From Schmidtea polychroa (lineage: Eukaryota): DNA of 64,000 nt. The translations under genes and the position numbers were made by a program. The stretch is from NCBI GenBank assembly GCA_044892525.1, contig CM097885.1, positions 16,246,001-16,310,000 of the forward strand. The letters are read 5' to 3'. Below are positions 1 to 64,000 of the stretch, one piece after another. Positions within the stretch are counted from its first letter, which is position 1, and every line of letters starts with the position of its first letter. The notes beneath the pieces are model-generated. The model did no database searches, was not told where the DNA came from, and worked only from the letters and a program-made list of their open reading frames with translations.

Positions 1-1270
1 TCCTAATCAAAACGCAATTGGAGCACCTGACGGATGTGCTGAGCATAATATGATAAAGATTATTCCATAAGAAACAACAAAGACATTCACATAATATAGC
101 TGGATATTCAAGACGCCTTCGGATCCATCAAACATGACCTCATATGGCACACTTTAACAGAAATGAATCTTATTGACAAAACCATAAATCTAATAAAAAT
201 AGGTATAATGGCGTAAAGACTTTCTTTGAATGTGAAGGAGAAAAATCATCTTCAGTACCTTTTATAAAGGGGGTTAAACAAGGTTGCCCCATATCTATGA
301 CTATGTTCTGCTTGGCAATTGATTTTATACTAAATTAATCCTAAAAATATCCATTTCATTTCCCTGGACATAAAATCAGCATATAAGCTTACGCAGGCGA
401 TATCGTACCAGTATATGACTCATATATATTACAATTGAAAAAGCACTGGCACAAACAGTTAGCCTTGCACCAGAAGTAAATTTAAATTTTAAACCATCAA
501 AATCAGGATATTTCTCCTTAATAAAAACGGCTGGAATATTTATAGATATTTAGGAGCCGATTTATCTGATAAACATATACATAATATAGACGGAAGGCTA
601 GAACAAGCACTCATAGACACTATGAAGATCTGCCAATCACACCCAGCACAGAAAATCTCAGCCTATCAAATCTTTATAAACTCACATCTAATGTTCACCT
701 TCCGCAATTGTGAAATAAATCATTCGATACTCGATTCAATAAGTAAGAAAGCAGTAATGGGTTTCGACCAAAATTTAGAGCAGTGATTAGAGAAGTATTG
801 CTAGATAAAATATCACAACTGAACTATAGATGAATACCTTATTCAGAGCATTATACATCCAACACGCTCCTTAAACTCGAATGACAGGTTTCAGGAAACT
901 AGTAATATCAGAACTAACACAAGCGAGAGGAAAAACAATTGCGAAGCAGCACTCTCCTGGCTAAATGGTGATTTATCGATCAGGCTCTTAATAAAATATG
1001 CAAATCTATTAAAATTATAGAAATTCAAAGTATTATACAGCTAGGAATAAAGCATCGTGAGAACTGTAAATACTGCTTCATAGACAATCTCCACCAGATA
1101 TCTGAAGAACTTCATAATAAAATAGCTCTAATAAATTCAGAGAAATGGCACAGAAATATATAGCCAAAGCTATTAGCGAAAGCAGATAATTTGACAGACT
1201 CGCAGTTTTTATTCCTAATTTATGCTAGAAACAATTTATTGAAACTTAATAATTCCCCGCATACACCCGT
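1..1270 (+). mobile_element. Decayed RLE-type non-LTR retrotransposon fragment (RT to C-terminal region), related to the element at 22596-27430
   Basis: Manual translation gives QNAIGAPDGCAEHN, LDIQDAFGSIKHDLIWHTL, KGVKQGCP, FKPSKSGYF, matching the 23931-26087 RT; many stops and frameshifts. Confidence 0.85.
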
Positions 1271-1879
1271 TTGCACTGAATAAGCTCATCTGTAATATGG
1301 GTTGGTGTGTACAATCCATTATATTCCAGATGCGTCATAATTTGTGATGTATTTCAGATGGAATTGTTGGGTTTTAGGTAATATAATTCGGTAACCTCTG
1401 ACTCCTCGTGTCCTTTTAATCAAAACAATAAACTACCCAACCTATATTTGAATCACAAAAATATATTCTCTTAACAATAAACAATCAATAATCAAAGTAA
1501 GAACTTTTTCCGATTTCACCACTGATTATTTTTCCATTGAATTTATTAAAAAGAGAGCTTCAAGACTATAAATCAGTAATATATCGATGTTTTATGAAAT
1601 TCACTTGAAAAAGGCAGTGCAGAAAATTCGTGAAGCTCTCTTTATAATAAATTCAATGGAAAAAATAATAAGTGGTGAAATTGGAAAAAAAAGTTCTTAT
1701 AATACATGTTTAAGGATCTTATGCTTGATTTCTCTGAAACCTTCAGAATATGTAAATACTAAAGCGTATTTTTTCACTTTCCGAACTTGACAACATAATA
1801 ACTTCAACATCAATAAGATCATTACCTTCAGACAAACCGATACAAGGATCATGAGTATTCAATATCCATTTATTAACGG

Positions 1880-3230
1880 TCTCTTTTGTCAAGAAAAGAT
1901 TTAGGATATCCATTTTTTAGAAGCAGCACAACCAAATAATTTACACTTTTTACTGAATTGATAAACGTGGATGATAAAAACCATCCCCGAAATTCTAATC
2001 TCTTACCATATTTTGCTTGTATTTATATTCACAAAAGTTTTCAGGCGTAGTATAAAGACCAGTATGAGTCTCTTTTCTGTATATTTCAGTCTGATAGATA
2101 GTCTTTTGTCAAGAAAAGATTTAGGATATCCATTTTTTAGAAGCAGCACAACCAAATAATTTACACTTTTTACTGAATTGATAAATGTGGATGATAAAAA
2201 CCATCCCCGAAATTCTAATCTCTTACCATATTTTGCTTGTATTTATATTCACAAAAGTTTTCAGGCGTAGTATAAAGACCAGTATGAGTCTCTTTTCTGT
2301 ATATTTCAGTCTGATAGATAGTCTTTTTCCTTCCATTGAATAAGTAGATCCAGTAACGGTATGATAAACATTTTGTCTTCTTCATACGAGTTTGATATCT
2401 TTTTGTTCTAATAATTGGAGTTGGCGGTTTTTGTGAAAAATTAAAAACTTGTTATTTATAAATCTTTTGATTAAATATATATTGTTGGTTTCAAGATTTT
2501 TGATGAGAAATTTTAAGATTGATTTAAAGATAGATTTAACTACATGAAAATTTAATATTCATATGCAAATTATTCATATAATCTGAGAAAAGCCTTACAT
2601 GCTCACGATTTTCAAACCCTAACAAAATTTCATCAACATAACGTTTATATACAGTTGGTTTAGTTATATTTTATAATAAAATTTTCTTTTCTAAACTTGA
2701 CATGACAATACACGCCATTGTTGGAGCCAAATAGGAACCCATAGCAACACCACCAACCTGTTTATACCACTTACTGTTACAGAGAAAATTCACATTCGAC
2801 GTTGCAAATTCAAGTAATTTACGAAATGCAATTTCATCAACTTTCTCATGTTCGCTAACTTTATTTCAACATCTTGCAACATAAATCAATCGTTTCTAAT
2901 AAGGAGACATTCGTATAAAGACTACACATATCAAATGATACCATAAATTCATCTGTACTTTTTTTATTCAGCTGCGAAATAAAAGTTGGAAATTCAAAGC
3001 TGTCCTTACATTTAAAATCAGTAATCATTAAAGTTTTTAATAACCCATCCAAAAACTTAGCAATTTTGAATTGAGCAGTTTCTACCATCGACAATACCGG
3101 TATCATGGGTATACCCACTATATGTACTTTAGGTAGTCCATAAAGTTTTGCTGTTTGGGAGCCTTTCGGTTGAAAAGACTTAGCCAAGTCAATGTCCAGA
3201 TGTTTTTTATCTGATAATTCTTTCAACACG
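1880..3230 (-). mobile_element. Penelope-like retroelement RT fragments
   Basis: LYGLPKVH..PM.PVLS, MVSFDMCSLYTNV (2861-3229), WYKQVGGVAMGS (~2730-2775), TEIYRKETHTGLY (~2270-2315). Confidence 0.85.
1882..2327. repeat. Tandem duplication, ~220-bp unit x2
   Basis: tcttttgtcaagaaaagatttagg.. at 1882 and 2102, near identical. Confidence 0.95.
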
Positions 3231-4250
3231 AGAAGGAATTTTGGGAAAAATTTACTTTTTCCAAGTAATTTTTCATAAAATATGTTAAAAGTTATTTACA
3301 GGAAAATCCCTCCAAACTCTAGAAAATTTGCAAATAAAATTTCCCAACTCAAAAAATTTCCCTAAAGTTTTGAAGCTCCTAAAAATATTTTTCGCAAAAA
3401 ATAACGTAATTTTATATATGGTAAAAATTAACTTGTAAATGTTTTTTAAAATATTACTTTATTATAGGAAATCAACCGTATAGGAAATATACAAGATTAT
3501 TACAAGAAAAATCTTCCCAACTCAAATTTTATAATTTTTTTATGACAAAATATTTTAAATATAGATTTAACCACAAAACATGTTGATGTACATTTATTAA
3601 AAAAATACAAAGAGCAAATAATTCAATAACGATTGAATTTCAGTTGGCCAATACTAGAGAATTTCAGACTATTAATTCCAGAAAATATCTGAATGTGAAT
3701 TAAATAAATATTTTTTGACTGTTCACGACAGCGTCAGCATTGCATTTTGCTGGTGTATTTTTGGGTTCAGCATTATGTTATGCGAGCTTAGGTTTCGGAT
3801 TGAATTTTATTGGTTAACAAGGAAATATTATTCGACCTATCAATTTTATCGTCAATGGTAATAAATAAAAAAATTACGGCATTAATTTCTCCCAGAATGG
3901 TGTTCTTGTTCCCGTGTTGAGAAATAAAAATTGGATTAAAAAATATAATTTACAAATTCAAATAAAATCAAATCAAAATCTGTAAATTCAAAACTAACAA
4001 ATACAAATATATGATAACACAACATAAAGGAATATAAAATTTTTTCAATATTCCAGAATTTCCTAGACCAAGAGACATTTATTGGACCAAACCTTATCAA
4101 TCCGTATCAATTACAGTAATTGAAACAAAACTTAATAATAAATTAAAATTTTATATAAATTATACAATTTTTAATTGAACAAATTAAAAAAACAATTTAA
4201 AAATAAAAATTATGAATAAAAAATATATAACACATCAAATCAAAATAGCC

Positions 4251-5480
4251 TAAAGGTACAAAATGTTTTTATAAAAAGTTTTTAAAAATAGTTTTTATAT
4301 AGTAAATGGCGCCTATGGCAAACACCGATCATGCGCCCCCTAATTACTTTTATTTTCTAAAAAACTAATTTAGAATTGGGTAAAAAAAGCACATAAGTTA
4401 AACCTACAGTTGGGTATTTTCCGAGAAAATCACACTCTCGAGATTCGGGATTTCCCGAAACAAATTCTATAGAATTCTCGAGAAGTCGAGAAAATTTAAA
4501 AAACCTATAAAAAATTCTAAAATCAATGTAAAATAAAGAAATTCGAAAAAATATGTTTTTTATTTAAGTAAGAAGTAGTAAACAATTAATTAAAGTAATT
4601 AAAGTCGTAAACAAAATAGTAGTAAAACAAAAATAGTTCAAAACATTATTAAAATAGAATAGAGTATTAAAACAAAAATAATTCAAAAATATTATTTACT
4701 AAAATAAAATTTCAGAAAACACAGACTGTCAATGGCTGCGTCTGACAATCGCGTACGCTTTTGCGAAACAAAATTCCCCGACGTAGAAAAATTGCGCTCA
4801 TTTTGAGTCGAAGTTGGCTTAATTGTATTAAAAGCCCAGATCAGTCTTTGAACAATTTTTGTTTTCTGTCCACTTTTTTCATATATATTTAGTTCGTTTT
4901 TAAATGACGGAAAAAAGTTCGTTTGACGCATGTTGCGCAATGTTTTCTTTTGGTTTGGAGCATTGCTGGACATAGTTTTCAATTTGTTTCGCTATATCTT
5001 CTTCTTCAACGCTGTAGTTCACAATAACAGCATCATCGGCAGAATCAGAAACTGCTTGCTCTTCTTGAATGCTTGTAGAAAAAAGACGAAACAGGTACGC
5101 TTTGGCAGATAAGAAAGATCTGCTAGTTTTCTTTTTAGGCTGGATAGAAACTCGTCGCATAATTCAGTGTGCTGATTCTCCAATTTTGTGAACAATAGTT
5201 TTAGAATAAAATCAGTTGCAAGTAAGTTCACATTTTGGCGGCTGAGAGCTTCGACAGCAACACGAATAAGTTTTAGACCATTAATGATATTCTCACAATG
5301 CTTTTCTTCTGCTACAGTAGTTGCCATAACCGTTAAATTGAGCGTGTCGAGTTCCTGACAAACGTGCTTGCTGATGCGAATGAACCTCGTCAGCATCGAT
5401 TGAAGGCTGTTCCAACGTGTCTTACAATCCAATAGCAAGAAAAGCTCTTTCTGCAAAAGCTCTTTTTCCAAAGTTAAAAC
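4251..5480 (-). mobile_element. hAT DNA transposon remnant (frameshifted transposase and 3' subterminal region)
   Basis: LLLDCKTRWNSL and PTSTQNERNFSTSG..RTRLSDAAIDSLCFLK; 4251-4610 recurs at ~20991-21317. Confidence 0.85.
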
Positions 5481-6292
5481 TCATACTCTGACTCCAAGCG
5501 TGTCTTTGACTAACCCACAAATAACACTTGACAACAGGAATCTTTATTGATGATCACAAATAATTTTCACTTTACTCTGACAATCAATTCAACACTCCGC
5601 TCAGTGACTATACAATGCTTATTGAAACACTCAGTGAAGAATAACACTCGTTTAAAACACCGGATTAAAAGATCCCTGACTACTGATTGGTTTATCGCCT
5701 GGGGCTTTGTTTTCTTTGACATTCATTGACTCTTGATTGATTTTTTATCATTATTTTTTCTTTTTTGTTTATTTATTATTCTTTCAGTTTGTTTCACGAT
5801 TTTTTCTTCTTTCTGTTTTGTTTCTTGACATTTTGTTTCTTACCAAAATTTCAATGTATACCTTGATGTAAATAAATAAATATTACAATAGTTGTTTACT
5901 ATTATCAAGATTTACCTACAAATGGATTTAGCATGAATAATAATTTTTCAACTTTCTATAATTTCGTAAACATTATATTTATTAAAAAACTTGACCTATT
6001 GTGGATAACTCTTGGTGCATGTGATGGTGGATGTATAATAAATATTAATAATAAATAATAATGATTGTTTCAGCCGATTTTGGATGTTTTTTTTGTATCG
6101 CGTGTAATAGACGCGAGTAATAGGTAATTTATATTTTATATGTTATAAGTTATGTTTCTATAGTAATAGATTTAAATCGATCTTTAATTTGTGGAATTTG
6201 GTTTTGATGGTTTGTTAATGGAAGAGCAGGAGTCGTTTGTTTGAACTGGTAAATTGTGTAGAAATTTTGAATTTTTGGTTTTTAGTTGAAAC

Positions 6293-6850
6293 ATGGAAGA
6301 AAATCAAGGCCTGAAATGTCGTATTCCAATGAGCAATATAGCGAAGATTATTTTCTCACCTGAAGGGAGATTATTCCAAGTCGAATATGCATTTAAGGCA
6401 ATTTCATTAGATGGATTGCTTTCCGTTGGTATTCGAGGCAATAATGGTGGTGTAGTAGCTACACAAAGAAAAGTTCGAGATATAATGATTGAGAAGAGTT
6501 CAGCTACAAGATTGTTTAATATTACTGAAAGTACTGGATGGGTTATGACTGGTATGATCCCTGATTGTCGATCTCATGTATGTCGTGCACAATTGGAAGC
6601 AGCTCGATTTAAATATAAAAATGGATATGAAATGCCTTGTGACATAATATGTCGTTGTATCGCGGATATTAATCAGCTCTACACCCAATCGGCTGAGATG
6701 CATCCATTAGGTTGTTCAATGATAGAATTATCTTATGATATTGAGATGGCCAAACCGTTATTATTCAAAACTGATTCCAGTGGCTTTGTAGCTGGACATC
6801 GAGCTTTTGCAGTTGGAGGCTATAAGTTATTTGGAAAAGAAACTACGTAA
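6293..6850 (+). pseudogene. PSMA6: Intronless, truncated proteasome subunit alpha type-6 (alpha1) copy
   Basis: IFSPEGRLFQVEYAFKAI, EAARFKYKNGYEMPCD, YTQSAEMHPLG; normal N-terminus missing and C-terminus frameshifted. Confidence 0.8.
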
Positions 6851-8664
6851 AAATAGAGCGTGTGATACTATCAAATACAGAAAGATCTTTTTGACTTGTT
6901 TTAGACGAAAACAAATGATAGTAATAATAATAATAATCATAATAATAACAAATAATAATAAATAATAATAAAAAGAATAATAATAATAATGCAAAACGAA
7001 GATTCCTTGCCAGTAACATCGATTAAAAATAAAATAATTAATAAATAAAGTTCTAAGTTTTTAATGCAAATTTCTTATTTAATAAAAAACAAAAATGAGA
7101 ATTTTCGACTATGAAATAATCTTATTTAATTGATTGAAAAATAAATAATAAAATTCCACGACTGGTCAATGTAGGTAAGGTGATTGCTTGCCATATATTC
7201 TCAGGAAATGGCCATACTTTGCATTCCGATGGACATGAAGGACATTTTGTATCAGACTATTGCTGGAGGTAATATTTTATATGGATGACACGTGTCAGAT
7301 GCCGGAGAGCCGCAGGAATATCCTAGGTGACGAAATTACTTTGATGGCAACTATTGATTATTCTGATGTCCATAGCATAGAAAGGAACTTATTTACTTCT
7401 TCAATCACCAATGAGAATGAATAATAATTTAACATTATGCCATTGTCGCATCTAATGCTTTACTGATCCATCTCAGCCATGTAGAGGAGCCATTGAAAGC
7501 TTGGTCACACCGCGTGCCAATACTCATGCTCATTGCGGAAAACCCAGTCAAATCGCCTTCATTGCCCTCATAAACATTACACAAATGCACTCAGTCTGGG
7601 ACACATTTCTCGGTATCCGTTCTGAGTAAGCATCCGTTTTGTACAGCTCCTTTCATGCATGCCATCTGATATGTCAGTGTAGGATCTTGTCTGTGTACAA
7701 GTTTCCACACCTTCAAATTGAGGACCTAGAAAGGATAAAATCAAATTCCCTCAACTCGTCATTAATTCATATTCATACACAAGGTAACACCACAGGTAAT
7801 ACTTAGCTAAATATTCTATGCGAATAATTCTTCCTTTCCTAATATTGACGTTTGTAGGATGCGGAATAAGTGATATGCAATTATATTTGTGTCATTGTTG
7901 ATATAACCTGTGGCCCCCATTCCCTCCATTTACCATGTCAGTTACTGTCAAATACTTTATTCTGCAATGGCATAAAATACTTCATTCAATAAACAAATAT
8001 TGAAGACTAAAAATAAGCGTTTCCAAAGCATTTATCACACGGGGCATGGATATAGATGAATGCTACTGACGCCCTGTGACTATTCCATCAACTTTTACAC
8101 ATTCGCTATTGTAGGAAGAACTCTTGATAGAAACCCCTAATAACTCACGTCACAATGTATCAATGCGTTCGATGACACAATAAAGAACAATGAAAGATGA
8201 CCACGACTACTGTGGAATGACATCAGAATGGTCCTGACAATTGCTCAATGGTGTCCATTAATTGAATTAATACTAAAAATTAAAAAACAAATGTAACCAT
8301 AACGAGATCATTAGATCAATATATTAACATTTTATGAAAAATATTTATTTTTATATTTTGACATATTTTTAATTTTTGTTTGCCGTTAAAAATGTTAAAA
8401 TTTTACATTTCGTTATAAAATTATAATTTAAATAATTTTTGTAATATTTAAAATTAATGAGAAAAACATTAGCATTAATAATATTTCGAATTGCTCTAAA
8501 AGCTAAAAAACAATATTTATAAAATGTTTGTTTATCTATTTCAAAATACAAATTATAAATATTGAAATTGTCAACGTCAGAGGAAATAATTAATATAATA
8601 AGTATGATTTATGATTGTTGTAAAATGTTGAAATATTTTGATAATTTTGTTAATTTTAGATAAA

Positions 8665-10224
8665 ATGTTTGCAAGCGTATGGGAAATGATGAGGAGATAT
8701 AAATTTGAATTTGATAATGAAATCAGCAGTGAATTGATATGCAGAATTTGCAAGTGTTTAATGATAAAAGCTTGCAATGCTCCTTGCGGTTGTCGCTTTT
8801 GTTCTGATTGCATTGAACATTATTTGGATGGAAGAGATAAATTCTGCCCAGGAGCATCAAAACATTGTGGAAAGAAAATGATTAATTTCAAAGAGGATGT
8901 TTATAAAGATCATGCAGCCAATTTAAGGATTTCAGAAGTGATAGTGAGATGCCCAATGCAAAATTGTCAATTCAAAGATGAATTAGAAGTGATGGAGAGT
9001 CACATGAGAACATGCAACAAGAGACCAATAAAATGTCCATTCAATAGAATTGGATGCGAAATGAACGAGGTGGATAAGGAAGGCCATAGCAAATTATTGA
9101 TAGATCAGATCAGTAATTTATGAAATTAGATGCAAGCAATGAGAGACGAGAATATGACATTGCGTAATGAAATTATCAATATCAATGTAAATTGTAATTG
9201 TAATTAATTTTATTGATATTTGTGATTGTAGGTGAAACTGGGCAATGTTGAAAGGAAAGAGGCGGAGAACAGAGATGAAATAGAAAAATTGAATGAGGAA
9301 ATGGTGGCATTGAAGAATGAGAATCGCTCATTGAGAATGGAGATGGAGACAAATATTGGAACAATCAATCAAGTTTGATTATTGATTTGATTTATTATTG
9401 ATTTTTTATTGATGCAAAGCAGGTCAGACAGCAAATTGAGGCGATTGAATCAAAATGTCAACAGCAAATTGATGATATGAAAGAGAAATGCGAGCAGCGG
9501 CTGCAACAGGGGAATGGAAAGGTGATTTATTGATTTATTGAAATATTTGAATTTGAGATTCAGTTGCAGCTTGAAATGGCGAAATGCGCCAATGAAATTC
9601 GGCAGAATGAATCAAAATGTCAACAGCAAATTGATGAGATGAAAGAGAAATACGAGCAGCGGCTGCAACAAGGGAATGAAAAGGTGATTTATTGATTTAT
9701 TGAAATGTTTGAATTTGAGATTCAGTTACAGCATGAAATGGCGAAATGCGCCAATGAAATTCATTTGAATGAAACAAAATTAGCAAATGAAAAATATATA
9801 AATTATGGATTTTTTGAATGGCAAATCGATAAATTTTCACAAGCAAAGAGAAATGAAGATATTTACAGCGAGGCATTTTATTCCGGGCCAATCGGTTACA
9901 AAATGTGCTTGTGGGTGCTGATTAGGGGTGATGTTGGTTTGGGCTGGTTTCTGTTTGGTGCGTGGGGCAAATGATGAGCAATTGGATTGGCCGTTCAATC
10001 AATCCGTGACAATCGATGTGATCGATCCAGCAAATGGCAGCATTTATATGAGCAAGTCAAGGAAATATTCAGATTGCCCTGATGCAGCCGGATGGGGGAA
10101 ACCGTCACAAGACAGAAATGATCCAATTGGCTTTTATAATTATTATCATGATGCCATCTCAATCTATCAATTAGCAGCCAAAAGTGATAAATTGCTGCTC
10201 AGGTGCAGAATTGAAAAATTATGA
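8665..10224 (+). pseudogene. TRAF-family gene copy A (RING, TRAF Zn finger, coiled coil, MATH), disrupted
   Basis: Relative to copies B and C: 11-codon deletion near 9077, stops TGA 9121 and TAG 9127, frameshift near 9930 in MATH. Confidence 0.85.
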
Positions 10225-12479
10225 CAAATTTAAAAAAACATTTCAATAAAGAATTTATTTTGGGTTTTGATTTGTTTTATTGTTTGCCTTTTTTTATTAT
10301 ATTTTTATTATATTTATTATATGAGATTATTATTGTGGTAATTATTGTCATTCTCGCCTTCCATCCGATATCATCATCATCACGTGGCGGAGCGCTCACA
10401 GCAAATTGCCAATTGCAATATCAACATCAATTATATAATTAAATAAAAGCAATTTAATTAAATCAAAAACATTTAATATAAATTAATTTGAATAATTATT
10501 ATAATTAAATTAATAATTAATTTGAAAGAAATGAAATTAAAATTCACCCGAATATAAGCGCTGACAAATCGCCTCAACAAATCAAACGCTCCTATGACGA
10601 GTGGAACCAACGAGAAAACCGCCGCTGATGTTATGTGAGTTTTGGATAAATTATTGCTGTACTGAATGGCAGTAAAATGCACCTAAATGCAATACTAACA
10701 CTGCGTTATATCAAATTGATAAATGCCTTAACATTTCGCCAGCTATTTGTGAGGCATTTAAACGAAAATCCGCAACAAAAATACTGATCAAATGTTCTAA
10801 ATTTGCTTTCACATCTGCTTTGATAAGTTTACCAAAATTAGAGCTGTTGATTCGATGAGGGCAATCAATAAACTCTATAACATTCTGTTACGAATTCTTT
10901 TAATAATCTTTCATAAAATTTAGATCGCTTAAAGGTGTCGAGTCAGATTTACTAATAATATTATTATTAATATAAAAATAATAATAATTGTACTGAGATC
11001 CTTTTTAAGAGCTAGTGACCTGATTTAATATTAAATAATGTAAGATTTCATAAATTTATTCACTTTTTCATTCGCTAAATTTTCAAATAGAATATTATTA
11101 AAACAAAAAAGATTTCATGTAAATTAATATTTAAATTCACAAATTTGATAAATTTTATGAATGAATTTTACTTATTAACAAACAACGAAATTTATCTTGA
11201 ATTCTTGAAATTATAAAAAGTATAAGATAATAAGGAAACTAGATGGATCTTAATTCGAAAGGATGCAAGAAATTCAATAGGTACATAGAAGTTGAAGATT
11301 ATTAAAATCAAACTTACAAGTTTTGGGATCAGTGACTTAACCAAGGACAGGGGTTAGGGGGATTAAACCTCCCATTAAATTAAACATGTACAATTATTTG
11401 TCGACGTCAAGTGCCTAAAATATCATCCACCTACATTAAAAATAAAAAAACACTTTTTTACTTTATTTTATTGTAAATATAATACTGTGACATATGTCTC
11501 TACTCTATAGTCTACACTCTCAGTACATTGTGATTATTTATTTTGTTAAATTTTGTTTTGGCGATTTTTTTCTGATGTTCAATAAGTTATCTCCGTACTT
11601 AATGGAGTCAGCGAATAACGTGATTTTTAATACAGACACCTTTATCATGAAGACCTTCGTGCCTTCGAAACCCTCATACGTCCACGCTTGAAATATTTGA
11701 CCATAATATTAATAAATATTTCTCAACTCCAACCCCCATCCCTTTCATAAATGCCTGGCTACGTTGGAATATTAATTGAGTTTCGGTTGGGAAATAACTC
11801 AGAATCTGGCGAGAGTGTTATTTTAATGTCCGAGAGTCGCTGATAGATTTCTCATTAGCCCATACTTAAACGCTTATATGAATATTTTACATTTTACCAT
11901 CAATATACCCATGTGAACCACCTTGTTTGGAATATACGCAATCGTTGAAAATCATTAAGCAAGTGAGCTCAATTTCTAAAGATGGGTTACGAATTGTGAG
12001 AACAATCTATGTTTATCTTTGGTTATTATTTAAATTAAAATTAATAAATGATTATATTTTGAAAATTCAGATTAAATTTACACTCTTATAAAAAATTAAT
12101 TAAAATTTTTTTTTAACTAGAAATCTTAAATAATAACCATAAATGACAGAATTAGCAAATTGAGATCCACAAAAGGTTACAATGAAATACAAAATGGCAA
12201 GATTCCCTAAGTCGTAAGGCATTGAAACCTTCACTTAATTGTTTATTTACCCACTAGTATACTATCAGCTTACCTTGCCAATACCCCCCTTGCATGTATT
12301 ACACAATTCTCGGGTAGCTGATGGTGACGTAATCACACATATTATTATGTAACCATTGAGTTTTACATAAAACATGTGATCATCATCTAGTTTGGTTTGA
12401 CATTTTTCATGAACTCTTGTCAGGTTTATGCTAAAACCTTGCTATTTCTGTGATGGACAGCCAATGAATATTTTATAGT

Positions 12480-12795
12480 CTCCTTCAGTTCGAGGTGGCG
12501 ATGAAATTAATGGGAATAAGCACATACTAGTTTTTAGTGATTACTTTACCAAATGGGCAGAGGCATTTCTCACTAAAGATGAAACAGCAGAAACAGTAGC
12601 CAAATTACTTGTAGAAAAAATAATCTTTAAAATCGGTACACCGAGGAAAATATTAACGGATAAAGGAAAAAATTTCATGAGTGAAACTATAAAAAGAGTA
12701 GCTAACATATTTAACATGCATAAAATCAACACAACAGCATACCACCATCAGAATGATGGGTTAGTAGAAAGATTCAATGGGACATTGCTAAGGCT
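12480..12795 (+). mobile_element. Gypsy LTR-retrotransposon integrase fragment
   Basis: Manual translation DYFTKWAEAF..ILTDKGKNFMS..TTAYHHQNDGLVERFNGTL (DDE core). Confidence 0.85.
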
Positions 12796-13382
12796 AATCA
12801 ATTAAAATTACGTGTCAAGTAGGCATTGTATTGATCACAGATTTCATAAAGTCATACAAAAATTCGTTACAATTTAATTTTTATTGTGTTAAATCTAATC
12901 CAATTAATCAATATTGCTTTGTGCATTTGACATTTTATCATTACACCTTTTATCACAATAAAATGTGAAAATGTCAATATGGGGCTCACAGAAACATTGT
13001 ACACATCAGAAAGTGTCAGACAAATATTTGTAACCATAACGAGATCATTAGATCAATATATTAACATTTTATGAAAAATATTTATTTTTAATTTGTATTT
13101 GCCGTTAAAAATGTTAAAATTTTACATTTCGTTATTAAATTGTAATTTAAATAATTTTGTAATATTTAAAATTAATGAGAAAAAAATTAGCATTAATAAT
13201 ATTGCGAATTGGACTAAATACTAAAAAACAATATTTATAAAATATTTGTTTATCTACATCAAAATACAAATTATAAATATTGAAATTGTCAACGTCAGAG
13301 GAAATAATTAATATAATAAGTATGATTTATGAATGTTGTAAAATGTTGAAATATTTTGATAATTTTGTTAATTTTAGATAAA

Positions 13383-14903
13383 ATGTTTGCAAGCGTATGG
13401 GAAATGATGAAGAGGAATAAATTTGAATTTGATAATGAAATCAGCAGTGAATTGATATGCAGAATTTGTAACTGTTTAATGATAAAAGCTTGCAAAGCTC
13501 CTTGTGGTTGTGGCTTTTGTTCTGATTGCATTGAACATTATTTGGATGGAAGAAATAAATTCTGTCCAGGAGCAGCAAAACATTGTGGAAAGAAAATGAT
13601 AAATTTCAAAGAAGATGTTTCTGAAGATCACGCAGCCAATTTAAGGATTTCAGAAGTGATAGTGAGATGCCCAATGCAAAATTGTCAATTCAAAGATGAA
13701 TTAGAGGTGATGGAGAGCCACATGAGAACATGCAAAAAGCAACCAATAAAATGTCCATTCAATAGAATTGGATGCGAAATGAATGAGGTGGTAAAGGATG
13801 AAATGAAAGTCCATCTCAATGAGAACACTGAAGGCCATAGCAAATTATTGATTGATCAGATCAGTAATTTATGCAATGAGATGCAAGCAATGAGAGACGA
13901 GAATGTGACATTGCGTAATGAAATTATCAATATCAATGTAAAATTTTATTTGTAATAAATTTTATTGATATTTGTGATTGTAGGTGAAATTGGACAATGT
14001 TGAAAGGAAAGAGGCGGAGAACAGAGAGGAAATAGAAGAATTGAATGAGGAAATGGTGGCATTGAAGAATGAGAATCGCTCATTGAGAATGGAGATGGAG
14101 ACAAATATTGGATCAATCAATCAAGTTTGATTATTGATTTGATTTATTATTGATTTGTTATTGATGCAAAGCAGGCCAGACTGCAAATTGAGGCGATTGA
14201 ATCGCCTCAAATGAGAGAAATAATTCAATTGGCATTTTTAATTATTATCTTGATACTCATGTCAGCTCAAATTCGGCAGAATCAAACAAATTGTCAAAAG
14301 CAAATTGATGAGATGAAAGAGAAATGCGAGCAGCGGTTGCAACAGGTTAATGAAAAGGTGATTTATTGATTTATTGAAATATTTGAATTTGAGATTCAGT
14401 TGCAGCTTGAAATGGCGAAATGCGCAAATGAAATACGGCAGATTGAAACAAAATTAGCAAATGAAAAATATATAAATTACGGATTTTTTGAATGGCAAAT
14501 CGATAAATTTTCACAACAAAAGAGAGGTGATTATTTTTATAGCGAGGCATTTTATTCCGGGCCAATCGGTTACAAAATGTGCTTGGCGGTGGAGATTAGG
14601 GATAATTGGGTTTGGTCTGGTTTCTGTTTGATGCGTGGGGCAAATGATGAGCAATTGGATTGGCCGTTCAAACAATACGTGACAATCGATGTGATCGATC
14701 CAGAAAATGGCAGCATTTATATGAGCAAGTCAATAAAATATTCAGATTTGCCTGATGAAGCCGGATGGGGGAAACCTTCACAAGATAGAAATGATCCAAT
14801 TGACATATATTATTATCCTGATGCCATCTCAATCTATAAATTAGCAGCCAAAAGTGATAAATTGCTGCTCAAGTGCAGAATTGAAAAATTATGGCAAATT
14901 TAA
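13383..14903 (+). CDS. TRAF-family protein copy B, apparently intact, spliced (exons ~13383-13937, 13984-14124, 14175-14357, 14400-14903)
   Basis: RING CRIC..PCGCGFC..C, Zn finger CPMQNC..H..C, coiled coil, MATH (FYSGPIGYKMCL, GANDEQLDWPF); GT-AG introns of 42-50 nt keep the frame. Confidence 0.85.
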
Positions 14904-15904
14904 AAAAAACATTTCAATAAAGAATTTATTTTGGGTTTTGATTTGTTTTATTGTTTGCCTTTTTTTATTATATTTTTATTATATTTATTATATGAGATTA
15001 TTATTGTGGTAATTATTGTCATTCTCGCCTTCCATCCGATATCATCATCACGTGGCGGAGCGCTCACAGCAAATTGCCAATTGAATATCAACATCAATTA
15101 TATAATTAAATAAAAGCAATTTAATTAAATCAAAAACATTTAATATAAATTAATTTGAATAATTATTATAATTAAATTAATAATTAATTTGAAAGAAATT
15201 AAATTAAAATTCACCCGAATATAAGCGCTGACAAATCGCCTCAACAAATCAAACGCTCCTATGACGAATGGAACTGACGAGAAAAAAGCCGCTGATGTTA
15301 TATGAGTTTTGGATAAATTATTGCTGTAATGAATGGCAGTAAAATGCACCTAAATGCAATACTAACACTGCGTTATATCAAATTGATAAATGCTTTAACA
15401 TTTCGCCAGCTATTTGTGAGGCATTTAAACGAAAATCCGCAACAACAATACTGATCAAATGTTCGAAAATTGCTTTCACGTCTGTTTTGATAAGTCGATT
15501 CGATGAGGGCAATCAATGCTTTCTAAACTCTATAACATTCTGTTACGAATTCTTTTAATAATTAAACGAATTAATTTATTTAATCTTTCATAAAATTTAG
15601 ATCTCTTAAAGGTCTCGAGTCAGATTTACCAATAATATTATTGTTAATATAATAATAATAATAATTGCATTTGTACTGAGATCCTTTTTAAGAGCTAGTG
15701 ACCTGATTTAATATTAAATAATGTAACATTTCATAAATTTATTCACTTTTTCATTCGCTAAATTTTCAAAAAGAATATAATTTAAACAAAAAGGATTTCA
15801 TGTAAATTAATATTTAAATTCACAAATTTGATAAATTTTATAAATGAATTTTACTTATTAACAAACAACGAAATTTATCTTGAATTCTTGAAATTATAAA
15901 ATAA

Positions 15905-16440
15905 AGGGAATCATTTAGGAAATTTATAAATTAGGTTTTAAAGTGAAGTTGAATCCAATACGTAATCTACATCAATACCTTGGGGTGATAAGTGACGGTT
16001 ATGGGGTTTAAGTGTGGTCATTTATAAAATTTATAAATTATTATCTTAAATTAAACGGAAGTTGAGCATACATAATAAAGTAATTAACATTAGCGAAGTT
16101 GGTACTTGATTGATGGTCATATTACTTGAGGGGGTCATAAATAAAATTATAATTTTAAAATCCAAAATTTAAGTTAGACATTTTTAAGTAAACAATTTAC
16201 ATTAATACATTTAGGATGAAAATAGTAGTGGTAGCACTTTAGAGGGTCATAAATAAAATTTGTAAATTATAGTGTTAGAATCAAACTTTAAGTCAGACAT
16301 ATATAAGTAAGCAATATACGTTCATACATTAAGGATGAGATTCGTAGTGGTGGCACTTTAGGGGGTCAAAAATAAAATTTGTAAATTAATATTTTGATTC
16401 TCAAATACAAGTTGAATAAATATATAGATAACCTATATTA
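15905..16440. repeat. Degenerate ~110-120-bp tandem repeat
   Basis: Recurring ggg(g)tcataaataaaatt and agtggtagcactttag motifs; inverted copy at ~44330-44665. Confidence 0.55.
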
Positions 16441-16869
16441 GTGAAATTCTTAATAAGTAGATGACTCCTAAGCAATACACGAAGCAATCAAACACTTCCA
16501 ACATTTACTCGTAGTGTTGGTTACTTAGGGGTGTGTCATTTTAAAGTTTAAATACTTTAGGGGTATTCCTAGGTATTCACTTGACTCTTTCCTAAGAACC
16601 TCCATGACGATTGCAATTGAAACCATTTATGTACCCTTGGCGACGACCATGTTGGTACTGTACACAAAGGTAAAAAACAATGAGCAGGTGAGCTCTATTA
16701 CTTTAATTACTCCCCATTGTATTTTCTTTTCGGGTTCTAAACTGCCGATAGAAGGTCTTATGTCATTATTCACTATGTATGCTGTTTTTAGATTATTTGT
16801 TGTCCTCAATTACGGGTATTTCCATCTATTCTCTTATAAAATTTTGCGCAAGGATCCGCCCTTGGTTTT

Positions 16870-18070
16870 CAAGTAGTTCGTCGAATATTTTCTTAGTTAT
16901 TTCGAGTTTATTTTTCTTTAATTGTCTGACTTTTGCATGGACTGGGTTTCCATTGCTAATTATTATGTGTTCGGTTATGCATTTTGTGTTATTGTTTGCC
17001 TCTAGTATATTTCATTAGGTATATGCCAGTTTGTTTCTGTTTTAATTGTTTTTGTTTCACCGTGTTGGGGTGTTAATACTGCGATGTCACAATTGATTTG
17101 TTTCTTGGATTGTTTATTTTTGTTGTATATATTGTTTGAATTGTTTGGTAAGACCTTTCCATTCTTGCAGTCGACTAGCAGATCGAAGTTTGAGAGGAAA
17201 TCTGCTCCTAAAATGGCTTGTTTGACTTCAGCGATAGTGAATTGCCAATTGTATTGTGTGTTGATGATGGTGATTTTAATGTTTAGGGTTATTCCATGTT
17301 TTATTTCTGTCAAAGCTGTTGTGGCTGTCTGATCTTGTATTTTATCTTGGATAGTTTTGTCTATTTTCATAATATTGCGCTATCCTGGAAACTCTTCTTT
17401 TTAATTCGGTAATGTCTTTTCTTAGACTTTTGTTTACGATAATTATTTCATCGAATTTTGTTACCAAAGTAGAGAGGATTTTGTTCGTTTCTGTAGTTTC
17501 TGAGCTATTGTGTACCATGATTTTTTGGTCGTTGTTTTTGGAATAATCTTTGATTTAGTACGTTTTGCATATTGTCGGGTATATTTCGTCATTGATTTTG
17601 TCTGCTATGTTTGCCAGAATTTCGAGGTCTGTACAGTTGCTGACAACTAGAATCTGGCGTATTTCAGGTGGCATTGCGCGCATGAATAGGTCTTTGATAA
17701 ACTCTTTTGACCCGGTGCTTGTTATTTTGGGTTGTAAGTATTCGAGTTTTGTTTTTAAGTTTTGCAGGAATTCAGACGGTTTGTCGTTACTCAATTGTAA
17801 ATCTTTCAAACAGGATTCGAGTAGTTCTCGTCTGTTTATTTTGTTCCTATTTATTAGGGTATTGTATAAGTTTTCGAAAGTGTTGTCATCCTTTGATATT
17901 TCCTCTATTCTATCGGCTATCTCTTTGAGGATGTTGCTTGGAAGGGTGGCAATTGTGTGAGAGCAAACTGTTTTTGATGCCTGATAGACTTAATGTGAAT
18001 TTGGCGAATTCTAGCCATTTTTGTGGTGTCCCATTTTCGTGTGTAAAGAAGTTTGGGATGTTTGCCTTAG
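16870..18070 (-). mobile_element. Gypsy-type LTR retrotransposon gag-protease fragment
   Basis: Gag-like DKPSEFL..LFMRAMPPEIRQIL..LANIADKI; protease end AILGADFLSNFDLLVD. Confidence 0.75.
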
Positions 18071-18072
18071 GG

Positions 18073-18720
18073 CAGGGGTGGGCAAACTACGTCCCGTCAG
18101 AGTATATTATGCGGCCCGTATGCATGTACATGTGGCGATCCTATGCGAAATTAATTTTCTTTGTTTGGAGCTTAGACTTGCAGTTTTGCCTATATTTTTG
18201 AAATGTACTTCTTATTGCTTTGATTCGAATTTATGGATATTAAATCGATTTTATGGCTCCAGAATATTATTAATTACTGGTCATTACTAATTAACATTGA
18301 AACTGCTTTTCCGCTCAACCAGAAGAGGCTTTTATTTACAATTTACATTTTGAAAGGTTTTGTAAAAATTGTAATTTTAAAGCGAATAGACTTTGAATTA
18401 CCCATGAGTGTTGCTTAAAATAGAAAGATTGAAGACGAATGTCGTGTTTTTAATGTCGAATGGACTGCTAAATACTGCTTCACGAGCGTTGGGAGCAAAG
18501 CAGTCTGCTTCCTGTGCCGTGAGTGAGTGAGCGTCTTTAAAGAGTACCACTTGAAAAGACACCACGAAACAAGACATTTGGATTTCGGGCGCAATTTAAC
18601 AAACGAAGAGAGAAAAAAGAAATGCCAGGAGTTGGTTAATAATTTAAAGAAGCAGCTGCTGTTGAAGAAGTTGAATGAGCTGAATGTTAAACTTCAGGGC
18701 AATAGCTTGTTTGCACATGA
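18073..18720 (+). mobile_element. hAT (Charlie/SPIN/GTF2IRD2-like) 5' end with internally deleted transposase
   Basis: Terminus CAGGGGTGGGCAAACT at 18073; RKIEDECRVFNVEW..VCFLC..KEYHLKRHHETRH. Confidence 0.8.
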
Positions 18721-18768
18721 AAAGGTGCCATGGTTTATAAACAAAGTTGAAAACCTCTATGAATAATA

Positions 18769-19293
18769 ATGTTTCTAAAAGCAAGGGTGAAAAATATTAG
18801 GAAATTAAGAAAAAGTATTAGAAAGAGTATTAAAGTTCCAAAGGTTCCACCAACAACTAGTTATACACCGTCTAAAAAACTTGTAACTGAAAATTTCTCT
18901 GCAATGAATTTTATTTCGAAAAATCCTAAACCTAAACGTAAAACCCGTAAAACCGGTAAAAAAGTAGTTAAAAATCATCGCAGTTTTCCATTTTTTAATG
19001 CATTGTTAAAGGCCCCGAGTATGAAAAGAATGAATATATTGCAATCATTCCCAAATCTTGTTGTCGATGATTTACTCAATATTATACTTAAAGTAGTCAA
19101 AGGCAAAATTAAAATCATTAAATCAAAAAACCATTTATTGAGCAAACATAGGAAACCTTTGTTATCATTAGTAAATAATAAAAATCGTAAGCAAATGAGG
19201 AAAATTATATATAAACAACAAGTTGGATTTATTGGTGCATTGATACCTCTGGCATTATCATTATTAGGTGGAGTTGTAGGAAATCAATCATAA
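18769..19293 (+). CDS. Polinton C basic core-like protein with C-terminal GFIGALIPLALSLLGG segment
   Basis: K/R-rich ORF ending in an adenovirus pX-like hydrophobic motif. Confidence 0.55.
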   Translation: MFLKARVKNIRKLRKSIRKSIKVPKVPPTTSYTPSKKLVTENFSAMNFISKNPKPKRKTRKTGKKVVKNHRSFPFFNALLKAPSMKRMNILQSFPNLVVDDLLNIILKVVKGKIKIIKSKNHLLSKHRKPLLSLVNNKNRKQMRKIIYKQQVGFIGALIPLALSLLGGVVGNQS

Positions 19294-19354
19294 ACAATGG
19301 GTGCTAATCCTTCATTGCCCGTAATTAAATTTAATTTTAAATCTTCTTGTTGTA

Positions 19355-19741
19355 ATGGAGAAGATTTGGACGAACCCAGAAGACGAAGCAGGTTTCGACG
19401 GAGTGGCAAAATTAAAGAAAAGAGTTCCGAATTCAAAAAAAGAAAGCCAGAAGTGGTTATCAGATCAGCTTGCGTACAGTTTGAACAAACCAATGCAAAA
19501 ACGATTCCCAACAAGAGCATATAAAACATATGGAATAAACGATTTATGGCAAATGAATTTGAAGGAGATGATACCATATTCGAAAATTAACAATGGTTAT
19601 AAATATATTTAACATGTATTGATGTATTTAGTCGGTTTGGCCGATCGATTACAGTCAAGGCAAAATCTGCAGATGAAATGTCCAAAGCTGTTAATAATTT
19701 ATTTAAAAAAGGACATCCTAATAACTTGCAAACAGATTTAG

Positions 19742-19785
<44 letters not shown>

Positions 19786-20417
19786 TTAGGTAAAGGATTC
19801 TACAATAGCAAAGTTAAGCAAATCCTCGATAAACTGAAAATAAATCACTACTCGGTACATTCTCAATACAAACGTCCCATGTTGAAAGATTTAATCGAAC
19901 ATTGAGATATAGATTAAAGAAATTGTTCGTGCATCAAGGTAATAAAAAATGGGTAAATGCTTTACCAAAAATAATAACCAGTTATAATCATTCATCACAT
20001 CGAGGTCTGAATGGATTGAGACCAGTTGATATTACATCAAAAACATCATTGACTTCTAAGAAATCTGTAAAAATTGCAAAACCTAAATATAAAGTCGGTG
20101 ACCATGTTAGAATTAGTAAAATTAGTGCATCACCATTTATTAAAGATTTTGATACAAATTGGAGTGATAAAGTCTTTGTAATTTCAAAAATAAATACTAA
20201 AGAGAATCCTGTAATGTATGTCATCAAAGATGATGATAATAATATTGTACAAGGGAAATTTTATGAGCAGGAATTACAAGTTATTCCTCCCCCAAAAGTA
20301 TTTAGAATTCAAAAAATATTGAAAACTAAAAAGGTCGGCAAGGATAAACAATACTATGTCAGATGGCATGGTTATCAAAACCCGTCATGGATATCAGCAA
20401 AAGACCTAGTAAAGTGA
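19355..20417 (+). pseudogene. Polinton C retroviral-like integrase with C-terminal chromodomain
   Basis: LWQMNL (first D replaced by N), IDVFSR, LQTDLG/KGFYN, PKYKVGDHVRI, YYVRWHGY..SWI; two frameshifts. Confidence 0.85.
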
Positions 20418-20896
20418 ATTTCTATACTATTTTGCAGAGCAATAGTTGCCCATTAATTCATCCAGACAATCAAGCAAGCAAATTCATCATCGAACTCCAA
20501 AACCCTATCTATTTGGATAATGACTGGGAAGTTGCTCTGTTGGATTTTACATTTGTATACAATTTATTCCCAATCTATAGCAAATCAGTTATTGAATATA
20601 ATAAGAAAGTAGCAGTAACGGAATATATTAATGTTCTTATTGATAAAGATAGTTATAACTTGACGAGTTCATCGAAATCAAGGAAACCCATAATTTATGA
20701 TGATGGCCAATATTTATACATGAATTGCTTGAATAAGCCATTCGAAATATTATTTTCTACAATGGCTGATGCTAAACGCCTTGGATTTACTGATTTACGT
20801 AATGTATTTAATGATACAGTCAAAGTAAATCTCTCTACACTTCCAAAAACTAATAATTTAGTGGAATTCAAATTAAACTGTCATACTTTGAAATAA
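20410..20896 (+). pseudogene. Polinton C minor capsid (penton) N-terminal fragment
   Basis: FYTILQSN..PDNQASKF..L..PIYL...WEVAL motif. Confidence 0.7.
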
Positions 20897-21662
20897 CTGA
20901 GCAGATAATTTATATATTACAGACCTCGAACAATTACAAACTTATTTAGCTGACAATTGTAGCGAGATTTTAACAGTTTTCGAGCTTCAAAAAGGTACAA
21001 AATGTTTTTCTAAAAAGTTTTTAAAAATAGTTCTTTTTTTCTTACTTTTTACTTTTTATTTTCTAAAAAACTACTTTAGAATTGGGTAAAAAAAACACAC
21101 AAGTTAAACCTACAGTTGGGTATTTTCCGAGAAAATCACATTCTCGAGATTCGGGATTTCCAGAAACAAATTCTACAGAATTCTCGAGAAGTCGAGAAAA
21201 TTTAAAAAACCTGTAAAATATTCTAAAATCAATGTAAAATAAAGAAATTCGAAAAAATATGTTTTTTATTTAAGTAAAAAGTAGTAAACAATTAATTAAA
21301 GTAATTAAAGTTGTAAAAGGTTTCAGCAGAGAACAAATCAATTACATTTTTCTAGAATTCAAAAATCAATTTCCAAGTTTAATTAAAAAAATAGAACAAC
21401 CTACTTCTCGCGTCTGTGTGCGCACACTAACAAAAATCGGATTAACCATACCGCGCGCACAGACGAGATACAAAAACCACCAAACAAATTACCAGTCAGA
21501 GGTAAATGCCCCTGCTGACTGGTCGAAACATTTCCCCTCTCCTTGATCCCTTCCAGTGGATCAACAACCCCATCTAACTCTAAGGAGCAAACCTTGGTTA
21601 TTGTGGTACCAATAACTCTTCATTTGCTCAATCTCCAATAACCCTCACAAACCCATCTTTGT

Positions 21663-22595
21663 ATCACATCTGAGGTTAGTTTTTTTTTCAACATAAAATA
21701 ATATTAAAAATTTGAAAATAATATTGAAAATAGTGTGGGTATCTTATATTTATAAAGTACTTGTATATTTTATTTTATTTATTTTATTTTATTTTATTTT
21801 TTTATTAATTAATTATTTTTTAAACATAAATATGAAAAAAAAAATATTGAAACGGGTGATGGTGGCGAACCGGTAATTATCGCCACCTGTCTTTCGAACA
21901 CCCCCGGATCGATCCCGGTAATGTGCACATTTATTTCTCAGTTGTTTTCGGACCTCTTTCGGATTCGCTTTCGAATTCATTTGTACTTTCGAGCAGCACA
22001 CTTAAAACGCCGTTGAAATCGACTTCGTGAGCGAGAAGCGAATAATAAGGCGTGCTGCTATTATCGGATTGATTCTGATGTATGAGTCTGGCCAGCTTGT
22101 ATATTGGAAGAGATTTGATAAACGAAAGAGGTTGATAAATAAAAAAAAAAATTATCCGGATCAAAAAAAAACTGTTGAGGGGACAGTGAAAAAAAAAAAA
22201 AAAAATACCACTGTCCCCTCAGAGCAGTTTTACTATTTTCATAAAATTTTTTATTTTTAAAACTTACAAAACCTTAAGGTGATCAGGCGACCTAGATCAT
22301 TATGAATTAGGTAATCTGATATTCTTATAACATTAAATCCTTAAGACCAAGTAGTGAGGAATCTATGCACCCCGTTACCTTTTCTCGGAATTACTAATCT
22401 ATAAATACATCTATTCCGAACTTTTTTACTTTTAAGGGAAGAAATTAAGGGTTAATGGCAATAGGGGACAAAGTTTAAAAGTTAAAAAAAGTGAAGAATA
22501 TGGGGTAAAAAAGCATATAAATGTGGAAAATATGGGTCAATAGCGCTGTTTTTTTTTAGGGTGGGGGTGCTGGGGTGCATAGATTCCTCACTACT
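21663..22595 (-). mobile_element. Left-arm remnant of Polinton B
   Basis: Reverse complement of 58786-59718; ends ..CCTCACTACT followed by CCCCTC. Confidence 0.9.
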
Positions 22596-25500
22596 CCCCT
22601 CACCTCCTCTGCCTGAGAAATCCAACTCTTATAACCTTACCCTACTTACCGACTCAATTGAGGAACCCAAAATATATCCCTCAGTTAGACCATCACCGCT
22701 AGATGACTCTGCAACCATAACCCCTGTTAGGTAAGAAAAGAAAACCTACAACTTTTATTTCTCCGAAAACATTGACCTTGATAGATCGTCCCCTATTCCT
22801 AAAAGGCTTATCCCTGTCGAAAACACTGAACGTAAATCACCAAACCTTATAAACCTGAAAGACACTATACCCTCTGATAAAGAGACACCAAAGTACGCAA
22901 CCACATCCACTCCCATCCACCACAGAAACGACATAAAATTCCAAAAAAGCCTAGAGGTTAGAGGTAAAACGTACACTCTTAAACCCCCCCCCCCACCTTA
23001 GATCTCATAAAGACGAGAAAAACTATAATAAATAAAGATACAATGTCCAAAGACATAAATAATGAAATATTATACTACTTTGATCTACGGGGCAAAGTAC
23101 AGTGTCGTGGATGCCACCATACTTCTTTTTGTGGACAAATTTCTGCCACTGATATTGATAGGATTAGGTCACACGCCCAAGAAATTCACAACATCGCTAT
23201 AACCTACGACTCTTTGATTGACTGCCTCCAATGTAGACCCAAAGGGGAAGGAAGCAGATCTATCCTGAACACCATCACCCTTAGAAACCTATATAATCAC
23301 ATTGATCAATTTGAACACCACTGTAGCGTCAGCAAGGACTTCCTTAAGATTATTACCCTGAAAATTGCTTCCACAAACCGTTTTTTATGCCACAATCTAA
23401 ACAAAAACTGCAACAAGTGCTTCCAAACATTCGACATTGACACCCCCTTAGATACAATAAGCACACATAAGTCAAAACACCATAAAAATTTAAAATTCGA
23501 CATTAACTTAAAAATCTATTGCTTTTGTGGAGAGTGGATAAAATATCAAGACTCCAAAAACCATATCGAGGGTAATCACCCCAACAGCCCAAACAATATT
23601 GATCAATATACCAATACAAATGAATTAAATAATACTAATAAAAATAATCTCTTTATTGATATTCTGGATACCCAAAACCCCAAAATAACCCCAAATAATG
23701 AAATCGTCTCGAGAGACATACCTGACAATATTCTATTCTCCAATAACATTGATAAAGAGACCACATGATGGTCACAACATACTATTAAGGCTTTCATCTT
23801 TTCTTTTGCCATCAGACCAACTACTATCTTTGTAGACCCTTATATAGGTAATGCCCTAATACAACATAACTTCAAAACCTTCTTCGAAACCTTTCCTTTC
23901 AAAGATTTCTCCGATTGGAACGAGATCATAATGCCAATGTGTCATGCTAAAGACAACTGGTTTTTCTTCTTTCTAGATAAGCATCGACAACTCGCAGTTC
24001 TTATTGACCCTTTAACCGATGAAAGCCTCTCTACTCATCATTCCCTTGCCAATAGCATTCTTGAAACCATCTTGGACTTACAAAAAATTGTTTCTCCTAT
24101 CGACATACAACTCCAATACCTTGAATACCCTAGATGCAGCACTCCTAATGAATCAGCCTTTTTTGTATGTCACATGATAGAATGCCTGATGAAAAATGAT
24201 AGGATTACCTCGCCTAGTATCCAGAATATGATTAATAGAATCAAAATTATCATCAATAAAATTTTAAATAATAGAATTGCTAGTGATGATGTTCGAAAAT
24301 ATCGACCATTCATCAATAGCCTCATAATTAATTTAAATACAGATGCGACCGACTGCGATACAGTCCTCTGTGAAATAGAAAAGATAAATGAAAATATTAA
24401 TGCCTTAAAATACAATAATAAAAAACCGGCTGACATCATTCATAAGAGGAAAAAACTTGACAACGAACTATTAGTTATTAAAAGGAACAGATACAAATTT
24501 GACCCCAAGGAGGAGATCTCTAAGATCCTAAATAATGAATGTAACTTTCAAAAACCTACTATGACCAATATTCTCAAACTGTTTGCAGGGAAATTAGTCA
24601 CCTCAAATCCGCTCTCTATTAACCTCCTTTGCTCCTTCCCAGAAAATCACTCCTCTACTCCCTTTGATACTGATGAGATCAAATACATCTTCTCCAATCT
24701 TGACAATACCGCTCCAGGCTTAGATCTTATCACACTTGCCAATTGGAAAAAAATATCACCAGACTTCGAACTTCTTCTCTCTATATGTAATAACATCCAA
24801 AGGAGTTCCCTCTGTCCATCTACATGGAAAACCTTCCGAACAAAACTCATCCTCAAAGCCGGTAAGAATGAGATAAGCCACGAGGCCAGCTCATGGAGAC
24901 CGATCTCCATCATGAATACAGCATACCGCGTTTTCTCCTCACTTCTTAATAACAGACTCCTTGGATGGATCAAAGAGGGTAATCTTATCTCAAAAAATCA
25001 GAAAGCAATCGGCACTCCCGATGGATGCGCTGAACACAATCTTATCCTTCAACTCATTAAGGATGCCTCCATACGAAACAAATCAGACCTTCATATTGTC
25101 TGGCTGGATATCACTGATGCCTTTGGCTCTTTACCACATGACCTCATCTGGCATACTCTCTCTACAATAGGTTTACACCCTAACACCATTAGGCTGATAA
25201 ACAATATGTACGACAATGTTAAGACCATCTTTGACTGCGAAGGTGAAAAATCGCCCTCAGTCCCCATCCTGAAAGGAGTGAAACAAGGATGCCCACTCTC
25301 CATGACTCTTTTCTGCCTCTCTATCGACTATATTATTAAAAATATCCTTCTCTCTCACCCCTTCATGTTTGGTGATATGAATATTGGTATTTTAGCATAC
25401 GCGGATGACATCGTACTGATCTCAGACTCTTACCCATCAATCACCTCTGCTCTCCTTGAAACTATTCGTCTCGCCTCACTAGCCAATCTAAAATTTAAAC

Positions 25501-27430
25501 CTTCGAAATCTGGTTACTTCCACCTAAATGACCACCAACCAATTAAACTATATAATGAGATTATTCCAAAAGTAGATGACTCAAACTTCTACAGATACCT
25601 AGGAGTAAACTTTGCCTATAAGAAAAGACACAACATTGATGAAAGACTTGAACTCGCTATTAATGATACCGAAAAAATCCTAAACTCACATCTTCACCCA
25701 TCTCAGAAGATTAATGCCTTCAAGATATTCATACACTCTCGATTGATCTTTCCTTTCCGTAATTGTGAAATTCTCCATAAAATACTAGACTCTCATAAGG
25801 ATACCATCATAAAAGATCGTGTCCCCCAAAAAGGTTTTGACAATAAGATAAGAAAAATGATAAAAACCTCTCTGGGGGATAAACTCTTGCAATTTAACAA
25901 CAACTTCCTATACGCCTCTATAAAAATGGGCGGAATTGGTCTTACCGCTGCAATTGACGAATATATCATACAAAGCATAGTACACCTCTCACGTGCTCTA
26001 AACTCATCAGATCTCACCTTTCGTAATCTTGTCCTCTCAGAACTTGCGTTAGCACGTGGCCAAGGCAACCTCGAAGCTGCAATATAGTGGATTAATGGTA
26101 ACATCTCTAAATCCTTTCCAACTCATTCCATCTTCTCGGAATTCAGGAAATCTGTCGATCTGCTTCGTAGGAAATATGGGATACATGCAAAAATCGTACT
26201 TATGGAAGACCTATACCAACTTGAAATCAAATATAAAGAGAGAATTAATTACTTTAATGAACATAACATGAAGGACATCTCCTCTGAACTACATTGCATC
26301 ATCGGTTTTATACATGCAGAAAAATGGACGATCTTAACATGTCAGGGTCATATTGCCAAATCCATCACTGATAGCAGCACTGCTGACTTCCTCCTCAAAT
26401 CTGATACACTTAGTGACGCCCAATACTTCTTCCTTGTTAGGGCTCGCAACAACCTGCTGAAGTTAAATTTCACACCTCATCGACTGTAAAGTAAAAAATC
26501 TATCCTCTGTAGGCAATGCAACTCACACCCCGAAACACAGGCCCACATATTCAACCATTGCCCTGCGAAAATTAATGCGCGCAGAAATAAGCACTCCCGT
26601 GTCCTTGAAGCGGTATGTGAATGTCTCTCTAATTATAACTTTCACTTAGACATTGAAATTTCACCTCAGGGTGTAAATACAACTCTTAAACCTGACATTC
26701 TCATAAAATCCTCTAGAAATAAAGACATTCATCTACTCGACATAAAAGTCCCCTACGAACAAAAAGAAAACTTTAAAACTGCAGTTAAAAATAACTATAT
26801 TAAATACGCTAACCTGGCCATAGATATTGAGAAATCATACAAAACCAAAACTACTATCTCAGCCTTGGTAATCGGTACTCTGGGATCCTGGGATAGTAAC
26901 AATAACCAGGTACTTAAAAAAATAGGCCTCACGAAACAAGAAATTATAGGTCTAGCTCGGAAAGCCTGCACGGCTGCCGTCATAAGTAGCTACCATATCT
27001 TAAGAGAACACACCCTCAAAGACTAATATTTTTATTTATACATATTTGTACTCAACGCATTGATTACTATCTATATTGTACATTATGGCTATATTATATT
27101 CATATTAAACTATCTTCCTAAGTATTACACTCAATAATTAATTAATATCTATCATAGAAAATCCTCCTTGGGCGTCGACACATCCTTTATTATATACTAT
27201 TATAAACTTATTATTAAAAGTACTTATATGGTAACAATATTGTACATTATGGCTCTATTATATTATTAAATAAATAAACCAATGATAAATTAATATATAC
27301 TTATAAAATAAAATTACAATAGCATTGTTGAACCTCTAACTTAATTCTCATCTCAACTTGTGACTTTCCTATCTTAAAATCATCATAAAACACAAAACTC
27401 CACTACTATATTAATATGCTAGTATAAACA
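22596..27430 (+). mobile_element. NeSL-like RLE non-LTR retrotransposon (Zn fingers, Ulp1-like domain, RT, CCHC, PD-D/ExK endonuclease), copy 1
   Basis: One frame 23043-27026 with only in-frame stops at 23766, 26085 and 26487; YADD, CRQC..ETQAHIFNHC, KPDIL..LDIKVPYE, IGTLGSW. Confidence 0.9.
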
Positions 27431-27498
27431 TTATTCTATGTTATTATTATCTATATTATTGTTATCATTATTATTATTATTATTATTGTTAATATTAC

Positions 27499-27586
<88 letters not shown>

Positions 27587-27619
27587 ATTATTATTATTAT
27601 TACTCTTAATTATTATTAA

Positions 27620-27694
<75 letters not shown>

Positions 27695-27764
27695 TATTTT
27701 TATTATTATTACTACTATTATCATTATTATTATTACTCTTAATATTACTATTTGTTACTGTTGC

Positions 27765-27824
<60 letters not shown>

Positions 27825-27860
27825 TATTATTATTATTATTATTAATATTATTATTATTAC

Positions 27861-27927
<67 letters not shown>

Positions 27928-27950
27928 ATTACTACTATTATTATTATACA
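27430..27950. repeat. (ATT)n microsatellite tract
   Basis: Directly visible; source of the poly-I/L/N/Y ORFs. Confidence 0.98.
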
Positions 27951-28260
27951 TATCATCATTTATAATTACGGTACTACCTGTCAATCACCGAATGGGTTAA
28001 TGTAGGAACCCTTGTAGGGGTTCTGCCTATTTGGTGGTCTTTTTAGTTGTTCATATTAATACTATAATCATTTGTACTATACTATCTCTACTATAATCAA
28101 AAAAAAACATGTTCTCCCCTTCGGCTGGAAGCCAAGAAGATTTTACTAAAATAAAATTTGATTTTTTTTTTTTTTTTTTACAATTATTATTATTATGATG
28201 CTGATGATGATGATGATGATGATTAGCAACGGTAATAGCAACACATTGGTATCACCCCTC

Positions 28261-28547
28261 AGTAGTGGGGATATATCCCTAACGACCACAGGCCTCCCAC
28301 TGTTTTCATGTTTTATGGCCATTTTACCCCCAAAAACGTACAAAAAAACACTAAAAACCCTTAAAAACCTATATCTTTTAATTTCTTTATTCTGAAGACA
28401 TTTTGGTTTCAAAATAAAGACTTAAAAAAAAACAACAAAAATATTAAAAAAACAACAAAAATATTAATAAAACGGGGAAAAAAATACTGATAAAACTATG
28501 AAAAACGTTTGTCGGCTTGCGGTCGTTAGGGATATAAACACACTACT
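28261..28547 (+). repeat. Left terminal module of A, itself bounded by inverted repeats
   Basis: Ends in gcggtcgttagggatataaacacactact, an inverted copy of the terminus. Confidence 0.9.
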
Positions 28548-28740
28548 TGAGGATGTCAACTAGCAAGTTGCTATTTGACTAATTTATAATTTTATAAATC
28601 TTAATCTTGAAGAATAAAAAATTTTATGAAAATAGTAAAACTGCTCTGAGAGGACAGTGGTATTTTTTTTTTTTTTTTTTTTTCACTGTCCTCTCAACAG
28701 TTTTTTTTGATCCGGATCATTTTTTTTTTTTTTTATTTCA

Positions 28741-29038
28741 ACCTCTTTCGTTTATCAAATCTCTTCCAATATACAAGCTGGCCAGACTTATATATCAGAA
28801 TCAATTCGATAATAGCAGCACACCTTATTATTCGCTTCTCGCTCACGAAGTCGATTTCATCGGCGTTTTAAGTGTGCTGCTCGAAAGTACAAATGAATTC
28901 GAAAGCGAATCCGAAAGAGGTCCGAAAACAACCAAGAAATAAATGTGCACATTATAGAATCGATCCGGGGGTGTTCGAAAGACTGGTGGCGATAATTACC
29001 GGTTCGCCACCATCACCCGTTTCAATATTTTTTTTTTC
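28741..29038 (+). ncRNA. Candidate structured non-coding RNA or ssDNA element in Polinton A left arm
   Basis: Several long-range helices, GAAA loops, terminal T-run; conserved in B at 59249-59546; strand is inferred. Confidence 0.45.
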
Positions 29039-29170
29039 ATATTTATGTTTAAAAATTAATTAATTAATAAATAAATAAATAAAATAAACAAGATTTATTT
29101 CCTAAGATACCCACACCATTTTTCAATATTATTTTCAAATTTTTAATATTATTTTATGTTGAAAAAAAAA

Positions 29171-29245
29171 CTAACCTCAGACGTGATTTGAACCGCTAGC
29201 ATTTGAACCACTGTGCCAGTCTATTCCCACTGCGCTATCGGAGTT
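29171..29245 (-). ncRNA. tRNA-like Pol III unit A1
   Basis: Minus strand A-box TAGCGCAGTGG, B-box GGTTCAAATC, T9 terminator. Confidence 0.65.
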
Positions 29246-29414
29246 CGGATTTTTGTCATTTTTTAAATTTTTAATTAATAAAAAAATAAAATAAAATAAA
29301 TAAAATAAAATAAAAATAAATAAAAATAAATAAAATAAAATATTAATCTAAGATACCCACACCATTTTCAATATTATTTTCAAATTTTTAATATTATTTT
29401 ATGTTAAAAAAAAA

Positions 29415-29489
29415 CTAACCGTAGTTAGGATTTGAACCGCTATCCATTTGAACCACTGTGCCAGTCTAGCCCACTGCGCTATCGGAGTT
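29415..29489 (-). ncRNA. tRNA-like Pol III unit A2 (tandem duplicate of A1)
   Basis: A-box TAGCGCAGTGG, B-box GGTTCAAATCC, T9 terminator. Confidence 0.65.
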
Positions 29490-29525
29490 CGGATTTTTAT
29501 CATTTTTTAAATTTTTATTATAAAA

Positions 29526-30821
29526 ATGAATAATATAAATCTTAAAATTCAAGAAAAAAATAAATTAAATCTTGATTATAATAAAGAATTTACTCATGAA
29601 ATTAAAAAAAATGATATTTTAAAAATATCCCCAACTTCAGGATCTATTGCAAACTTAAATCGTAGGGGTGATATAGTTTTTCAATCTCTTCAAACATCAA
29701 ACCCAATAGATATTTGTAATGCCAAATTATATTATAAAATCGAATTAGAAATTGAAGCAAACAAAGATATAACCCTAGAAAATAATTTCTTTCCAAATTT
29801 ATTCTCCAACATGAGATTAAAACTAGGATCATCAGAAATTGAAACTGTTTTGCACCCAGGAGTATATTCTACAATGTTAAATTTTATTTTAACTGGTTGT
29901 GATTATAAAAACGAATATGGTGAATTAACAGGTTGGATTCCTGATGTTAATAAAGGAGATTTAGATAAAGATGGTTTAGATGTAAACCATGGTTACTATA
30001 AAAGAGCTGAACTTTATAAGTTGAAAAAATTTGAAGGTTATTTTGAATTAAAACACTTGTTCGGATTCCTTCAAAACTATAACCGGGTGCTCCATAATGT
30101 TTTTATAGAATTAGTTTGTAATAGAGTAGAAGGTGATAAAAGATTGTTCTATGGAGCTGCAGATACAAAAGCTAAATTAAAATTATCAACACTTGAATTG
30201 CATATACCTGAATGGACATTAAATCCACATTCTGAGATTAAACTCCTTGAAAGATTAAATTCCAACAAATCTATAAATGTAAATTATTTAAATAGAATCT
30301 GTAGTGAATTTAGTATGACAGAGGGTTCAACATATTCTATAAAGGTAGCAAATTTAGCATACCGACCAAGATATATCTTGATTGGATTCAAAGAAGTAGA
30401 TTCATCTTTCCAAAAAAATAACAATCTATTTATTCAAAAGATTGGAGATGATAATTTAAAAACAATCCAAATTCAATTAAATAGTTCTTATTATCCAATA
30501 AATAGAATGGAATTTAATATTGAAAATAATGAAAACATATTCCCATATCTAAATTATATTGAAACATGTTATTATTTCAAAGTTGAACCGCAATTAAGTT
30601 TAGAAGATTTCAAAAATTTATATTCTATATTTTGTATAAATGTATCAGACCAAGATGATCGCCTAGCTATAAATAATGTTGATGTTACACTTCATGTAAC
30701 AAAGGATTCTAATTTTAAAGCTAAAGTATATACATTAATATTAGAAGAAAAGAAAATAGAAATGAAATTATATGGTGGAAAGATTTCAATTATTGAAAAT
30801 GTTAAGGGAGATTCTTCATAA
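29526..30821 (+). CDS. Major capsid protein (double jelly-roll, Polinton PY)
   Basis: 431 aa; LENNFFPNLFSNMRLKLG..IE, RPRYILIGF, IFCINVS motifs; genomic context. Confidence 0.85.
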   Translation: MNNINLKIQEKNKLNLDYNKEFTHEIKKNDILKISPTSGSIANLNRRGDIVFQSLQTSNPIDICNAKLYYKIELEIEANKDITLENNFFPNLFSNMRLKLGSSEIETVLHPGVYSTMLNFILTGCDYKNEYGELTGWIPDVNKGDLDKDGLDVNHGYYKRAELYKLKKFEGYFELKHLFGFLQNYNRVLHNVFIELVCNRVEGDKRLFYGAADTKAKLKLSTLELHIPEWTLNPHSEIKLLERLNSNKSINVNYLNRICSEFSMTEGSTYSIKVANLAYRPRYILIGFKEVDSSFQKNNNLFIQKIGDDNLKTIQIQLNSSYYPINRMEFNIENNENIFPYLNYIETCYYFKVEPQLSLEDFKNLYSIFCINVSDQDDRLAINNVDVTLHVTKDSNFKAKVYTLILEEKKIEMKLYGGKISIIENVKGDSS

Positions 30822-30850
30822 GTAGATTCCCCCATAAAAAAACTTTTAAA

Positions 30851-32263
30851 ATGAGTAAATATTGGACATGTGAAAGTTGTAATTGTCAAGTTACAAGACA
30901 TCACAAAGCAAGTCATCTCAAAACTAAAAAACATACGAGAGTTGATATTACAGGAGGCGACCTACAATCTTCAAAAACAACATCTACAATATTAAAACCT
31001 TTTACTACAGAAAAATATCCAGGTGAAAGACATTTATTCCGTCACAATTATACTGGGCCAGGAACAAGATTAGATATTAGATTAGATGAAAATAATAATC
31101 CTAAACAAGGAGAAGAACCAATAAATAGAATTGATCAAGCAGCTTTAAAACATGACATTGCTTACAACTCTGAAGATCTTAGAGATAGACATGTTGCTGA
31201 TGTGAATTTAATACATGATTTAAATAATATACAAAATCCATCAAGCAAGGAAAAGATTCAAAGAGCTCTAGTTAAATTAGCAATGAAAGGTAAGATTTTC
31301 ATAGGCTTAGGACACAGTCCGATCACCATGGGTGCAAGATTTCCTAGGAAAGCAAAAGATGTTGCTAATAAAAAGATTATCGAACAAGCAGAGATTGAAA
31401 GATCCCTCGAGAGTACAGCTAAGACTAGTTTACAAACCCCAACAGAATCAGAAATAAAATATGCTAATGAATTACACCATGAATTTAGAAAAAATAAAAA
31501 ATATTTAAAAGTTCAAGTACATGAAAAAGATCAAACATGGTCTGCAGATTTAGTCTTTATGCCAACCAAATCATCAGACCCTGAAAAATATAAAATAATT
31601 TTAACAGTAATAGATTTATATACAAGATTTGCTTTTGCAAGGTGTTTAGAAAATAAAACAGGATATTCTATTACAGAAGCATTTGAAAATATATTTGAAG
31701 AACATCAAAGAATTCCAAAATATTTATGGTGTGATAAAGGAACAGAATTTTATAACAAAGTTTTTACAAAGTTTTTAAATGAAAATGATATTAAATTATA
31801 TTCAACAGAAAACGAAGGAAAAGCAGTCGTAGTTGAAAGATTAAATAGAACATTAAAAAATAAAATGTGGAAATATTTTACTGCTATTGGAAAACAAAAA
31901 TGGAACAATGAATTGTTACAAAAGATTGTAAATGAATATAATAATGATGTACATAGTTCTATAAAATCAACACCTTTAAATGCTTCCATGAAGCCTGAAA
32001 CCATTAAAGTGGTAAATATTGAAAATGATGTTATTGTTGATACAACCCCTATAAAACCAAAGTTTAAAATTGGTGACCGAGTAAGAATATTTAAATATAA
32101 AAATAAATTTGAAAAAGGATTCACAGCAAAATGGACAAATGAAATTTTTATTATAAATAAAATACATTATACAACTCCAATAACATATAGCATCATTGAT
32201 TTAAATAATGAAAAAATATTAGGTAGATTTTATAATAATGAACTACAGAAAACAGATTTTTAA
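30851..32263 (+). CDS. Zn finger + parvovirus-type PLA2 domain fused to a retroviral-like DDE integrase
   Basis: CESC..HLKTKKH; NYTGPG..DQAALKHDIAY..RHVAD; WSADL, WCDKGTEF, VERLNRTLK. Confidence 0.92.
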   Translation: MSKYWTCESCNCQVTRHHKASHLKTKKHTRVDITGGDLQSSKTTSTILKPFTTEKYPGERHLFRHNYTGPGTRLDIRLDENNNPKQGEEPINRIDQAALKHDIAYNSEDLRDRHVADVNLIHDLNNIQNPSSKEKIQRALVKLAMKGKIFIGLGHSPITMGARFPRKAKDVANKKIIEQAEIERSLESTAKTSLQTPTESEIKYANELHHEFRKNKKYLKVQVHEKDQTWSADLVFMPTKSSDPEKYKIILTVIDLYTRFAFARCLENKTGYSITEAFENIFEEHQRIPKYLWCDKGTEFYNKVFTKFLNENDIKLYSTENEGKAVVVERLNRTLKNKMWKYFTAIGKQKWNNELLQKIVNEYNNDVHSSIKSTPLNASMKPETIKVVNIENDVIVDTTPIKPKFKIGDRVRIFKYKNKFEKGFTAKWTNEIFIINKIHYTTPITYSIIDLNNEKILGRFYNNELQKTDF

Positions 32264-32274
32264 GTCGACAAGCC

Positions 32275-33054
32275 CTAAAACAAACTTTTCCATATTTCAG
32301 CTTCTTCTCTATCCAAATAAATATAATTATATTTTTCTTTCCAATGATTATCAACAAACATATCAAACATATTCTTATCAGGTTCAACATTTGAAAATAA
32401 ATCATTATAAATCATATTCTTATCACGCTTGTCTAATTTAAAAAATATAAAACAATTAGAATTATTTCTTATAGAGTTTTTATCTAAAGCATAATATGTT
32501 TGAGATATATAAATAACATTACAATTATTATGTCGACCTCGTGTAAAGTAACTCTTTTGAATCTCTTGATTTTTCATATTAACAACATCATCAAATATAA
32601 CTAGATTCTTTTTATCTTTAGGAAGTAAATCACAATGTAAAACATCTTCAGGTTTATTAGAGAATAAGATCTGGATTCCATCCCCTATATAATCATTTTT
32701 ATTACTAATATCTGATTCTAAAATCTTTTCCTTGTACCAATCAACCATATCACAAGGATGAAAAACCTCTTCGGGATATGTATGTTGATTTTTAAAAATA
32801 TCAATTATAGCTTTTTTAGTTAATTTATTTTCAAATCCACATTTCAAAAGTTGTAATTCCGGTTGGTTAATGGTTGTAGAATAAAAGATTAAATTATTAT
32901 AATCCAAAAATCCATCTTCTAATAACATTCTCATAAGAAGAACATTCTTTCCACATCCAGAAGATCCAATAATTAAGCATCTAAAATTATCAGGAAATAC
33001 TTTAATATTAAATTTAGATTTATGTCTATTTAAAATTGGTTTCCAAGTATCCAT
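32275..33054 (-). CDS. FtsK/A32-like DNA packaging ATPase
   Basis: Walker A GSSGCGKN, Walker B VIFDD, RGRHNN. Confidence 0.93.
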   Translation of the reverse strand: MDTWKPILNRHKSKFNIKVFPDNFRCLIIGSSGCGKNVLLMRMLLEDGFLDYNNLIFYSTTINQPELQLLKCGFENKLTKKAIIDIFKNQHTYPEEVFHPCDMVDWYKEKILESDISNKNDYIGDGIQILFSNKPEDVLHCDLLPKDKKNLVIFDDVVNMKNQEIQKSYFTRGRHNNCNVIYISQTYYALDKNSIRNNSNCFIFFKLDKRDKNMIYNDLFSNVEPDKNMFDMFVDNHWKEKYNYIYLDREEAEIWKSLF

Positions 33055-33070
33055 TTTTATTTATTATAAA

Positions 33071-33586
33071 ATGACAACACAAAACCCTACAGAGGAATCT
33101 TTGCAAGAATTAATAAATTCAAATAAAAATAAATCAGTAGTAATCTCTGGTAAAAAATATTTTATTGGAAAACATGTAAAAGAACAAGTTGAAGAAAAAC
33201 TAAAGGAAGGAGGGATTCTTCCTCTGGCGGCTTTAATACCTGCAATCATTGCCGGACTATCAGGTGCTGCTGGAATAGCTGGAGGAATTGCAACTACAGT
33301 TCAAAAAGCTAAAGAATCTCAAAAGACAGACCTAGAAAAAGAAAAACTACAAACTGAAATCGAGAAAATGAAGGGAGGGAAAGGTCTTTATCTTGATCCT
33401 TATAAAGGTCGTGGTTTAAATGATTTTTTAAAAAATCAAATTTCTACATCTGAATCTTTATCTTCAAAAGATAAAGATGATTTAAAAAAAATATGTAAAT
33501 CTTTAAAAAATGGATGTCTTTGTAAAATTAAAAATGGTAAAGGTTTATACTTGAAACCCTTTCCAACGGATCCTTTACCAAAATGA
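33071..33586 (+). CDS. Putative virion core or membrane-active protein with adenovirus pX-like segment
   Basis: GGILPLAALIPAIIAG and repeated GKGLYLxP. Confidence 0.6.
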   Translation: MTTQNPTEESLQELINSNKNKSVVISGKKYFIGKHVKEQVEEKLKEGGILPLAALIPAIIAGLSGAAGIAGGIATTVQKAKESQKTDLEKEKLQTEIEKMKGGKGLYLDPYKGRGLNDFLKNQISTSESLSSKDKDDLKKICKSLKNGCLCKIKNGKGLYLKPFPTDPLPK

Positions 33587-33608
33587 TACCATTTTTAATA
33601 CCATTAAA

Positions 33609-34406
33609 ATGGTATATGAAGAAAGATTAGCACTTTTAAAAGAATTACAATCAGAACAAGATAAATATAATAAAAAAGATACAACTCAACACGCTGAATC
33701 TATAATATTAAATGAGGTAATCCAACAACAACAAGGACCAACAATTAAAGCCATAAAAGAGTTAGAAGTTTTAAAATTTAAAGAGTTGGAAGATAAACAA
33801 GATTTAAAAGAATTACCATGGTTGGAAGATTTAAATATAAAACCTCTTATACTTGATCCTAAAATTAATGTGAGTTTAAGTAAAACAATTAAACCTACAT
33901 TTAATATTAATGTTGAAGGATATCAAATAATAACAATTAATAAACATGACTTTCTGTTATATTTATATTCAGAAAATAAATCACGTATTCATTCACAAAA
34001 TGTTTATAATACTAAACACCTAGATTTTGAATTTACAGATGATTTTTATGGATTAGTTTGTGGATATCCCTCAGAGAATGTTGATCTTCTAGAAATTAAA
34101 AAATATTTAAATTTAATAGAATTAGTACATGGTAGTGCTAAAGCAAAACATATTCAAGATTTAAAGAAATATTTAAATAAAAATGAAAGGGGTTATATTG
34201 TCACAGAAGGAGAGGGCCAGGGTCAGGGCCAGGGAAAGGGTAAGGAGATAAACCCAATCAATCTTTTTATTGAATTAAGAAAACTATTAGCAGCTAAAAA
34301 AGCAGGACATAATAATTTAGATTCTGATATTTTAAAGATTTCTAAAGAATTATTAAAACAAGGAATAATTTCAAAAGATAAATTTAATAAATATACGAAG
34401 TTATAA
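33609..34406 (+). CDS. Polinton protein of unknown function
   Basis: 265-aa intact ORF, GxG repeat, C-terminal LLAAKKAGHNN..ELLKQGII. Confidence 0.7.
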   Translation: MVYEERLALLKELQSEQDKYNKKDTTQHAESIILNEVIQQQQGPTIKAIKELEVLKFKELEDKQDLKELPWLEDLNIKPLILDPKINVSLSKTIKPTFNINVEGYQIITINKHDFLLYLYSENKSRIHSQNVYNTKHLDFEFTDDFYGLVCGYPSENVDLLEIKKYLNLIELVHGSAKAKHIQDLKKYLNKNERGYIVTEGEGQGQGQGKGKEINPINLFIELRKLLAAKKAGHNNLDSDILKISKELLKQGIISKDKFNKYTKL

Positions 34407-34428
34407 ATACGAAGTTATAAAATATAAA

Positions 34429-34860
34429 ATGACTCCTTCAATATTAGATTTTTTAAAAACATTTGGAATAAATACAAAAACAAATTTTGATTTAAAAGAT
34501 TATGCAGATTATTTAAATTTAAAAATAAAAATATTAATGAATGATGAATTGTCGAGTCTGAAAGAAGACACTCCAAAGAATATCATTATAAATTATCAAA
34601 ATTCAAATGAAAAAGGATCTCATTGGGTTTTTATATATAATAAATCTATATACTTTGATTCTTTTGGGATTAAACCCACTAAAGAAGTTGAAGACTATCT
34701 CTCGGACTACACTTTTAATTCATTACAAGTTCAACCTAATAATACTAAAATATGTGGTATTTTAAGCTTATATGTTTTGTATAGATTGAATAAATCCAAA
34801 GGAGAAGGTTTCACTTCCTTAATCCAAGAAATTTATAATGATTTAAAATCTATACTATGA
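34429..34860 (+). CDS. Adenain-like cysteine protease
   Basis: GSHWV, YFDSFG, QVQ..ICG (His-Asp-Cys triad). Confidence 0.92.
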   Translation: MTPSILDFLKTFGINTKTNFDLKDYADYLNLKIKILMNDELSSLKEDTPKNIIINYQNSNEKGSHWVFIYNKSIYFDSFGIKPTKEVEDYLSDYTFNSLQVQPNNTKICGILSLYVLYRLNKSKGEGFTSLIQEIYNDLKSIL

Positions 34861-35627
34861 AAATGGAGCTTCGCAACCTTCCGGAAGATAATTTAAAAAA
34901 AATGGTAAACATAATGTCAGATAAATATTCAAGAACTTTATCTATAAATTCAAAAGAATCAGACTTTACTATAAACTTTCAAGATTCAATTAAATTAGAT
35001 CAAAATTTAAATTATGAATTAGGACTATTATGGTTTTGTGCTTATAATACTATTTTTAATATAACTAAAGATAATAACATATTTTATTATATAAGCCCAA
35101 AATCTACAGATAAGATTATAATAACAATCGAACCCGGAGCTTATGAGATAAAAGATTTAAATAATATACTTTCTAAAAAAACAAATGGAGTCATTAAAAT
35201 TAAAATGGATTTACCAACTTCAAAATGTATAATGACTTTAGAGAATATAGGAATTCATTTTCAAAATAATAGTTTCTTTAGAACAATTTTAGGATTTACA
35301 CGAAACCATTATATCACACCTGTAGTTGAGAATATAACATCAGAAAATATTATAAAAATAATAAATACAAACACAATAAATATTCATTGCGATTGTATAA
35401 CAGGTTCTTATAATAATGGTAAACAAACAAATGTTTTATATTCCTTTCCCTCAAACACAGTTCCTATGGGATATAAAATAGTTGAAAGAATGAATCCTCC
35501 AAATTATTTACCTTTATGTAGAAAATATATAATGGATATTAATTTTAAAATTCTTAATCAAGAAGGAGAATTGATTGATTTTAATGGAGAAGAGATTTCA
35601 ATGTATTTACATTTGAAACAGGTTTGA
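34857..35627 (+). CDS. Minor capsid protein (penton, PX)
   Basis: IEPGAYEI, NIHCDCITGSY.NG...VLYSF, IDFNGE. Confidence 0.85.
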   Translation: MKMELRNLPEDNLKKMVNIMSDKYSRTLSINSKESDFTINFQDSIKLDQNLNYELGLLWFCAYNTIFNITKDNNIFYYISPKSTDKIIITIEPGAYEIKDLNNILSKKTNGVIKIKMDLPTSKCIMTLENIGIHFQNNSFFRTILGFTRNHYITPVVENITSENIIKIINTNTINIHCDCITGSYNNGKQTNVLYSFPSNTVPMGYKIVERMNPPNYLPLCRKYIMDINFKILNQEGELIDFNGEEISMYLHLKQV

Positions 35628-35664
35628 ATACGAAGTTCCACATGTCATTTTAAATTATTAATAA

Positions 35665-36675
35665 ATGAGTTCTTATATTCCATGTAATAGAGGTGGTGGA
35701 ACAATAAAAACAGGGTTTAATACAGAAGAAATATTAACTTTAACAGAAAATAAATATATTAATGAAAGAGGTGATTCAATGAAGGGTGATTTAATTTTAA
35801 ATGGACACAAGATAAAAGAATTATCTTTTCCAACTGATGAAGCTGATGCAGTTAATAAGAAATATGTTGATGGTGTTAAAAATTATACTGATTTAACAAC
35901 AACAAGAATTGAAAGTTCATTAACAACAAAAATGGATTCAATGGAATCAAAGCTTAATAATATCGAACAACGATTTAATGATAAATTTGACAAGTTACAA
36001 AGTCTGTTAACTGAACAAGTTGTAAAGTTAAATACTAGCATATTAAATTCTAAAGATAAACAAATTATGAATACTAAATTTAATACAATATATAATATAA
36101 TAAATGAGATGATTACATCATTTAATAAAAGAATTTCAAATTTAGAGTCTCATGGAACACACATTAACACCACACATAGTATTAGAAAAAGAGCTGCTGA
36201 ATTAGAACAGAATAAAACATTATTACCCCATACATATAAACATTTTATAGAACCAAGTTTAATAACAACAAACAGTAAAGAATGGGGTGTTTTTATGGTT
36301 GTAAAGATTATTGATCCTTATTTCTTTTTGTTTGATGATGATAATGAAAGAATGAAATGGTTTGTGAAATGTGATTATAATAGTAAGCTTGAAAAGGGTG
36401 ATGTTATAATGACTAGTTATGATTTACCACACGGAGATTGGTATGTTAATACTCATTCACATGGACTACATAAAGTTAAAAGTAAGAATATTATTTTTAA
36501 AAGCACACTTGTACAATATATAGGTTTAATATTTTATGAAAAAAAGGTTGATGTTGATGAAGTTCGTAAAGCATTGAGAGAATTGTATAAAGATATCCTC
36601 TCAACAAGAGTTTCTTTTGATATCCGAGTATTGGTGACAGATGGTGCTCAGAAGAATAAAGTCTTATTTTTTTAA
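35665..36675 (+). CDS. Putative fibre/spike protein
   Basis: GDLILNGHKI..PTDEADAVNKKYVD tail-fibre-like motif, coiled coil, C-terminal globular part. Confidence 0.55.
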   Translation: MSSYIPCNRGGGTIKTGFNTEEILTLTENKYINERGDSMKGDLILNGHKIKELSFPTDEADAVNKKYVDGVKNYTDLTTTRIESSLTTKMDSMESKLNNIEQRFNDKFDKLQSLLTEQVVKLNTSILNSKDKQIMNTKFNTIYNIINEMITSFNKRISNLESHGTHINTTHSIRKRAAELEQNKTLLPHTYKHFIEPSLITTNSKEWGVFMVVKIIDPYFFLFDDDNERMKWFVKCDYNSKLEKGDVIMTSYDLPHGDWYVNTHSHGLHKVKSKNIIFKSTLVQYIGLIFYEKKVDVDEVRKALRELYKDILSTRVSFDIRVLVTDGAQKNKVLFF

Positions 36676-36683
36676 TTATTAAA

Positions 36684-37305
36684 ATGGACAAAGTCCAAAA
36701 GATGGAAGAAGTAAGAGAAGAAAAAAATTTATCCAGAGCTCCCTCCAGAATTGAGATCATCAGGATATTATTTTTCCAAGGCCTCGGCTCCCACAGAACT
36801 TGAAATTATGAGAGTAAAAGAATTTAAATCAGAAACCTTACATTTACAAGATTTATTAAAGCATTATAAAAAAATTAAAAATAGATGGAATAAAGGGAAT
36901 ACAGTTTTAAAAGTTATAGGTTATTCTTTAGGATTTGCATCTGCAATATTAACAGTTATTTTACCCATAACTTTACCAGTTGTTACTCTTGCACCTGTAA
37001 TACTTGGAAGTATTTCTGTAGCTGATGGTTTCTTAACTGAAATAGTTTCATTATCTTATACTTCTAAAAAGAAAAGTTTATATAGAGAAGTTTGTTTATC
37101 AATAGAATTAGGAATCTCTAAATTATTTTTATTTCAATTAAAAGCTTTGGAAGATGGAATCTTAACTGATGATGAAATAATGAAATCAAATCAAATAATA
37201 CAAGATATTAAAAATAATATTAATAGATTAAAAAGTGCTAATGTTATAAGTAATGAATATTCTAAAAAAATTAAACGAGAGAAGTGGCTAAAGAATCATA
37301 CATAA
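36684..37305 (+). CDS. Hydrophobic-hairpin Polinton protein (gasderminX-like); likely start 36684 with a 1-nt frameshift in the A7 run at 36721
   Basis: Two hydrophobic segments and KALEDGILTDDE; removing one A joins MDKVQK.. to IYPELP.. Confidence 0.6.
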
Positions 37306-37378
37306 AAAAATTTTTTGCCCTTCAAAAGGTTGATGTTGTCACTCTTAAATTAATTGTTGACATTTTTAAAAAAAAAAA

Positions 37379-40300
37379 TCATTTGATAGAATCTGATGTT
37401 AACTTTTCGAAATTAGTTTTTAGAACCTCTTTATGATCTTTAAATTCTTTATCACTTAGACCTTTTATATATTCAGGATCAGTATTAAAATATTTAAGTT
37501 CTAAAGATATAGGATTAAAAACTTGAGAATATAAAGGTCTGTCAATTCTTGGGGGATAAATGATCTCAACTCTATAAATATCAAGATCAGTAAGATTTAA
37601 ATCATAGACTTCATTTATTTTATCAAGACTTTTTATTATAGGGATTAAATCATTTCCTATAGGTAGTGTTGTTTTCATATCAGACAAGATGAATCTTTTG
37701 TCATCATAATTTGATAATGATACTTTTTGGGATTCTATCAAGTAGATATCATGCTTTTCACTTTTAAGTTGATGTACTTCATCAATTTTATCTTTATGAC
37801 CTGGATTCAATGTGTCTTTATAATCTTGATGAGAAAGTTTCCTGGCTACACATCTCTGAATTCCTTTACATCTGTTATCCTTTACAGGTTTCTCGGCTTC
37901 CAGTCCTCCCGGGAATATAGGATATCTATGTGTAATGCTTTCTTCTGTATCTGGGGTTTTAAATATAAATGTATGCTCTTCAAATTTAGGTTTTGTAAAT
38001 GTTTCGTATGAATATTGTTTAGCACGAATAAATATTCCATTTTCTATTGGGGTATTTGGTTTTTCATCTTTAAATGAAAATAACTCTCCAGATGAATTTA
38101 TTAAATTTGAAAGTATAGGATTTTCAGATATATCCCTTTCAAGGTCCTCAGTTCTTATTGTTAAAAACATTGAATCTGTATCCATTGCATGCATTGCTAT
38201 ATTAGGACCATATATAGGATGTAAGACATTATAATATGTTTCATACATTTGCAATTTTGAAAGTTCTAAAATTGCAAAGCCTATAAATATTGGTTTATTA
38301 TATGTTTTCTCAAAATTCTGTAGTTCTACTGCAGTAAGATTTTCAGAAAATACTTGTGCGTTTTTAAATGTAGGCTTTCCTAGCATACGATTATAACGGG
38401 CTACATCTTTTTCACTATTTGTCAAGAGTTCTATATTAGTATACTTGTCCACATTCTCCATTGTTTTCCCAAAGACTGAATTGTTTAAAAGTTTATAACC
38501 ATTGTCTTTTAAAAGGTTACCTTCTCTTTTTGCAATGTTTCTACAACGGATGTTCTCCTCGATGAAAGTCTTCATGAATGCTGCTTGTTTAAATCTTATG
38601 ACACTATGAACTTTTTTTAATATCATTCCTTGTGAAAGATAAAACTGTAGGAGTCTATAGTGACAAAGATAATAAGTTCGATCTGTTTGATCACAAAGAA
38701 GTTTCACTGTTGGAGGTTTATCTTGTGAGATTTGCCAGGATGAAAGTTCTTGGACATTAATCTTTCTTCTTATAGGAGCTAGAGGGAAATGTCTTGTTCC
38801 TGATTTTATATCACCTGGGTAATCGAGGTCACATTCTATAAAGTATCCTATTGGAGAATCTTTAGGGGTTGAACGTATTTCTTTTATAAGGTCTTTTAGG
38901 GTGGAACTCTGTATGGATTCTTCTTCTTCTTCTTCAGAGGAGGAGTATATCTCACGAAAGTCACTCATTGGTAAATACTGAGTCATAATTCCTGAATATA
39001 AAGCTGTTGCATCTATATAAAGTATAAATAGAGGATTTTTCATTCCTTCTAATACTTCTTTTAGTTCCTCATCGTTAAGTTTTATATATGGATCATCAGA
39101 GAGCATTCGGCTAGTAGTTATTGCATTTCTAGCTTTTATTTCTCTATTCCCCATTACTGAGGATACTCCTCCTCTAATGTTTGTTTTAATTAAATTAAAC
39201 ATGTCTTGCTCGGTTAAAAGATCTATAATTTTATCAGATTCTGGAAGATCTGAAGTCCAAATGGTATATAACATAGTATCCCAAGCTAAAGAAGGAGCTG
39301 TTATATAATTATAAGGTTTTAGGACAAAAGACTTTGTAAACTCTTCAAAGCAATCTGCCAGAATGTAAACATCTAAGGATAAGTACATACTTGTATATTC
39401 TCCTAAAGTTTTACAGTCGAACAGGTGAAACATTTTCTGAGCTCGGGAATATTCAGTGTCTGTAATCCCAGATTTTGAAAGTAGTGAATAAAAGTACTCT
39501 TTCTCTGGTAATTTTGTTTCCTTATATTTTTCAAAGGAGTCAACGTAGTCATAGGGATATATTCCCTTCGCCAAGCATGCGGAATATTCTTCTGCTGGTA
39601 TATTATTTTTTTCCAAGAACTCCCGAGTGATTTTAAAATCTTCTAGCTTTAATGTTTTTGCTATGCCATCTAAAGACATTTGGAGAAAGTTTAAGGAATC
39701 TATAAATTTTAATTTCCCATATTCAAGTGATTTATATTTTTCCTTTGTTAAGCCAATAACCTTGAAAGAGTTTTTGGCATTTGCTGCTAGATGCTTTATA
39801 AATAGATGTACGTCATAACCAAAAAGATTATGAAATATAACTGGTACAAATTTAGGAGTATGACAATTAAGATTGCAATCTCTATGGGCTGCTCCTCGAT
39901 AATTATTTTCACTTTTTAAATGATCGTGATCTATAACCTTATCATTAGTTGGGATCTCTTGTTTGCACATCCAACAGTTGAATGTATTTTTATATTCTTC
40001 TAATTGTTGATCTGAAATATTTTGAGGATACTTTGTTTTTAATGCTTCAAATATTTCATGTTCTAGATCATTTATACTTGTAGTAAAATGATCCAAGACA
40101 TCTTCTGAAGTTCCTTGAAATGCATATTCTCTAGATTCTATGACTTCGGGATAATTACTTTTAAATAATAATTTATAAGCAGATGGTAATTGTTTAGTTT
40201 TTTTAACACTATTGGGTTTATTATTTTTTCTTAGAAAGGCCTTCAACCTTGTTGGTTTCTCCTTCTGTTTAGAGGCTTTCCATTCATCCATGAGTTTATA

Positions 40301-41722
40301 TTTTTCTATTATTTTTAAATATTGCTTGACTAGATCTTGTTTATGATTTATAGATTCAAAGTCTCCGTAAATTACTCCTAATGTTTGTAATAAATTTGAA
40401 AAGTTTTTAAAATACATCCTGGGATCTGTAGGCATTCTAATTAAAGCTGGTGAATCCTTTTCACAAAATCTTGCATGCTTAATCATGGAGTTTTCAGTTG
40501 TTGAATAATGAAGACATCTTTTACACATTCCTCCTCCACTAGTTGGATTCTCTGGAGATGTAAAAGCTTGAAAGTTTTTTATTAAAATATAATGTTGATT
40601 ATTTTCATGTTCCAAGATTAAAAGATATATCTCCCTCGTGCTATCGCTTCCCTGTATTTCATAATCAGAAATATAAATTGGAATAATATCTCTGCATCCA
40701 CGTCCCCATCCTTTAACATGTTCATAAATATTAAGTTTAAGATTATTTAGTTTTTCAAATTCTGGAATGTCTTCTAGTTTCATTGGATGCATGAATCCTC
40801 CTGGGAATATTAATTCATTTTCATATTCTTTGTATTTTGAAACTCTTTGGGGGTTTTCGGTTTGAGGATGTAAATGTGCAAGTATTGACCACATGAAACC
40901 TTTGTTATCCTTATTCTGCACATTTATAACATTTTTAGATTTAAAGGGTGTAGGAATATAGGATTTAGGATTAGGTGGTAATCCCCTCCAATAATCAATC
41001 ACTAAAGATTGGAAGGAATGAAATACTAAGTTTGAATCTCCTAATTCATTTTCAATCTCTTCTTGTTTTGCTTCGACTGCTTGAATTATTTCTTTGATGC
41101 TTTTATTAAATCCTCTAGTTGAAAATAAATATTTAAAAGGCATTGGGATTTCAACATCTAAAGGAATTGTGTCTTCTTGTCCTTGGCTTTGCGCTCTCCA
41201 ATATTTTGCTTTTATTGTGATTTTATATTTTATAACATTATACCTTGTCGGTTTATAATTTTTTAAAGCCTCACAGAAAGAATCTTTTATATTTTTTTTA
41301 TTTCTCTTTATATATTCTCCAGGGGTTGCAGGTCCATTAATTTTTAATTTAAATTCATCTATATGATTAAAATTATCCCAGTTGTATTTTTCTCTTTCAA
41401 CATGATCAGGTTCTCCTTCTGAATAACATTCCTCATCCTCGGGATTTTCTTTTATATGTTCTTTTAAATGTTTTAAATAGTAGAAATTTATTTTTGTTGA
41501 AAAGTTACAATGAGGGCATGTAAATACTTCTCTAAGTCTCCCGATACAATTTTCAAAATGTTTATTATATCCTGAATGTAGATATCTTCCTTTACATTTA
41601 GGACAGAGTTTTGAATTTGTGTCATTAAGATTATTTTCTTTTAGTAAGTGAGCCTTCGACTTACAGTGGGAAATTAATCCTGTTTTATTTTTAAAAACTT
41701 TATTGCAAATATTAGAGTTCAT
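37379..41722 (-). CDS. Protein-primed family B DNA polymerase with N-terminal Zn fingers and an endonuclease VII-like insert
   Basis: YGDFES, CWMC..DHDH..RGAAHRDCN, FHNLFGYD, KLLNNSVFGKTMEN, DTDS, YDDKR. Confidence 0.95.
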   Translation of the reverse strand: MNSNICNKVFKNKTGLISHCKSKAHLLKENNLNDTNSKLCPKCKGRYLHSGYNKHFENCIGRLREVFTCPHCNFSTKINFYYLKHLKEHIKENPEDEECYSEGEPDHVEREKYNWDNFNHIDEFKLKINGPATPGEYIKRNKKNIKDSFCEALKNYKPTRYNVIKYKITIKAKYWRAQSQGQEDTIPLDVEIPMPFKYLFSTRGFNKSIKEIIQAVEAKQEEIENELGDSNLVFHSFQSLVIDYWRGLPPNPKSYIPTPFKSKNVINVQNKDNKGFMWSILAHLHPQTENPQRVSKYKEYENELIFPGGFMHPMKLEDIPEFEKLNNLKLNIYEHVKGWGRGCRDIIPIYISDYEIQGSDSTREIYLLILEHENNQHYILIKNFQAFTSPENPTSGGGMCKRCLHYSTTENSMIKHARFCEKDSPALIRMPTDPRMYFKNFSNLLQTLGVIYGDFESINHKQDLVKQYLKIIEKYKLMDEWKASKQKEKPTRLKAFLRKNNKPNSVKKTKQLPSAYKLLFKSNYPEVIESREYAFQGTSEDVLDHFTTSINDLEHEIFEALKTKYPQNISDQQLEEYKNTFNCWMCKQEIPTNDKVIDHDHLKSENNYRGAAHRDCNLNCHTPKFVPVIFHNLFGYDVHLFIKHLAANAKNSFKVIGLTKEKYKSLEYGKLKFIDSLNFLQMSLDGIAKTLKLEDFKITREFLEKNNIPAEEYSACLAKGIYPYDYVDSFEKYKETKLPEKEYFYSLLSKSGITDTEYSRAQKMFHLFDCKTLGEYTSMYLSLDVYILADCFEEFTKSFVLKPYNYITAPSLAWDTMLYTIWTSDLPESDKIIDLLTEQDMFNLIKTNIRGGVSSVMGNREIKARNAITTSRMLSDDPYIKLNDEELKEVLEGMKNPLFILYIDATALYSGIMTQYLPMSDFREIYSSSEEEEEESIQSSTLKDLIKEIRSTPKDSPIGYFIECDLDYPGDIKSGTRHFPLAPIRRKINVQELSSWQISQDKPPTVKLLCDQTDRTYYLCHYRLLQFYLSQGMILKKVHSVIRFKQAAFMKTFIEENIRCRNIAKREGNLLKDNGYKLLNNSVFGKTMENVDKYTNIELLTNSEKDVARYNRMLGKPTFKNAQVFSENLTAVELQNFEKTYNKPIFIGFAILELSKLQMYETYYNVLHPIYGPNIAMHAMDTDSMFLTIRTEDLERDISENPILSNLINSSGELFSFKDEKPNTPIENGIFIRAKQYSYETFTKPKFEEHTFIFKTPDTEESITHRYPIFPGGLEAEKPVKDNRCKGIQRCVARKLSHQDYKDTLNPGHKDKIDEVHQLKSEKHDIYLIESQKVSLSNYDDKRFILSDMKTTLPIGNDLIPIIKSLDKINEVYDLNLTDLDIYRVEIIYPPRIDRPLYSQVFNPISLELKYFNTDPEYIKGLSDKEFKDHKEVLKTNFEKLTSDSIK

Positions 41723-41793
41723 TTTTAGAATAAATTTTTTTACTGGATCCTATGTTTTCTATTTTTCTATTTTTATTTTTCTATTTTTTTATT

Positions 41794-41899
41794 CACCAGT
41801 ATTGTATTCACCAAGACCTGGATTCACCAAGACCTGTAGCACCAAGACATGTAGCACCAAGACCTGTAGCACCAGTATTGTATTCACCAAGACCTATAG
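41794..41899. repeat. 15/16-bp tandem repeat (CACCAAGACCTGTAG) x7 upstream of pPolB
   Basis: Directly visible. Confidence 0.9.
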
Positions 41900-41907
41900 T
41901 TCCTCCG

Positions 41908-42150
41908 AGTAGTGGGGATATATCCCTCACGACCGCAGGCCGATATACGTTTTTCATAGCTTTATAGCCATTTTTCTCCGTTTTGTAGGCTTAAATCCAT
42001 ATTTTTTAAATTTTGCGAAATAGAGCAAAATAAAAAATGTGCGTTTTTAAGGGTTTTTAGTGTTTTTTTGTACGTTTTTTGGGGTAAAATAGCCATAAAA
42101 CATGAAAACAGTGGGAGGCCTGTGGTCGTGAGGGATATATCCCCACTACT
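41908..42150 (-). repeat. Right terminal module of A, itself bounded by inverted repeats
   Basis: agtagtggggatatatccctcacgacc at 41908 and its reverse complement ending at 42150. Confidence 0.92.
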
Positions 42151-43399
42151 CCCCTCACTGGTATGGACAGCAGCGCCTTATAGCACTGGGATATATTTAC
42201 ACCATCATTTAGCAGCGGTACGTGTACATATATATGTATCTATGCTCCTCCCTGGTTACCATGATATTATCATTATTATTAGTAATTATATACATTTTTA
42301 ATTGAACTAAATAGAATTTTAATATTTTTGATTTGTACTGTTTTTATTGCCCTTTCTATATATTATTATTATTATTATTATTATCACATTTTGTGTCGGT
42401 GATACACAATTCTATTGGATGATGCGATTGGATCTGTACAAATGCCGCGTATATTTTAAACGATTATATAAGTTTACAATTTGTAAATAAACGTTTCTTC
42501 TGTATTTTTTGATTTTTGTTGGTTTTAGATTTTATTAATGTTTGCCTGACAGTCACACGAGTTACATGAAACAGGCTGTTATGTTTATGAAATCAATGTA
42601 CTTTACAGGAATTATATAATTAATATGGAGGAGTTACCGATTCTCTGACTTATTCCTATCCGGTTTATTGCCAAAGTTTCACGTAACGGGTGTTGAATGG
42701 TAAAGCTTTTTGGGTTCCTACTACAATACTAAAGTGTAAAATATAGTTTACCTGAAACCTACCATTACTATTATTATTATTCCCACTTTCATAACTATCA
42801 TATTTGTATGATTACGATCAGTGTTATTTAGTCGTTCTATTGTGGCTGTGGTTCCGATTTATATCATAATTGATTTCTGCCATTTATATCTTTATTATAT
42901 TAATAACATCTATATCGCTATTATAATTGTGATGTTGAGAAAATTGCTCTCATCATTAAATAGAGCCGTATATAAAATAGCAATGTTTGCGTGTAAAGCA
43001 AACTTTGTGTATATCGCATTTTTGCATTAAATTTTGAAAAACCGTGGCGCTCTCAAAAGGATCTAAAAATTATATGGCAAAATGTGATCTAGGTGTTTTT
43101 TTAGATTTTCTAGTTAATATTCCTATTTAAAAACCCTAATTTCAAAGCTAAATGTTACATTTAAGAAACTGTCCTACCAGATTGTCGTTGTTTACCATTC
43201 TATGCCTCCAATTCTATAATGGAAACAGAGTAACAATAATGTGATAATTCTTAATTTATCTGATTAATAACGTTTAAAAATAAAGTTCTGATTGCAGCTG
43301 AAAAGAGCTAATTGGGTCATATATATGAATCCTATATTATAGAATGTTGTTTAAATAATGTTTATTTTCTCGCTCATTCAATTCCATTCTCATTACTTT

Positions 43400-43950
43400 A
43401 TCAAAACCTTCCAAAATTGGGAGTTCATTTAAACTTATATCAACAGCAACGAAACGAAAGCGTCAGGTCTAAATTATCGCTGTTTGAACCTGGGAATTCT
43501 CATTTGCCAAAGTGGCTCAGCAGAGTAATTTTGGATTCAATGAAGAATTTGTTAGACAAGTTTGATGCTTGGAAAAATATTAAAACGATCGTGTGACACG
43601 ACATCTGTTAACAAATGGAGTGTAATTCGAATTCAAAGAGAGTTCGAAAGGAAAATATTAGAAAAACCACAGTTTATCTGTTGCCAAAGCCATGTACTTG
43701 ACCTGATTATTCGCCATTTGCTTGATTATTGTGTCCCGACACGTTCGGTCAAGCCCAATATGAACTATAGTTTTATTGAATCCGTTTCCAGGTAATGTGA
43801 AATTCTTGAGCGATAATATAGAAGAGAAGAGACACTCACACCGACTGAAAACCCTGGTTGGAGTGATGACTTCAAATTCCTCTTTGAAATGTGTGAACCG
43901 TATAACTTTCATCAGTTAAATTTCCCATCTTTAAATGGCAAAAGCTTCCA
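43400..43950 (+). mobile_element. Decayed DDE transposase, probably hAT-related
   Basis: IVCDTTSVN..ICCQSHVLDLIIRH..DDFKFL across frameshifts. Confidence 0.55.
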
Positions 43951-45670
43951 ACTTAGGCTAATAAAACTCTTTCACCCAGAGAGGTACATTTGACAGAATA
44001 AATCCAGAAATTAAGGAAGCAACCGAGAAGAAAACCAAAAGAACTAAATCAGTTTGAGGCAACTTGGCTCTCACCAGATAAGGCCCATACATTACATCAG
44101 CGCATCTTTCACTTAGACTGGACTAGAGAGGAAATTGTAACGGAAAGTCTGGCGCAACGGTTAGTATTTAGAAAACAACATGAGGCGTTGTTCAAGATGT
44201 ACACGGCAAAATAAATGGAAGCTCGAATCACGCAAGGAGCGGCCTTCATGAACTTAGATGTGATCTCCAGTCATCACTTACCTCCAACCAGTGGTGTAGT
44301 AGAACCTGTTTAAACAACTCAAGTTCCCCCTAAAGAGCCACCACTACTAATCTCATCCTAAATTTATTAATGTAAATTGTTTACTTATAAATGTCTAACT
44401 TAAATTTTGGATTTTAAAATTATAATTTTATTTATGACTCCTCAAGTAATATGACCATCAATCAAATACCAACTTCGCTAATGTAAATTACTTTATTATG
44501 TATGCTCAACTTACGTTTAATTTAAGATATAATTTATAAATTTTATAAATGACCCCTTAAACCCCATAACCGTCACTTATCACCCCAAGGTATTGATGAA
44601 GATTACGTATTGAACTCAACTTCACTTTAAAACCTAATTTATAAATTTCCTAAATGATCCCCTTATTTTATAATTTCAAGATTTCAAGATAAATTTCGTT
44701 GTTTGTTAATAAGTAAAATTCATTCATAAAATTTAACAAATTTGTGAATTTAATTATTAATTTACATGAAATCTTTTTTGTTTTAATAATATTGTATTTG
44801 AAAATTTAGCGAATGAAAAAGTGAATAAATTTATGAAATGTTACATTATTTAATATTAAATCAGGTCACTAGCTCTTAAAAAGGATCTCAGTACAAATGC
44901 AATTATTATTATTATTATTATTATATTAACAATAATATTATTAGTAAATCTGATTCGAGACCTTTAAGAGATCTAAATTTTATGCAAGATTAAATAAAGT
45001 AATTCGTTTAATTATTAAAAGAATTCATAACAGAATGTTATAGAGTTTAGAAAGCATTGATTGCCCTCATCGAATCGACAGCTCTAATTTTGGTAAACTT
45101 ATCAAAACAGATGTGAAAGCAAATTTCGAACATTTGATCAGTATTGTTGTTGCGGATTTTCGTTTAAATGCCTCACAAATAGCTGGCGAAATGTTAAGGC
45201 ATTTATCAATTTGATATAACGCAGTGTTAGTATTGCATTTAGGTGCATTTTACTGACATTCAGTACAGCAATAATTTATCCACAACTCATATAACATCAG
45301 CGGCGGTTTTCTCGTCAGTTCCACTCGTCATAGGAGCGTTTGATTTGTTGAGGCGATTTGTCAGCGCTTATATTCGGGTGAATTTTAATTTCATTTCTTT
45401 CAAATTAATTATTAATTTAATTATAATAATTATTCAAATTAATTTATATTAAATGTTTTTGATTTAATTAAATTGCTTTTATTTAATTATATAATTGCTG
45501 TTGATATTCAATTGGCATTTGCTGTGCGCGCTCCGCCACGTGATGATGATATCGGATGGAAGGCGAGAATGGCAATAATTACCACAATAATTATCTCATA
45601 TAATAAATATAATAAAAATATAATAAAAAAAGGCAAACAATAAAACAAATCAAAACCCAAAATAAATTCT

Positions 45671-47272
45671 TTATTGAAATGTTTTTTTAAATTTTTCAAT
45701 TCTGCACCTGAGCAGCAATTTATCATTTTTGGCTGCTAATTTATAGATTGAGCTGACAGCAGGATAATAAAAGCCAATTGAATTATTTCTGTCTTGTGAA
45801 GGTTTCCCCCATCCGGCATCATCAGGCAAATCTGAATATTTCCTTGACTTGCTCATATAAATGCTGCCATTTGCTGGATCGATCACATCGATTGTCACGG
45901 ATTGATTGAACGGCCAATCCAATTGCTCATCATTTGCCCCACGCATCAAACAGAAACCAGCCCAAACCCAAACACCCCTAATGCTCACCCACAAGCACAT
46001 TTTGTAACCGATTGGCCCGGAATAAAATGCCTCGCTGTAAATATTTTCATTTCTCTTTTGTTGTGAAAATTTATCGATTTGCCATTCAAAAAATCCATAA
46101 TTTATATATTTTTCATTTGCTAATTTTGTTTCAATCTGCCGTATTTCATTGGCGCATTTCGCCATTTCAATCTGCAGCTGAATCTCAAATTCAAACATTT
46201 CAATAAATCAATAAATCACCTTTTCATTCCCCTGTTGCAGCCGCCGCTCGCATTTCTCTTTCATATCATCAATTTGCTGTTGATATTTTGTTTCATTCTG
46301 CCGAATTTCATTGGCGCATTTTGCCATTTCAAGCTGCAACTGAACCTCAAATTCAAACATTTCAATAAATCAATAAATCACCTTTTCATTCCCCTGTTGC
46401 AGCCGCCGCTCGCCTTTCTCTTTCATATCATCAATTTGCTGTTGACATTTTGATCCAATCGCCTCAATTTGCTGTCTGACCTGCTTTGCATCAATAACAA
46501 ATCAATAATAAATCAAATCAATAATCAAACTTGATTGATTGATCCAATATTTGTCTCCATCTCCATTCTCAATGAGCGATTCTCATTCTTCAATGCCACC
46601 ATTTCCTCATTCAATTCTTCTATTTCATCTCTGTTCTCTTTCTCTTTCTTTTCAAGATTGCCCAGTTTCACCTACAATCACAAATATCAATAAAATTAAT
46701 TACAAATACAATTTTACATTGATATTGATAATTTCATTACGCAATGTCACATTCTCGTCTCTCATTGATTGCATTTCATTGCATAAATTACTGATCTGAT
46801 CGATCAATAATTTGCTATGGCCTTCAGTGTTCTCAATGAGATGGACTTTCATTTCATCCTTATCCACCTCATTCATTTCGCATCCGATTCTATTGAATGG
46901 ACATTTTATTGGTTGCTTGTTGCATGTTCTCATGTGGCTCTCCATCACCTCTAATTCGTCTTTGAATTGACAATTTTGCATTGGGCATCTCACTATCACT
47001 TCTGAAATCCTTAAATTGGCTGCATGATCTTCCGAAACATCCTTAATAAAATTTATCATTTTCTTTCTACAATGTTTTGCTGCTCCTGGACAGAATTTAT
47101 CTTTTCCATCCAAATAATGTTCAATGCAATCAGAACAAAAGCGACAACCGCAAGGAGCATGGCAAGCTTTTATCATTAAACACTTGCAAATTCTGCATAT
47201 CAATTCACTGCTGACTTCATTATCAAATTCAAATTTATTCCTCTTCATCAATTCCCATACGCTTGCAAACAT
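45671..47272 (-). CDS. TRAF-family protein copy C, spliced, apparently intact
   Basis: Same RING/ZnF/coiled-coil/MATH and short GT-AG introns as copy B; two 162-bp coiled-coil modules. Confidence 0.85.
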
Positions 47273-48989
47273 TTTATCTAAAATTAATAAAATTATCAAA
47301 ATATATCAACATTTTACAACATTCATAAATCATACTTATTATATTAATTATTTCCGCTGACGTTGACAATTTCAATATTTATAATTTGTATTTTGAAGTA
47401 GATAAACAAACATTTTATAAATATTGTATTTAGAGCAATTCGAAATATTATTAATGTTAATTTTTTCCATTTATTTTAAATCTTACAAAATTATTTAAAT
47501 TACAATTTGATAACGAAATGTAAAATTTTAACATTTTAACGGCAAATACAAATTAAAAATATATCAAAATATTAAAAAAAATATTTTTCATTAAATGTTA
47601 ATATATTGCTCTAATGATCTCGTTATGGTTACAAATATTTGTCTGACATTTTCTGATTTGTACAAGGTTCCTGTGAGCCCCATATTGACATTTTCACATT
47701 TTATTGTAACAAAGGTGCAATGATAAAATTTCAGATGCACAAAGCAATATTGATAAATTGGATTAGATTTAACACAATGAAAATCTTTCATTGTTCTTTG
47801 TTGTGTCATCGAACGCATTGATACATTGTGACGTGACTTATTAGGGGTTTCTATCAAGAGTTCTTCCTACAATAGCGAATGTGTAAAAGTTGATGGAATA
47901 GATCACAGGGCGTCAGTAGCATTCATCTATATCCATGCCCAGTGTGATAAATGCTTTGGAAACGCTTATTTTATTTAGTCTTCAATATTTGTTTATTGAA
48001 TGAGGGATTTTATGCCATTGCAGAATAAAGTATTTGGCAGTAACTGACATGGTAAATGGAGGGAATGAGGGGGCACAGGTTATATCAACAGTGACACAAA
48101 TATAATTGCATATCAATTATTCCGTATCCTACAAACGTCAATATTAGGAAAGGAAGAATCATTCGCATAGAATATTTAGCTAAGTATTACCTGTGGTGTT
48201 ACCTTGTGTATGAATATGAATTAATGACGAGTTGAGGGAATTTGATTTTAACCTTTCTAGATCCTCAATTTGAAGGTGTGGAAACTTGTACACAGACATG
48301 ATCCTACACTGACATATCAGATGGCATGCATGAAAGGAGCTGTACAAAACGGATGCTTACTCAGAACGGATAGCGAGAAATGTGTCCCAGACTGAGTGCA
48401 TTTGTGTAATAATTTGAGTTTGGAAGATTTTTCTTGTAATAATCTTGTATATTTCCTATGCAGTTGATTTCCTATAATAAAGTAATATTTTAAAAAAAAT
48501 TTACAAGTTAATTTTTACCATAGATAAAATTACGTTATTTTTGCGAAAATTAATTTTAGGAGTTTTTAAAATTTGGAGAATTTTTTTGAGTTGGTTAATT
48601 TAATTTGCGAATTTTCTAGAGTTTGGAGGGTTTTCCGGTAAATATTCCTGTATATTTCCTATTCAATTGATTTCAGATATTAAAATAATTTTCTGTAATA
48701 AAGTATATTTTTCAAAATATTTCTAAGCATTTTTTGTGAATTTGCATAATTTACTTTTCTTATGCTTTTGTTCATTGTCTTGCCATGTGTTAAAGAATAC
48801 GATTTCAATTCTATAATATAAGTTTGTCTTTGTTTCATAATATACAGAAAATGTTATATTATGGCGTGACCTATATTTTAATTTAGAGAGTTTTGAGCTC
48901 ATTTCCATGGAAACTAAGCATTTTTTATATACACTTATCTAAAATTCTTAATCGACCTTGAGATTGTACCAAGAGGTTGGTTCAGCGGT

Positions 48990-49730
48990 GACACTTCTAT
49001 CTACTATAGTAAGCACATAGAAAAGTTTTAAAAGTGGCGCAGAAAAACGAAATAAAATTAAGAAACAGCTTGAAATTGTTGAAAGCCACAAAAATGCATT
49101 TCATAATTATTTGAAAGTATTGTATGTAGTATTGTATGTGAAATTTGGTTACAGCAACATATAAGAAGCGATAAATGAAATTTACAATTCAAAAGAGGGA
49201 AAAAGTCACTGTATTAGAGCGAAGTCATTTAAAAAAAATGAACAAGTATGAAATTGTTCTAGTGACAGGAGTATGGAACGCAATTTCACAAAGGATTAAT
49301 GCTACGAACAAATCACAACAATCAAAAGAATTTGATTGAATGAAAGAATTAACATTATGAAATTCCTTGGAAGTCTTTATCAATAACTTCAGGCAAGACT
49401 TTGAGAAAGTTGAAAAAGTAGCAAATGAATTAACCAGTCTTTCAATTATGCAGACGACAAAAGAGAAAATAAATTTTGATGAAAATAAAGAAGTCGGCGA
49501 TGATTTTTCAAGAAAACAAAATTATATAGAAAACACGTTTTATGTTATATCATATAATGATCTAATGCATAGGAGAAAGATCGTTTTCAGTGAAAAATTA
49601 CTTAAGAAGCATAAGGGGAAAAGACAGATTGAATGATATGGCGCTTTTGTATGTTGAGAAAGATATTCTTAATCATATTAATACAAATAAAGTAATAAAT
49701 GAATTTGCAAAAAATGAATTTAGTAGAAAT
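48990..49730 (+). mobile_element. hAT (Tip100/ZMYM1-like) transposase remnants
   Basis: SGAEKRNK, WNAISQRINATNKSQQSK, RLNDMALLYVEKD..VINEFAK. Confidence 0.7.
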
Positions 49731-50444
49731 TATATATAAAAATTTTTTTTTCTTTAGTTCTCAATTTCTTTATCTGAACTCTCTAATGTTATGTTTCCAC
49801 CGCATGTCAAACGAGATTTAAGTAAATTGGTGGTACTTGTTCATTATCGGGACCCCCAGTTCATTATTCAAAAATTCGGTGAAAACATTTAATTCAACAA
49901 TTATGTTGGCGTATGTGGGGAGAACGGAAAGGGTTATCATAAGGCATATACTCAGCTTCATTCGGCTCTGGCCCTTCCCCAGCATACCCATAATGACTTT
50001 ACTGATATTCCCTCATGTGAGCTCGTGGAGATCTTACACGTTGGTGATGCTCACATGGGTTGGAGTTGATTAACAGGTGAGCCCCTGCCTTAGGACTACT
50101 GTTAACCCCCTCTCGGTTCCGGTTCCAAGGTGCCATAGAAGGCCTTACCCACACTCTCACACATAACTCGGTCCGACCCTGGTCCAATGGGACGACCTTC
50201 ATCCGATGACTTACATTCGATTTAGCAATCAAGCCATACAATTTGTACAACAATCTCATAAATAACTCATCAAATGCCAAGAAAATTTATATTATTTCCA
50301 CCACACACATGGATTACACCAAAACGTATTACACCGATATCTAATGAACAAAATAAAAGGCATAGATGAATTTGTCAGCAGGCAAGGATCAAAGTTAAGT
50401 CAATTAGGGCGAATTAAACTTGTCGTTGACGTTATGTTGGATCA

Positions 50445-51206
50445 TCAGAAAATTTCTCCTTCGGCTAACATTTCATTGATATCCACGGGCAACCGGCGAT
50501 CTGCAATGAACTTGATACCATCGGCCGGAACTACCCGGAATATTTCTTGGTTTGGAATTGAATGGGAATTGGAGATTTCCTTGATGGTGGATTGGGCCAC
50601 CGATAGCGAAGCCTCTAGCGCGGAAATGGCGTCCCTGCGCTTTTGATTTTTCTCAGCGCGCGTCGGCCGCTTACGTTTCCGATTTGGCGTCTTGGTTTCA
50701 ACTGTTGGTTGCATCTGGTGAGGTTGAAGAATCGGAGCCAAGATGGGGTCCGATGGACCCTTTGTCGCGGGCCTAGAACTGGAGAGAGCTGGAGCGAGGA
50801 TGGGAGACAATTGTGAGCCATGCCCTTTGCAGCGGGTGGTCAGTGGGACCTCGGATGCCTGGTGGTGGATTGGGAACACATTTGTCCCGTCTTGAACTGG
50901 ATATTCTCGGACCCTCTTAGCAATCTCGACGTCCGTATAGATTTTATGCAGGGCCTCTGATTGGGCTTTTATTGTGAGACTCTGGCACCTACTTTCTTCC
51001 AGGAGACTGTCACGACAGTGCTCCAATCTCAAGATTTTCCTACGCTCCTCCTTCATTTGTGGCGGGGAGAACCACGTGCCCTCGTATAGATCAATACGTT
51101 TCTTCAAGACCCCGATATAGATGTGTAGTTTCTTAATATCCTCGTTCTTGTCCGAACAGGAGAAACACGGACGAAGATCTTTTCCGGATTTGATCGGTGT
51201 GGTCAT
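50445..51206 (-). CDS. Unknown 253-aa ORF in a GC-richer island, probably mobile-element derived
   Basis: Open frame with CxxC, coiled coil, Pro-rich linker, basic RKRKR cluster. Confidence 0.5.
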   Translation of the reverse strand: MTTPIKSGKDLRPCFSCSDKNEDIKKLHIYIGVLKKRIDLYEGTWFSPPQMKEERRKILRLEHCRDSLLEESRCQSLTIKAQSEALHKIYTDVEIAKRVREYPVQDGTNVFPIHHQASEVPLTTRCKGHGSQLSPILAPALSSSRPATKGPSDPILAPILQPHQMQPTVETKTPNRKRKRPTRAEKNQKRRDAISALEASLSVAQSTIKEISNSHSIPNQEIFRVVPADGIKFIADRRLPVDINEMLAEGEIF

Positions 51207-53469
51207 CTAAAGTTAAAGAAGTTTGCTATCATGGTTAGAAGTGATCATTGGTGTATCATTTACGAGTTTATCATGTGGTTGATGTAATATCCTCACGCGT
51301 TTCACTCGGTGATCCTCAGCGGATCTCTGACCACTCGCGAACATTTGAAACCATTATTCACCCCCAAACACTCATGTTCGATCGACTCAGTTCATGCAAA
51401 TTAAGAGAAAACGGGGAATGTCAAAAATCCATTTACTATATTACCAATGTCCTACAAGTTTTAGGGTTGACAATTTTTATTTAATTTATTACCCACTTCG
51501 GGAAGTGTAGGTTTTTTACTTTTATAAATTTTTTATTACTGATAATCATTAGCTGCATTAGGTTCATTTGATGTTATGACCTATTGAGAGTTGTTCATTT
51601 TGTATGCCACAGGAAATGAATGAAATTCTTTTGATGTTCTCAACCTTATAGTGCAAAGAAATAGATATATTAGAAAAGTTATAAATTTTAATTATTGTTA
51701 TCAGAATTTTGTAGAGTTATTTGAATTTGCGACGTAGGTGTCGTCATGGAGAACCTCACTGTTCTGTTATGTCATAGCTTCATTTCCTATCCTGTGCATG
51801 CAAGTAGTGATTTATGAGATTTCATTTGAGATGCGATTGTTGCCGGCATTTATCATTGGGAGTCATTCGTTACCGCTACTCAATGTTAAACAACGAAGAG
51901 AATTTTTATCGTCTGAATTGTCGCAACGTCGTTATCTAATTTATGCACACAATCTAGAACTATTATACTACACCTAACCGCGAAATATAACATTATCTAT
52001 AATCTTAAAAAAATTCAATAAATTTATATTATAGGAACACACAAACTTACCTGTGTGTAGAAATTTAATGCCGCGAAATTTAACATATTTATTATAGGAA
52101 TCTAAAAAGTGAGAGAAAATAATTAAGCATACAAGCACAGCACACATAATGAAAAATACATACAAAATTAAGTAAAGTGTTTTTCATGCGAAATTCAGAT
52201 TGATTAACATATAATTAACATATCAATATTTTTAAATTATTTAAAAAATTATGTACAAAAAACTTTTGAATCAGATTCCGACTGCTCTACGTTGAGCTTT
52301 AGGGAAAAAGAAGTAAATACATCATAAGATTTAATTATAAAATAATTTAGAATATAAAATTTCTTTAGATTTACAGATATTGAAGAAGATCCTTCGACAT
52401 CTTTGAATTTGCAGGAAAAAAATCGCAAATCGTAGATTTTAATAAATTATTTTAACAAAATAATATTTTCATAGAATTACAGAAATAGACAAAATTCGAA
52501 AGAAGATTACAAAAACTTAAAAATTATTTTATCCATTCTTTACTAAATGTCTTTAAAAAATAAATGTTTAGTGATTACTTTACTTATTTATAATTATAAA
52601 AATATCTAACTTACATTTTTACGAAATAAATCCAAATAAATCCAAATAAAATACCATAAAATTCCTACAAAAAACACCTGAAATTTAATTATCAATGTTA
52701 TATATTATCAATATTATAAATGCTGACTAACAGTAATATTTAAGAACTTGAATAATGATCTCATAATTATATAAAATCAAAATTCAAGTCCTAAAAATTA
52801 CTTCAATGCAAAAACTTACCTTTAAACGATTTTTGGAAAATTGAATAAATGAAATTAAGTTAACATTGTCATATAATTGGTGACTCACCTCAGGTGGTGT
52901 GCACACCAACGTATATTATACACCAACCGGCATTTGATTATCATCAAATGGCCATTGATTTGCATATTTAATAATATAAATATTAACTTACCTATAATAA
53001 ATGTGTGTGTGTCATAGCCAGAAGGGCCATTGAATTAGCTAGGTGACATTCAATTAGCTCTTACACTATAGAAAGATAGGAAAAATCGCTGTTGGAAGAA
53101 AAATAAATAAATACATACAAACACGGTTCTATAATAAAAAATACACACTATAGGACATTGATTTATCATGCGGACATTCAATTAGCGAAAAATTCTCCAT
53201 TTAAAATTAATTAATTATAAAAAACTTCATGAACTTAGATGTGATCTCCAGTCATCACTTACCTCCAACCAGTGGTGTAGTAGAACCTGTTTAAACAACT
53301 CAAGTTCCCCCTAAAGAGCCACCACTACTAATCTCATCCTAAATTTATTAATGTAAATTGTTTACTTATAAATGTCTAACTACAAGGGTTCCTACATTAA
53401 CCCATTCGGTGATTGACAGGTAGTACCGTAATTATAAATGATGATATGTATAATAATAATAGTAGTAAT

Positions 53470-53533
<64 letters not shown>

Positions 53534-53569
53534 GTAATAATAATAATATTAATAATAATAATAATAATA

Positions 53570-53629
<60 letters not shown>

Positions 53630-53699
53630 GCAACAGTAACAAATAGTAATATTAAGAGTAATAATAATAATGATAATAGTAGTAATAATAATAAAAATA

Positions 53700-53777
<78 letters not shown>

Positions 53778-53810
53778 TTAATAATAATTAAGAGTAATAA
53801 TAATAATAAT

Positions 53811-53886
<76 letters not shown>

Positions 53887-53954
53887 GTAATATTAACAAT
53901 AATAATAATAATAATAATGATAACAATAATATAGATAATAATAACATAGAATAA

Positions 53955-56900
53955 TGTTTATACTAGCATATTAATATAGTAGTGGAGTTTTGTGTTTTAT
54001 GATGATTTTAAGATAGGAAAGTCACAAGTTGAGATGAGAATTAAGTTAGAGGTTCAACAATGCTATTGTAATTTTATTTTATAAGTATATATTAATTTAT
54101 CATTGGTTTATTTATTTAATAATATAATAGAGCCATAATGTACAATATTGTTACCATATAAGTACTTTTAATAATAAGTTTATAATAGTATATAATAAAG
54201 GATGTGTCGACGCCCAAGGAGGATTTTCTATGATAGATATTAATTAATTATTGAGTGTAATACTTAGGAAGATAGTTTAATATGAATATAATATAGCCAT
54301 AATGTACAATATAGATAGTAATCAATGCGTTGAGTACAAATATGTATAAATAAAAATATTAGTCTTTGAGGGTGTGTTCTCTTAAGATATGGTAGCTACT
54401 TATGACGGCAGCCGTGCAGGCTTTCCGAGCTAGACCTATAATTTCTTGTTTCGTGAGGCCTATTTTTTTAAGTACCTGGTTATTGTTACTATCCCAGGAT
54501 CCCAGAGTACCGATTACCAAGGCTGAGATAGTAGTTTTGGTTTTGTATGATTTCTCAATATCTATGGCCAGGTTAGCGTATTTAATATAGTTATTTTTAA
54601 CTGCAGTTTTAAAGTTTTCTTTTTGTTCGTAGGGGACTTTTATGTCGAGTAGATGAATGTTTTTATTTCTAGAGGATTTTATGAGAATGTCAGGTTTAAG
54701 AGTTGTATTTACACCCTGAGGTGAAATTTCAATGTCTAAGTGAAAGTTATAATTAGAGAGACATTCACATACCGCTTCAAGGACACGGGAGTGCTTATTT
54801 CTGCGCGCATTAATTTTCGCAGGGCAATGGTTGAATATGTGGGCCTGTGTTTCGGGGTGTGAGTTGCATTGCCTACAGAGGATAGATTTTTTACTTTACA
54901 GTCGATGAGGTGTGAAATTTAACTTCAGCAGGTTGTTGCGAGCCCTAACAAGGAAGAAGTATTGGGCGTCACTAAGTGTATCAGATTTGAGGAGGAAGTC
55001 AGCAGTGCTGCTATCAGTGATGGATTTGGCAATATGACCCTGACATGTTAAGATCGTCCATTTTTCTGCATGTATAAAACCGATGATGCAATGTAGTTCA
55101 GAGGAGATGTCCTTCATGTTATGTTCATTAAAGTAATTAATTCTCTCTTTATATTTGATTTCAAGTTGGTATAGGTCTTCCATAAGTACGATTTTTGCAT
55201 GTATCCCATATTTCCTACGAAGCAGATCGACAGATTTCCTGAATTCCGAGAAGATGGAATGAGTTGGAAAGGATTTAGAGATGTTACCATTAATCCACTA
55301 TATTGCAGCTTCGAGGTTGCCTTGGCCACGTGCTAACGCAAGTTCTGAGAGGACAAGATTACGAAAGGTGAGATCTGATGAGTTTAGAGCACGTGAGAGG
55401 TGTACTATGCTTTGTATGATATATTCGTCAATTGCAGCGGTAAGACCAATTCCGCCCATTTTTATAGAGGCGTATAGGAAGTTGTTGTTAAATTGCAAGA
55501 GTTTATCCCCCAGAGAGGTTTTTATCATTTTTCTTATCTTATTGTCAAAACCTTTTTGGGGGACACGATCTTTTATGATGGTATCCTTATGAGAGTCTAG
55601 TATTTTATGGAGAATTTCACAATTACGGAAAGGAAAGATCAATCGAGAGTGTATGAATATCTTGAAGGCATTAATCTTCTGAGATGGGTGAAGATGTGAG
55701 TTTAGGATTTTTTCGGTATCATTAATAGCGAGTTCAAGTCTTTCATCAATGTTGTGTCTTTTCTTATAGGCAAAGTCTACTCCTAGGTATCTGTAGAAGT
55801 TTGAGTCATCTACTTTTGGAATAATCTCATTATATAGTTTAATTGGTTGGTGGTCATTTAGGTGGAAGTAACCAGATTTCGAAGGTTTAAATTTTAGATT
55901 GGCTAGTGAGGCGAGACGAATAGTTTCAAGGAGAGCAGAGGTGATTGATGGGTAAGAGTCTGAGATCAGTACGATGTCATCCGCGTATGCTAAAATACCA
56001 ATATTCATATCACCAAACATGAAGGGGTGAGAGAGAAGGATATTTTTAATAATATAGTCGATAGAGAGGCAGAAAAGAGTCATGGAGAGTGGGCATCCTT
56101 GTTTCACTCCTTTCAGGATGGGGACTGAGGGCGATTTTTCACCTTCGCAGTCAAAGATGGTCTTAACATTGTCGTACATATTGTTTATCAGCCTAATGGT
56201 GTTAGGGTGTAAACCTATTGTAGAGAGAGTATGCCAGATGAGGTCATGTGGTAAAGAGCCAAAGGCATCAGTGATATCCAGCCAGACAATATGAAGGTCT
56301 GATTTGTTTCGTATGGAGGCATCCTTAATGAGTTGAAGGATAAGATTGTGTTCAGCGCATCCATCGGGAGTGCCGATTGCTTTCTGATTTTTTGAGATAA
56401 GATTACCCTCTTTGATCCATCCAAGGAGTCTGTTATTAAGAAGTGAGGAGAAAACGCGGTATGCTGTATTCATGATGGAGATCGGTCTCCATGAGCTGGC
56501 CTCGTGGCTTATCTCATTCTTACCGGCTTTGAGGATGAGTTTTGTTCGGAAGGTTTTCCATGTAGATGGACAGAGGGAACTCCTTTGGATGTTATTACAT
56601 ATAGAGAGAAGAAGTTCGAAGTCTGGTGATATTTTTTTCCAATTGGCAAGTGTGATAAGATCTAAGCCTGGAGCGGTATTGTCAAGATTGGAGAAGATGT
56701 ATTTGATCTCATCAGTATCAAAGGGAGTAGAGGAGTGATTTTCTGGGAAGGAGCAAAGGAGGTTAATAGAGAGCGGATTTGAGGTGACTAATTTCCCTGC
56801 AAACAGTTTGAGAATATTGGTCATAGTAGGTTTTTGAAAGTTACATTCATTATTTAGGATCTTAGAGATCTCCTCCTTGGGGTCAAATTTGTATCTGTTC

Positions 56901-58785
56901 CTTTTAATAACTAATAGTTCGTTGTCAAGTTTTTTCCTCTTATGAATGATGTCAGCCGGTTTTTTATTATTGTATTTTAAGGCATTAATATTTTCATTTA
57001 TCTTTTCTATTTCACAGAGGACTGTATCGCAGTCGGTCGCATCTGTATTTAAATTAATTATGAGGCTATTGATGAATGGTCGATATTTTCGAACATCATC
57101 ACTAGCAATTCTATTATTTAAAATTTTATTGATGATAATTTTGATTCTATTAATCATATTCTGGATACTAGGCGAGGTAATCCTATCATTTTTCATCAGG
57201 CATTCTATCATTTGACATACAAAAAAGGCTGATTCATTAGGAGTGCTGCATCTAGGGTATTCAAGGTATTGGAGTTGTATGTCGATAGGAGAAACAATTT
57301 TTTGTAAGTCCAAGATGGTTTCAAGAATGCTATTGGCAAGGGAATGATGAGTAGAGAGGCTTTCATCGGTTAAAGGGTCAATAAGAACTGCGAGTTGTCG
57401 ATGCTTATCTAGAAAGAAGAAAAACCAGTTGTCTTTAGCATGACACATTGGCATTATGATCTCGTTCCAATCGGAGAAATCTTTGAAAGGAAAGGTTTCG
57501 AAGAAGGTTTTGAAGTTATGTTGTATTAGGGCATTACCTATATAAGGGTCTACAAAGATAGTAGTTGGTCTGATGGCAAAAGAAAAGATGAAAGCCTTAA
57601 TAGTATGTTGTGACCATCATGTGGTCTCTTTATCAATGTTATTGGAGAATAGAATATTGTCAGGTATGTCTCTCGAGACGATTTCATTATTTGGGGTTAT
57701 TTTGGGGTTTTGGGTATCCAGAATATCAATAAAGAGATTATTTTTATTAGTATTATTTAATTCATTTGTATTGGTATATTGATCAATATTGTTTGGGCTG
57801 TTGGGGTGATTACCCTCGATATGGTTTTTGGAGTCTTGATATTTTATCCACTCTCCACAAAAGCAATAGATTTTTAAGTTAATGTCGAATTTTAAATTTT
57901 TATGGTGTTTTGACTTATGTGTGCTTATTGTATCTAAGGGGGTGTCAATGTCGAATGTTTGGAAGCACTTGTTGCAGTTTTTGTTTAGATTGTGGCATAA
58001 AAAACGGTTTGTGGAAGCAATTTTCAGGGTAATAATCTTAAGGAAGTCCTTGCTGACGCTACAGTGGTGTTCAAATTGATCAATGTGATTATATAGGTTT
58101 CTAAGGGTGATGGTGTTCAGGATAGATCTGCTTCCTTCCCCTTTGGGTCTACATTGGAGGCAGTCAATCAAAGAGTCGTAGGTTATAGCGATGTTGTGAA
58201 TTTCTTGGGCGTGTGACCTAATCCTATCAATATCAGTGGCAGAAATTTGTCCACAAAAAGAAGTATGGTGGCATCCACGACACTGTACTTTGCCCCGTAG
58301 ATCAAAGTAGTATAATATTTCATTATTTATGTCTTTGGACATTGTATCTTTATTTATTATAGTTTTTCTCGTCTTTATGAGATCTAAGGTGGGGGGGTTT
58401 AAGAGTGTACGTTTTACCTCTAACCTCTAGGCTTTTTTGGAATTTTATGTCGTTTCTGTGGTGGATGGGAGTGGATGTGGTTGCGTACTTTGGTGTCTCT
58501 TTATCAGAGGGTATAGTGTCTTTCAGGTTTATAAGGTTTGGTGATTTACGTTCAGTGTTTTCGACAGGGATAAGCCTTTTAGGAATAGGGGACGATCTAT
58601 CAAGGTCAATGTTTTCGGAGGAATAAAAGTTGTAGGTTTTCTTTTCTTACCTAACAGGGGTTATGGTTGCAGAGTCATCTAGCGGTGATGGTCTAACTGA
58701 GGGATATATTTTGGGTTCCTCAATTGAGTCGGTAAGTAGGGTAAGGTTATAAGAGTTGGATTTCTCAGGCAGAGGAGGTGAGGGG
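53955..58785 (-). mobile_element. NeSL-like non-LTR retrotransposon, copy 2
   Basis: Same ORFs and same three stops as copy 1. Confidence 0.9.
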
Positions 58786-59031
58786 AGTAGTGAGGAATCT
58801 ATGCACCCCAGCACCCCCACCCTAAAAAAAAACAGCGCTATTGACCCATATTTTCCACATTTATATGCTTTTTTACCCCATATTCTCCACTTTTTTTAAC
58901 TTTTAAACTTTGTCCCCTATTGCCATTAACCCTTAATTTCTTCCCTTAAAAGTAAAAAAGTTCGGAATAGATGTATTTATAGATTAGTAATTCCGAGAAA
59001 AGGTAACGGGGTGCATAGATTCCTCACTACT
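58786..59031 (+). repeat. 246-bp terminal module of B with perfect 24-bp inverted repeats
   Basis: AGTAGTGAGGAATCTATGCACCCC .. GGGGTGCATAGATTCCTCACTACT. Confidence 0.93.
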
Positions 59032-59701
59032 TGGTCTTAAGGATTTAATGTTATAAGAATATCAGATTACCTAATTCATAATGATCTAGGTCGCCTGATC
59101 ACCTTAAGGTTTTGTAAGTTTTAAAAATAAAAAATTTTATGAAAATAGTAAAACTGCTCTGAGGGGACAGTGGTATTTTTTTTTTTTTTTTTCACTGTCC
59201 CCTCAACAGTTTTTTTTTGATCCGGATAATTTTTTTTTTTATTTATCAACCTCTTTCGTTTATCAAATCTCTTCCAATATACAAGCTGGCCAGACTCATA
59301 CATCAGAATCAATCCGATAATAGCAGCACGCCTTATTATTCGCTTCTCGCTCACGAAGTCGATTTCAACGGCGTTTTAAGTGTGCTGCTCGAAAGTACAA
59401 ATGAATTCGAAAGCGAATCCGAAAGAGGTCCGAAAACAACTGAGAAATAAATGTGCACATTACCGGGATCGATCCGGGGGTGTTCGAAAGACAGGTGGCG
59501 ATAATTACCGGTTCGCCACCATCACCCGTTTCAATATTTTTTTTTTCATATTTATGTTTAAAAAATAATTAATTAATAAAAAAATAAAATAAAATAAAAT
59601 AAATAAAATAAAATATACAAGTACTTTATAAATATAAGATACCCACACTATTTTCAATATTATTTTCAAATTTTTAATATTATTTTATGTTGAAAAAAAA
59701 A

Positions 59702-59777
59702 CTAACCTCAGATGTGATTTGAACCACTATCCATTTGAACCACTGTGCCAGTCTATTCCCACTGCGCCATCAAGGTT
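59702..59777 (-). ncRNA. tRNA-like Pol III unit B1 (homologue of A1/A2)
   Basis: A-box TGGCGCAGTGG, B-box GGTTCAAATC, T9. Confidence 0.65.
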
Positions 59778-60023
59778 TGAATTTTTGTCATTTTTTAGAC
59801 TATAAATAATCGATTCAAGTTCTTTAACTCTTTCCTGTAATTGTTTCATTTTCTTCAATCTTATATCAGCAACATCTACAGCCTTCATATAAAAATGTCG
59901 ATACTTTTCATTATCTACCATCAACTCTTTGATGTATTCTAATGGTTCTTCTTCTCTTCTTTTCATTCTCTTATGTTTAACTTCATTCAATTCATTTCTC
60001 ATTCTTTCTTTTAACTCATCCAT
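59727..60023 (-). CDS. B-specific small coiled-coil protein
   Basis: 98 aa, AAAAATG start context like the other Polinton genes; absent from A. Confidence 0.6.
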   Translation of the reverse strand: MDELKERMRNELNEVKHKRMKRREEEPLEYIKELMVDNEKYRHFYMKAVDVADIRLKKMKQLQERVKELESIIYSLKNDKNSNLDGAVGIDWHSGSNG

Positions 60024-60188
60024 TTTTATAAATATTTTTTTATTGGATATATTAATTTTTGGTAGTTAAAACGTTTTTGATCTTAAATTTCCAAGAGTTG
60101 CCGTTGACCAATCACCTTAAAAATTTGTAAAAGTACTAAATCGAGTATGCTGATCAATATTTTGTTTAAAAAAAAATTTGAAAAAAAA

Positions 60189-60262
60189 TTGACCGAAATG
60201 GGATTTGAACCCATTGGTATTGGCAATGCAGTCGAGTGCTATTACCACTAAGCTAAACTCAA
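60189..60262 (-). ncRNA. tRNA-derived Pol III unit B2 (tRNA-Cys-like)
   Basis: TAGCTTAGTGGTAATAGCACTCGACTGCA..ATGGGTTCAAATCCCAT..T8; perfect T-arm, broken anticodon stem. Confidence 0.7.
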
Positions 60263-60422
60263 TATAAAATAAGTTGTTAATGTGTGACTATTTATTGATG
60301 AAATTAATAATTAATTATTCATTTTCTCGACAACTACCACTCAGATCGATCTGAAAATTTAAATATATACTAAAATCAGTACGCTGAATCAGATTCCGTT
60401 GAAAAAAAAATATCGAAAAAAA

Positions 60423-60498
60423 TTGACCAAAATTGAAAATTGAACCCGGTACTCCCGGTGATAAAATTGAAGCCTATTCCCACTCCGCTATAATGGCT
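60423..60498 (-). ncRNA. tRNA-like Pol III unit B3
   Basis: A-box TAGCGGAGTGG, weak B-box GGTTCAATTT, T-run. Confidence 0.5.
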
Positions 60499-60553
60499 TA
60501 CATAATATATTTAATTAATCCTATTGTGTGTGTGTAAATTTTAATATATAAAA

Positions 60554-61846
60554 ATGAATAACATAAATCTTAAAATTCAAGAAAAAAATAAATTAAATCT
60601 TGATTATAATAAAGAATTTACTCATGAAATTAAAAAAAATGATATTTTAAAAATCTCCCCAACTTCAGGATCTATTGCAAACTTAAATCGTAGGGGTGAT
60701 ATAGTTTTTCAATCTCTTCAAACATCAAACCCTATAGATATTTGTAATGCCAAATTATATTATAAAATCGAATTAGAAATTGAAGCAAACAAAGATATAA
60801 CCCTAGAAAATAATTTCTTTCCAAATTTATTCTCCAACATGAGATTAAAACTAGGATCATCAGAAATTGAAACTGTTTTGCATCCGGGAGTATATTCTAC
60901 AATGTTAAATTTTATTTTGACTGGTTGTGATTATAAAAACGAATATGGTGAATTAACAGGTTGGATTCCTGATGTTAATAAAGGAGATTTAGATAAAGAT
61001 GGTTTAGATGTAAACCATGGTTACCATAAAAGAGCTGAACTTTATAAATCTAAAAAATTTGAAGGTTATTTTGAATTAAAACACTTGTTTGGATTCCTTC
61101 AAAACTATAATCGTATACTTCATAATGTTTTTATAGAATTCATCTGTAATAGAGTAGAAGGTGATAAAAGATTGTTCTATGGAGCTGTAGATACAAAAGC
61201 TAAATTAAAATTATCAACACTTGAATTACATATACCTGAATGGACATTAAACCCACATTCTGAGATTAAACTCCTTGAAAGATTAAATTCCAACAAGTCT
61301 ATAAATGTAAATTATTTAAATAGAATCTGTAGTGAATTTAGTATGACAGAGGGTTCAACATATTCTATAAAGGTAGCAAATTTAGCATACCGACCAAGAT
61401 ATATCTTGATTGGATTCAAAGAAACAGATTCATCTTTCCAAAAAAATAACAATCTATTTATTCAAAAGATTGGAGATGATAATTTAAAAACAATACAAAT
61501 TCAATTAAATAGTTCTTATTATCCAATAAATAGAATGGAATTTAATATTGAAAATAATGAAAACATATTCCCATATCTAAATTATATTGAAACATGTTAT
61601 GATTTCAAAGTTGAACCGCAATTAAGTTTAGAAGATTTCAAAAATTTATATTCTATATTTTGTATAAATGTTTCAGACCAAGATGATCGCCTAGCCATAA
61701 ATAATGTTGATGTTACACTTCATGTAACAAAGGATTCTAATTTTAAAGCTAAAGTATATACATTAATATTAGAAGAAAAGAAAATAGAAATGAAATTATA
61801 TGGTGGAAAGATTTCAATAATCGAAAATGTTAGGGGAGATTCTTAA
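60554..61846 (+). CDS. Major capsid protein of Polinton B
   Basis: Near-identical to 29526-30821. Confidence 0.88.
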   Translation: MNNINLKIQEKNKLNLDYNKEFTHEIKKNDILKISPTSGSIANLNRRGDIVFQSLQTSNPIDICNAKLYYKIELEIEANKDITLENNFFPNLFSNMRLKLGSSEIETVLHPGVYSTMLNFILTGCDYKNEYGELTGWIPDVNKGDLDKDGLDVNHGYHKRAELYKSKKFEGYFELKHLFGFLQNYNRILHNVFIEFICNRVEGDKRLFYGAVDTKAKLKLSTLELHIPEWTLNPHSEIKLLERLNSNKSINVNYLNRICSEFSMTEGSTYSIKVANLAYRPRYILIGFKETDSSFQKNNNLFIQKIGDDNLKTIQIQLNSSYYPINRMEFNIENNENIFPYLNYIETCYDFKVEPQLSLEDFKNLYSIFCINVSDQDDRLAINNVDVTLHVTKDSNFKAKVYTLILEEKKIEMKLYGGKISIIENVRGDS

Positions 61847-61863
61847 TATTTTAACATTTTAAA

Positions 61864-63273
61864 ATGTCTTTAAATAAATATTGGAGATGTGAAACTTGTA
61901 ATTGTCAAGTTACAAGACATCATAAAGCAAGCCATCTTAAAACTAAAAAACATACAGTAGGTGACCTAATTCCACGAGCTGGAGGCGATTTGCAATCTTC
62001 AAAAACAACATCTTCAATATTAAAACCTTTTACTACAGAAAAATATCCAGGTGAAAGACATTTATTTAAACACAACTATACTGGACCAGGAACACGTCTA
62101 GATATTAGATTAGATGAAAATAATAATCCCAAACAAGGAGAAGAACCAATAAATAGAATTCATCAAGCAGCTTTAAAACATGATATTGCTTACAATTCAG
62201 AAGATCTTAAAGATAGACATGTTGCAGATGTGAATTTAATACATGATTTAAATAGTATCCAAAATCCATCAACCCAAGAAAAGATTCAAAGAGCTCTAGT
62301 TAAATTAGCAATGAAAGGTAAGATTTTCATAGGCTTAGGACACAGTCCGATCACCATGGGTGCAAGACTTCCTAGGAAAGCAAAAGATGTTGCTTATAAA
62401 AAGATTATCGAACAAGCAGAGATTGAAAGATCCCTCGAGAGTACAGCCAAGACTAGTTTACAAACCCCAACAGAATCAGAAATAAAATATGCAAAGGAAT
62501 TACACCATGAATTTAGAAAAAATAAAAAATATTTAAAAGTTCAAGTACATGAAAAAGATCAAACATGGTCTGCAGATTTAGTCTTTATGCCCAAATCATC
62601 AGACCCTGAAAAATATAAAATAATTTTAACTGTAATAGATTTATATACGAGATTTGCTTTTGCAAGATGTTTAGAAAATAAAACAGGATATTCTATTACA
62701 GAAGCATTTGAAAATATATTTGAAGAAAATCAAAGAATCCCAAAATATTTATGGTGTGATAAAGGAACAGAATTTTATAACAAAGTTTTTACAAAGTTTT
62801 TAAATGAAAATGATATTAAATTATATTCAACAGAAAACGAAGGAAAAGCAGTCGTAGTTGAAAGATTAAATAGAACATTAAAAAATAAAATGTGGAAATA
62901 TTTTACTGCTATTGGAAAACAAAAATGGAACAATGAATTGTTACAAAAGATTGTAAATGAATATAATAATGATGTACATAGTTCTATAAAATTAACACCT
63001 TTAAATGCTTCCATGAAGCCTGAAACCATTAAAGTGGTAAATATTGAAAATGATGTTATTGAAAAACCAAAGTTTAAAATTGGTGACCGAGTAAGAATAT
63101 TTAAATATAAAAATAAATTTGAAAAAGGATTCACAGCAAAATGGACAAATGAAATTTTTATTATAAATAAAATACATTATACAACTCCAATAACATATAG
63201 CATCTTTGATTTAAATAATGAAAAAATATTAGGTAGATTTTATAATAATGAACTACAGAAAACAGATTTTTAA
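61864..63273 (+). CDS. Zn finger-PLA2-integrase fusion of Polinton B
   Basis: Same motifs as 30851-32263; indels are in frame. Confidence 0.92.
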   Translation: MSLNKYWRCETCNCQVTRHHKASHLKTKKHTVGDLIPRAGGDLQSSKTTSSILKPFTTEKYPGERHLFKHNYTGPGTRLDIRLDENNNPKQGEEPINRIHQAALKHDIAYNSEDLKDRHVADVNLIHDLNSIQNPSTQEKIQRALVKLAMKGKIFIGLGHSPITMGARLPRKAKDVAYKKIIEQAEIERSLESTAKTSLQTPTESEIKYAKELHHEFRKNKKYLKVQVHEKDQTWSADLVFMPKSSDPEKYKIILTVIDLYTRFAFARCLENKTGYSITEAFENIFEENQRIPKYLWCDKGTEFYNKVFTKFLNENDIKLYSTENEGKAVVVERLNRTLKNKMWKYFTAIGKQKWNNELLQKIVNEYNNDVHSSIKLTPLNASMKPETIKVVNIENDVIEKPKFKIGDRVRIFKYKNKFEKGFTAKWTNEIFIINKIHYTTPITYSIFDLNNEKILGRFYNNELQKTDF

Positions 63274-63284
63274 GTCGACAAGCC

Positions 63285-64000
63285 CTAAAACAAACTTTTC
63301 CATATTTCAGCTTCTTCTCTATCCAAATAAATATAATTATATTTTTCTTTCCAATGATTATCAACAAACATATCAAACATATTCTTATCAGGTTCAACAT
63401 TTGAAAATAAATCATTATAAATCATATTCTTATCACGGCGATCTAATTTAAAAAATATAAAACAATTGGAATTATTTCTTATTGAATTTTTATCTAAAGC
63501 ATAATATGTTTGAGATATATAAATAACATTACAATTATTATGTCGACCTCGTGTAAAGTAACTCTTTTGAATCTCTTGATTTTTCATATTAACAACATCA
63601 TCAAATATAACTAGATTCTTTTTATCTTTAGGAAGTAAATCACAATGTAAAACATCTTCAGGTTTGTTAGAGAATAAAACTTGAATTGCCTCCTGCCCTT
63701 CTTCACAAATATAATCATTTTTATTACTAATATCTGATTCTAAAATCTTTTCCTTATACCAATCAACCATATCACAAGGTTGAAAAACTTCTTCAGGACA
63801 CCTATGTTGATTTTTAAAAATATCAATTATTGCTTTTTTAGTTAATTTATTTTCAAATCCACATTTCAAAAGTTGTAATTCTGGTTGATTTATGGTTGTA
63901 GAATAAAAGATTAAATTATTATAATCTAAAAAATCATCTTCAAGTAACATTCTCAAAACAAGTACATTCTTTCCACATCCAGAAGAACCAACAATTAATA
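63285..64000 (-). CDS. Packaging ATPase of Polinton B (5' partial)
   Basis: LIVGSSGCGKN at the window edge, VIFDD, RGRHNN. Confidence 0.92.
   Translation of the reverse strand, partial: LIVGSSGCGKNVLVLRMLLEDDFLDYNNLIFYSTTINQPELQLLKCGFENKLTKKAIIDIFKNQHRCPEEVFQPCDMVDWYKEKILESDISNKNDYICEEGQEAIQVLFSNKPEDVLHCDLLPKDKKNLVIFDDVVNMKNQEIQKSYFTRGRHNNCNVIYISQTYYALDKNSIRNNSNCFIFFKLDRRDKNMIYNDLFSNVEPDKNMFDMFVDNHWKEKYNYIYLDREEAEIWKSLF

Follow-up and report, generated by a model that had tools for sequence, protein, structure and literature searches.

The window analysed here is a stretch of 64,000 nucleotides from Schmidtea polychroa, whose genome comprises 781 Mb at 30% GC and includes four large contigs. 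It holds a complete Polinton/Maverick, element A, and the left part of a second one, element B (Table 1). Pfam searches identified the hallmark genes of the group in element A, namely those for a protein-primed family B polymerase, an rve integrase, a packaging ATPase and a double jelly-roll capsid protein, and the hallmark (AGT)2//(ACT)2 ends and 6-bp target duplication are also present. A further candidate gene, without Pfam or significant PDB match, displays by eye the motif order His..Asp..Gln..Cys in its translation, which we take to be that of an adenovirus-type cysteine protease. Element A is a Polinton by all features tested but the protease, seen there by motif order alone. No Pfam family of HUH Rep was found in the 10 ORFs of A that were scanned, two of which (33609-34406 and 36808-37305) have no assigned family. 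End motif, 6-bp duplication, size and core genes are those given for vertebrate Mavericks (adintovirus-type Polintons) in the available text of PMC8097293; a PLA2-like gene, as in A, is described for Alpha-class adintoviruses in the excerpted text of PMC8502044.

Table 1. Coordinates of the features in the window
Feature	Position	Strand	Details
Inverted duplicate of 53380-59718	21663..28017	-	Left 933 bp of B and 5.4 kb of flank, including a reverse transcriptase gene
Copy of B-left module	22350..22595	-	Inside inverted segmental duplication; not an independent insertion
Left 6-bp target duplication of A	28255..28260	+	CCCCTC
Polinton/Maverick element A	28261..42150	.	13,890 bp; AGTAGT..ACTACT ends; hallmark genes
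A-left terminal module	28261..28547	+	Outer arm at 28261; inner inverted arm ends 28547
Double jelly-roll major capsid protein (A)	29526..30821	+	PF21738, E 4.6e-28
PLA2-like domain fused to rve integrase (A)	30851..32263	+	PF08398, PF00665
A32-like packaging ATPase (A)	32275..33054	-	PF04665
Likely adenovirus-type cysteine protease (A)	34429..34860	+	His..Asp..Gln..Cys order by eye in translation
Protein-primed family B polymerase (A)	37379..41722	-	PF03175, E 3.9e-15
A-right terminal module	41908..42150	-	Inner arm at 41908; outer arm ends 42150
Right 6-bp target duplication of A	42151..42156	+	CCCCTC
Polinton B, left part	58786..64000	+	Continues to window-equivalent 73929; whole element 15.1 kb
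B-left terminal module	58786..59031	+	246 bp; 24-bp identical arms 58786-58809 and 59008-59031

The initial annotation had described four self-palindromic terminal modules in the window. All four were confirmed at their coordinates: each starts with AGTAGT, ends with ACTACT and bears an inner inverted copy of its tip. The palindromy itself is restricted to inverted arms of 24-36 bp, the middle of the module being non-palindromic. Moreover, the module counted as a further B-left end proved to be a segmental duplicate of the left 933 bp of B with its flank, since positions 21663-28017 correspond to 59718-53380 with 99.6% identity over 6.36 kb; the window therefore has three independent modules. 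In A-left (287 bp), the arms match at 23 of their first 26 bases and loosely to about position 55; over its outer 131 bp it has 92% similarity to the right end of A, and its inner arm belongs to another subtype. In A-right (243 bp), the first 27 bases of the arms are identical, and identity is 82% over 68. Four such modules in the window compare with none in 200 first-order Markov resamples. Folding predictions gave z-scores of -10.2, -6.5 and -4.6 for the three independent modules, and in all three the 3' tip is predicted to land on the inner arm.

The right end of B (window-equivalent 73684-73929) bears the same module as its left end. B resembles A in capsid (421/431 residues identical) and integrase (444/470), and its polymerase is 58% identical to that of A; the integrases are this close although the arms of A and B are nearly unrelated. 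The exact 30-base type-B inner arm occurs 1416 times in the genome, in about 700 elements. Type-B copies are near-identical and ~14.7 kb long, with module identities of 99.6-100% among the 40 scored. Contigs of runs X5 and X9 cover the body beside the B module and hardly the module itself; runs X1 and X2 cover both. These data hint at a very recent, local expansion of B, a gap in contig cover being weak evidence.

Several other observations were made around the two elements. Element B has no 6-bp target duplication, and 3.7 kb of its left flank (55091-58785) is directly repeated past its right end and a 541-bp spacer (G000:C1:16320471-16324167). It is inserted beside a non-LTR-type retroelement with a 241-aa ORF and a 718-aa reverse transcriptase, found at 23043-26087 and 55298-58342. 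An identical stretch of 8 bases lies just past the right end of A (42151-42158) and just past the outer end of the duplicated B module (22596-22603); the flanks bearing them are otherwise unrelated, and no such preference was seen at other insertion sites. A TRAF gene has undergone local expansion at 7576-16246 and 44326-48410, where RING/zf-TRAF and MATH copies lie in direct and inverted repeats of 91-97% identity.

End modules across the family

Searches of the same genome returned 159 candidates for A-left, 156 for A-right and 886 for B; from each set, 40 were scored and 30 fetched, giving 90 loci. At all 90, the same arm stood outward on the host side and the inner arm led into the Polinton body. 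A further 41 elements were sampled by their ATPase gene, favouring the more divergent matches; they added many end types, and the capsid halves of their bodies are 85-98% alike. Altogether 155 modules were detected; setting aside 6 without orientation and merging duplicates left 135 distinct modules with 41 arm variants. Modules of the family measure 172-308 bp, with the outer 24-36 bp repeated in inverted orientation at the inner edge, beyond a loop of 120-240 nt. A tally by eye of the 41 elements found a module at one end or at both in 30, a partial module in 1 and loss of most of the inner arm in 6, the remaining 4 not being judgeable.

These modules make up the terminal repeats of one Polinton family, which integrates through its outer ends: target duplications match from outer end to outer end in 24 of 28 pairs, 2 further pairs being not scorable. 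Many elements have unlike left and right modules, and module types are swapped between left and right ends and among near-identical bodies. One element, L099, has unrelated B and C ends yet a matching target duplication. It was considered as proof of module capture in trans and rejected, since an intact element with that polymerase type (L130/L161) also has B modules.

The type-C loop, inner arm and junction are spanned by contigs of run X5, which has the same organism label and comes from another study, and of run X9 (another label), so that the end design is no artefact of this assembly. In the contigs of the runs no joint at the inner end was seen, these contigs being too short to argue absence. 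Searching the same genome with a 64% homologue returned the same family only. The capsid had no matches among viral contigs, and the ATPase alignment retrieved 15 distant viral-contig loci and 8 metagenome loci, none of these 23 having an interpretable terminus. Three gene-poor palindromic elements of the same genome have Polinton-type ends of another kind, whose first 900 bp contain no inner copy, and the inner-copy design is therefore specific to the present Polinton family. Giant palindromic satellites centred on the module were also considered and rejected: the three whose ends are covered have other termini and no inner copy, and the fourth was partly covered.

The survey also turned up variants of other kinds. 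In one element (L128:957-2920 and L144:8044-10000) the right end and at least 1 kb of flank form an inverted copy (98.9%) of the left end and flank, replacing the target duplication. A 411-424-bp element with longer inverted ends starting AGTAGAG, probably a MITE, occurs at two unrelated sites (L120:4280-4703 and L209:8490-8900), and one such element sits centrally in a palindromic polymerase-only element. Polintons with a B-like capsid half and an A/C-type polymerase were found (L113, L118-L119, L161, L165); the polymerase half was exchanged between lineages near its C-terminal end, and a ~460-bp partial duplicate is left in B. Two elements (L230 and L232) have extra AGT triplets at their outer ends, beside an AAT microsatellite, as terminal-repeat slippage would give.

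The two arms of a module vary together. Over positions 8-26 of 13 arm clusters, arms within a module agree at a mean of 18.2 of 19 positions versus 9.2 of 19 across types; the modules had been preselected for an arm match of at least 15/20, which inflates the within-module figure and not the between-type difference of the common sequence. Such agreement within modules was reached in none of 100,000 permutations. In an alignment of 22 modules, hand-chosen to span arm types, the 26 terminal pairs are 97.9% paired, and 20 of these pairs have changes on both sides. The alignment contains 127 two-sided cells versus 1 one-sided cell, with slid controls at 28-45%, a pattern which looks like copying rather than stepwise compensation. 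Agreement between arms declines beyond about position 27. The loops are loosely alignable, which makes common ancestry of the end types likely. In most cases arm type goes with polymerase clade (three elements, then one, being excluded from this comparison for short matches), as expected of an origin; an exception is the presence of B modules on a C-clade polymerase (L161). Copying between arms appears to be occasional and not to occur in every cycle, because about 20 of 30 A-left copies retain 3-4 arm mismatches. Copying would account for the inner-arm sequence borne by the outer tip in 7 of the 30, which may instead be an ancestral state, and for an inner-type base found in 2 outer arms of type C.

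Rearrangements at the inner arm

It had been proposed from the window that a module could move alone, like an IS or a MITE, or invert in place, and that A has four potential ends. The module does share one feature with such elements, being short and having terminal inverted repeats. However, none of the 135 modules has its own 5- or 6-bp duplication, and no solo module with its own duplication was found in the flank analysis of 90 loci or by the junction patterns of type B, A-left and type C. The A-left pattern had 0 matches; the type-C pattern had 6, namely the 2 outer arms mentioned above, in which a base is of the inner type, and 4 ends that lack 2 bases at the inner junction. Some type-C lineages are marked by small losses beginning at the inner end. 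Inversion in place found no support either. The outer arm was host-side in 90 of 90 modules, no inner type-B arm faces host DNA among 6 non-standard junctions, and 8 candidate flips resolved into 7 point variants and 1 tip extension. Inner repeats are kept in most copies, and the modules are not chance insertions of MITEs.

The proposal of four potential ends survives weakly. Of the 1416 type-B inner arms, 1410 start like a normal body (not read singly), leaving 6 exceptions by their next bases (4 with non-T, 1 with T then not G, 1 with TG then not G). Two of these are point changes. In the other four (L098, L099, L100 and L110) the inner ACTACT is joined precisely to an interior site that differs from case to case, and the three joins inspected overlap by 0-1 base; three of the elements keep a matching 6-bp duplication, and the fourth has lost its outer half. 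Uniform breakpoints would yield 0.024 such joins (P about 1e-8; 5e-5 if every element had a deletion). With 4 exact joins in 1416 type-B arms, the inner end is thus a rare precise breakpoint. By analogy, strand transfer of the inner 3' end by the integrase, the presumed enzyme, fits the four joins; piggyBac can undergo single-ended transposition into its own body, according to the available text of PMC3952818.

A different misfire was found in L104, whose outer tip has gained 49 bases. The initial 42 of these correspond to inverted body sequence adjoining the inner arm, and a 129-bp host duplication takes the place of the usual 6-bp one. This single case suggests that, ahead of integration, the tip annealed to an inner arm and was elongated; the inner arm copied could have belonged to another molecule. 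Duplications of such length accompany the integration of retroviral DNA that has one defective end (PMC5041404, in excerpt); the pattern fits insertion of one spoiled end by host repair, as in retroviruses.

Two elements (L132/L156 and L125/L157) have no inner arm at either end, yet are flanked by exact 6-bp duplications and have polymerase frames without stops, 1476 and 1490 residues long. Both have long matching terminal repeats and so could still pair their far ends. Because elements whose terminal repeats are long and identical can do without it, the inner arm is helpful rather than required. Inner-arm losses have occurred repeatedly, some being common to independent insertions and copied to both ends, and a loose end in run X9 (another organism label) resembles by eye the deletion junction of L125/L157.

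Readings of the inner arm

The predicted structure and the co-variation of arms bear out the panhandle fold that the initial annotation had suggested for each end, with a putative role as origin. On sequence and modelling grounds, we think it somewhat better than an even chance that each end acts as a local fold-back origin, with occasional copying from arm to arm. Strand-displacement replication would free a single strand, whose last ~250 bases could fold so that the tip pairs with the inner arm. The local stem would rebuild a double-stranded origin for protein-primed replication without pairing of the far ends. Trimming and re-extension of the folded 3' end, or a similar conversion, may occasionally copy the inner arm onto the tip, and overshoot of re-extension would produce a tip extension as in L104. 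Finally, the integrase may occasionally take the inner ACTACT as an end; acting on the stem of the opposite strand, it would generate precise deletions. We infer stem formation on replication intermediates, arm conversion and integrase use of the inner ACTACT from the patterns described above.

Alternatively, the inner arm could be a second binding site or outward-facing origin, read in duplex DNA by polymerase and terminal protein or by integrase, with arm pairing merely incidental. Its spacing, conserved at 172-308 bp, the exact terminal hexamer kept in the inner copy and the tracking of polymerase clade by arm type would all suit a binding site. We nevertheless consider this unlikely, since exact arm identity with almost no one-sided change exceeds the need of a common binding motif, the integrases of A and B are nearly the same while their arms are not, and the L104 extension requires base pairing. 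A little less likely still is a functionless by-product: an end would have been duplicated once in an ancestor, fold-back conversion would keep the copies alike from time to time, and loss of the inner copy would cost nothing. The repeated losses, some of them shared and copied to both ends, and the loose end in X9 are what such a by-product would leave. Against it, 30 of 37 judged elements have kept the inner copy even though it evidently tends to be deleted, and it is present in 13 of 13 arm types, the most expanded type (B) retaining it.

Two further readings have little left in their favour. That each module is an independently mobile mini-element, the Polinton being a composite of two, would account for the four precise inner-end joins and for the exchange of module types between left and right ends and near-identical bodies. 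It is largely refuted, and we regard it as very improbable: own duplications are missing from all 135 modules while outer ends carry them in 24 of 28 pairs, and none of the 6 non-standard type-B junctions is solo, a search which a solo copy with a flank starting TGG would escape. Resolution of rolling hairpins yields flip and flop orientations. A parvovirus-like terminal hairpin, in which the 3' end self-primes, a nick resolves the product and the end flips, is refuted for integrated copies, where flipped ends were sought in the modules and none was found; element A moreover encodes a protein-primed polymerase, and no Rep was detected in it. We give this reading the least credit of all, even though the fold sets the 3' end on a template, L104 displays one such extension, and a study of protist virophages proposes that their terminal palindromes are primed as hairpins (10.64898/2026.07.28.741278, in part).

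The local stem might have another use, as an exit device: presented on a single strand, an end-like duplex ending in ACTACT and followed by a flap would let the integrase free the provirus strand from host DNA end by end. We put this forward as a speculative possibility. It is similarly doubtful whether the precise inner-end deletions represent the same cut on the wrong strand, grafting new ends onto foreign bodies. If true, the exit device would explain the many end types on near-identical elements, and would answer how Polintons with a retroviral-type integrase leave the chromosome.

Relation to known termini and significance

In adenovirus, the displaced strand restores a duplex origin by pairing its inverted repeats into a panhandle. 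The ends of Sleeping Beauty, of the IR/DR type, are about 230 bp long with outer and inner sites of ~30 bp; those sites are direct, whereas the modules described here are inverted. The inside ends of composite transposons such as Tn10 can cause adjacent deletions; unlike these composites, our modules have no transposase gene, and none was seen as a solo copy.

According to the racket model of Polintons and casposons, a displaced or excised single strand regains a duplex origin through its inverted repeats, and casposons have internal palindromes and a panhandle model of their own (PMC4046053, in part). In the adenovirus panhandle and the racket model two far ends pair, whereas here each end could pair locally. 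Halocafeteria virophages and Polinton-like viruses have terminal palindromes with a proposed role in replication (10.64898/2026.07.28.741278, in excerpt), and share with the present family a self-complementary end on an integrating dsDNA element. Their palindromes are tight (52 nt in the example given, with a search gap limit of 10) and accompany mostly non-pPolB replication genes; here, arms of 24-36 bp enclose a loop of 120-240 nt, the polymerase is pPolB, and the arms co-vary. Streptomyces telomeres, in which fold-back extension repairs truncated ends, resemble the modules in that they cap linear DNA with terminal protein and that Palindrome I, at the 3' tip, can pair with its internal counterpart, Palindrome IV (PMC5449611, partial text). 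They differ in being bacterial, with a 13-nt palindrome and an internal origin with end patching, and the repair reported there used the Palindrome I hairpin and not a module-like pairing over longer range.

In the portions of the literature available, Maverick terminal inverted repeats are repeats between the two ends only; here each end has an inner inverted copy of its tip, and the two ends are often unlike. The words 'palindrom' and 'hairpin' are absent from PMC8097293, and the available parts of PMC6431247 and PMC8363768 contain nothing on inner tip copies. The literature searched holds no account of an inner, co-evolving tip copy in Polintons; the founding papers, Repbase and supplements lay outside it and may already note one. 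The co-evolving inner tip copy is a real, family-wide and new variation on Polinton end structure.

Polinton replication and excision rest on a far-end panhandle that we met only as a hypothesis, in the available text of PMC4046053 and of the Halocafeteria preprint. Loss of a PIWI protein elicits a response of Polintons (PMC8532177, in excerpt). For annotation, an inner AGTAGT or ACTACT can be mistaken for an element boundary or a MITE. With hundreds of young copies, at least 13 natural end variants and rare misfires, the family offers short, defined substrates for studying how polymerase and integrase recognize Polinton ends.

Follow-up and report, generated by a model that had tools for sequence, protein, structure and literature searches.

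The left non-coding arm of a Polinton/Maverick element carries what, judged from its sequence, is a real candidate for a strand-specific structured RNA of no known family. Our preferred reading, for which we regard the case as evenly poised, is a Polinton-encoded non-coding RNA gene that would be transcribed outwards, antisense to the capsid gene, by the Pol III of the host. Host TFIIIC would bind internal A and B boxes at the spacing of a tRNA gene, and Pol III, starting near position 29020, would pass a lone T4 in part of the transcripts and terminate at a cluster of T4, T4 and T6, giving a short head RNA and a read-through RNA of about 390-400 nt that, as a decoy or Dicer substrate, may blunt host dsRNA sensing or RNAi while the Polinton is active. 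The location, strand, fold, boxes, T-runs, array and low divergence discussed below come from the sequence. A preliminary description of this DNA had proposed an unannotated viral ncRNA, which is still the best-supported option, now read from the minus strand, as a Pol III-type gene within an array.

Host Polintons and copies of the RNA gene

The window, i.e., the whole 64-kb stretch of DNA that was analysed and to which all positions refer, is AT-rich eukaryotic DNA carrying TRAF-type and proteasome genes; for the proteasome fragment, chains named alpha type-6 score 179 bits and the next groups at most 146 bits. The top entries are mammalian, and we take the host to be an animal. The segment singled out in the preliminary description (28741-29038) sits 480-780 nt inside the left end of Polinton A, in its left non-coding arm (Table 1). 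Element A has the features of a Polinton, namely pPolB, an integrase, a double-jelly-roll (DJR) capsid, a packaging ATPase, 131-bp TIRs with (AGT)2 ends (AGTAGT...ACTACT) and a 6-bp duplication (CCCCTC), of which the end motif and the duplication agree with the description given in PMC8097293. A second copy of the RNA gene lies in the left arm of Polinton B and a third (copy C) within a 6.3-kb inverted duplicate, 99.6% identical, of the left end of Polinton B and the flanking RLE-type retroelement, the insertion site of B. Over the RNA, copies B and C do not differ at all, so that the three copies amount to only two distinct sequences. Within the 64-kb window, all three copies lie in Polinton arms and none outside, and the right end of Polinton A has no counterpart of the gene. 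Polintons A and B have in common the RNA gene and ~95% identical capsid, integrase and ATPase DNA, yet different termini; they are mosaic elements whose outer arms (28261-28606 versus 58786-59119) cannot be aligned.

Several other features of these elements were observed. An inverted copy of its own 26-nt terminus, with 0-3 mismatches, is seen ~220-260 nt inside each Polinton end (28522-28547, 41908-41933 and 59006-59031), so each end could fold back on itself. Both Polintons have CCCCTC(AC) as target, in opposite orientations (28255-28260, 42151-42158 and 58778-58785); in the window this 8-mer is confined to the Polinton junctions and the duplicate with copy C, and a target-site preference is possible. 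The RLE-type non-LTR retroelement, which we take to be R2/NeSL-like, has zinc-finger, RT and endonuclease parts (22596-27430 and 53960-58785, minus strand) and is interrupted by Polinton B; it contains in-frame stops near 22732, 23766, 26085 and 26487 and a frame change near 22990, and is followed by an (ATT)n tract. Large inverted duplications surround the TRAF gene cluster (21663-28017 = 59718-53380; 7576-16246 versus 48410-44326). The 6.3-kb duplication begins inside the B box of unit B2 and runs beyond the retroelement tail, and is thus not a simple retrocopy. A 171-aa ORF at 33071-33586 in Polinton A weakly matches core protein X of adenoviruses (E 0.0035), and a match of this kind is also described for adintovirus accessory genes (PMC8502044).

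Table 1. Positions of the host elements, the predicted RNA gene and its parts, and the sister units in the window.
Feature	Position	Strand	Remarks
Polinton/Maverick element A	28261..42150		host element of the 28741-29038 segment
DJR capsid gene, Polinton A	29526-30821
Integrase with PLA2-like domain, Polinton A	30851-32263
A32 ATPase, Polinton A	32275-33054	minus
pPolB (protein-primed polymerase B), Polinton A	37379-41722	minus
Polinton B	from 58786		second Polinton; continues beyond the window end
Predicted Pol III RNA gene, copy A	28616..29020	minus	long form about 385-405 nt; from fold z, boxes, T-runs and end of A/B homology
RNA gene, copy B	59129..59529	minus	left arm of Polinton B
RNA gene, copy C	21852..22252	plus	within the 6.3-kb inverted duplicate
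A box TGGCGAACCGG	28999..29009	minus	1 mismatch to consensus TRGCNNARYGG
B box GGATCGATTCT	28956..28966	minus	1 mismatch; 0 in copy B
5' hairpin	28969..29018	minus	GGGUG/CACCC (5 bp) and 9-bp stem containing the A box
Internal T4	28925..28928	minus	read through, or a possible early terminator giving a short form of about 95 nt
Structured body	28740..28922	minus	four-way junction closed by P1; z -6.68 minus, -3.66 plus
P1	28922-28913 / 28749-28740	minus	10 bp
P2	28895..28912	minus	7-bp hairpin; the P3 loop is an alternative partner for its 5' side
P3	28814..28881	minus	12-bp stem, large weakly paired loop
P4	28752..28812	minus	25-bp hairpin, 2x2 GA/GA internal loop; 6 G-U pairs in A, 9 in B
Possible pseudoknot helix	28910-28900 with 28841-28830	minus	TTCGCTT/AAGCGAA pairing read on minus; competes with P2
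A-tracts	A15 28734-28720; A8 28708-28701; A21 28683-28663	minus	A21 is the terminal-hairpin loop
Terminal hairpin	28637..28704	minus	8+13 bp (21 bp), A21 loop
Terminator cluster	28616..28640	minus	T4 28640-28637, T4 28632-28629, T6 28621-28616
Sister unit A2, tRNA-like	29162..29247	minus	A box 29237, B box 29194, T9 67 nt past A box
Sister unit A3	29406..29491	minus	A box 29481, B box 29438, T9; duplicated in tandem with A2
Sister unit B2	59693..59779	minus	A box 59769, B box 59725, T9
Sister unit B4	60181..60265	minus	A box 60255, B box 60211, T8
Sister unit B5	60416..60500	minus	A box 60490, B box 60446, T7 preceded by three internal T4 runs

Strand and fold of the predicted RNA

The preliminary description had called the segment highly structured, and this holds against shuffled controls, but chiefly on the minus strand (z -5.45, 0/200 shuffles as good) and much less on the plus strand (z -2.25, 4/200), on which it had been misread. 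For the extended unit (28632-29022), z was -10.35 on minus versus -6.23 on plus in copy A and -7.87 versus -4.30 in copy B, and none of 100 shuffles folded as well as the minus strand in either copy. When the 181-nt body was compared with 40 other 181-nt windows on either strand (12 shuffles each), it reached z -8.9 on minus and the best of the others -3.9. Minimum-energy folds of the body and the full unit contain 10-13 G-U pairs on minus versus 1-4 on plus (12-13 versus 3-4 for the extended unit). The pre-miRNA-sized hairpin P4, which was absent from the earlier list of stems, folds with -25.1 kcal/mol (z -8.3) on minus versus -6.9 (z -1.3) on plus in copy A, and with -23.8 (z -5.6) versus -2.1 (z +1.0) in copy B. 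By the fold z-scores, the G-U counts and, as the deciding element, the formation of P4 only there, the strand of the fold is minus. A plus-strand RNA was rejected, as it would have a weaker fold, lose P4 and contain no A+B box pair, and the plus-strand ORF at 28607-28942, which is of low complexity, has no Pfam match and is shorter and shifted in copy C, is taken as spurious.

All motifs quoted earlier lie where they had been placed, i.e., ACCTCTTTCG at 28741 with CGAAAGAGGT at 28912, AGCAGCACA at 28814 with TGTGCTGCT at 28873, CTTA at 28824 with TAAG at 28869, TTCGCTT at 28831 with AAGCGAA at 28903, GGGTG at 28969 with CACCC at 29014, GTTCGAAAGAC at 28973, and GGTGGCGA at 28985 with TCGCCACC at 29004. 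The word CGAAA indeed occurs five times, a count reached by 4/5000 dinucleotide shuffles. The ~290 nt given as the extent do hold these motifs, but the unit reaches about 125 nt further left of 28741, and the T-run at the right end is the upstream A-run of the minus-strand unit and not its terminator.

Read 5' to 3' on the minus strand, the predicted RNA comprises a promoter head, a weak T4, a four-way junction, A-tracts, a terminal hairpin and the T4/T4/T6 cluster, with a start that we infer to lie ~10-12 nt upstream of the A box, near 29020. The head alone folds no better than shuffles (z -0.5). For the pseudoknot suggested between TTCGCTT and AAGCGAA, a helix can be drawn on both strands, but it is not favoured energetically: on minus, the duplex of 11 bp with one bulge is worth -13.0 kcal/mol, freeing the strands costs 10.0 before any pseudoknot loop penalty, and 138/5000 shuffled loops pair equally well. 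A pseudoknot in the modelled RNA is accordingly no more than possible.

Two sequence words within the unit were also observed. TTTCG occurs five times on the minus strand, mostly as CTTTCG (28980, 28927, 28916, 28904 and 28886), and each occurrence could pair with the single CGAAAG near the 3' end of the body or be a protein-binding word. The arms of P3 (28814-28881) hold the mir-15 family word AGCAGCAC and its complement, which is probably due to chance; the Rfam mir-15 score is 13.8 bits against a cut-off of 57.3.

Promoter boxes, array and terminators

The B box of copy A follows the A box at 43 nt, the spacing of a tRNA gene, and the two boxes together have 1+1 mismatches in copy A and 1+0 in copy B to the consensus sequences. 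With these, the whole window was scanned on both strands at up to 3 mismatches, the pattern having been written after the sequence had been seen. All 8 A+B units found lie in Polinton left arms, face the terminus and have a spacing of 43-44 nt, with A boxes at 29009, 29237 and 29481 in Polinton A, at 59518, 59769, 60255 and 60490 in Polinton B and at 21863 in copy C; they are not independent and represent about four lineages. Block-shuffled windows (n=100) contained a mean of 0.53 and a maximum of 4 such units, and any A+B pair was present in 36/5000 shuffles of the 28741-29038 segment.

Each of the five short sister units is closed by a T7-T9 run 67-68 nt from its A box, where a tRNA gene would end. 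One of them, B4, gives a sub-threshold Rfam tRNA match (22.6 bits, E 0.094, cut-off 29), and ARAGORN called 0 tRNA genes. From their sequence, they look like worn tRNA genes with promoter and terminator retained. The acceptor stem and cloverleaf of a tRNA gene were not found in the head of the long unit (ARAGORN, Rfam and fold), and the 106-nt head has no Rfam match at E<=10, neither to tRNA nor to SRP models. The head presumably resembles the Alu 5' end; an origin from the SRP Alu domain was considered and has no Rfam support. A 98-aa ORF (59727-60023, minus strand) without convincing Pfam match was observed inside the array of Polinton B and is absent from A.

How far a transcript would extend depends on the terminators. 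Four T residues are described as the standard Pol III terminator (PMC7589676), and the RNA of copy A may thus end at about 95 nt. Much longer T-runs are used by the sister units, and the three T4 runs that precede the T7 of unit B5 hint that T4 is leaky here; alternative terminators with read-through are described for both VA RNAI (PMC7589676) and TMER1 (10.1101/2022.05.09.491269). The absence of T4 from the 284-nt body is unremarkable (4707/10000 shuffles). The homology of Polinton arms A and B stops just past the T6 and the sequences farther out are unalignable. Going by these sequence features, we consider it likely that the predicted Pol III RNA is transcribed, and fairly likely that, if so, head and body form one transcript.

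An arrangement without a long Pol III RNA is an unlikely alternative reading of the same array, in which the A/B boxes would recruit TFIIIC/Pol III at the DNA level, as an insulator or open-chromatin site with short RNAs only, while the body would be a separate cis-element in another transcript, e.g., a long minus-strand Pol II RNA. This would suit the T4 that follows the B box of copy A after 27 nt, the sister units, of which 4/5 fold no better than shuffles while boxes and terminator are kept, and the long-range helix between the B-box region of the head and the 3' part, which is not beyond chance (52/300 shuffles in A, 24/300 in B). However, the body directly adjoins the head, with no ORF of at least 80 aa on the minus strand inside the unit, and a hairpin and a stronger T-run cluster come after it; moreover, no second A/B pair was found for the body, which leaves it without a promoter of its own.

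Divergence between copies and searches for relatives

Between copies A and B, 5/181 sites of the body and 15/385 of the whole unit differ, versus 72/632 synonymous sites of the capsid, integrase and part of the ATPase, so that divergence is lower in the RNA than at synonymous sites (Fisher p 1.5e-4 for the body and 2.4e-5 for the whole unit); non-synonymous differences amount to 1.1-2.6%. The segment had been described as conserved, and the divergence is indeed low, as measured between two distinct sequences only. Such low divergence fits purifying selection, but recent exchange could give equally low values, as the arms are mosaic. In this comparison of two sequences, 3/5 body substitutions are A-U/G-U changes in P4 that keep the pairing on minus and break it on plus, one, the A-U to G-U stem change noted earlier for copy B, lies in P3, where it is real on plus, as G-U, but leaves a mismatch on minus if the register does not shift, and one lies in the P3 loop. 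In the terminal hairpin, the same two sequences differ by one double change, A-U/G-C.

The comparison with Rfam proposed in the preliminary description gave 0 matches at the gathering score and, at E<=10, nothing but sub-threshold matches to miRNA, snoRNA, antisense-type and other sRNA models. The SRP, 7SK, RNase P/MRP, vault and telomerase models have no match at E<=10, the telomerase template word CCTAA/TAACC is absent, and the VA model has no match at the gathering score or at E<=10. A search for relatives of the capsid returned 39 homologous proteins; relatives numbered 0 in viral contigs and 0 in genome contigs, and DNA was available for at least 16 metagenome loci, 15 of those listed being under 4 kb. 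None of the 16 listed loci contained an RNA homologue (BLAST, nhmmer and covariance model; best E 3.3) or a tRNA, and one (L012) has a single weak, atypically spaced A/B pair. A long G-U-rich hairpin (z -8.0) was observed between convergent genes at 5436-5515 (minus strand) of locus L002, a related Polinton with a 51% identical capsid; it has no sequence similarity to the 28741-29038 segment and no A/B pair. A 16-nt pattern had 6 matches in viral contigs, none extending beyond 21 nt, and these were dismissed as chance, as were candidate antisense targets of the RNA in the window (chance words only, E>=0.62).

The same data bear on whether the unit is a mere passenger, i.e., a SINE with a tRNA head or a host Pol III RNA gene that was captured and has diverged, in either case without benefit to the Polinton. 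Head, body and A-rich tail are the anatomy of a SINE, and an RLE-type non-LTR element adjoins. Like tRNA-derived SINEs and rodent BC1 or primate BC200 RNA, the predicted RNA has a Pol III head refolded as a hairpin, an A-rich region, a 3' stem-loop and a U tail; unlike them, it is found in Polinton arms only (in the 64-kb window), brings its own terminator and has a large structured body. It also ends in a hairpin and T-runs instead of an A tail. The neighbouring retroelement, the sole one compared for the SINE trait of a 3' end in common with a partner LINE, has no such end and yields only 11-12-nt chance words (E 0.27-0.94). Together with the lack of Rfam matches to the host RNAs named above, the confinement of the window copies to Polinton arms and the divergence below that of synonymous sites, this makes a passenger quite improbable.

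The packaging or replication signal of the preliminary description would take the form of single-stranded DNA folded on the displaced strand in protein-primed strand-displacement synthesis, which the G-U strand asymmetry and the promoter boxes render less likely. The unit lies some 350-760 nt inside the left terminus, also folds when DNA parameters are used (raw values of -71.5 on minus and -63.8 on plus) and has a terminal hairpin that is strand-neutral (z about -9 on both strands in copy A), all in keeping with such a signal. Yet P4 relies on 6-9 G-U pairs, which is typical of RNA selection, promoter boxes and terminators flank the fold, and a counterpart at the right end of Polinton A is missing; we judge it very improbable. 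A self-cleaving ribozyme of a new class, for instance one separating head from body, is just as doubtful a prospect: the multi-helix junction with its possible pseudoknot, the fivefold TTTCG and the strong sequence conservation would suit it, but a search for known ribozymes found no Rfam match at E<=10 (hammerhead, HDV-like, twister, pistol and hatchet) and no CTGANGA hammerhead core on either strand, and inspection of the one HDV-L3-like word, which occurs on plus alone, showed that the remainder of that fold is missing.

Comparison with known Pol III RNAs and possible functions

The predicted RNA is VA- or TMER-like in layout but, having no Rfam match, no terminal stem and no cloverleaf, a member of neither group. 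As in adenovirus VA RNA I/II, there are intragenic A and B boxes, a wobble-rich long stem and U-run terminators, and the host Polinton and adenoviruses, which are akin, have capsid, ATPase and pPolB types in common. Unlike VA RNA, it is about 400 nt long (versus about 160), its 5' and 3' ends form separate hairpins with no terminal stem, it has A-tracts and it belongs to an array of tRNA-like units. Here GGGU precedes the A box and ACCC the B box, closing the 5' hairpin, whereas in VA RNA GGGU-ACCC forms the central tetrastem. VA RNA is described as having internal A/B boxes and a U-run terminator with read-through to a second one (PMC7589676) as well as a wobble-rich long stem and a central pseudoknot (PMC6599070), and this layout binds dsRNA sensors and Dicer without triggering them (PMC6599070; PMC7589676).

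The TMERs (tRNA-miRNA-encoded RNAs) of murine gammaherpesvirus 68 (MHV68) are several Pol III units with a tRNA-like 5' part followed by hairpins and with alternative terminators (10.1101/2022.05.09.491269). The Polinton units resemble them in sequence layout only, by forming an array of Pol III units with downstream hairpins and alternative terminators; the Polinton head lacks a cloverleaf (neither ARAGORN nor Rfam calls a tRNA), the long body occurs in one unit only and forms a four-way junction instead of simple pre-miRNA hairpins, and the virus lineage is different. A small DNA virus has BocaSR, a Pol III RNA whose A/B boxes are internal and which is described as required for viral DNA replication (PMC8242256). 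This human bocavirus RNA is a precedent for a replication-linked job of the Polinton RNA but differs in its length of 140 nt, its VA-like fold, its single gene and its ssDNA virus. Non-coding RNA cargo is also present in polinton-like viruses, with 558 tRNA matches described among 8300 PLV/virophage genomes (PMC12220804). However, those are recognisable Rfam/ARAGORN families in protist elements, whereas the units described here are degenerate and invisible to Rfam and ARAGORN at standard cut-offs, and one has a long fold without Rfam match.

If the long RNA exists, its job may be that of an abundant double-stranded decoy or Dicer substrate, a proposal purely by analogy with VA RNA and TMERs that we make tentatively and hold to be somewhat short of an even prospect. 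It is ranked first since a wobble-rich helix on a multi-way junction is the layout of VA RNA. PKR-type sensors are usually quoted as needing roughly 30 bp, and PKR is vertebrate-specific; P4 alone, with 25 bp, falls below this length, which counts against a decoy. Sequestration of poly(A)-binding protein by the A-tracts, in analogy to BC1/BC200, would be a second candidate, and a BocaSR-like role in replication would come third.

Implications for Polinton biology

To our knowledge, descriptions of Polintons deal almost entirely with their proteins. Among viruses, those of vertebrates are known to make Pol III RNAs (VA, EBER, TMER and BocaSR), which act against dsRNA defences or assist replication. 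A literature search, thin on subscription papers and without Repbase, found no report of a Pol III or VA-type RNA in Polintons or adintoviruses; the available text of the adintovirus paper (PMC8502044) has no mention of VA RNA or non-coding and mentions tRNA once, in a figure legend, and that of the vertebrate Maverick paper has no mention of tRNA, non-coding or polymerase III. The novelty thus lies in a candidate viral-type Pol III RNA in an element group for which no such report was found.

In the furthest-reaching interpretation, animal Polintons would encode functional Pol III RNAs and the ~400-nt RNA would be a new structural class acting as an anti-defence decoy, which we consider rather unlikely but worth stating; equally speculative is the definition of that class by a tRNA-derived promoter, a pseudoknot-capable junction, a long wobble helix and poly(A) tracts. 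If true, this would provide RNA-level evidence for an infectious or reactivating phase of Polintons and place the transition from tRNA to VA RNA in the Polinton lineage related to adenoviruses. The candidate RNA, which lies in a Polinton that looks intact, offers a cheap and direct test of the transcriptional activity of Polintons and their engagement of host RNA defences, and may serve as a model for the origin of VA-type RNAs from captured tRNA genes.

Follow-up and report, generated by a model that had tools for sequence, protein, structure and literature searches.

The 64,000-nucleotide stretch of Schmidtea polychroa DNA analysed here (the window) raises the question of why a Polinton should carry, upstream of its capsid gene, a variable array of tRNA-like units with RNA polymerase III (Pol III) promoter elements, and whether such units matter as RNA genes or as DNA sites. 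The window is set in a genome of 781 Mb with four large contigs. Polintons, or Mavericks, are recognised by terminal inverted repeats (TIRs) ending in AGT repeats and by a 6-bp target duplication, and both were found here. Copy A encodes a double jelly-roll (DJR) capsid, a PLA2-integrase, an A32 ATPase, a pX-like protein and pPolB, and the Polinton gene set matched the Pfam families PF03175, PF00665, PF04665 and PF21738, covering pPolB, retroviral-type integrase, ATPase and DJR capsid. The terminal 330 bp of copy B are unrelated to the copy A terminus except for the first bases, and the sequence is common to both from position 59120. In both subfamilies the terminal 250-290 bp (28261-28547 and 58786-59031) form an internal inverted repeat, the two sequences being unrelated. 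The flanks of the insertions vary, and a target-site preference was rejected. A 24-mer of the capsid gene occurs 2,097 times genome-wide, and the five units first recognised sit in a Polinton family whose capsid genes number about 2,100.

Table 1. Positions of the Polinton copies, the Pol III-type units and associated features in the window.
Feature	Position	Strand	Remarks
Inverted duplicate of copy B left end	21663..22595	+	terminus, D and last bases of B1
Polinton copy A	28261..42150	.	13.9 kb; AGTAGT ends, 132-bp TIR, 6-bp target duplication
D, copy A	28621..29020	-	outboard of the A units
Pre-miRNA-like hairpin in D, copy A	28752..28818	-	-24.6 kcal/mol vs -7.3 on the other strand
A1, A-type unit	29162..29245	-	A box start 29237; two B copies, the proximal one imperfect and the distal one at 43 nt; T9
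A2, A-type unit	29406..29488	-	A box start 29481; tandem duplicate of A1, 244-245 bp spacing
Major capsid protein, double jelly-roll (PF21738), copy A	29526..30821	+	
Polinton copy B, left part	58786..64000	.	
D, copy B	59134..59530	-	
B1, A-type unit	59693..59777	-	A box start 59769
Segment common to rDNA intergenic spacer	60064..60542	-	holds B2 and B3 with spacers
B2, tRNA-Cys-like unit	60181..60262	-	A box start 60255
B3	60416..60498	-	A box start 60490; weaker B box
DJR capsid ORF, copy B	60554-61846		

The original prediction described five units that lie upstream of the capsid gene and diverge from it. All five were found in place on the minus strand, divergent from the DJR capsid ORF (Table 1); the predicted 5′ end of A2 and the capsid ATG are about 38 nt apart. 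A scan for an A box and a B box 40-48 nt apart, with a pattern drawn up after the units had been seen, returned exactly five matches in the window, namely A1, A2, B1, B2 and B3, whereas 100 block-wise dinucleotide shuffles averaged 0.09 matches and never gave more than 1. The predicted type-2 Pol III layout of A box, B box at tRNA-like spacing and oligo-T is present. The start-to-start distance between the boxes is 43-44 nt in all five units, as well as in the units D and E and the satellite unit described below, and equals that of host tRNA-Cys, tRNA-Lys and tRNA-Arg (43, 44 and 44 nt, respectively). T-runs of 8-9 were observed 23-24 nt past the B-box start in four units, and B3 has T4 runs within and just past its B box. 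The B box of B3 is the weaker one, as had been noted, and misses the equivalent of C61; it and the A box of D each depart from the type-2 anatomy at one position. The doubled B box reported for A1, A2 and B1 was also recovered, the distal copy being the one with tRNA spacing.

Three sequence types were distinguished among the short units, A1/A2/B1 (A-type), B2 and B3, the segments between the boxes scoring z 12-14 within a type and z ≤2.3 between types. As stated in the original prediction, none of them forms a full cloverleaf. Intact tRNA identity was ruled out, as ARAGORN finds 0 tRNA genes in the window and the best Rfam tRNA score (22.6 bits, on B2) is under the threshold of 29. A search of Rfam with all units and D gave no known family at E values up to 5. 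Four of the five short units do not fold better than shuffled sequences (z 0.51, -0.17, -0.14 and 0.05), and B2 is the only one that does (z -2.98). The inter-box segment of B2 resembles that of host tRNA-Cys (z 4.2, with 4 of 2000 shuffles as good), and the unit looks derived from tRNA-Cys; this likeness is moderate evidence, because Cys was picked for its likeness and three tRNAs only were compared. Among these three (Cys, Lys and Arg), no parent was found for the A-type, B3, D or E. Host tRNA genes occur in long tandem arrays (C1:269.25 Mb, C4:76.66 Mb, C140 and C333), and the tRNA-Cys motif has about 1,000 genome matches.

The A-type units were compared in 90 distinct rows. Of the 30 box columns, 2 carried common variants, against 18 of the 46 remaining columns of the unit and 5 of the 70 in the flanks (boxes versus rest of the unit, Fisher p 0.0015). 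None of the 11 G/C columns in the boxes was variable, against 9 of the 22 elsewhere in the unit, and the sole common A-box variant is the allowed A/G. At 99 loci with D, an A-type unit and a capsid, diversity was 0.038 for the boxes, 0.161 for the other unit columns and 0.030 for the flanks; at capsid third positions it was 0.075 (0.052-0.101), an interval that the A-type interval overlaps. The boxes are therefore spared relative to the rest of the unit, not relative to the AT-rich flanks, an outcome that the original prediction had named as a refutation. The proximal B copy, with its poor spacing, shows the same conservation as the distal one (0.020). The 5′ and 3′ ends recombine with no preserved pairing (23 combinations, 367 of 2000 shuffles as good), and a conserved terminal stem, searched for among the copies, was not found. 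As read from these alignments, the pattern is that of a promoter retained without its RNA structure. Yeast-type A-to-B-box spacing is given as 32-93 bp in the available text of PMC12409998; the proximal B copy is too near the A box for this, and its conservation would fit B-box binding as such.

A sixth unit, which the original prediction did not include, constitutes a fourth sequence type and was named D. In its tRNA-like head an A-box-like motif and a B box are spaced at 43 nt; the A box is off pattern at one position and the strict box scan omits it, and ARAGORN finds no cloverleaf in the head. The head is joined to a conserved, folded body of about 390 nt with a 25-bp hairpin, an A-run and a terminal hairpin, in this order. 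Candidate terminators are a T4 at about +90 and further T-runs at +374 to +400 (in copy A, T4/T6 at +378 to +397). The whole of D (about 400 nt) folds on the box strand with z -7.6 and -8.7 (0 of 100 shuffles as good), and the plus strand likewise folds better than shuffles (z -4.2); the mean minimum free energy of 20 copies is -135 on the box strand versus -109 on the other. The 25-bp hairpin, with a loop of 7 nt, reaches -24 kcal/mol on the box strand versus -2 to -7 on the other. In 101 distinct rows, the positions predicted to pair on either strand (n = 110) showed 14 common G.U and 3 common A.C; the pairs predicted on both strands (n = 56) showed 1 and 2, respectively, and no G.U excess. 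One pair switches between G-C and A-U (46/51 rows), and this single clean compensatory pair falls in the terminal hairpin, which folds equally on both strands. The diversity of D was 0.031 (0.020-0.044) versus 0.075 for capsid third positions at the same 99 loci, and D is retained across two subfamilies whose termini are unrelated and whose pPolB proteins share 79% identity. We consider it likely that D is transcribed as a structured RNA, the folded product probably being some 390 bases long.

Contigs were available from four runs, presumed to be RNA by a guess at their nature, which represent three samples from two studies. All four have contigs over D. In X1 and X2 the summed contig depth, which cannot rank the parts of the element, was 3,400-20,500 over 59201-59443 and, in the capsid bins, 220-940 (X1) and mostly 0-120 (X2); depth over D is for this reason a hint and not a measurement. 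The first T4 precedes the deep cover, which is what a read-through RNA would give. A weak local rise was seen on B1 (400 and 1,400 in X1 and X2), and B2 and B3 had little or no cover, which was not counted as evidence. The cover over D is thus a weak hint at its expression.

The layout of the array was determined at 134 loci with 122 distinct upstream regions, a non-random sample of the best matches of several queries. The common layouts were D-A-orf-B2-B3 (n = 34), D-A-A (n = 26 + 2), D-A-B2-B3 (n = 17) and D-A-orf (n = 9), and 15 loci were devoid of any unit. The short units numbered 0 to 4 per copy; D was present in 105 and B2/B3 in 56 of the 122 upstream regions. In many copies a small ORF-like insert (59800-60030, minus strand) lies between the A-type unit and B2. 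Genome-wide, 2,663 A-type, 3,022 D, 3,239 B2 (rDNA included) and 2,097 capsid matches were counted. Layouts and genome matches alike bear out that a variable array is linked to this Polinton. The tRNA-derived head, together with the SINE-like A-run after the D body, could suggest insertions of a dispersed host SINE. D lies outboard in 86 of the first 100 A-type matches listed, however, and D outboard or the capsid inboard in 93; of the 7 remaining matches listed, two adjoin D at the right end of a Polinton. Moreover, the counts of A-type, D and capsid correspond to one or two ends per element, position and orientation of the units are fixed, and the dispersed insertions independent of a carrier that mark a tRNA-derived SINE were not seen for the A-type unit, the matches of which stay tied to the Polinton. 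A SINE origin is thus very improbable.

All four unit types point toward the element terminus. Pairs of D facing outward, 11-17 kb apart, were found 17 times among 93 matches listed, and 13 of these enclose the capsid marker; many copies therefore carry D (and A) at both ends. In copy A, D and A are not at both ends. Two sister elements with both ends seen (capsids 92-93% and pPolB 53-73% identical) have no unit, so the cassette is family-specific and not every Polinton here needs it; of the four right-end stretches examined, two (L256 and L258) do not reach the ends. Other termini are found directly before the capsid in sister families with capsids 90-96% identical (L121, L125, L128, L129, L131, L137, L138, L144, L150 and L152); where pPolB was seen it is only 53-73% identical, a sign of modular exchange among Polintons. 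Searches with diverged capsids returned only this Polinton's capsid family, and no relatives of the units were found in the viral contigs searched. At 37 metagenome loci with capsids 19-52% identical no unit was detected, which is no evidence of absence because most of these loci are short, differ in gene order and miss their ends. In 17 stretches of C1 with other Polinton families (L195-L211), the ends of which possibly lie outside, only the satellite and units of the family described here were detected.

Several other features were observed in the window and among relatives. A 6.4-kb inverted duplication (21663-28017 and 53380-59718, 99.6% identical) contains a LINE and the left end of Polinton B. 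Broken fragments at about 18700-21000 look, by eye, like integrase and pX-like genes from a further element of the Maverick type, and several duplicated TRAF-like gene pieces (RING, zf-TRAF, MATH) lie at 8292-16246 and 44326-47784. A minus-strand hairpin at 52737-52797, near a 253-aa ORF (50445-51206), matches mir-753, which we take to be a planarian miRNA family, with 61.8 bits (gathering threshold 62). A hairpin in a metagenome relative of the Polinton (L157:5436-5515, minus strand) matches Rfam mir-754 with 48.6 bits (E 8e-7), below gathering. By this last match, miRNA families annotated in planarians may be linked to Polinton-like elements.

B2 and B3 also occur in the host rDNA. Five intergenic spacers, located by rRNA matches, were examined; four carry B3 (92-98.5% identical) and 2-3 tandem B2 modules antisense to the rRNA, and the fifth (L253) has neither. 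The B3 of copy B is 98.5% identical to a spacer copy, and the first B2 module of the spacer is 94-95% identical, with gaps, to the B2 of the Polinton. The DNA on either side of the common segment is unrelated. In the five spacers no other Polinton sequence was found, and the A-type and D gave only short AT-rich matches. The spacer array (L247:7296-8480 on C115; L249, L252 and L254), which is antisense to the rRNA, comprises the 2-3 B2 modules, one B3 and a further unit, E, with a box spacing of 44 nt, which is absent from the Polinton. All 40 of the places scored for E matched it at 100%, and most or all of them are on contigs that contain rDNA. A satellite shares with the spacer 175 nt of flank at 92.6%, present in no Polinton locus, and the module at about 84%. 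The substitution distance is 0.022 between Polinton and spacer, and 0.16 from either to the satellite copy.

The direction of transfer was addressed with a B2 tree of 29 rows, rooted on the satellite, in which 19 of 38 Polinton rows and 4 spacer rows were used. The spacer rows nest among the Polinton rows, three of them at 100/97 support, with the bootstrap unsettled, and this nesting fits a transfer from Polinton to spacer. So does the satellite, which is nearer the spacer in the flank than in the module, as if the module had been overwritten, and insertions of transposable elements into spacers are common according to the available text of PMC10946416. Concerted evolution with repeated capture, however, yields an identical tree. 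Because the satellite joins an older B2 to spacer flank, at a divergence of at least 7% compared with the 2.2% of the Polinton-spacer split, the module appears to be a long-time resident of the spacer, which makes capture by the Polinton the simpler reading; the spacer, furthermore, owns the extra unit E, and the five examined are free of all other Polinton sequence. An origin of the spacer B2/B3 in the Polinton is therefore rather unlikely, and we think that B2/B3 were probably captured from the rDNA spacer by the Polinton, with later exchange.

The reading that we prefer, to which we give about an even chance, is a composite Pol III cassette in which D would be a Pol III RNA gene akin to TMERs and VA RNAs, and the short units would serve as cis-acting TFIIIC/Pol III sites. 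TFIIIC would bind the A and B boxes and Pol III would transcribe outward, toward the terminus. D would yield a short RNA of about 90 nt ending at the T4 and, by read-through, a structured, TMER-like RNA of about 380-400 nt with a tRNA-like promoter head followed by hairpins; by analogy, this RNA would most likely be a small-RNA precursor or a decoy that counters RNA silencing by the host. The 75-nt units would matter mainly as DNA, as repeated TFIIIC/Pol III sites, and their RNA product would be incidental; B2 and B3 would most likely have been acquired from the spacer as ready-made extra units. That such sites hold open, or insulate, both the ends of the element and the capsid promoter at a distance of only 38-55 nt is a tentative proposal, to which we give slightly less than an even chance. 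The available texts describe tRNA genes and B-box sites as TFIIIC-dependent barriers (PMC12409998) and trypanosome snRNAs as receiving promoter help from divergent tRNA-like genes (PMC5814962); the cassette could possibly help the promoter of the divergent gene in a similar way.

The original prediction regarded the units as Polinton-encoded VA-RNA analogues. This fits the 75-nt units poorly, because they show no sign of a conserved RNA structure, their boxes are no better kept than the flanks and B2/B3 also reside in rDNA; they look more like bare promoters, and the other option of the original prediction, a TFIIIC-bound DNA element, would fit them better. The analogy to VA RNAs and TMERs holds instead for the neighbouring D. 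That all units, including the 75-nt ones, make functional small RNAs (VA-like decoys or precursors), with the A-type variability as RNA diversification, is unlikely. Each unit does have a promoter and a terminator, the non-box A-type columns are more diverse than capsid third positions and flanks, the depth on B1 rises, if weakly and in presumed RNA, and the tRNA-like part of a TMER is reportedly enough for function (available text of PMC8223928). Against this, only one of the five units folds better than its shuffles, A-type end pairing is freely reshuffled, B2/B3 are host spacer DNA and the copy number of short units varies down to zero. Equally unlikely, in our estimate, is that only D is functional, the A-type units being tRNA-derived passengers in decay, and B2/B3 having been captured from rDNA by accident and hitch-hiking with a successful subfamily. 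Such decay would agree with A-type boxes no better conserved than flanks, in a young family where conservation tells little, with B2/B3 in less than half of the sampled upstream regions and with sister elements devoid of all units; it agrees less with change inside A-type units that avoids the boxes, also at G/C columns, with a common A-box variant limited to the allowed A/G, with box spacing held at 43-44 and with units duplicated and copied to both ends. A more far-reaching form of the composite cassette, with an abundant TMER-like Pol III RNA whose hairpin would give rise to a small regulatory RNA, outward TFIIIC bracketing of the integrated element and module trade with the host rDNA spacer, is rather unlikely.

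Adenoviruses are relatives of Polintons and are thought to descend from that group; we know of no reason to expect a PKR target in a flatworm. Like the units, the adenovirus VA RNAs I and II have internal A and B boxes, an oligo-U end, a proposed tRNA origin and G.U-rich stems (available text of PMC7589676). They differ in that no match to the VA RNA covariance model RF00102 was found here at E up to 5, the short units have no three-domain fold (terminal, apical, central) and the cassette is terminal, whereas VA genes are internal. The TMERs of murine gammaherpesvirus 68 form a type-2 Pol III cluster in which hairpins follow a tRNA-like 5′ part, as the available text of PMC8223928 describes. 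This layout of tRNA-like head and pre-miRNA-like hairpin is seen in D, with a non-cloverleaf head, and is absent from the 75-nt units. Unlike TMERs, D has no Rfam match, is about 390 nt long and is carried by an endogenous Polinton. Short units resemble tDNA insulators and extra-TFIIIC (ETC) sites, which are repeated, lie at domain borders and keep boxes but not RNA structure (PMC12409998, available text); ETC sites have B boxes only, whereas the short units, whose likeness is one of sequence, keep the A box, tRNA spacing and terminator and are carried by a mobile element. The Bocavirus BocaSR, which Pol III transcribes from a small DNA virus at its non-coding end, acts at the terminal origin (available text of PMC11194592), and a comparable role of the cassette is possible by analogy; BocaSR is a single 140-nt RNA of a parvovirus without its own polymerase, with no homology shown to the cassette. 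Cassandra and Ajax, with 5S promoters, are mobile elements carrying rDNA-derived Pol III promoters (PMC10946416, a text that does not mention Polinton or Maverick). Here the promoters are of type 2, probably come from the 45S spacer and reside in a Polinton. Protist PLVs carry tRNA genes and other Rfam matches (PMC12220804, available text), and the units described here are not intact tRNAs. By these comparisons, the cassette is a member of none of the TMERs, VA RNAs, tDNA/ETC barriers or Cassandra elements. In the literature covered (main texts, few subscription papers) we found neither a Pol III cassette in an animal Polinton, in line with the suggestion that none had been described, nor a tRNA-like unit array in a planarian rDNA spacer.

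Polintons have been treated as protein-coding elements, and a Pol III RNA gene in one of them would extend the strategy of VA RNAs, EBERs and TMERs to their group. It could also help to explain some 2,000 copies in a host with a strong small-RNA defence. The spacer array is a host feature worth a study of its own, and D offers a concrete, high-copy target for RNA work in a laboratory flatworm.

Follow-up and report, generated by a model that had tools for sequence, protein, structure and literature searches.

Background

In retroviruses the integrase enters the particle on the core protein (Gag/Gag-Pol) and is freed by the viral protease, its amount being often set by a -1 frameshift. Intact Mavericks are characterised by terminal inverted repeats, (AGT)2//(ACT)2 ends and a 6-bp target-site duplication, and at the time of this account no Maverick/Polinton particle had yet been seen, according to the portion available to us (PMC8097293). 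The Alpha adintovirus integrase typically has a C-terminal chromodomain (Starrett et al. 2021, PMC8502044; Buck et al. 2024, PMC11071296), and these viruses also encode PLA2X, described by Starrett et al. 2021 (PMC8502044). Mavirus particles contain the integrase along with a cleaved predicted hydrolase, and the mavirus protease cuts GG-X and GX-G / GY-G, the hyphen here and below marking the cut (PMC6048507, in the part at hand).

Two adintovirus genes, in BK066529 and BK066759, are named 'PLA2-Integrase' in the supplement of Buck et al. 2024 (PMC11071296). The accessible portion of the main text of that paper takes up neither this fusion nor how it might be cleaved, nor frameshifting between its two parts; -1 frameshifts are suggested there only for Penton and Hexon-Adenain. 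The word 'fused' is absent from the main text of Starrett et al. 2021 (PMC8502044), as far as that text was accessible, and no PLA2-integrase fusion was found in the available portions of PMC3671162, PMC5803895, 10.1101/341131 and PMC11131425. A literature search covering few subscription journals likewise brought up no text that discusses the fusion or frameshifting between PLA2 and integrase.

Here we analyse a window of 64,000 nucleotides from Schmidtea polychroa (contig CM097885.1 of assembly GCA_044892525.1, positions 16,246,001 to 16,310,000 of the forward strand). A first-pass annotation of this stretch had pointed to one gene joining a phospholipase A2 (PLA2) domain to an integrase. 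Positions below are those of the window.

An intact-looking Polinton

The gene lies in an intact-looking Polinton (Polinton A, Table 1), which shows the repeats, AGTAGT//ACTACT ends and 6-bp duplication of intact Mavericks and carries the Polinton core genes: protein-primed PolB, rve integrase, packaging ATPase, clan CE protease and double-jelly-roll capsid. The 6-bp duplication records a past integration of this element, though the integrase that acted may have been encoded elsewhere, by a different copy. The profile matches of the protease include ASFV S273R (E 1e-8) and adenain (E 1e-6). As to the traits of Alpha adintoviruses, PolB matches PF03175, and an OTU-like region was seen in it by eye only; this region is without the cysteine found at the motif in related PolBs (also by eye).

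Table 1. Coordinates of the fused gene, of the element carrying it and of related features in the window
Feature	Position	Strand	Basis
Broken integrase of another Polinton, the third in the window: chromodomain, no PLA2	19325..20417	+	comparison
Target-site duplication, left, CCCCTC	28255..28260	+	
Polinton A, 13,890 bp, AGTAGT//ACTACT ends	28261..42150	.	
Terminal inverted repeat, left, 124 nt, 94% to right one	28261..28384	+	
Major capsid protein, double jelly roll	29526..30821	+	PF21738 E 5e-28
ZnF-PLA2-integrase fusion ORF	30851..32263	+	single open frame, 470 aa
C2H2-type Zn finger (likely), residues 7-28	30869..30934	+	sequence pattern; optional in relatives
Predicted protease site 1, ITGG-D, residues 33-37	30947..30961	+	GG conserved in relatives
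PLA2 domain, residues ~37-153, 13.4 kDa	30959..31309	+	Pfam, fold, alignment
Predicted protease site 2, FIGL-G, residues 150-154, last PLA2 helix end	31298..31312	+	
Linker, variable, residues 154-204, holding Met160 in strong Kozak context	31310..31462	+	
Integrase catalytic core, D233/D295/E329	31463..32005	+	Pfam, profile, fold
Integrase C-terminal domain, beta-rich; no chromodomain after	32051..32260	+	
Packaging ATPase, A32-type	32275..33054	-	PF04665 E 5e-8
pX-like core protein, separate gene, GG-ILPL motif	33071..33586	+	weak sub-cutoff Adeno_PX match; motif kept in relatives
Conserved Polinton protein without Pfam family	33609..34406	+	
Cysteine protease, adenain-like (clan CE), H65/D77/Q102/C109	34429..34860	+	profile matches
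Penton / minor capsid protein (likely)	34857..35627	+	homologues in related loci; name by eye from Adinto6405 set; no Pfam match
DNA polymerase B, protein-primed (Alpha type)	37379..41722	-	PF03175 E 4e-15
Terminal inverted repeat, right	42027..42150	-	
Target-site duplication, right, CCCCTC	42151..42156	+	
Copy-B fusion, 469 aa	61864..63273	+	one frame, Pfam, alignment

Some further features of the element and its surroundings may be recorded here. At each terminus of Polinton A (28261-28547 and 41908-42150) the terminal sequence recurs internally in inverted orientation, which makes the terminus an imperfect palindrome of ~240-290 bp. Two tandem units ~245 bp apart (29150-29262 and 29395-29506, minus strand) contain motifs resembling the A box and the B box, as well as a T-run; we take them to be possible RNA polymerase III genes, like the adenovirus VA RNAs. 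They matched no Rfam family and no tRNA in ARAGORN, which found no tRNA gene anywhere in the window, and the four Rfam matches in the left non-coding region are at chance level, far under gathering scores. The capsid protein has a GG motif ~12 residues from its C-terminal end (30797-30821) that is common to its two closest relatives (L010 and L025) and absent from distant ones; by analogy with mavirus, it is possibly a maturation site.

Two copies of a non-LTR retroelement (RVT_1; 21663-28017 on the plus and 53380-59718 on the minus strand), each of 6.3 kb, are 99.6% identical. Their first 600 bp match the left non-coding region of the Polinton, and one of them lies to the left of copy B; no left terminal repeat of copy B could be located within the window. 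A 5' transduction of Polinton sequence by the retroelement is possible. The window also has TRAF-like genes in three similar copies (RING, TRAF zinc finger, MATH; 7576-16246 and 44326-48410), and its ORF at 6293 resembles a proteasome alpha subunit; this gene content suggests an AT-rich animal host.

Domains and active sites of the fusion

The first-pass description of a single frame with PLA2 and DDE integrase is borne out by Pfam, which places PF08398 at residues 61-141 (37.1 bits, cutoff 23.9) and rve (PF00665) at residues 224-317 (45.7 bits, cutoff 32.6). The PLA2 loop and HD..D residues are intact, as had been claimed: YTGPG (67-71), H101-D102-x-x-Y105 (HDIAY) and A116-D117 can be paired by pattern with B19 VP1u residues Y130/G132/G134, H153/D154/Y157 and A174/D175, where most mutants lose activity (PMC3626588, in the portion available). 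A change of B19 Y168 also abolishes activity (same source), and the window's PLA2 domain, compared by spacing and not by alignment, has no equivalent Tyr. The integrase triad D233/D295/E329 is present too. Conservation was scored in 84 fusion proteins of <80% identity, drawn from 115 of 121 with both ends: 81-82 of the 84 retain the PLA2 residues H101, D102, Y105 and D117, and 83-84 retain the DDE residues. Judged from these residues, the PLA2 domain of the fusion is likely to be an active lipase.

As whole-chain fold searches returned integrases alone, the PLA2 domain was folded separately. With 59 sequences it reached a pLDDT of 85, and its top solved-structure match was rice PLA2 (rmsd 3.4 over 89 residues) at a middling Z of 7.4, the other solved matches being mostly generic helix pairs. 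Its BFVD matches were mainly parvo/densovirus VP1 and PLA2-like proteins (best E 5e-4). These matches agree with a PLA2 fold, if at a middling score. Solved structures searched with the single sequence of the fusion gave no match; a profile search with it gave integrases, plus weak AAV capsid matches at E 0.5. The integrase matches retroviral integrases by profile as well as by fold. There is no Pfam Chromo match in the 470-aa chain, which ends directly after the beta-rich C-terminal domain; the chromodomain had rightly been reported as missing here and present in the third Polinton, where the Chromo match is itself sub-cutoff (21 bits vs 25.1, E 3e-4). The Zn finger survives as a C7-x2-C10...H22...H28 pattern with pLDDT ~70-76, found without a Pfam match, and a similar motif occurs in 16/84 fusion relatives. 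In the whole-chain model the linkers are of low confidence (pTM 0.41), and across fusion relatives the linker ranges from 3 to 250 aa (median ~12 aa), which argues that PLA2 and integrase are independent modules.

The fusion has indeed been retained in copy B, where the frame is unbroken despite in-frame indels and the protein is 95% identical to that of A, with a change at residue 95, a near-invariant PLA2 position. Between A and B, pN/pS is 0.17 for PLA2 and 0.21 for integrase (0.15-0.21 over the three fusion domains), compared with 0.14 for the capsid and 0.16 for the ATPase; the copy B fusion is kept under purifying selection. Synonymous divergence is 0.21 over the Zn finger and PLA2 and only 0.04 over the integrase, which suggests recombination between element copies near the PLA2/integrase junction.

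Distribution of the fusion

The first-pass annotation held that a fusion already common in annotated Polintons would be less novel, and the survey of PLA2 and rve combinations shows this one to be widespread. With the N-terminal 210 residues as query, 20 of 22 matches carry both domains. A profile search with fusions recovered 883 proteins at E <=1e-60 among 8000 candidates scored; 100 of the best 120 carry both Pfam domains (5 also a chromodomain), a proportion that gives no frequency among all Polintons because a profile of fusions ranks fusions first. The PLA2-only query yielded 888 representatives; 20 of the best 150 carry an integrase by integrase profile, and many of the remaining matches are stand-alone or fragments. 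Other partners of PLA2 occur in PLA2X, PLA2X-Adenain and Adintoc3-PLA2X. Scans of IMG/VR and GTDB gave few loci (6, 2, 2, 4, 3), and two pattern matches (L087, L088) were ruled out as relatives, being without a PLA2 or integrase match.

In a quick SH-aLRT tree with midpoint root, from which the order of events is not inferable, the window's gene belongs to a clade of 41 rows (SH-aLRT 100) made up of 36 in-frame rows, 4 unknown and 1 at -1, none of them scored with a chromodomain. The link of the integrase to PLA2 persists across several clades. The idea that PLA2 replaced the N-terminal domain of the integrase was dropped, stand-alone Alpha integrases being without that domain too (two examples). 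The PLA2-integrase fusion is widespread and already labelled in public data, yet unstudied. The window's gene is therefore an added member rather than a new kind.

Shifted junctions among relatives

Ninety-six loci were fetched (4 duplicates removed), 50 of which have the PLA2 end and integrase start <=400 nt apart. The two domains are in frame in 36 of these, at -1 in 12 and at +1 in 2 (L034, L094). A slippery heptamer stands in register at the junction of 10/12 loci at -1, 1/2 at +1 and 2/36 in frame. In none of the ten -1 heptamer loci does the integrase frame offer a Met before the first catalytic Asp; the catalytic motifs themselves are found wherever the contig extends over them. Five of them (L016, L028, L043, L051, L062) combine a short run (A AAA AAC) with a downstream stem, and the broken L073 makes a sixth; the spacer between heptamer and stem is 6-7 nt in four of the five and shorter in L016. 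The other five have no stem: four have longer A-runs, the fifth being L038. Two more loci were dropped as frameshift candidates: L092 has its own Met and a heptamer out of register, and the break in L002 lies past the junction. In the linker DNA of the window's gene no slippery heptamer was seen by eye, and there is a single frame without overlap.

From these arrangements we consider programmed -1 frameshifting at the junction of the shifted relatives quite probable, and more so for the hairpin group. The competing account, in which the split frames reflect homopolymer slippage in defunct copies, errors of assembly or a stuttering polymerase, is a serious though lesser possibility. Every shift sits in an A-run, and the two +1 cases also suit that account. 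So does the subclade formed by L017, L020, L034, L038, L040, L048, L065 and L076, where A-run length varies, in-frame, -1 and +1 states are mixed and five -1 members are without a hairpin; slips or assembly errors are likely in this stemless subclade. For the set as a whole, however, the junction is ~4% of the coding length and has 14 breaks, as against ~34 elsewhere (by-eye count), and 12 of the 14 are at -1. All six short-run sites have a stem at z between -2.2 and -4.7 in one of two window sizes, whereas z <=-2 was reached by 2.5% of 159 control windows, at one window size only. In addition, L028, L043 and L062, which form one clade with integrases 83-86% identical, share the heptamer, a 7-nt spacer and a G-C stem even though their loops differ.

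Programmed frameshifting of this kind would also bear on existing annotations. Adinto13074 is annotated with PLA2 followed by an integrase from a Met beyond the first catalytic Asp (known from the annotation only), and the relatives with shifted or protease-fused integrases suggest that some annotated integrases beginning after this Asp, this one for example, are mis-started. The Oculina patagonica gene model P0264 has PLA2 and integrase joined, with a junction resembling the shifted frame of L073; this model may have bridged a frameshift. The frameshifted relatives of the fusion seem unreported.

Three further loci have the protease in frame with the integrase via a GGG linker (L022:4458-5957, L036:7459-8925, L039:162-1394) and make up one clade (SH-aLRT 100); the label 'adenain-int' was not found in the available part of the Buck et al. 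2024 supplement (PMC11071296). Three kinds of link join the integrase to an upstream virion gene: an in-frame fusion with PLA2 (36/50), a -1 overlap with slippery site (10/50) and an in-frame fusion with the protease (3 loci).

Proposed role and cleavage

We favour, with a little more than even confidence, a reading of the fusion as a virion-core precursor. The chain would be expressed late, next to the capsid gene, and packed into the particle, where the element's own protease would cut it at Gly motifs either side of PLA2 at maturation; the lipase set free in this way would aid exit from the endosome, and the integrase, likewise released, would be delivered along with the genome. In the relatives, -1 ribosomal frameshifting would likely tune this coupling so as to give much free PLA2 and little PLA2-integrase, as in Gag/Gag-Pol. 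The window's element, in a large clade without chromodomain, would represent the in-frame, 1:1, constitutive form.

Of the 70 relatives with enough sequence, 55 have a GG at most 45 aa before the PLA2 domain. At the PLA2 end, G152 is found in 84/84 relatives (by alignment) and GG or GxG in 72/84, and the integrase parts of the same 84 hold 5 GG and 4 GxG in 21,789 residues. Cleavage of the chain at the flanking motifs by the element's protease is plausible on this pattern, with predicted pieces of about 4, 13 and 37 kDa. The P4 residues of relatives are mostly off the adenain consensus of M/I/L (as cited in 10.1101/341131, in the portion available), Lys being commonest. An adenain-type P4 fits site 1 in A only, and not site 1 in B. 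The adenovirus counterpart of the pX-like protein is cut at GG-ILPL. Since the pX-like proteins of relatives also have mixed P4 residues, a relaxed P4 is plausible. The virion polyprotein proposed in the first-pass annotation thus draws support from homology (border Gly motifs, clan CE protease, likeness to mavirus), while its fit to adenain at P4 mostly fails. Other points against the virion-core reading are the missing equivalent of B19 Y168, the middling score of the top solved-structure match and the large number of close PLA2 relatives in which no integrase was seen, although many of these are fragments.

That the chain stays whole, with PLA2 serving to tether it for packaging or to a membrane and with an integrase that works in the fused state, strikes us as unlikely. 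The P4 misfit and the short median linker would suit such a chain, and site 2 may be structural because it closes the last helix and is shared by stand-alone PLA2 and PLA2X proteins, which also end in this motif. Site 1, however, is GG in most relatives in spite of variable upstream sequence, the integrase interior is nearly free of Gly motifs, and a GGG linker is found in the protease-integrase fusions too. Two proteins from one ORF, with the integrase from an internal Met or from a separate or spliced transcript, are improbable: Met160 does have A at -3 and G at +4, and some Alpha integrases start at their own Met right before the ELH motif (PMC11071296, in the accessible part of the supplement), and L092 has such a Met, but the Met160 segment is absent from P0002 (94% identical), just 22/84 relatives have any linker Met, and an integrase begun at the first Met of the ten -1 loci would lack the first catalytic Asp. 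Just as improbable is a tolerated accident (a stop lost between neighbouring genes, PLA2 being inactive or in a non-entry role), which would agree with a PLA2 often stand-alone or with other partners and with the altered near-invariant position in copy B, but sits poorly with an active site conserved in 84 relatives of <80% identity, with purifying selection and with an integrase link maintained in several clades.

Extending the virion-core precursor reading, we tentatively suggest, at slightly under even odds, a broad Polinton branch whose integrase, with no start of its own, is translated as the continuation of a virion protein (PLA2 or the protease, in frame or at -1 with a hairpin) and is released by protease at Gly-Gly. 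If true, a dsDNA virus lineage would have converged on the retroviral solution, which would speak indirectly for the existence of Polinton particles with the integrase on board. A chain of entry enzyme and integrase makes the question of how the integrase reaches a new nucleus testable at the bench, and specialists may be unaware of the relatives with frameshifted or protease-fused integrases.

Comparison with known systems

Adintovirus nemertoderma6405 (BK066529) and sediment15303 (BK066759) have the same PLA2-integrase architecture as the window's gene. By eye, Adinto6405 is also alike in having no chromodomain at the end, a comparable gene set and a separate pX-like gene ('Macc'); it differs in being without a Zn finger and in its very short linker. 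The C-terminal chromodomain typical of Alpha adintoviruses is absent from the integrases of the window's gene and of Adinto6405. PLA2X also has a PLA2 domain of the parvovirus type, bordered by the same motifs, but bears pX at its C-terminus, whereas the PLA2 of the window is joined to an integrase; because the pX-like gene is separate (33071), the window's fusion is not the adintovirus PLA2X with which it had initially been associated. The VP1u PLA2 of parvoviruses and densoviruses (PF08398) shares the YxGxG loop, HDxxY and catalytic Asp, but is an N-terminal extension of the capsid protein and not fused to an integrase; the His-to-Asp spacing is 16 in the window's PLA2 and 22 in B19, and Y168 has no equivalent.

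Mavirus, with its clan CE protease cutting GG-X/GX-G and its packaged integrase and predicted hydrolase, parallels what is proposed for the window's element. It differs in that the MV02 integrase, MV13 hydrolase and MVP protease are separate genes and the hydrolase is of the alpha/beta type, not a PLA2 (PMC6048507, in the part at hand). In Gag/Gag-Pol the core protein and protease are unrelated to those discussed here, and a Polinton is a dsDNA element. By analogy, the Polinton fusion would at most work like Gag/Gag-Pol, without being a member of that system.

Follow-up and report, generated by a model that had tools for sequence, protein, structure and literature searches.

The closest described relatives of the locus reported here are the animal Polintons/Mavericks of adintovirus type, which in the accessible sections of the papers on them (PMC8097293, PMC8502044) resemble our element A in carrying a protein-primed DNA polymerase B (pPolB), an rve integrase, a double jelly-roll (DJR) capsid protein, a packaging ATPase and a probable adenain, as well as in their (AGT)2...(ACT)2 ends, 6-bp target duplication and size (13.9 kb). 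As far as the available sections of the sources go, end conservation in vertebrate Mavericks consists of a 6-bp motif (PMC8097293), nematode Polintons have swapped their pPolB and conserved their terminal inverted repeats (TIRs) (10.1101/2023.08.22.554363), and truncated EMALEs have regained TIRs (PMC8547959). Excision, replication and end recognition of Polintons are treated through models, and by no experiment, in the portions of the literature covered here.

The window analysed here, a 64,000-nucleotide stretch of Schmidtea polychroa DNA, contains one complete element of this kind (A) and the left part of a second (B), which begins at 58786 and extends past the window's edge, its right end and pPolB lying outside. 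Element A is a Polinton as defined in the accessible text of PMC8097293 (pPolB, integrase, DJR capsid, ATPase, a probable protease, TIRs and target duplication). Unlike the animal Polintons described there, every visible end of A and B forms an inverted repeat of its own, with a loop of 190-230 nt; one near-identical body carries two end types that are unrelated, and the two insertions share a target word. The nematode pPolB1/pPolB2 Polintons (10.1101/2023.08.22.554363), in the sections available, are alike in module replacement within one lineage and in an HNH insert in the polymerase; however, in the nematode elements the polymerase changed and the TIRs stayed, whereas between A and B the end changed and the integrase stayed. 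The end-module model for Polinton-like viruses (PLVs) as well as virophages (PMC11296320) is likewise similar in that TIRs are replaced and the capsid module is kept, but as set out in its accessible sections it replaces TIRs together with replication and integration genes, while the integrases of A and B are 96% identical. The terminal palindromes of Halocafeteria virophages and PLVs (10.64898/2026.07.28.741278) likewise place inverted repeats within the TIR, next to the target duplication, and the available text proposes that they fold and help replication; those palindromes are tight (52 nt in the example shown, with a gap limit of 10 in the screen) and occur mostly in elements without pPolB. 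The A and B ends differ from them, to the extent that they are described, in being long-loop panhandles in a pPolB element that come in two unrelated versions.

In adenovirus and parvovirus replication, panhandles and terminal hairpins, respectively, allow a displaced strand to regain a duplex origin by the pairing of inverted repeats; adenovirus pairs its two far ends, and parvovirus ends occur in flip and flop orientations. Each cassette of A and B, in contrast to adenovirus, has its own local partner rather than the far end. In the accessible parts of the Polinton, PLV and virophage literature, including 10.1101/2024.03.18.585575 and PMC3014272, we met no body that carries two unrelated self-pairing end types along with one and the same integrase; end structure may also be treated in Kapitonov and Jurka (2006) and Pritham (2007), the founding papers, in Repbase and in supplementary TIR tables.

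Anatomy of the elements and their terminal cassettes

Table 1. Features of elements A and B in the window.
Feature	Coordinates	Strand	Remarks
Element A, complete Polinton/Maverick	28261-42150		13,890 bp; AGTAGT start, ACTACT end, CCCCTC on both sides
A target-site duplication, left copy	28255..28260	+	CCCCTC, 6 bp; identical 6-mer at 42151-42156
A left terminal cassette	28261..28547	+	287 nt; inverted outer and inner arms; 29/34 first nt pair
A-type spacer	28548..28612	+	65 nt; unrelated to B spacer; equals loose end of run X3 contig at swap point
A non-coding left region, common to B	28613..29525	+	hairpin and two tRNA-like A/B-box units (minus strand)
A tRNA-like units	29185-29250, 29428-29495	-
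A major capsid protein (MCP), double jelly roll	29526..30821	+	PF21738, E 4.6e-28
A integrase (INT)	30851..32263	+	PLA2-like domain and rve core; PF08398, PF00665 (E 8.2e-12)
A packaging ATPase, A32-type	32275..33054	-	PF04665, E 4.8e-08
A adenain-like maturation protease (probable)	34429..34860	+	Atlas feature scores 0.95-0.97
A protein-primed DNA polymerase B (pPolB)	37379..41722	-	1447 aa, open frame; PF03175, E 3.9e-15
A right terminal cassette	41908..42150	-	243 nt; arms 27 nt perfect; 33/34 pair
A target-site duplication, right copy	42151..42156	+
B-prime	21663..22595	-	B-type end at 22350-22595; duplicate of first 933 nt of B, 1 difference; inside inverted duplication
B target side	58778..58785	-	CCCCTCAC on minus strand, same 8 nt as A right flank
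B left terminal cassette	58786..59031	+	246 nt; 24-nt perfect inverted arms; deep in runs X18, X20
B-type spacer	59032..59125	+	94 nt; run X20 contig bridges cassette and spacer
B non-coding left region	59126..60553	+	sharp start of homology to A at 59126; three tRNA-like units
B tRNA-like units	59716-59780, 60201-60270, 60437-60505	-
B MCP	60554..61846	+	97.9% identical to A MCP
B integrase	61864..63273	+	open frame; 95.7% identical to A integrase
B packaging ATPase, cut by window end	63285..63998	-

The features of both elements are collected in Table 1. The Atlas clusters matched by the probable protease of A carry PF00770 on 19% and 62% of their members, and Pfam and PDB sequence scans gave no match to it. 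A minor capsid protein was looked for at 34857-35627, where A matches unnamed viral clusters only. Short direct repeats of the GGTCTTGGTG type lie between the right cassette and the start of pPolB (41794-41895), and the tRNA-like units between the left end and MCP have look-alikes of both the A-box and the B-box, with further length variants of this array in contigs of sequencing runs.

All three visible ends (A left, A right and B left) are cassettes of 243-287 nt in which the outer arm is an inverted copy of the inner arm, each cassette thus holding a second, inverted copy of the end 190-230 nt inside. Each of the three folds better than all 200 of its shuffles (z of -5.2 for A left, -9.9 for A right and -7.3 for B). 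Over their first 108 nt the left and right ends of A are equal at 105 positions; the loops then differ and the inner arms agree again, the two ends aligning with a score of 270 against 40. At arm position 21 the two left arms carry A and the two right arms C, this being the one site at which variants covary within an end. Position 28 has the opposite pattern, common to the two outer arms and to the two inner arms, and four changes, of which three lie within positions 8-11, are private to the left inner arm; pairing between arms is thus not strictly kept. The flanks of each single cassette differ, none of the three having a 6-bp target-site duplication of its own. Flip/flop of the parvovirus type was looked for; the loops of A's two ends have the same orientation, and no flipped cassette was seen there or among 15 listed joints of 48, of which none changes strand.

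The boundary between end and body, and its recurrence

The initial annotation had aligned A and B inward from about 28610/59125 and ascribed to them nearly the same MCP and integrase, and both statements hold, the alignment starting at 28613/59126 with 92 of 95 aligned bases identical (97%) in its first block. From there inward, 100-nt stretches are mostly 90-100% identical as far as the ATPase, MCP and INT included, with a drop to 78-85% at the MCP-INT junction; the tRNA-like array before MCP differs in length. The two MCPs are identical at 422 of 431 aligned residues and the integrases at 445 of 465. Residues 1-204 hold 15 of the 20 integrase substitutions and residues 205-470 the other 5, the core and C-terminal part thus differing by only these 5 positions and two small indels. 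The divergence is patchy over the coding block (29526-32976 vs 60554-63998), runs of 99-100% identity standing beside others of 90-93%, which suggests frequent recombination among copies.

Outside the boundary, the foreign part of the B end consists of two pieces, the cassette and its spacer, neither of which aligns to A better than shuffled sequence does. For the cassette interiors the scores are 40 and 39, with shuffle means of 34.5 and 33.2 (reached by 200 and 181 of 1000 shuffles), the score of the spacers is reached by 811 of 1000, and the B spacer has no match in the window apart from its inverted duplicate. The arms share the word AGTAGTG-R-GGA, that is, 10 of their first 11 nt, and beyond the first 7 nt positions 8-30 are identical at 7-10 of 23 (P 0.08-0.41). 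Within the first 110 nt there is a single weak patch of likeness, 39 nt long and found post hoc; 7 and 46 of 1000 shuffles reach it, and it may be a remnant of a distant common origin of the two ends. The earlier view that the termini have only AGTAGTG and a palindromic layout in common is thus borne out for the layout and for the chance-level identity beyond 7 nt, and needs amending for the longer shared word and the weak patch. Measured from the inner AGTAGT arm, the swap point is 94 nt further in for B and 65 nt for A. Because foreign DNA continues for 94 nt past the inner arm of B, the exchange did not take place at an integrase end.

Just inside the swap point, both elements have a hairpin (28648-28694 and 59161-59203) in which A and B differ on both sides (A-T vs G-C), and the B version of which contains the target word GAGGGG/CCCCTC.

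Contigs of 4 of the 21 listed sequencing runs were placed on window positions 58200-60900. The depth of the B cassette loop, given as a sum over contigs and not as a copy number, is 352x that of the flank in X18 and 39x in X20, and 0.5x and 1.2x, respectively, that of the MCP gene; X18 may be the window's own sample, and both runs come from one study. One X20 contig spans 58856-59057 with one difference, and another covers 58549-58785 and then leaves the window sequence exactly at 58785/58786; the edge of B therefore marks an insertion, with GAGGGG as part of the flank. One X3 contig departs from B at 59126 and continues with the sequence of the A spacer (28583-28612). Taken together, this A-type join and the deep B cassette in X18 and X20 place both end types on this body outside the window. 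Also in X20, the B-type internal stretch 59799-60004 (0 differences) has a depth of 270, against 307 for the cassette, as expected if the two are linked. Among the 32 listed of about 47,000 pieces, none bridges the B spacer into the body. In both X18 and X20 the outer 51 nt of the cassette are 2.3-2.4x deeper than the loop, a weak hint of a second, right-hand B-type end, which the layout of A would predict; overlap between short contigs could have the same effect. Runs X1 and X3 leave 58837-59109 without cover and cover the body, a contig gap that does not show absence and serves as no more than a lead towards end types that differ between samples.

No donor element for the B end was found in viral, metagenome or prokaryote contigs or in the window. 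The arm patterns have no match in viral or metagenome contigs, and 11 cassette-shaped pattern matches (2 viral, 9 prokaryote) were taken as unrelated, none of them showing tblastx likeness to A. Viral contigs yielded no relatives of MCP or INT. An alignment search of metagenome contigs with INT gave 130 relatives, of which 80 were kept, and none of these 80 contigs, most of them too short to reach an end, carries a cassette. One 16.4-kb metagenome contig with a related integrase (L015:1-16423) has inverted terminal repeats at both ends, without AGTAGT there.

Origin of the B end

We favour, with a probability of about 0.5, the reading in which A and B are sub-lineages of one Polinton family, and B gained a foreign AGTAGT end by recombination at 59125/59126 and then spread, likely because the integrase, and probably the polymerase, needs little more than a short end word. 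This explanation is built on two independent insertions and three visible ends. From near-identical integrases beside two unrelated end types we infer that recognition by the enzyme extends little past the end word; a short word agrees with the 6-bp motif of vertebrate Mavericks and with the nematode case, in which pPolB was replaced and the TIRs were conserved, as reported in the accessible sections. The integrase that moved B could also have been that of another family, acting in trans.

In the mechanism that we propose, the inverted inner copy of the end would allow a displaced single strand to fold into a local panhandle, serving as a duplex origin or snap-back primer without the far end. 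Local panhandles would free the left and right ends from full matching, and one end could be replaced as a unit; the new end would then probably be copied to the other terminus, giving B elements that are B-type at both ends. The exchange may have been a replication or repair cross-over at the AT-rich tract beside the first conserved hairpin, with no integrase cut at the inner arm. A local panhandle would explain the drift between left and right loops, the within-end covariation of position 21 and the replaceability of one end. The HNH/endonuclease-VII-like insert of pPolB could cut such end hairpins. This insert was also considered as a mark of hairpin-ended elements and rejected in that role, its motif being present in 106 of the 120 relatives listed.

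The main rival, which we consider unlikely, holds that B descends from a second Polinton family, of which it retained ends and polymerase, and acquired the capsid-integrase-ATPase block of A, in which case the end type would track pPolB and only the integrase would be tolerant. Since pPolB is adjacent to A's right end, a single block could carry the two together, and the arms of A and B differ at positions 12-24. It is at these arm positions that a polymerase-primer complex of adenovirus type would bind. In the available sections of the respective papers, end-module turnover has been proposed for PLVs (PMC11296320) and replicase-capsid reassortment is described as common (10.64898/2026.10.13.758929). 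Against this rival, nematode pPolB was replaced under conserved TIRs (10.1101/2023.08.22.554363) and the published end-module model swaps the integrase too, which is retained here. Moreover, a protein search with A pPolB returned 552 relatives and no second close pPolB type, the best matches being 43-47% identical in a database that also lacks A's own pPolB.

The initial annotation had regarded the termini as exchangeable origin and attachment cassettes. This stands in so far as the B end is recurrent and both end types occur on one body, but the end did not move as an integrase-bounded unit, the swap lying 94/65 nt inside. In its strongest form the idea would make the ends plug-in parts, that is, self-pairing origin-plus-attachment cassettes independent of their partner, with one integrase and one polymerase accepting unrelated cassettes, end types sweeping host populations alone, viable hybrid A/B elements and an integrase that picks a GTGAGGGG-type target; as a whole we hold this to be quite doubtful.

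That no swap took place, and that the A and B ends diverged in place from one ancestor by very fast evolution in which hairpin arms copy each other, appears improbable. The equal size and layout of the cassettes, the common AGTAGTG-R-GGA, the 39-nt patch and the fact that A's own left and right loops already differ would all fit such divergence. Nevertheless, identity rises from chance to 97% within a few bases, the unpaired spacer is unrelated as well, and the left and right ends of A are still plainly alignable. Even less probable is a cassette that forms a miniature element in its own right (AGTAGT...ACTACT) and is mobilised by the integrase, the Polinton being a composite transposon and a B-type unit having landed near an A-type end: each cassette does have two inward-facing end words, but no single one is flanked by a 6-bp duplication, foreign DNA runs on past the inner arm, and cassette depth is near that of MCP instead of far above it. 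A chimera or misassembly restricted to the B locus, which the initial annotation had named as an outcome that would undo its reading and which the recent inverted duplication with rearranged ends in this region might favour, is highly improbable given a cassette whose depth in two runs, one of them labelled as another organism, exceeds that of its flank 39-352x, the exact break of the X20 contig and the A-type join in X3.

If A and B are indeed sub-lineages of one family with exchanged ends, they form a natural pair of one integrase and two unrelated ends that narrows the cis requirement to about 7-11 nt and offers ready substrates for an in vitro end-recognition assay. Replication from local hairpins gains a population test, as arm variants should covary within an end, and a classification of Polintons that relies on the TIR can divide a single family.

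Polymerase, target word and genomic setting

The insert in A pPolB lies at about residues 583-620 (window 39863-39976, minus strand), with the Cys and His motif present, and its motif aligns with relatives annotated PF02945. Beta-type (group 2) adintoviruses are recognised by a PolB divergent from pfam03175 and by an N-terminal OTU-like domain; the weak partial PF03175 match and the HNH insert of A PolB would be compatible with this type, to which A may belong. A Beta virion module had been guessed from the PLA2 domain and was dropped, as PMC8502044, in its accessible sections, assigns PLA2X to Alpha-class modules.

The right flank of A and the flank of B (minus strand) have the sequence CCCCTCAC in common. 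For two host sites taken at random from this window, P of sharing an 8-mer in either orientation is about 1.8e-4, a value for one comparison noticed post hoc, and the shared target word fits one integrase with a target preference. Among titles and abstract openings, we found no paper on target preference of Polintons.

B-prime was considered as a second independent insertion and rejected, as it belongs to a 6.35-kb inverted duplication (21663-28017 vs 53380-59718; 99.9% identical, 5714 of 5719 aligned bases), and for this reason it is not independent evidence for the B-type end. Each copy of the duplication has one native-looking end and one that looks broken, a pattern resembling an inversion whose breakpoint was duplicated, and a 157-bp exact repeat (44244-44400 vs 53225-53381) adjoins one of its breaks. 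The duplication is very recent and could be an assembly effect. Both copies carry a decayed non-LTR retroelement (22983-27026 on the plus strand and about 54360-58400 on the minus strand), which has in-frame stops and an end near an (ATT)n tract; B is inserted just upstream of it. A reverse transcriptase domain is present, and a Cys/His knuckle and a restriction-like endonuclease motif were read by eye; we take the element to be of NeSL/R2 type.

The window as a whole is AT-rich eukaryotic DNA carrying TRAF-like and proteasome genes. The TRAF-like genes (RING, zf-TRAF, MATH) are older duplicates, both direct and inverted (7576-16246 vs 44326-48410, 88-97% identical). Sequence near-identical to the window is present in runs under two organism labels and in sediment metagenomes, some of them freshwater.
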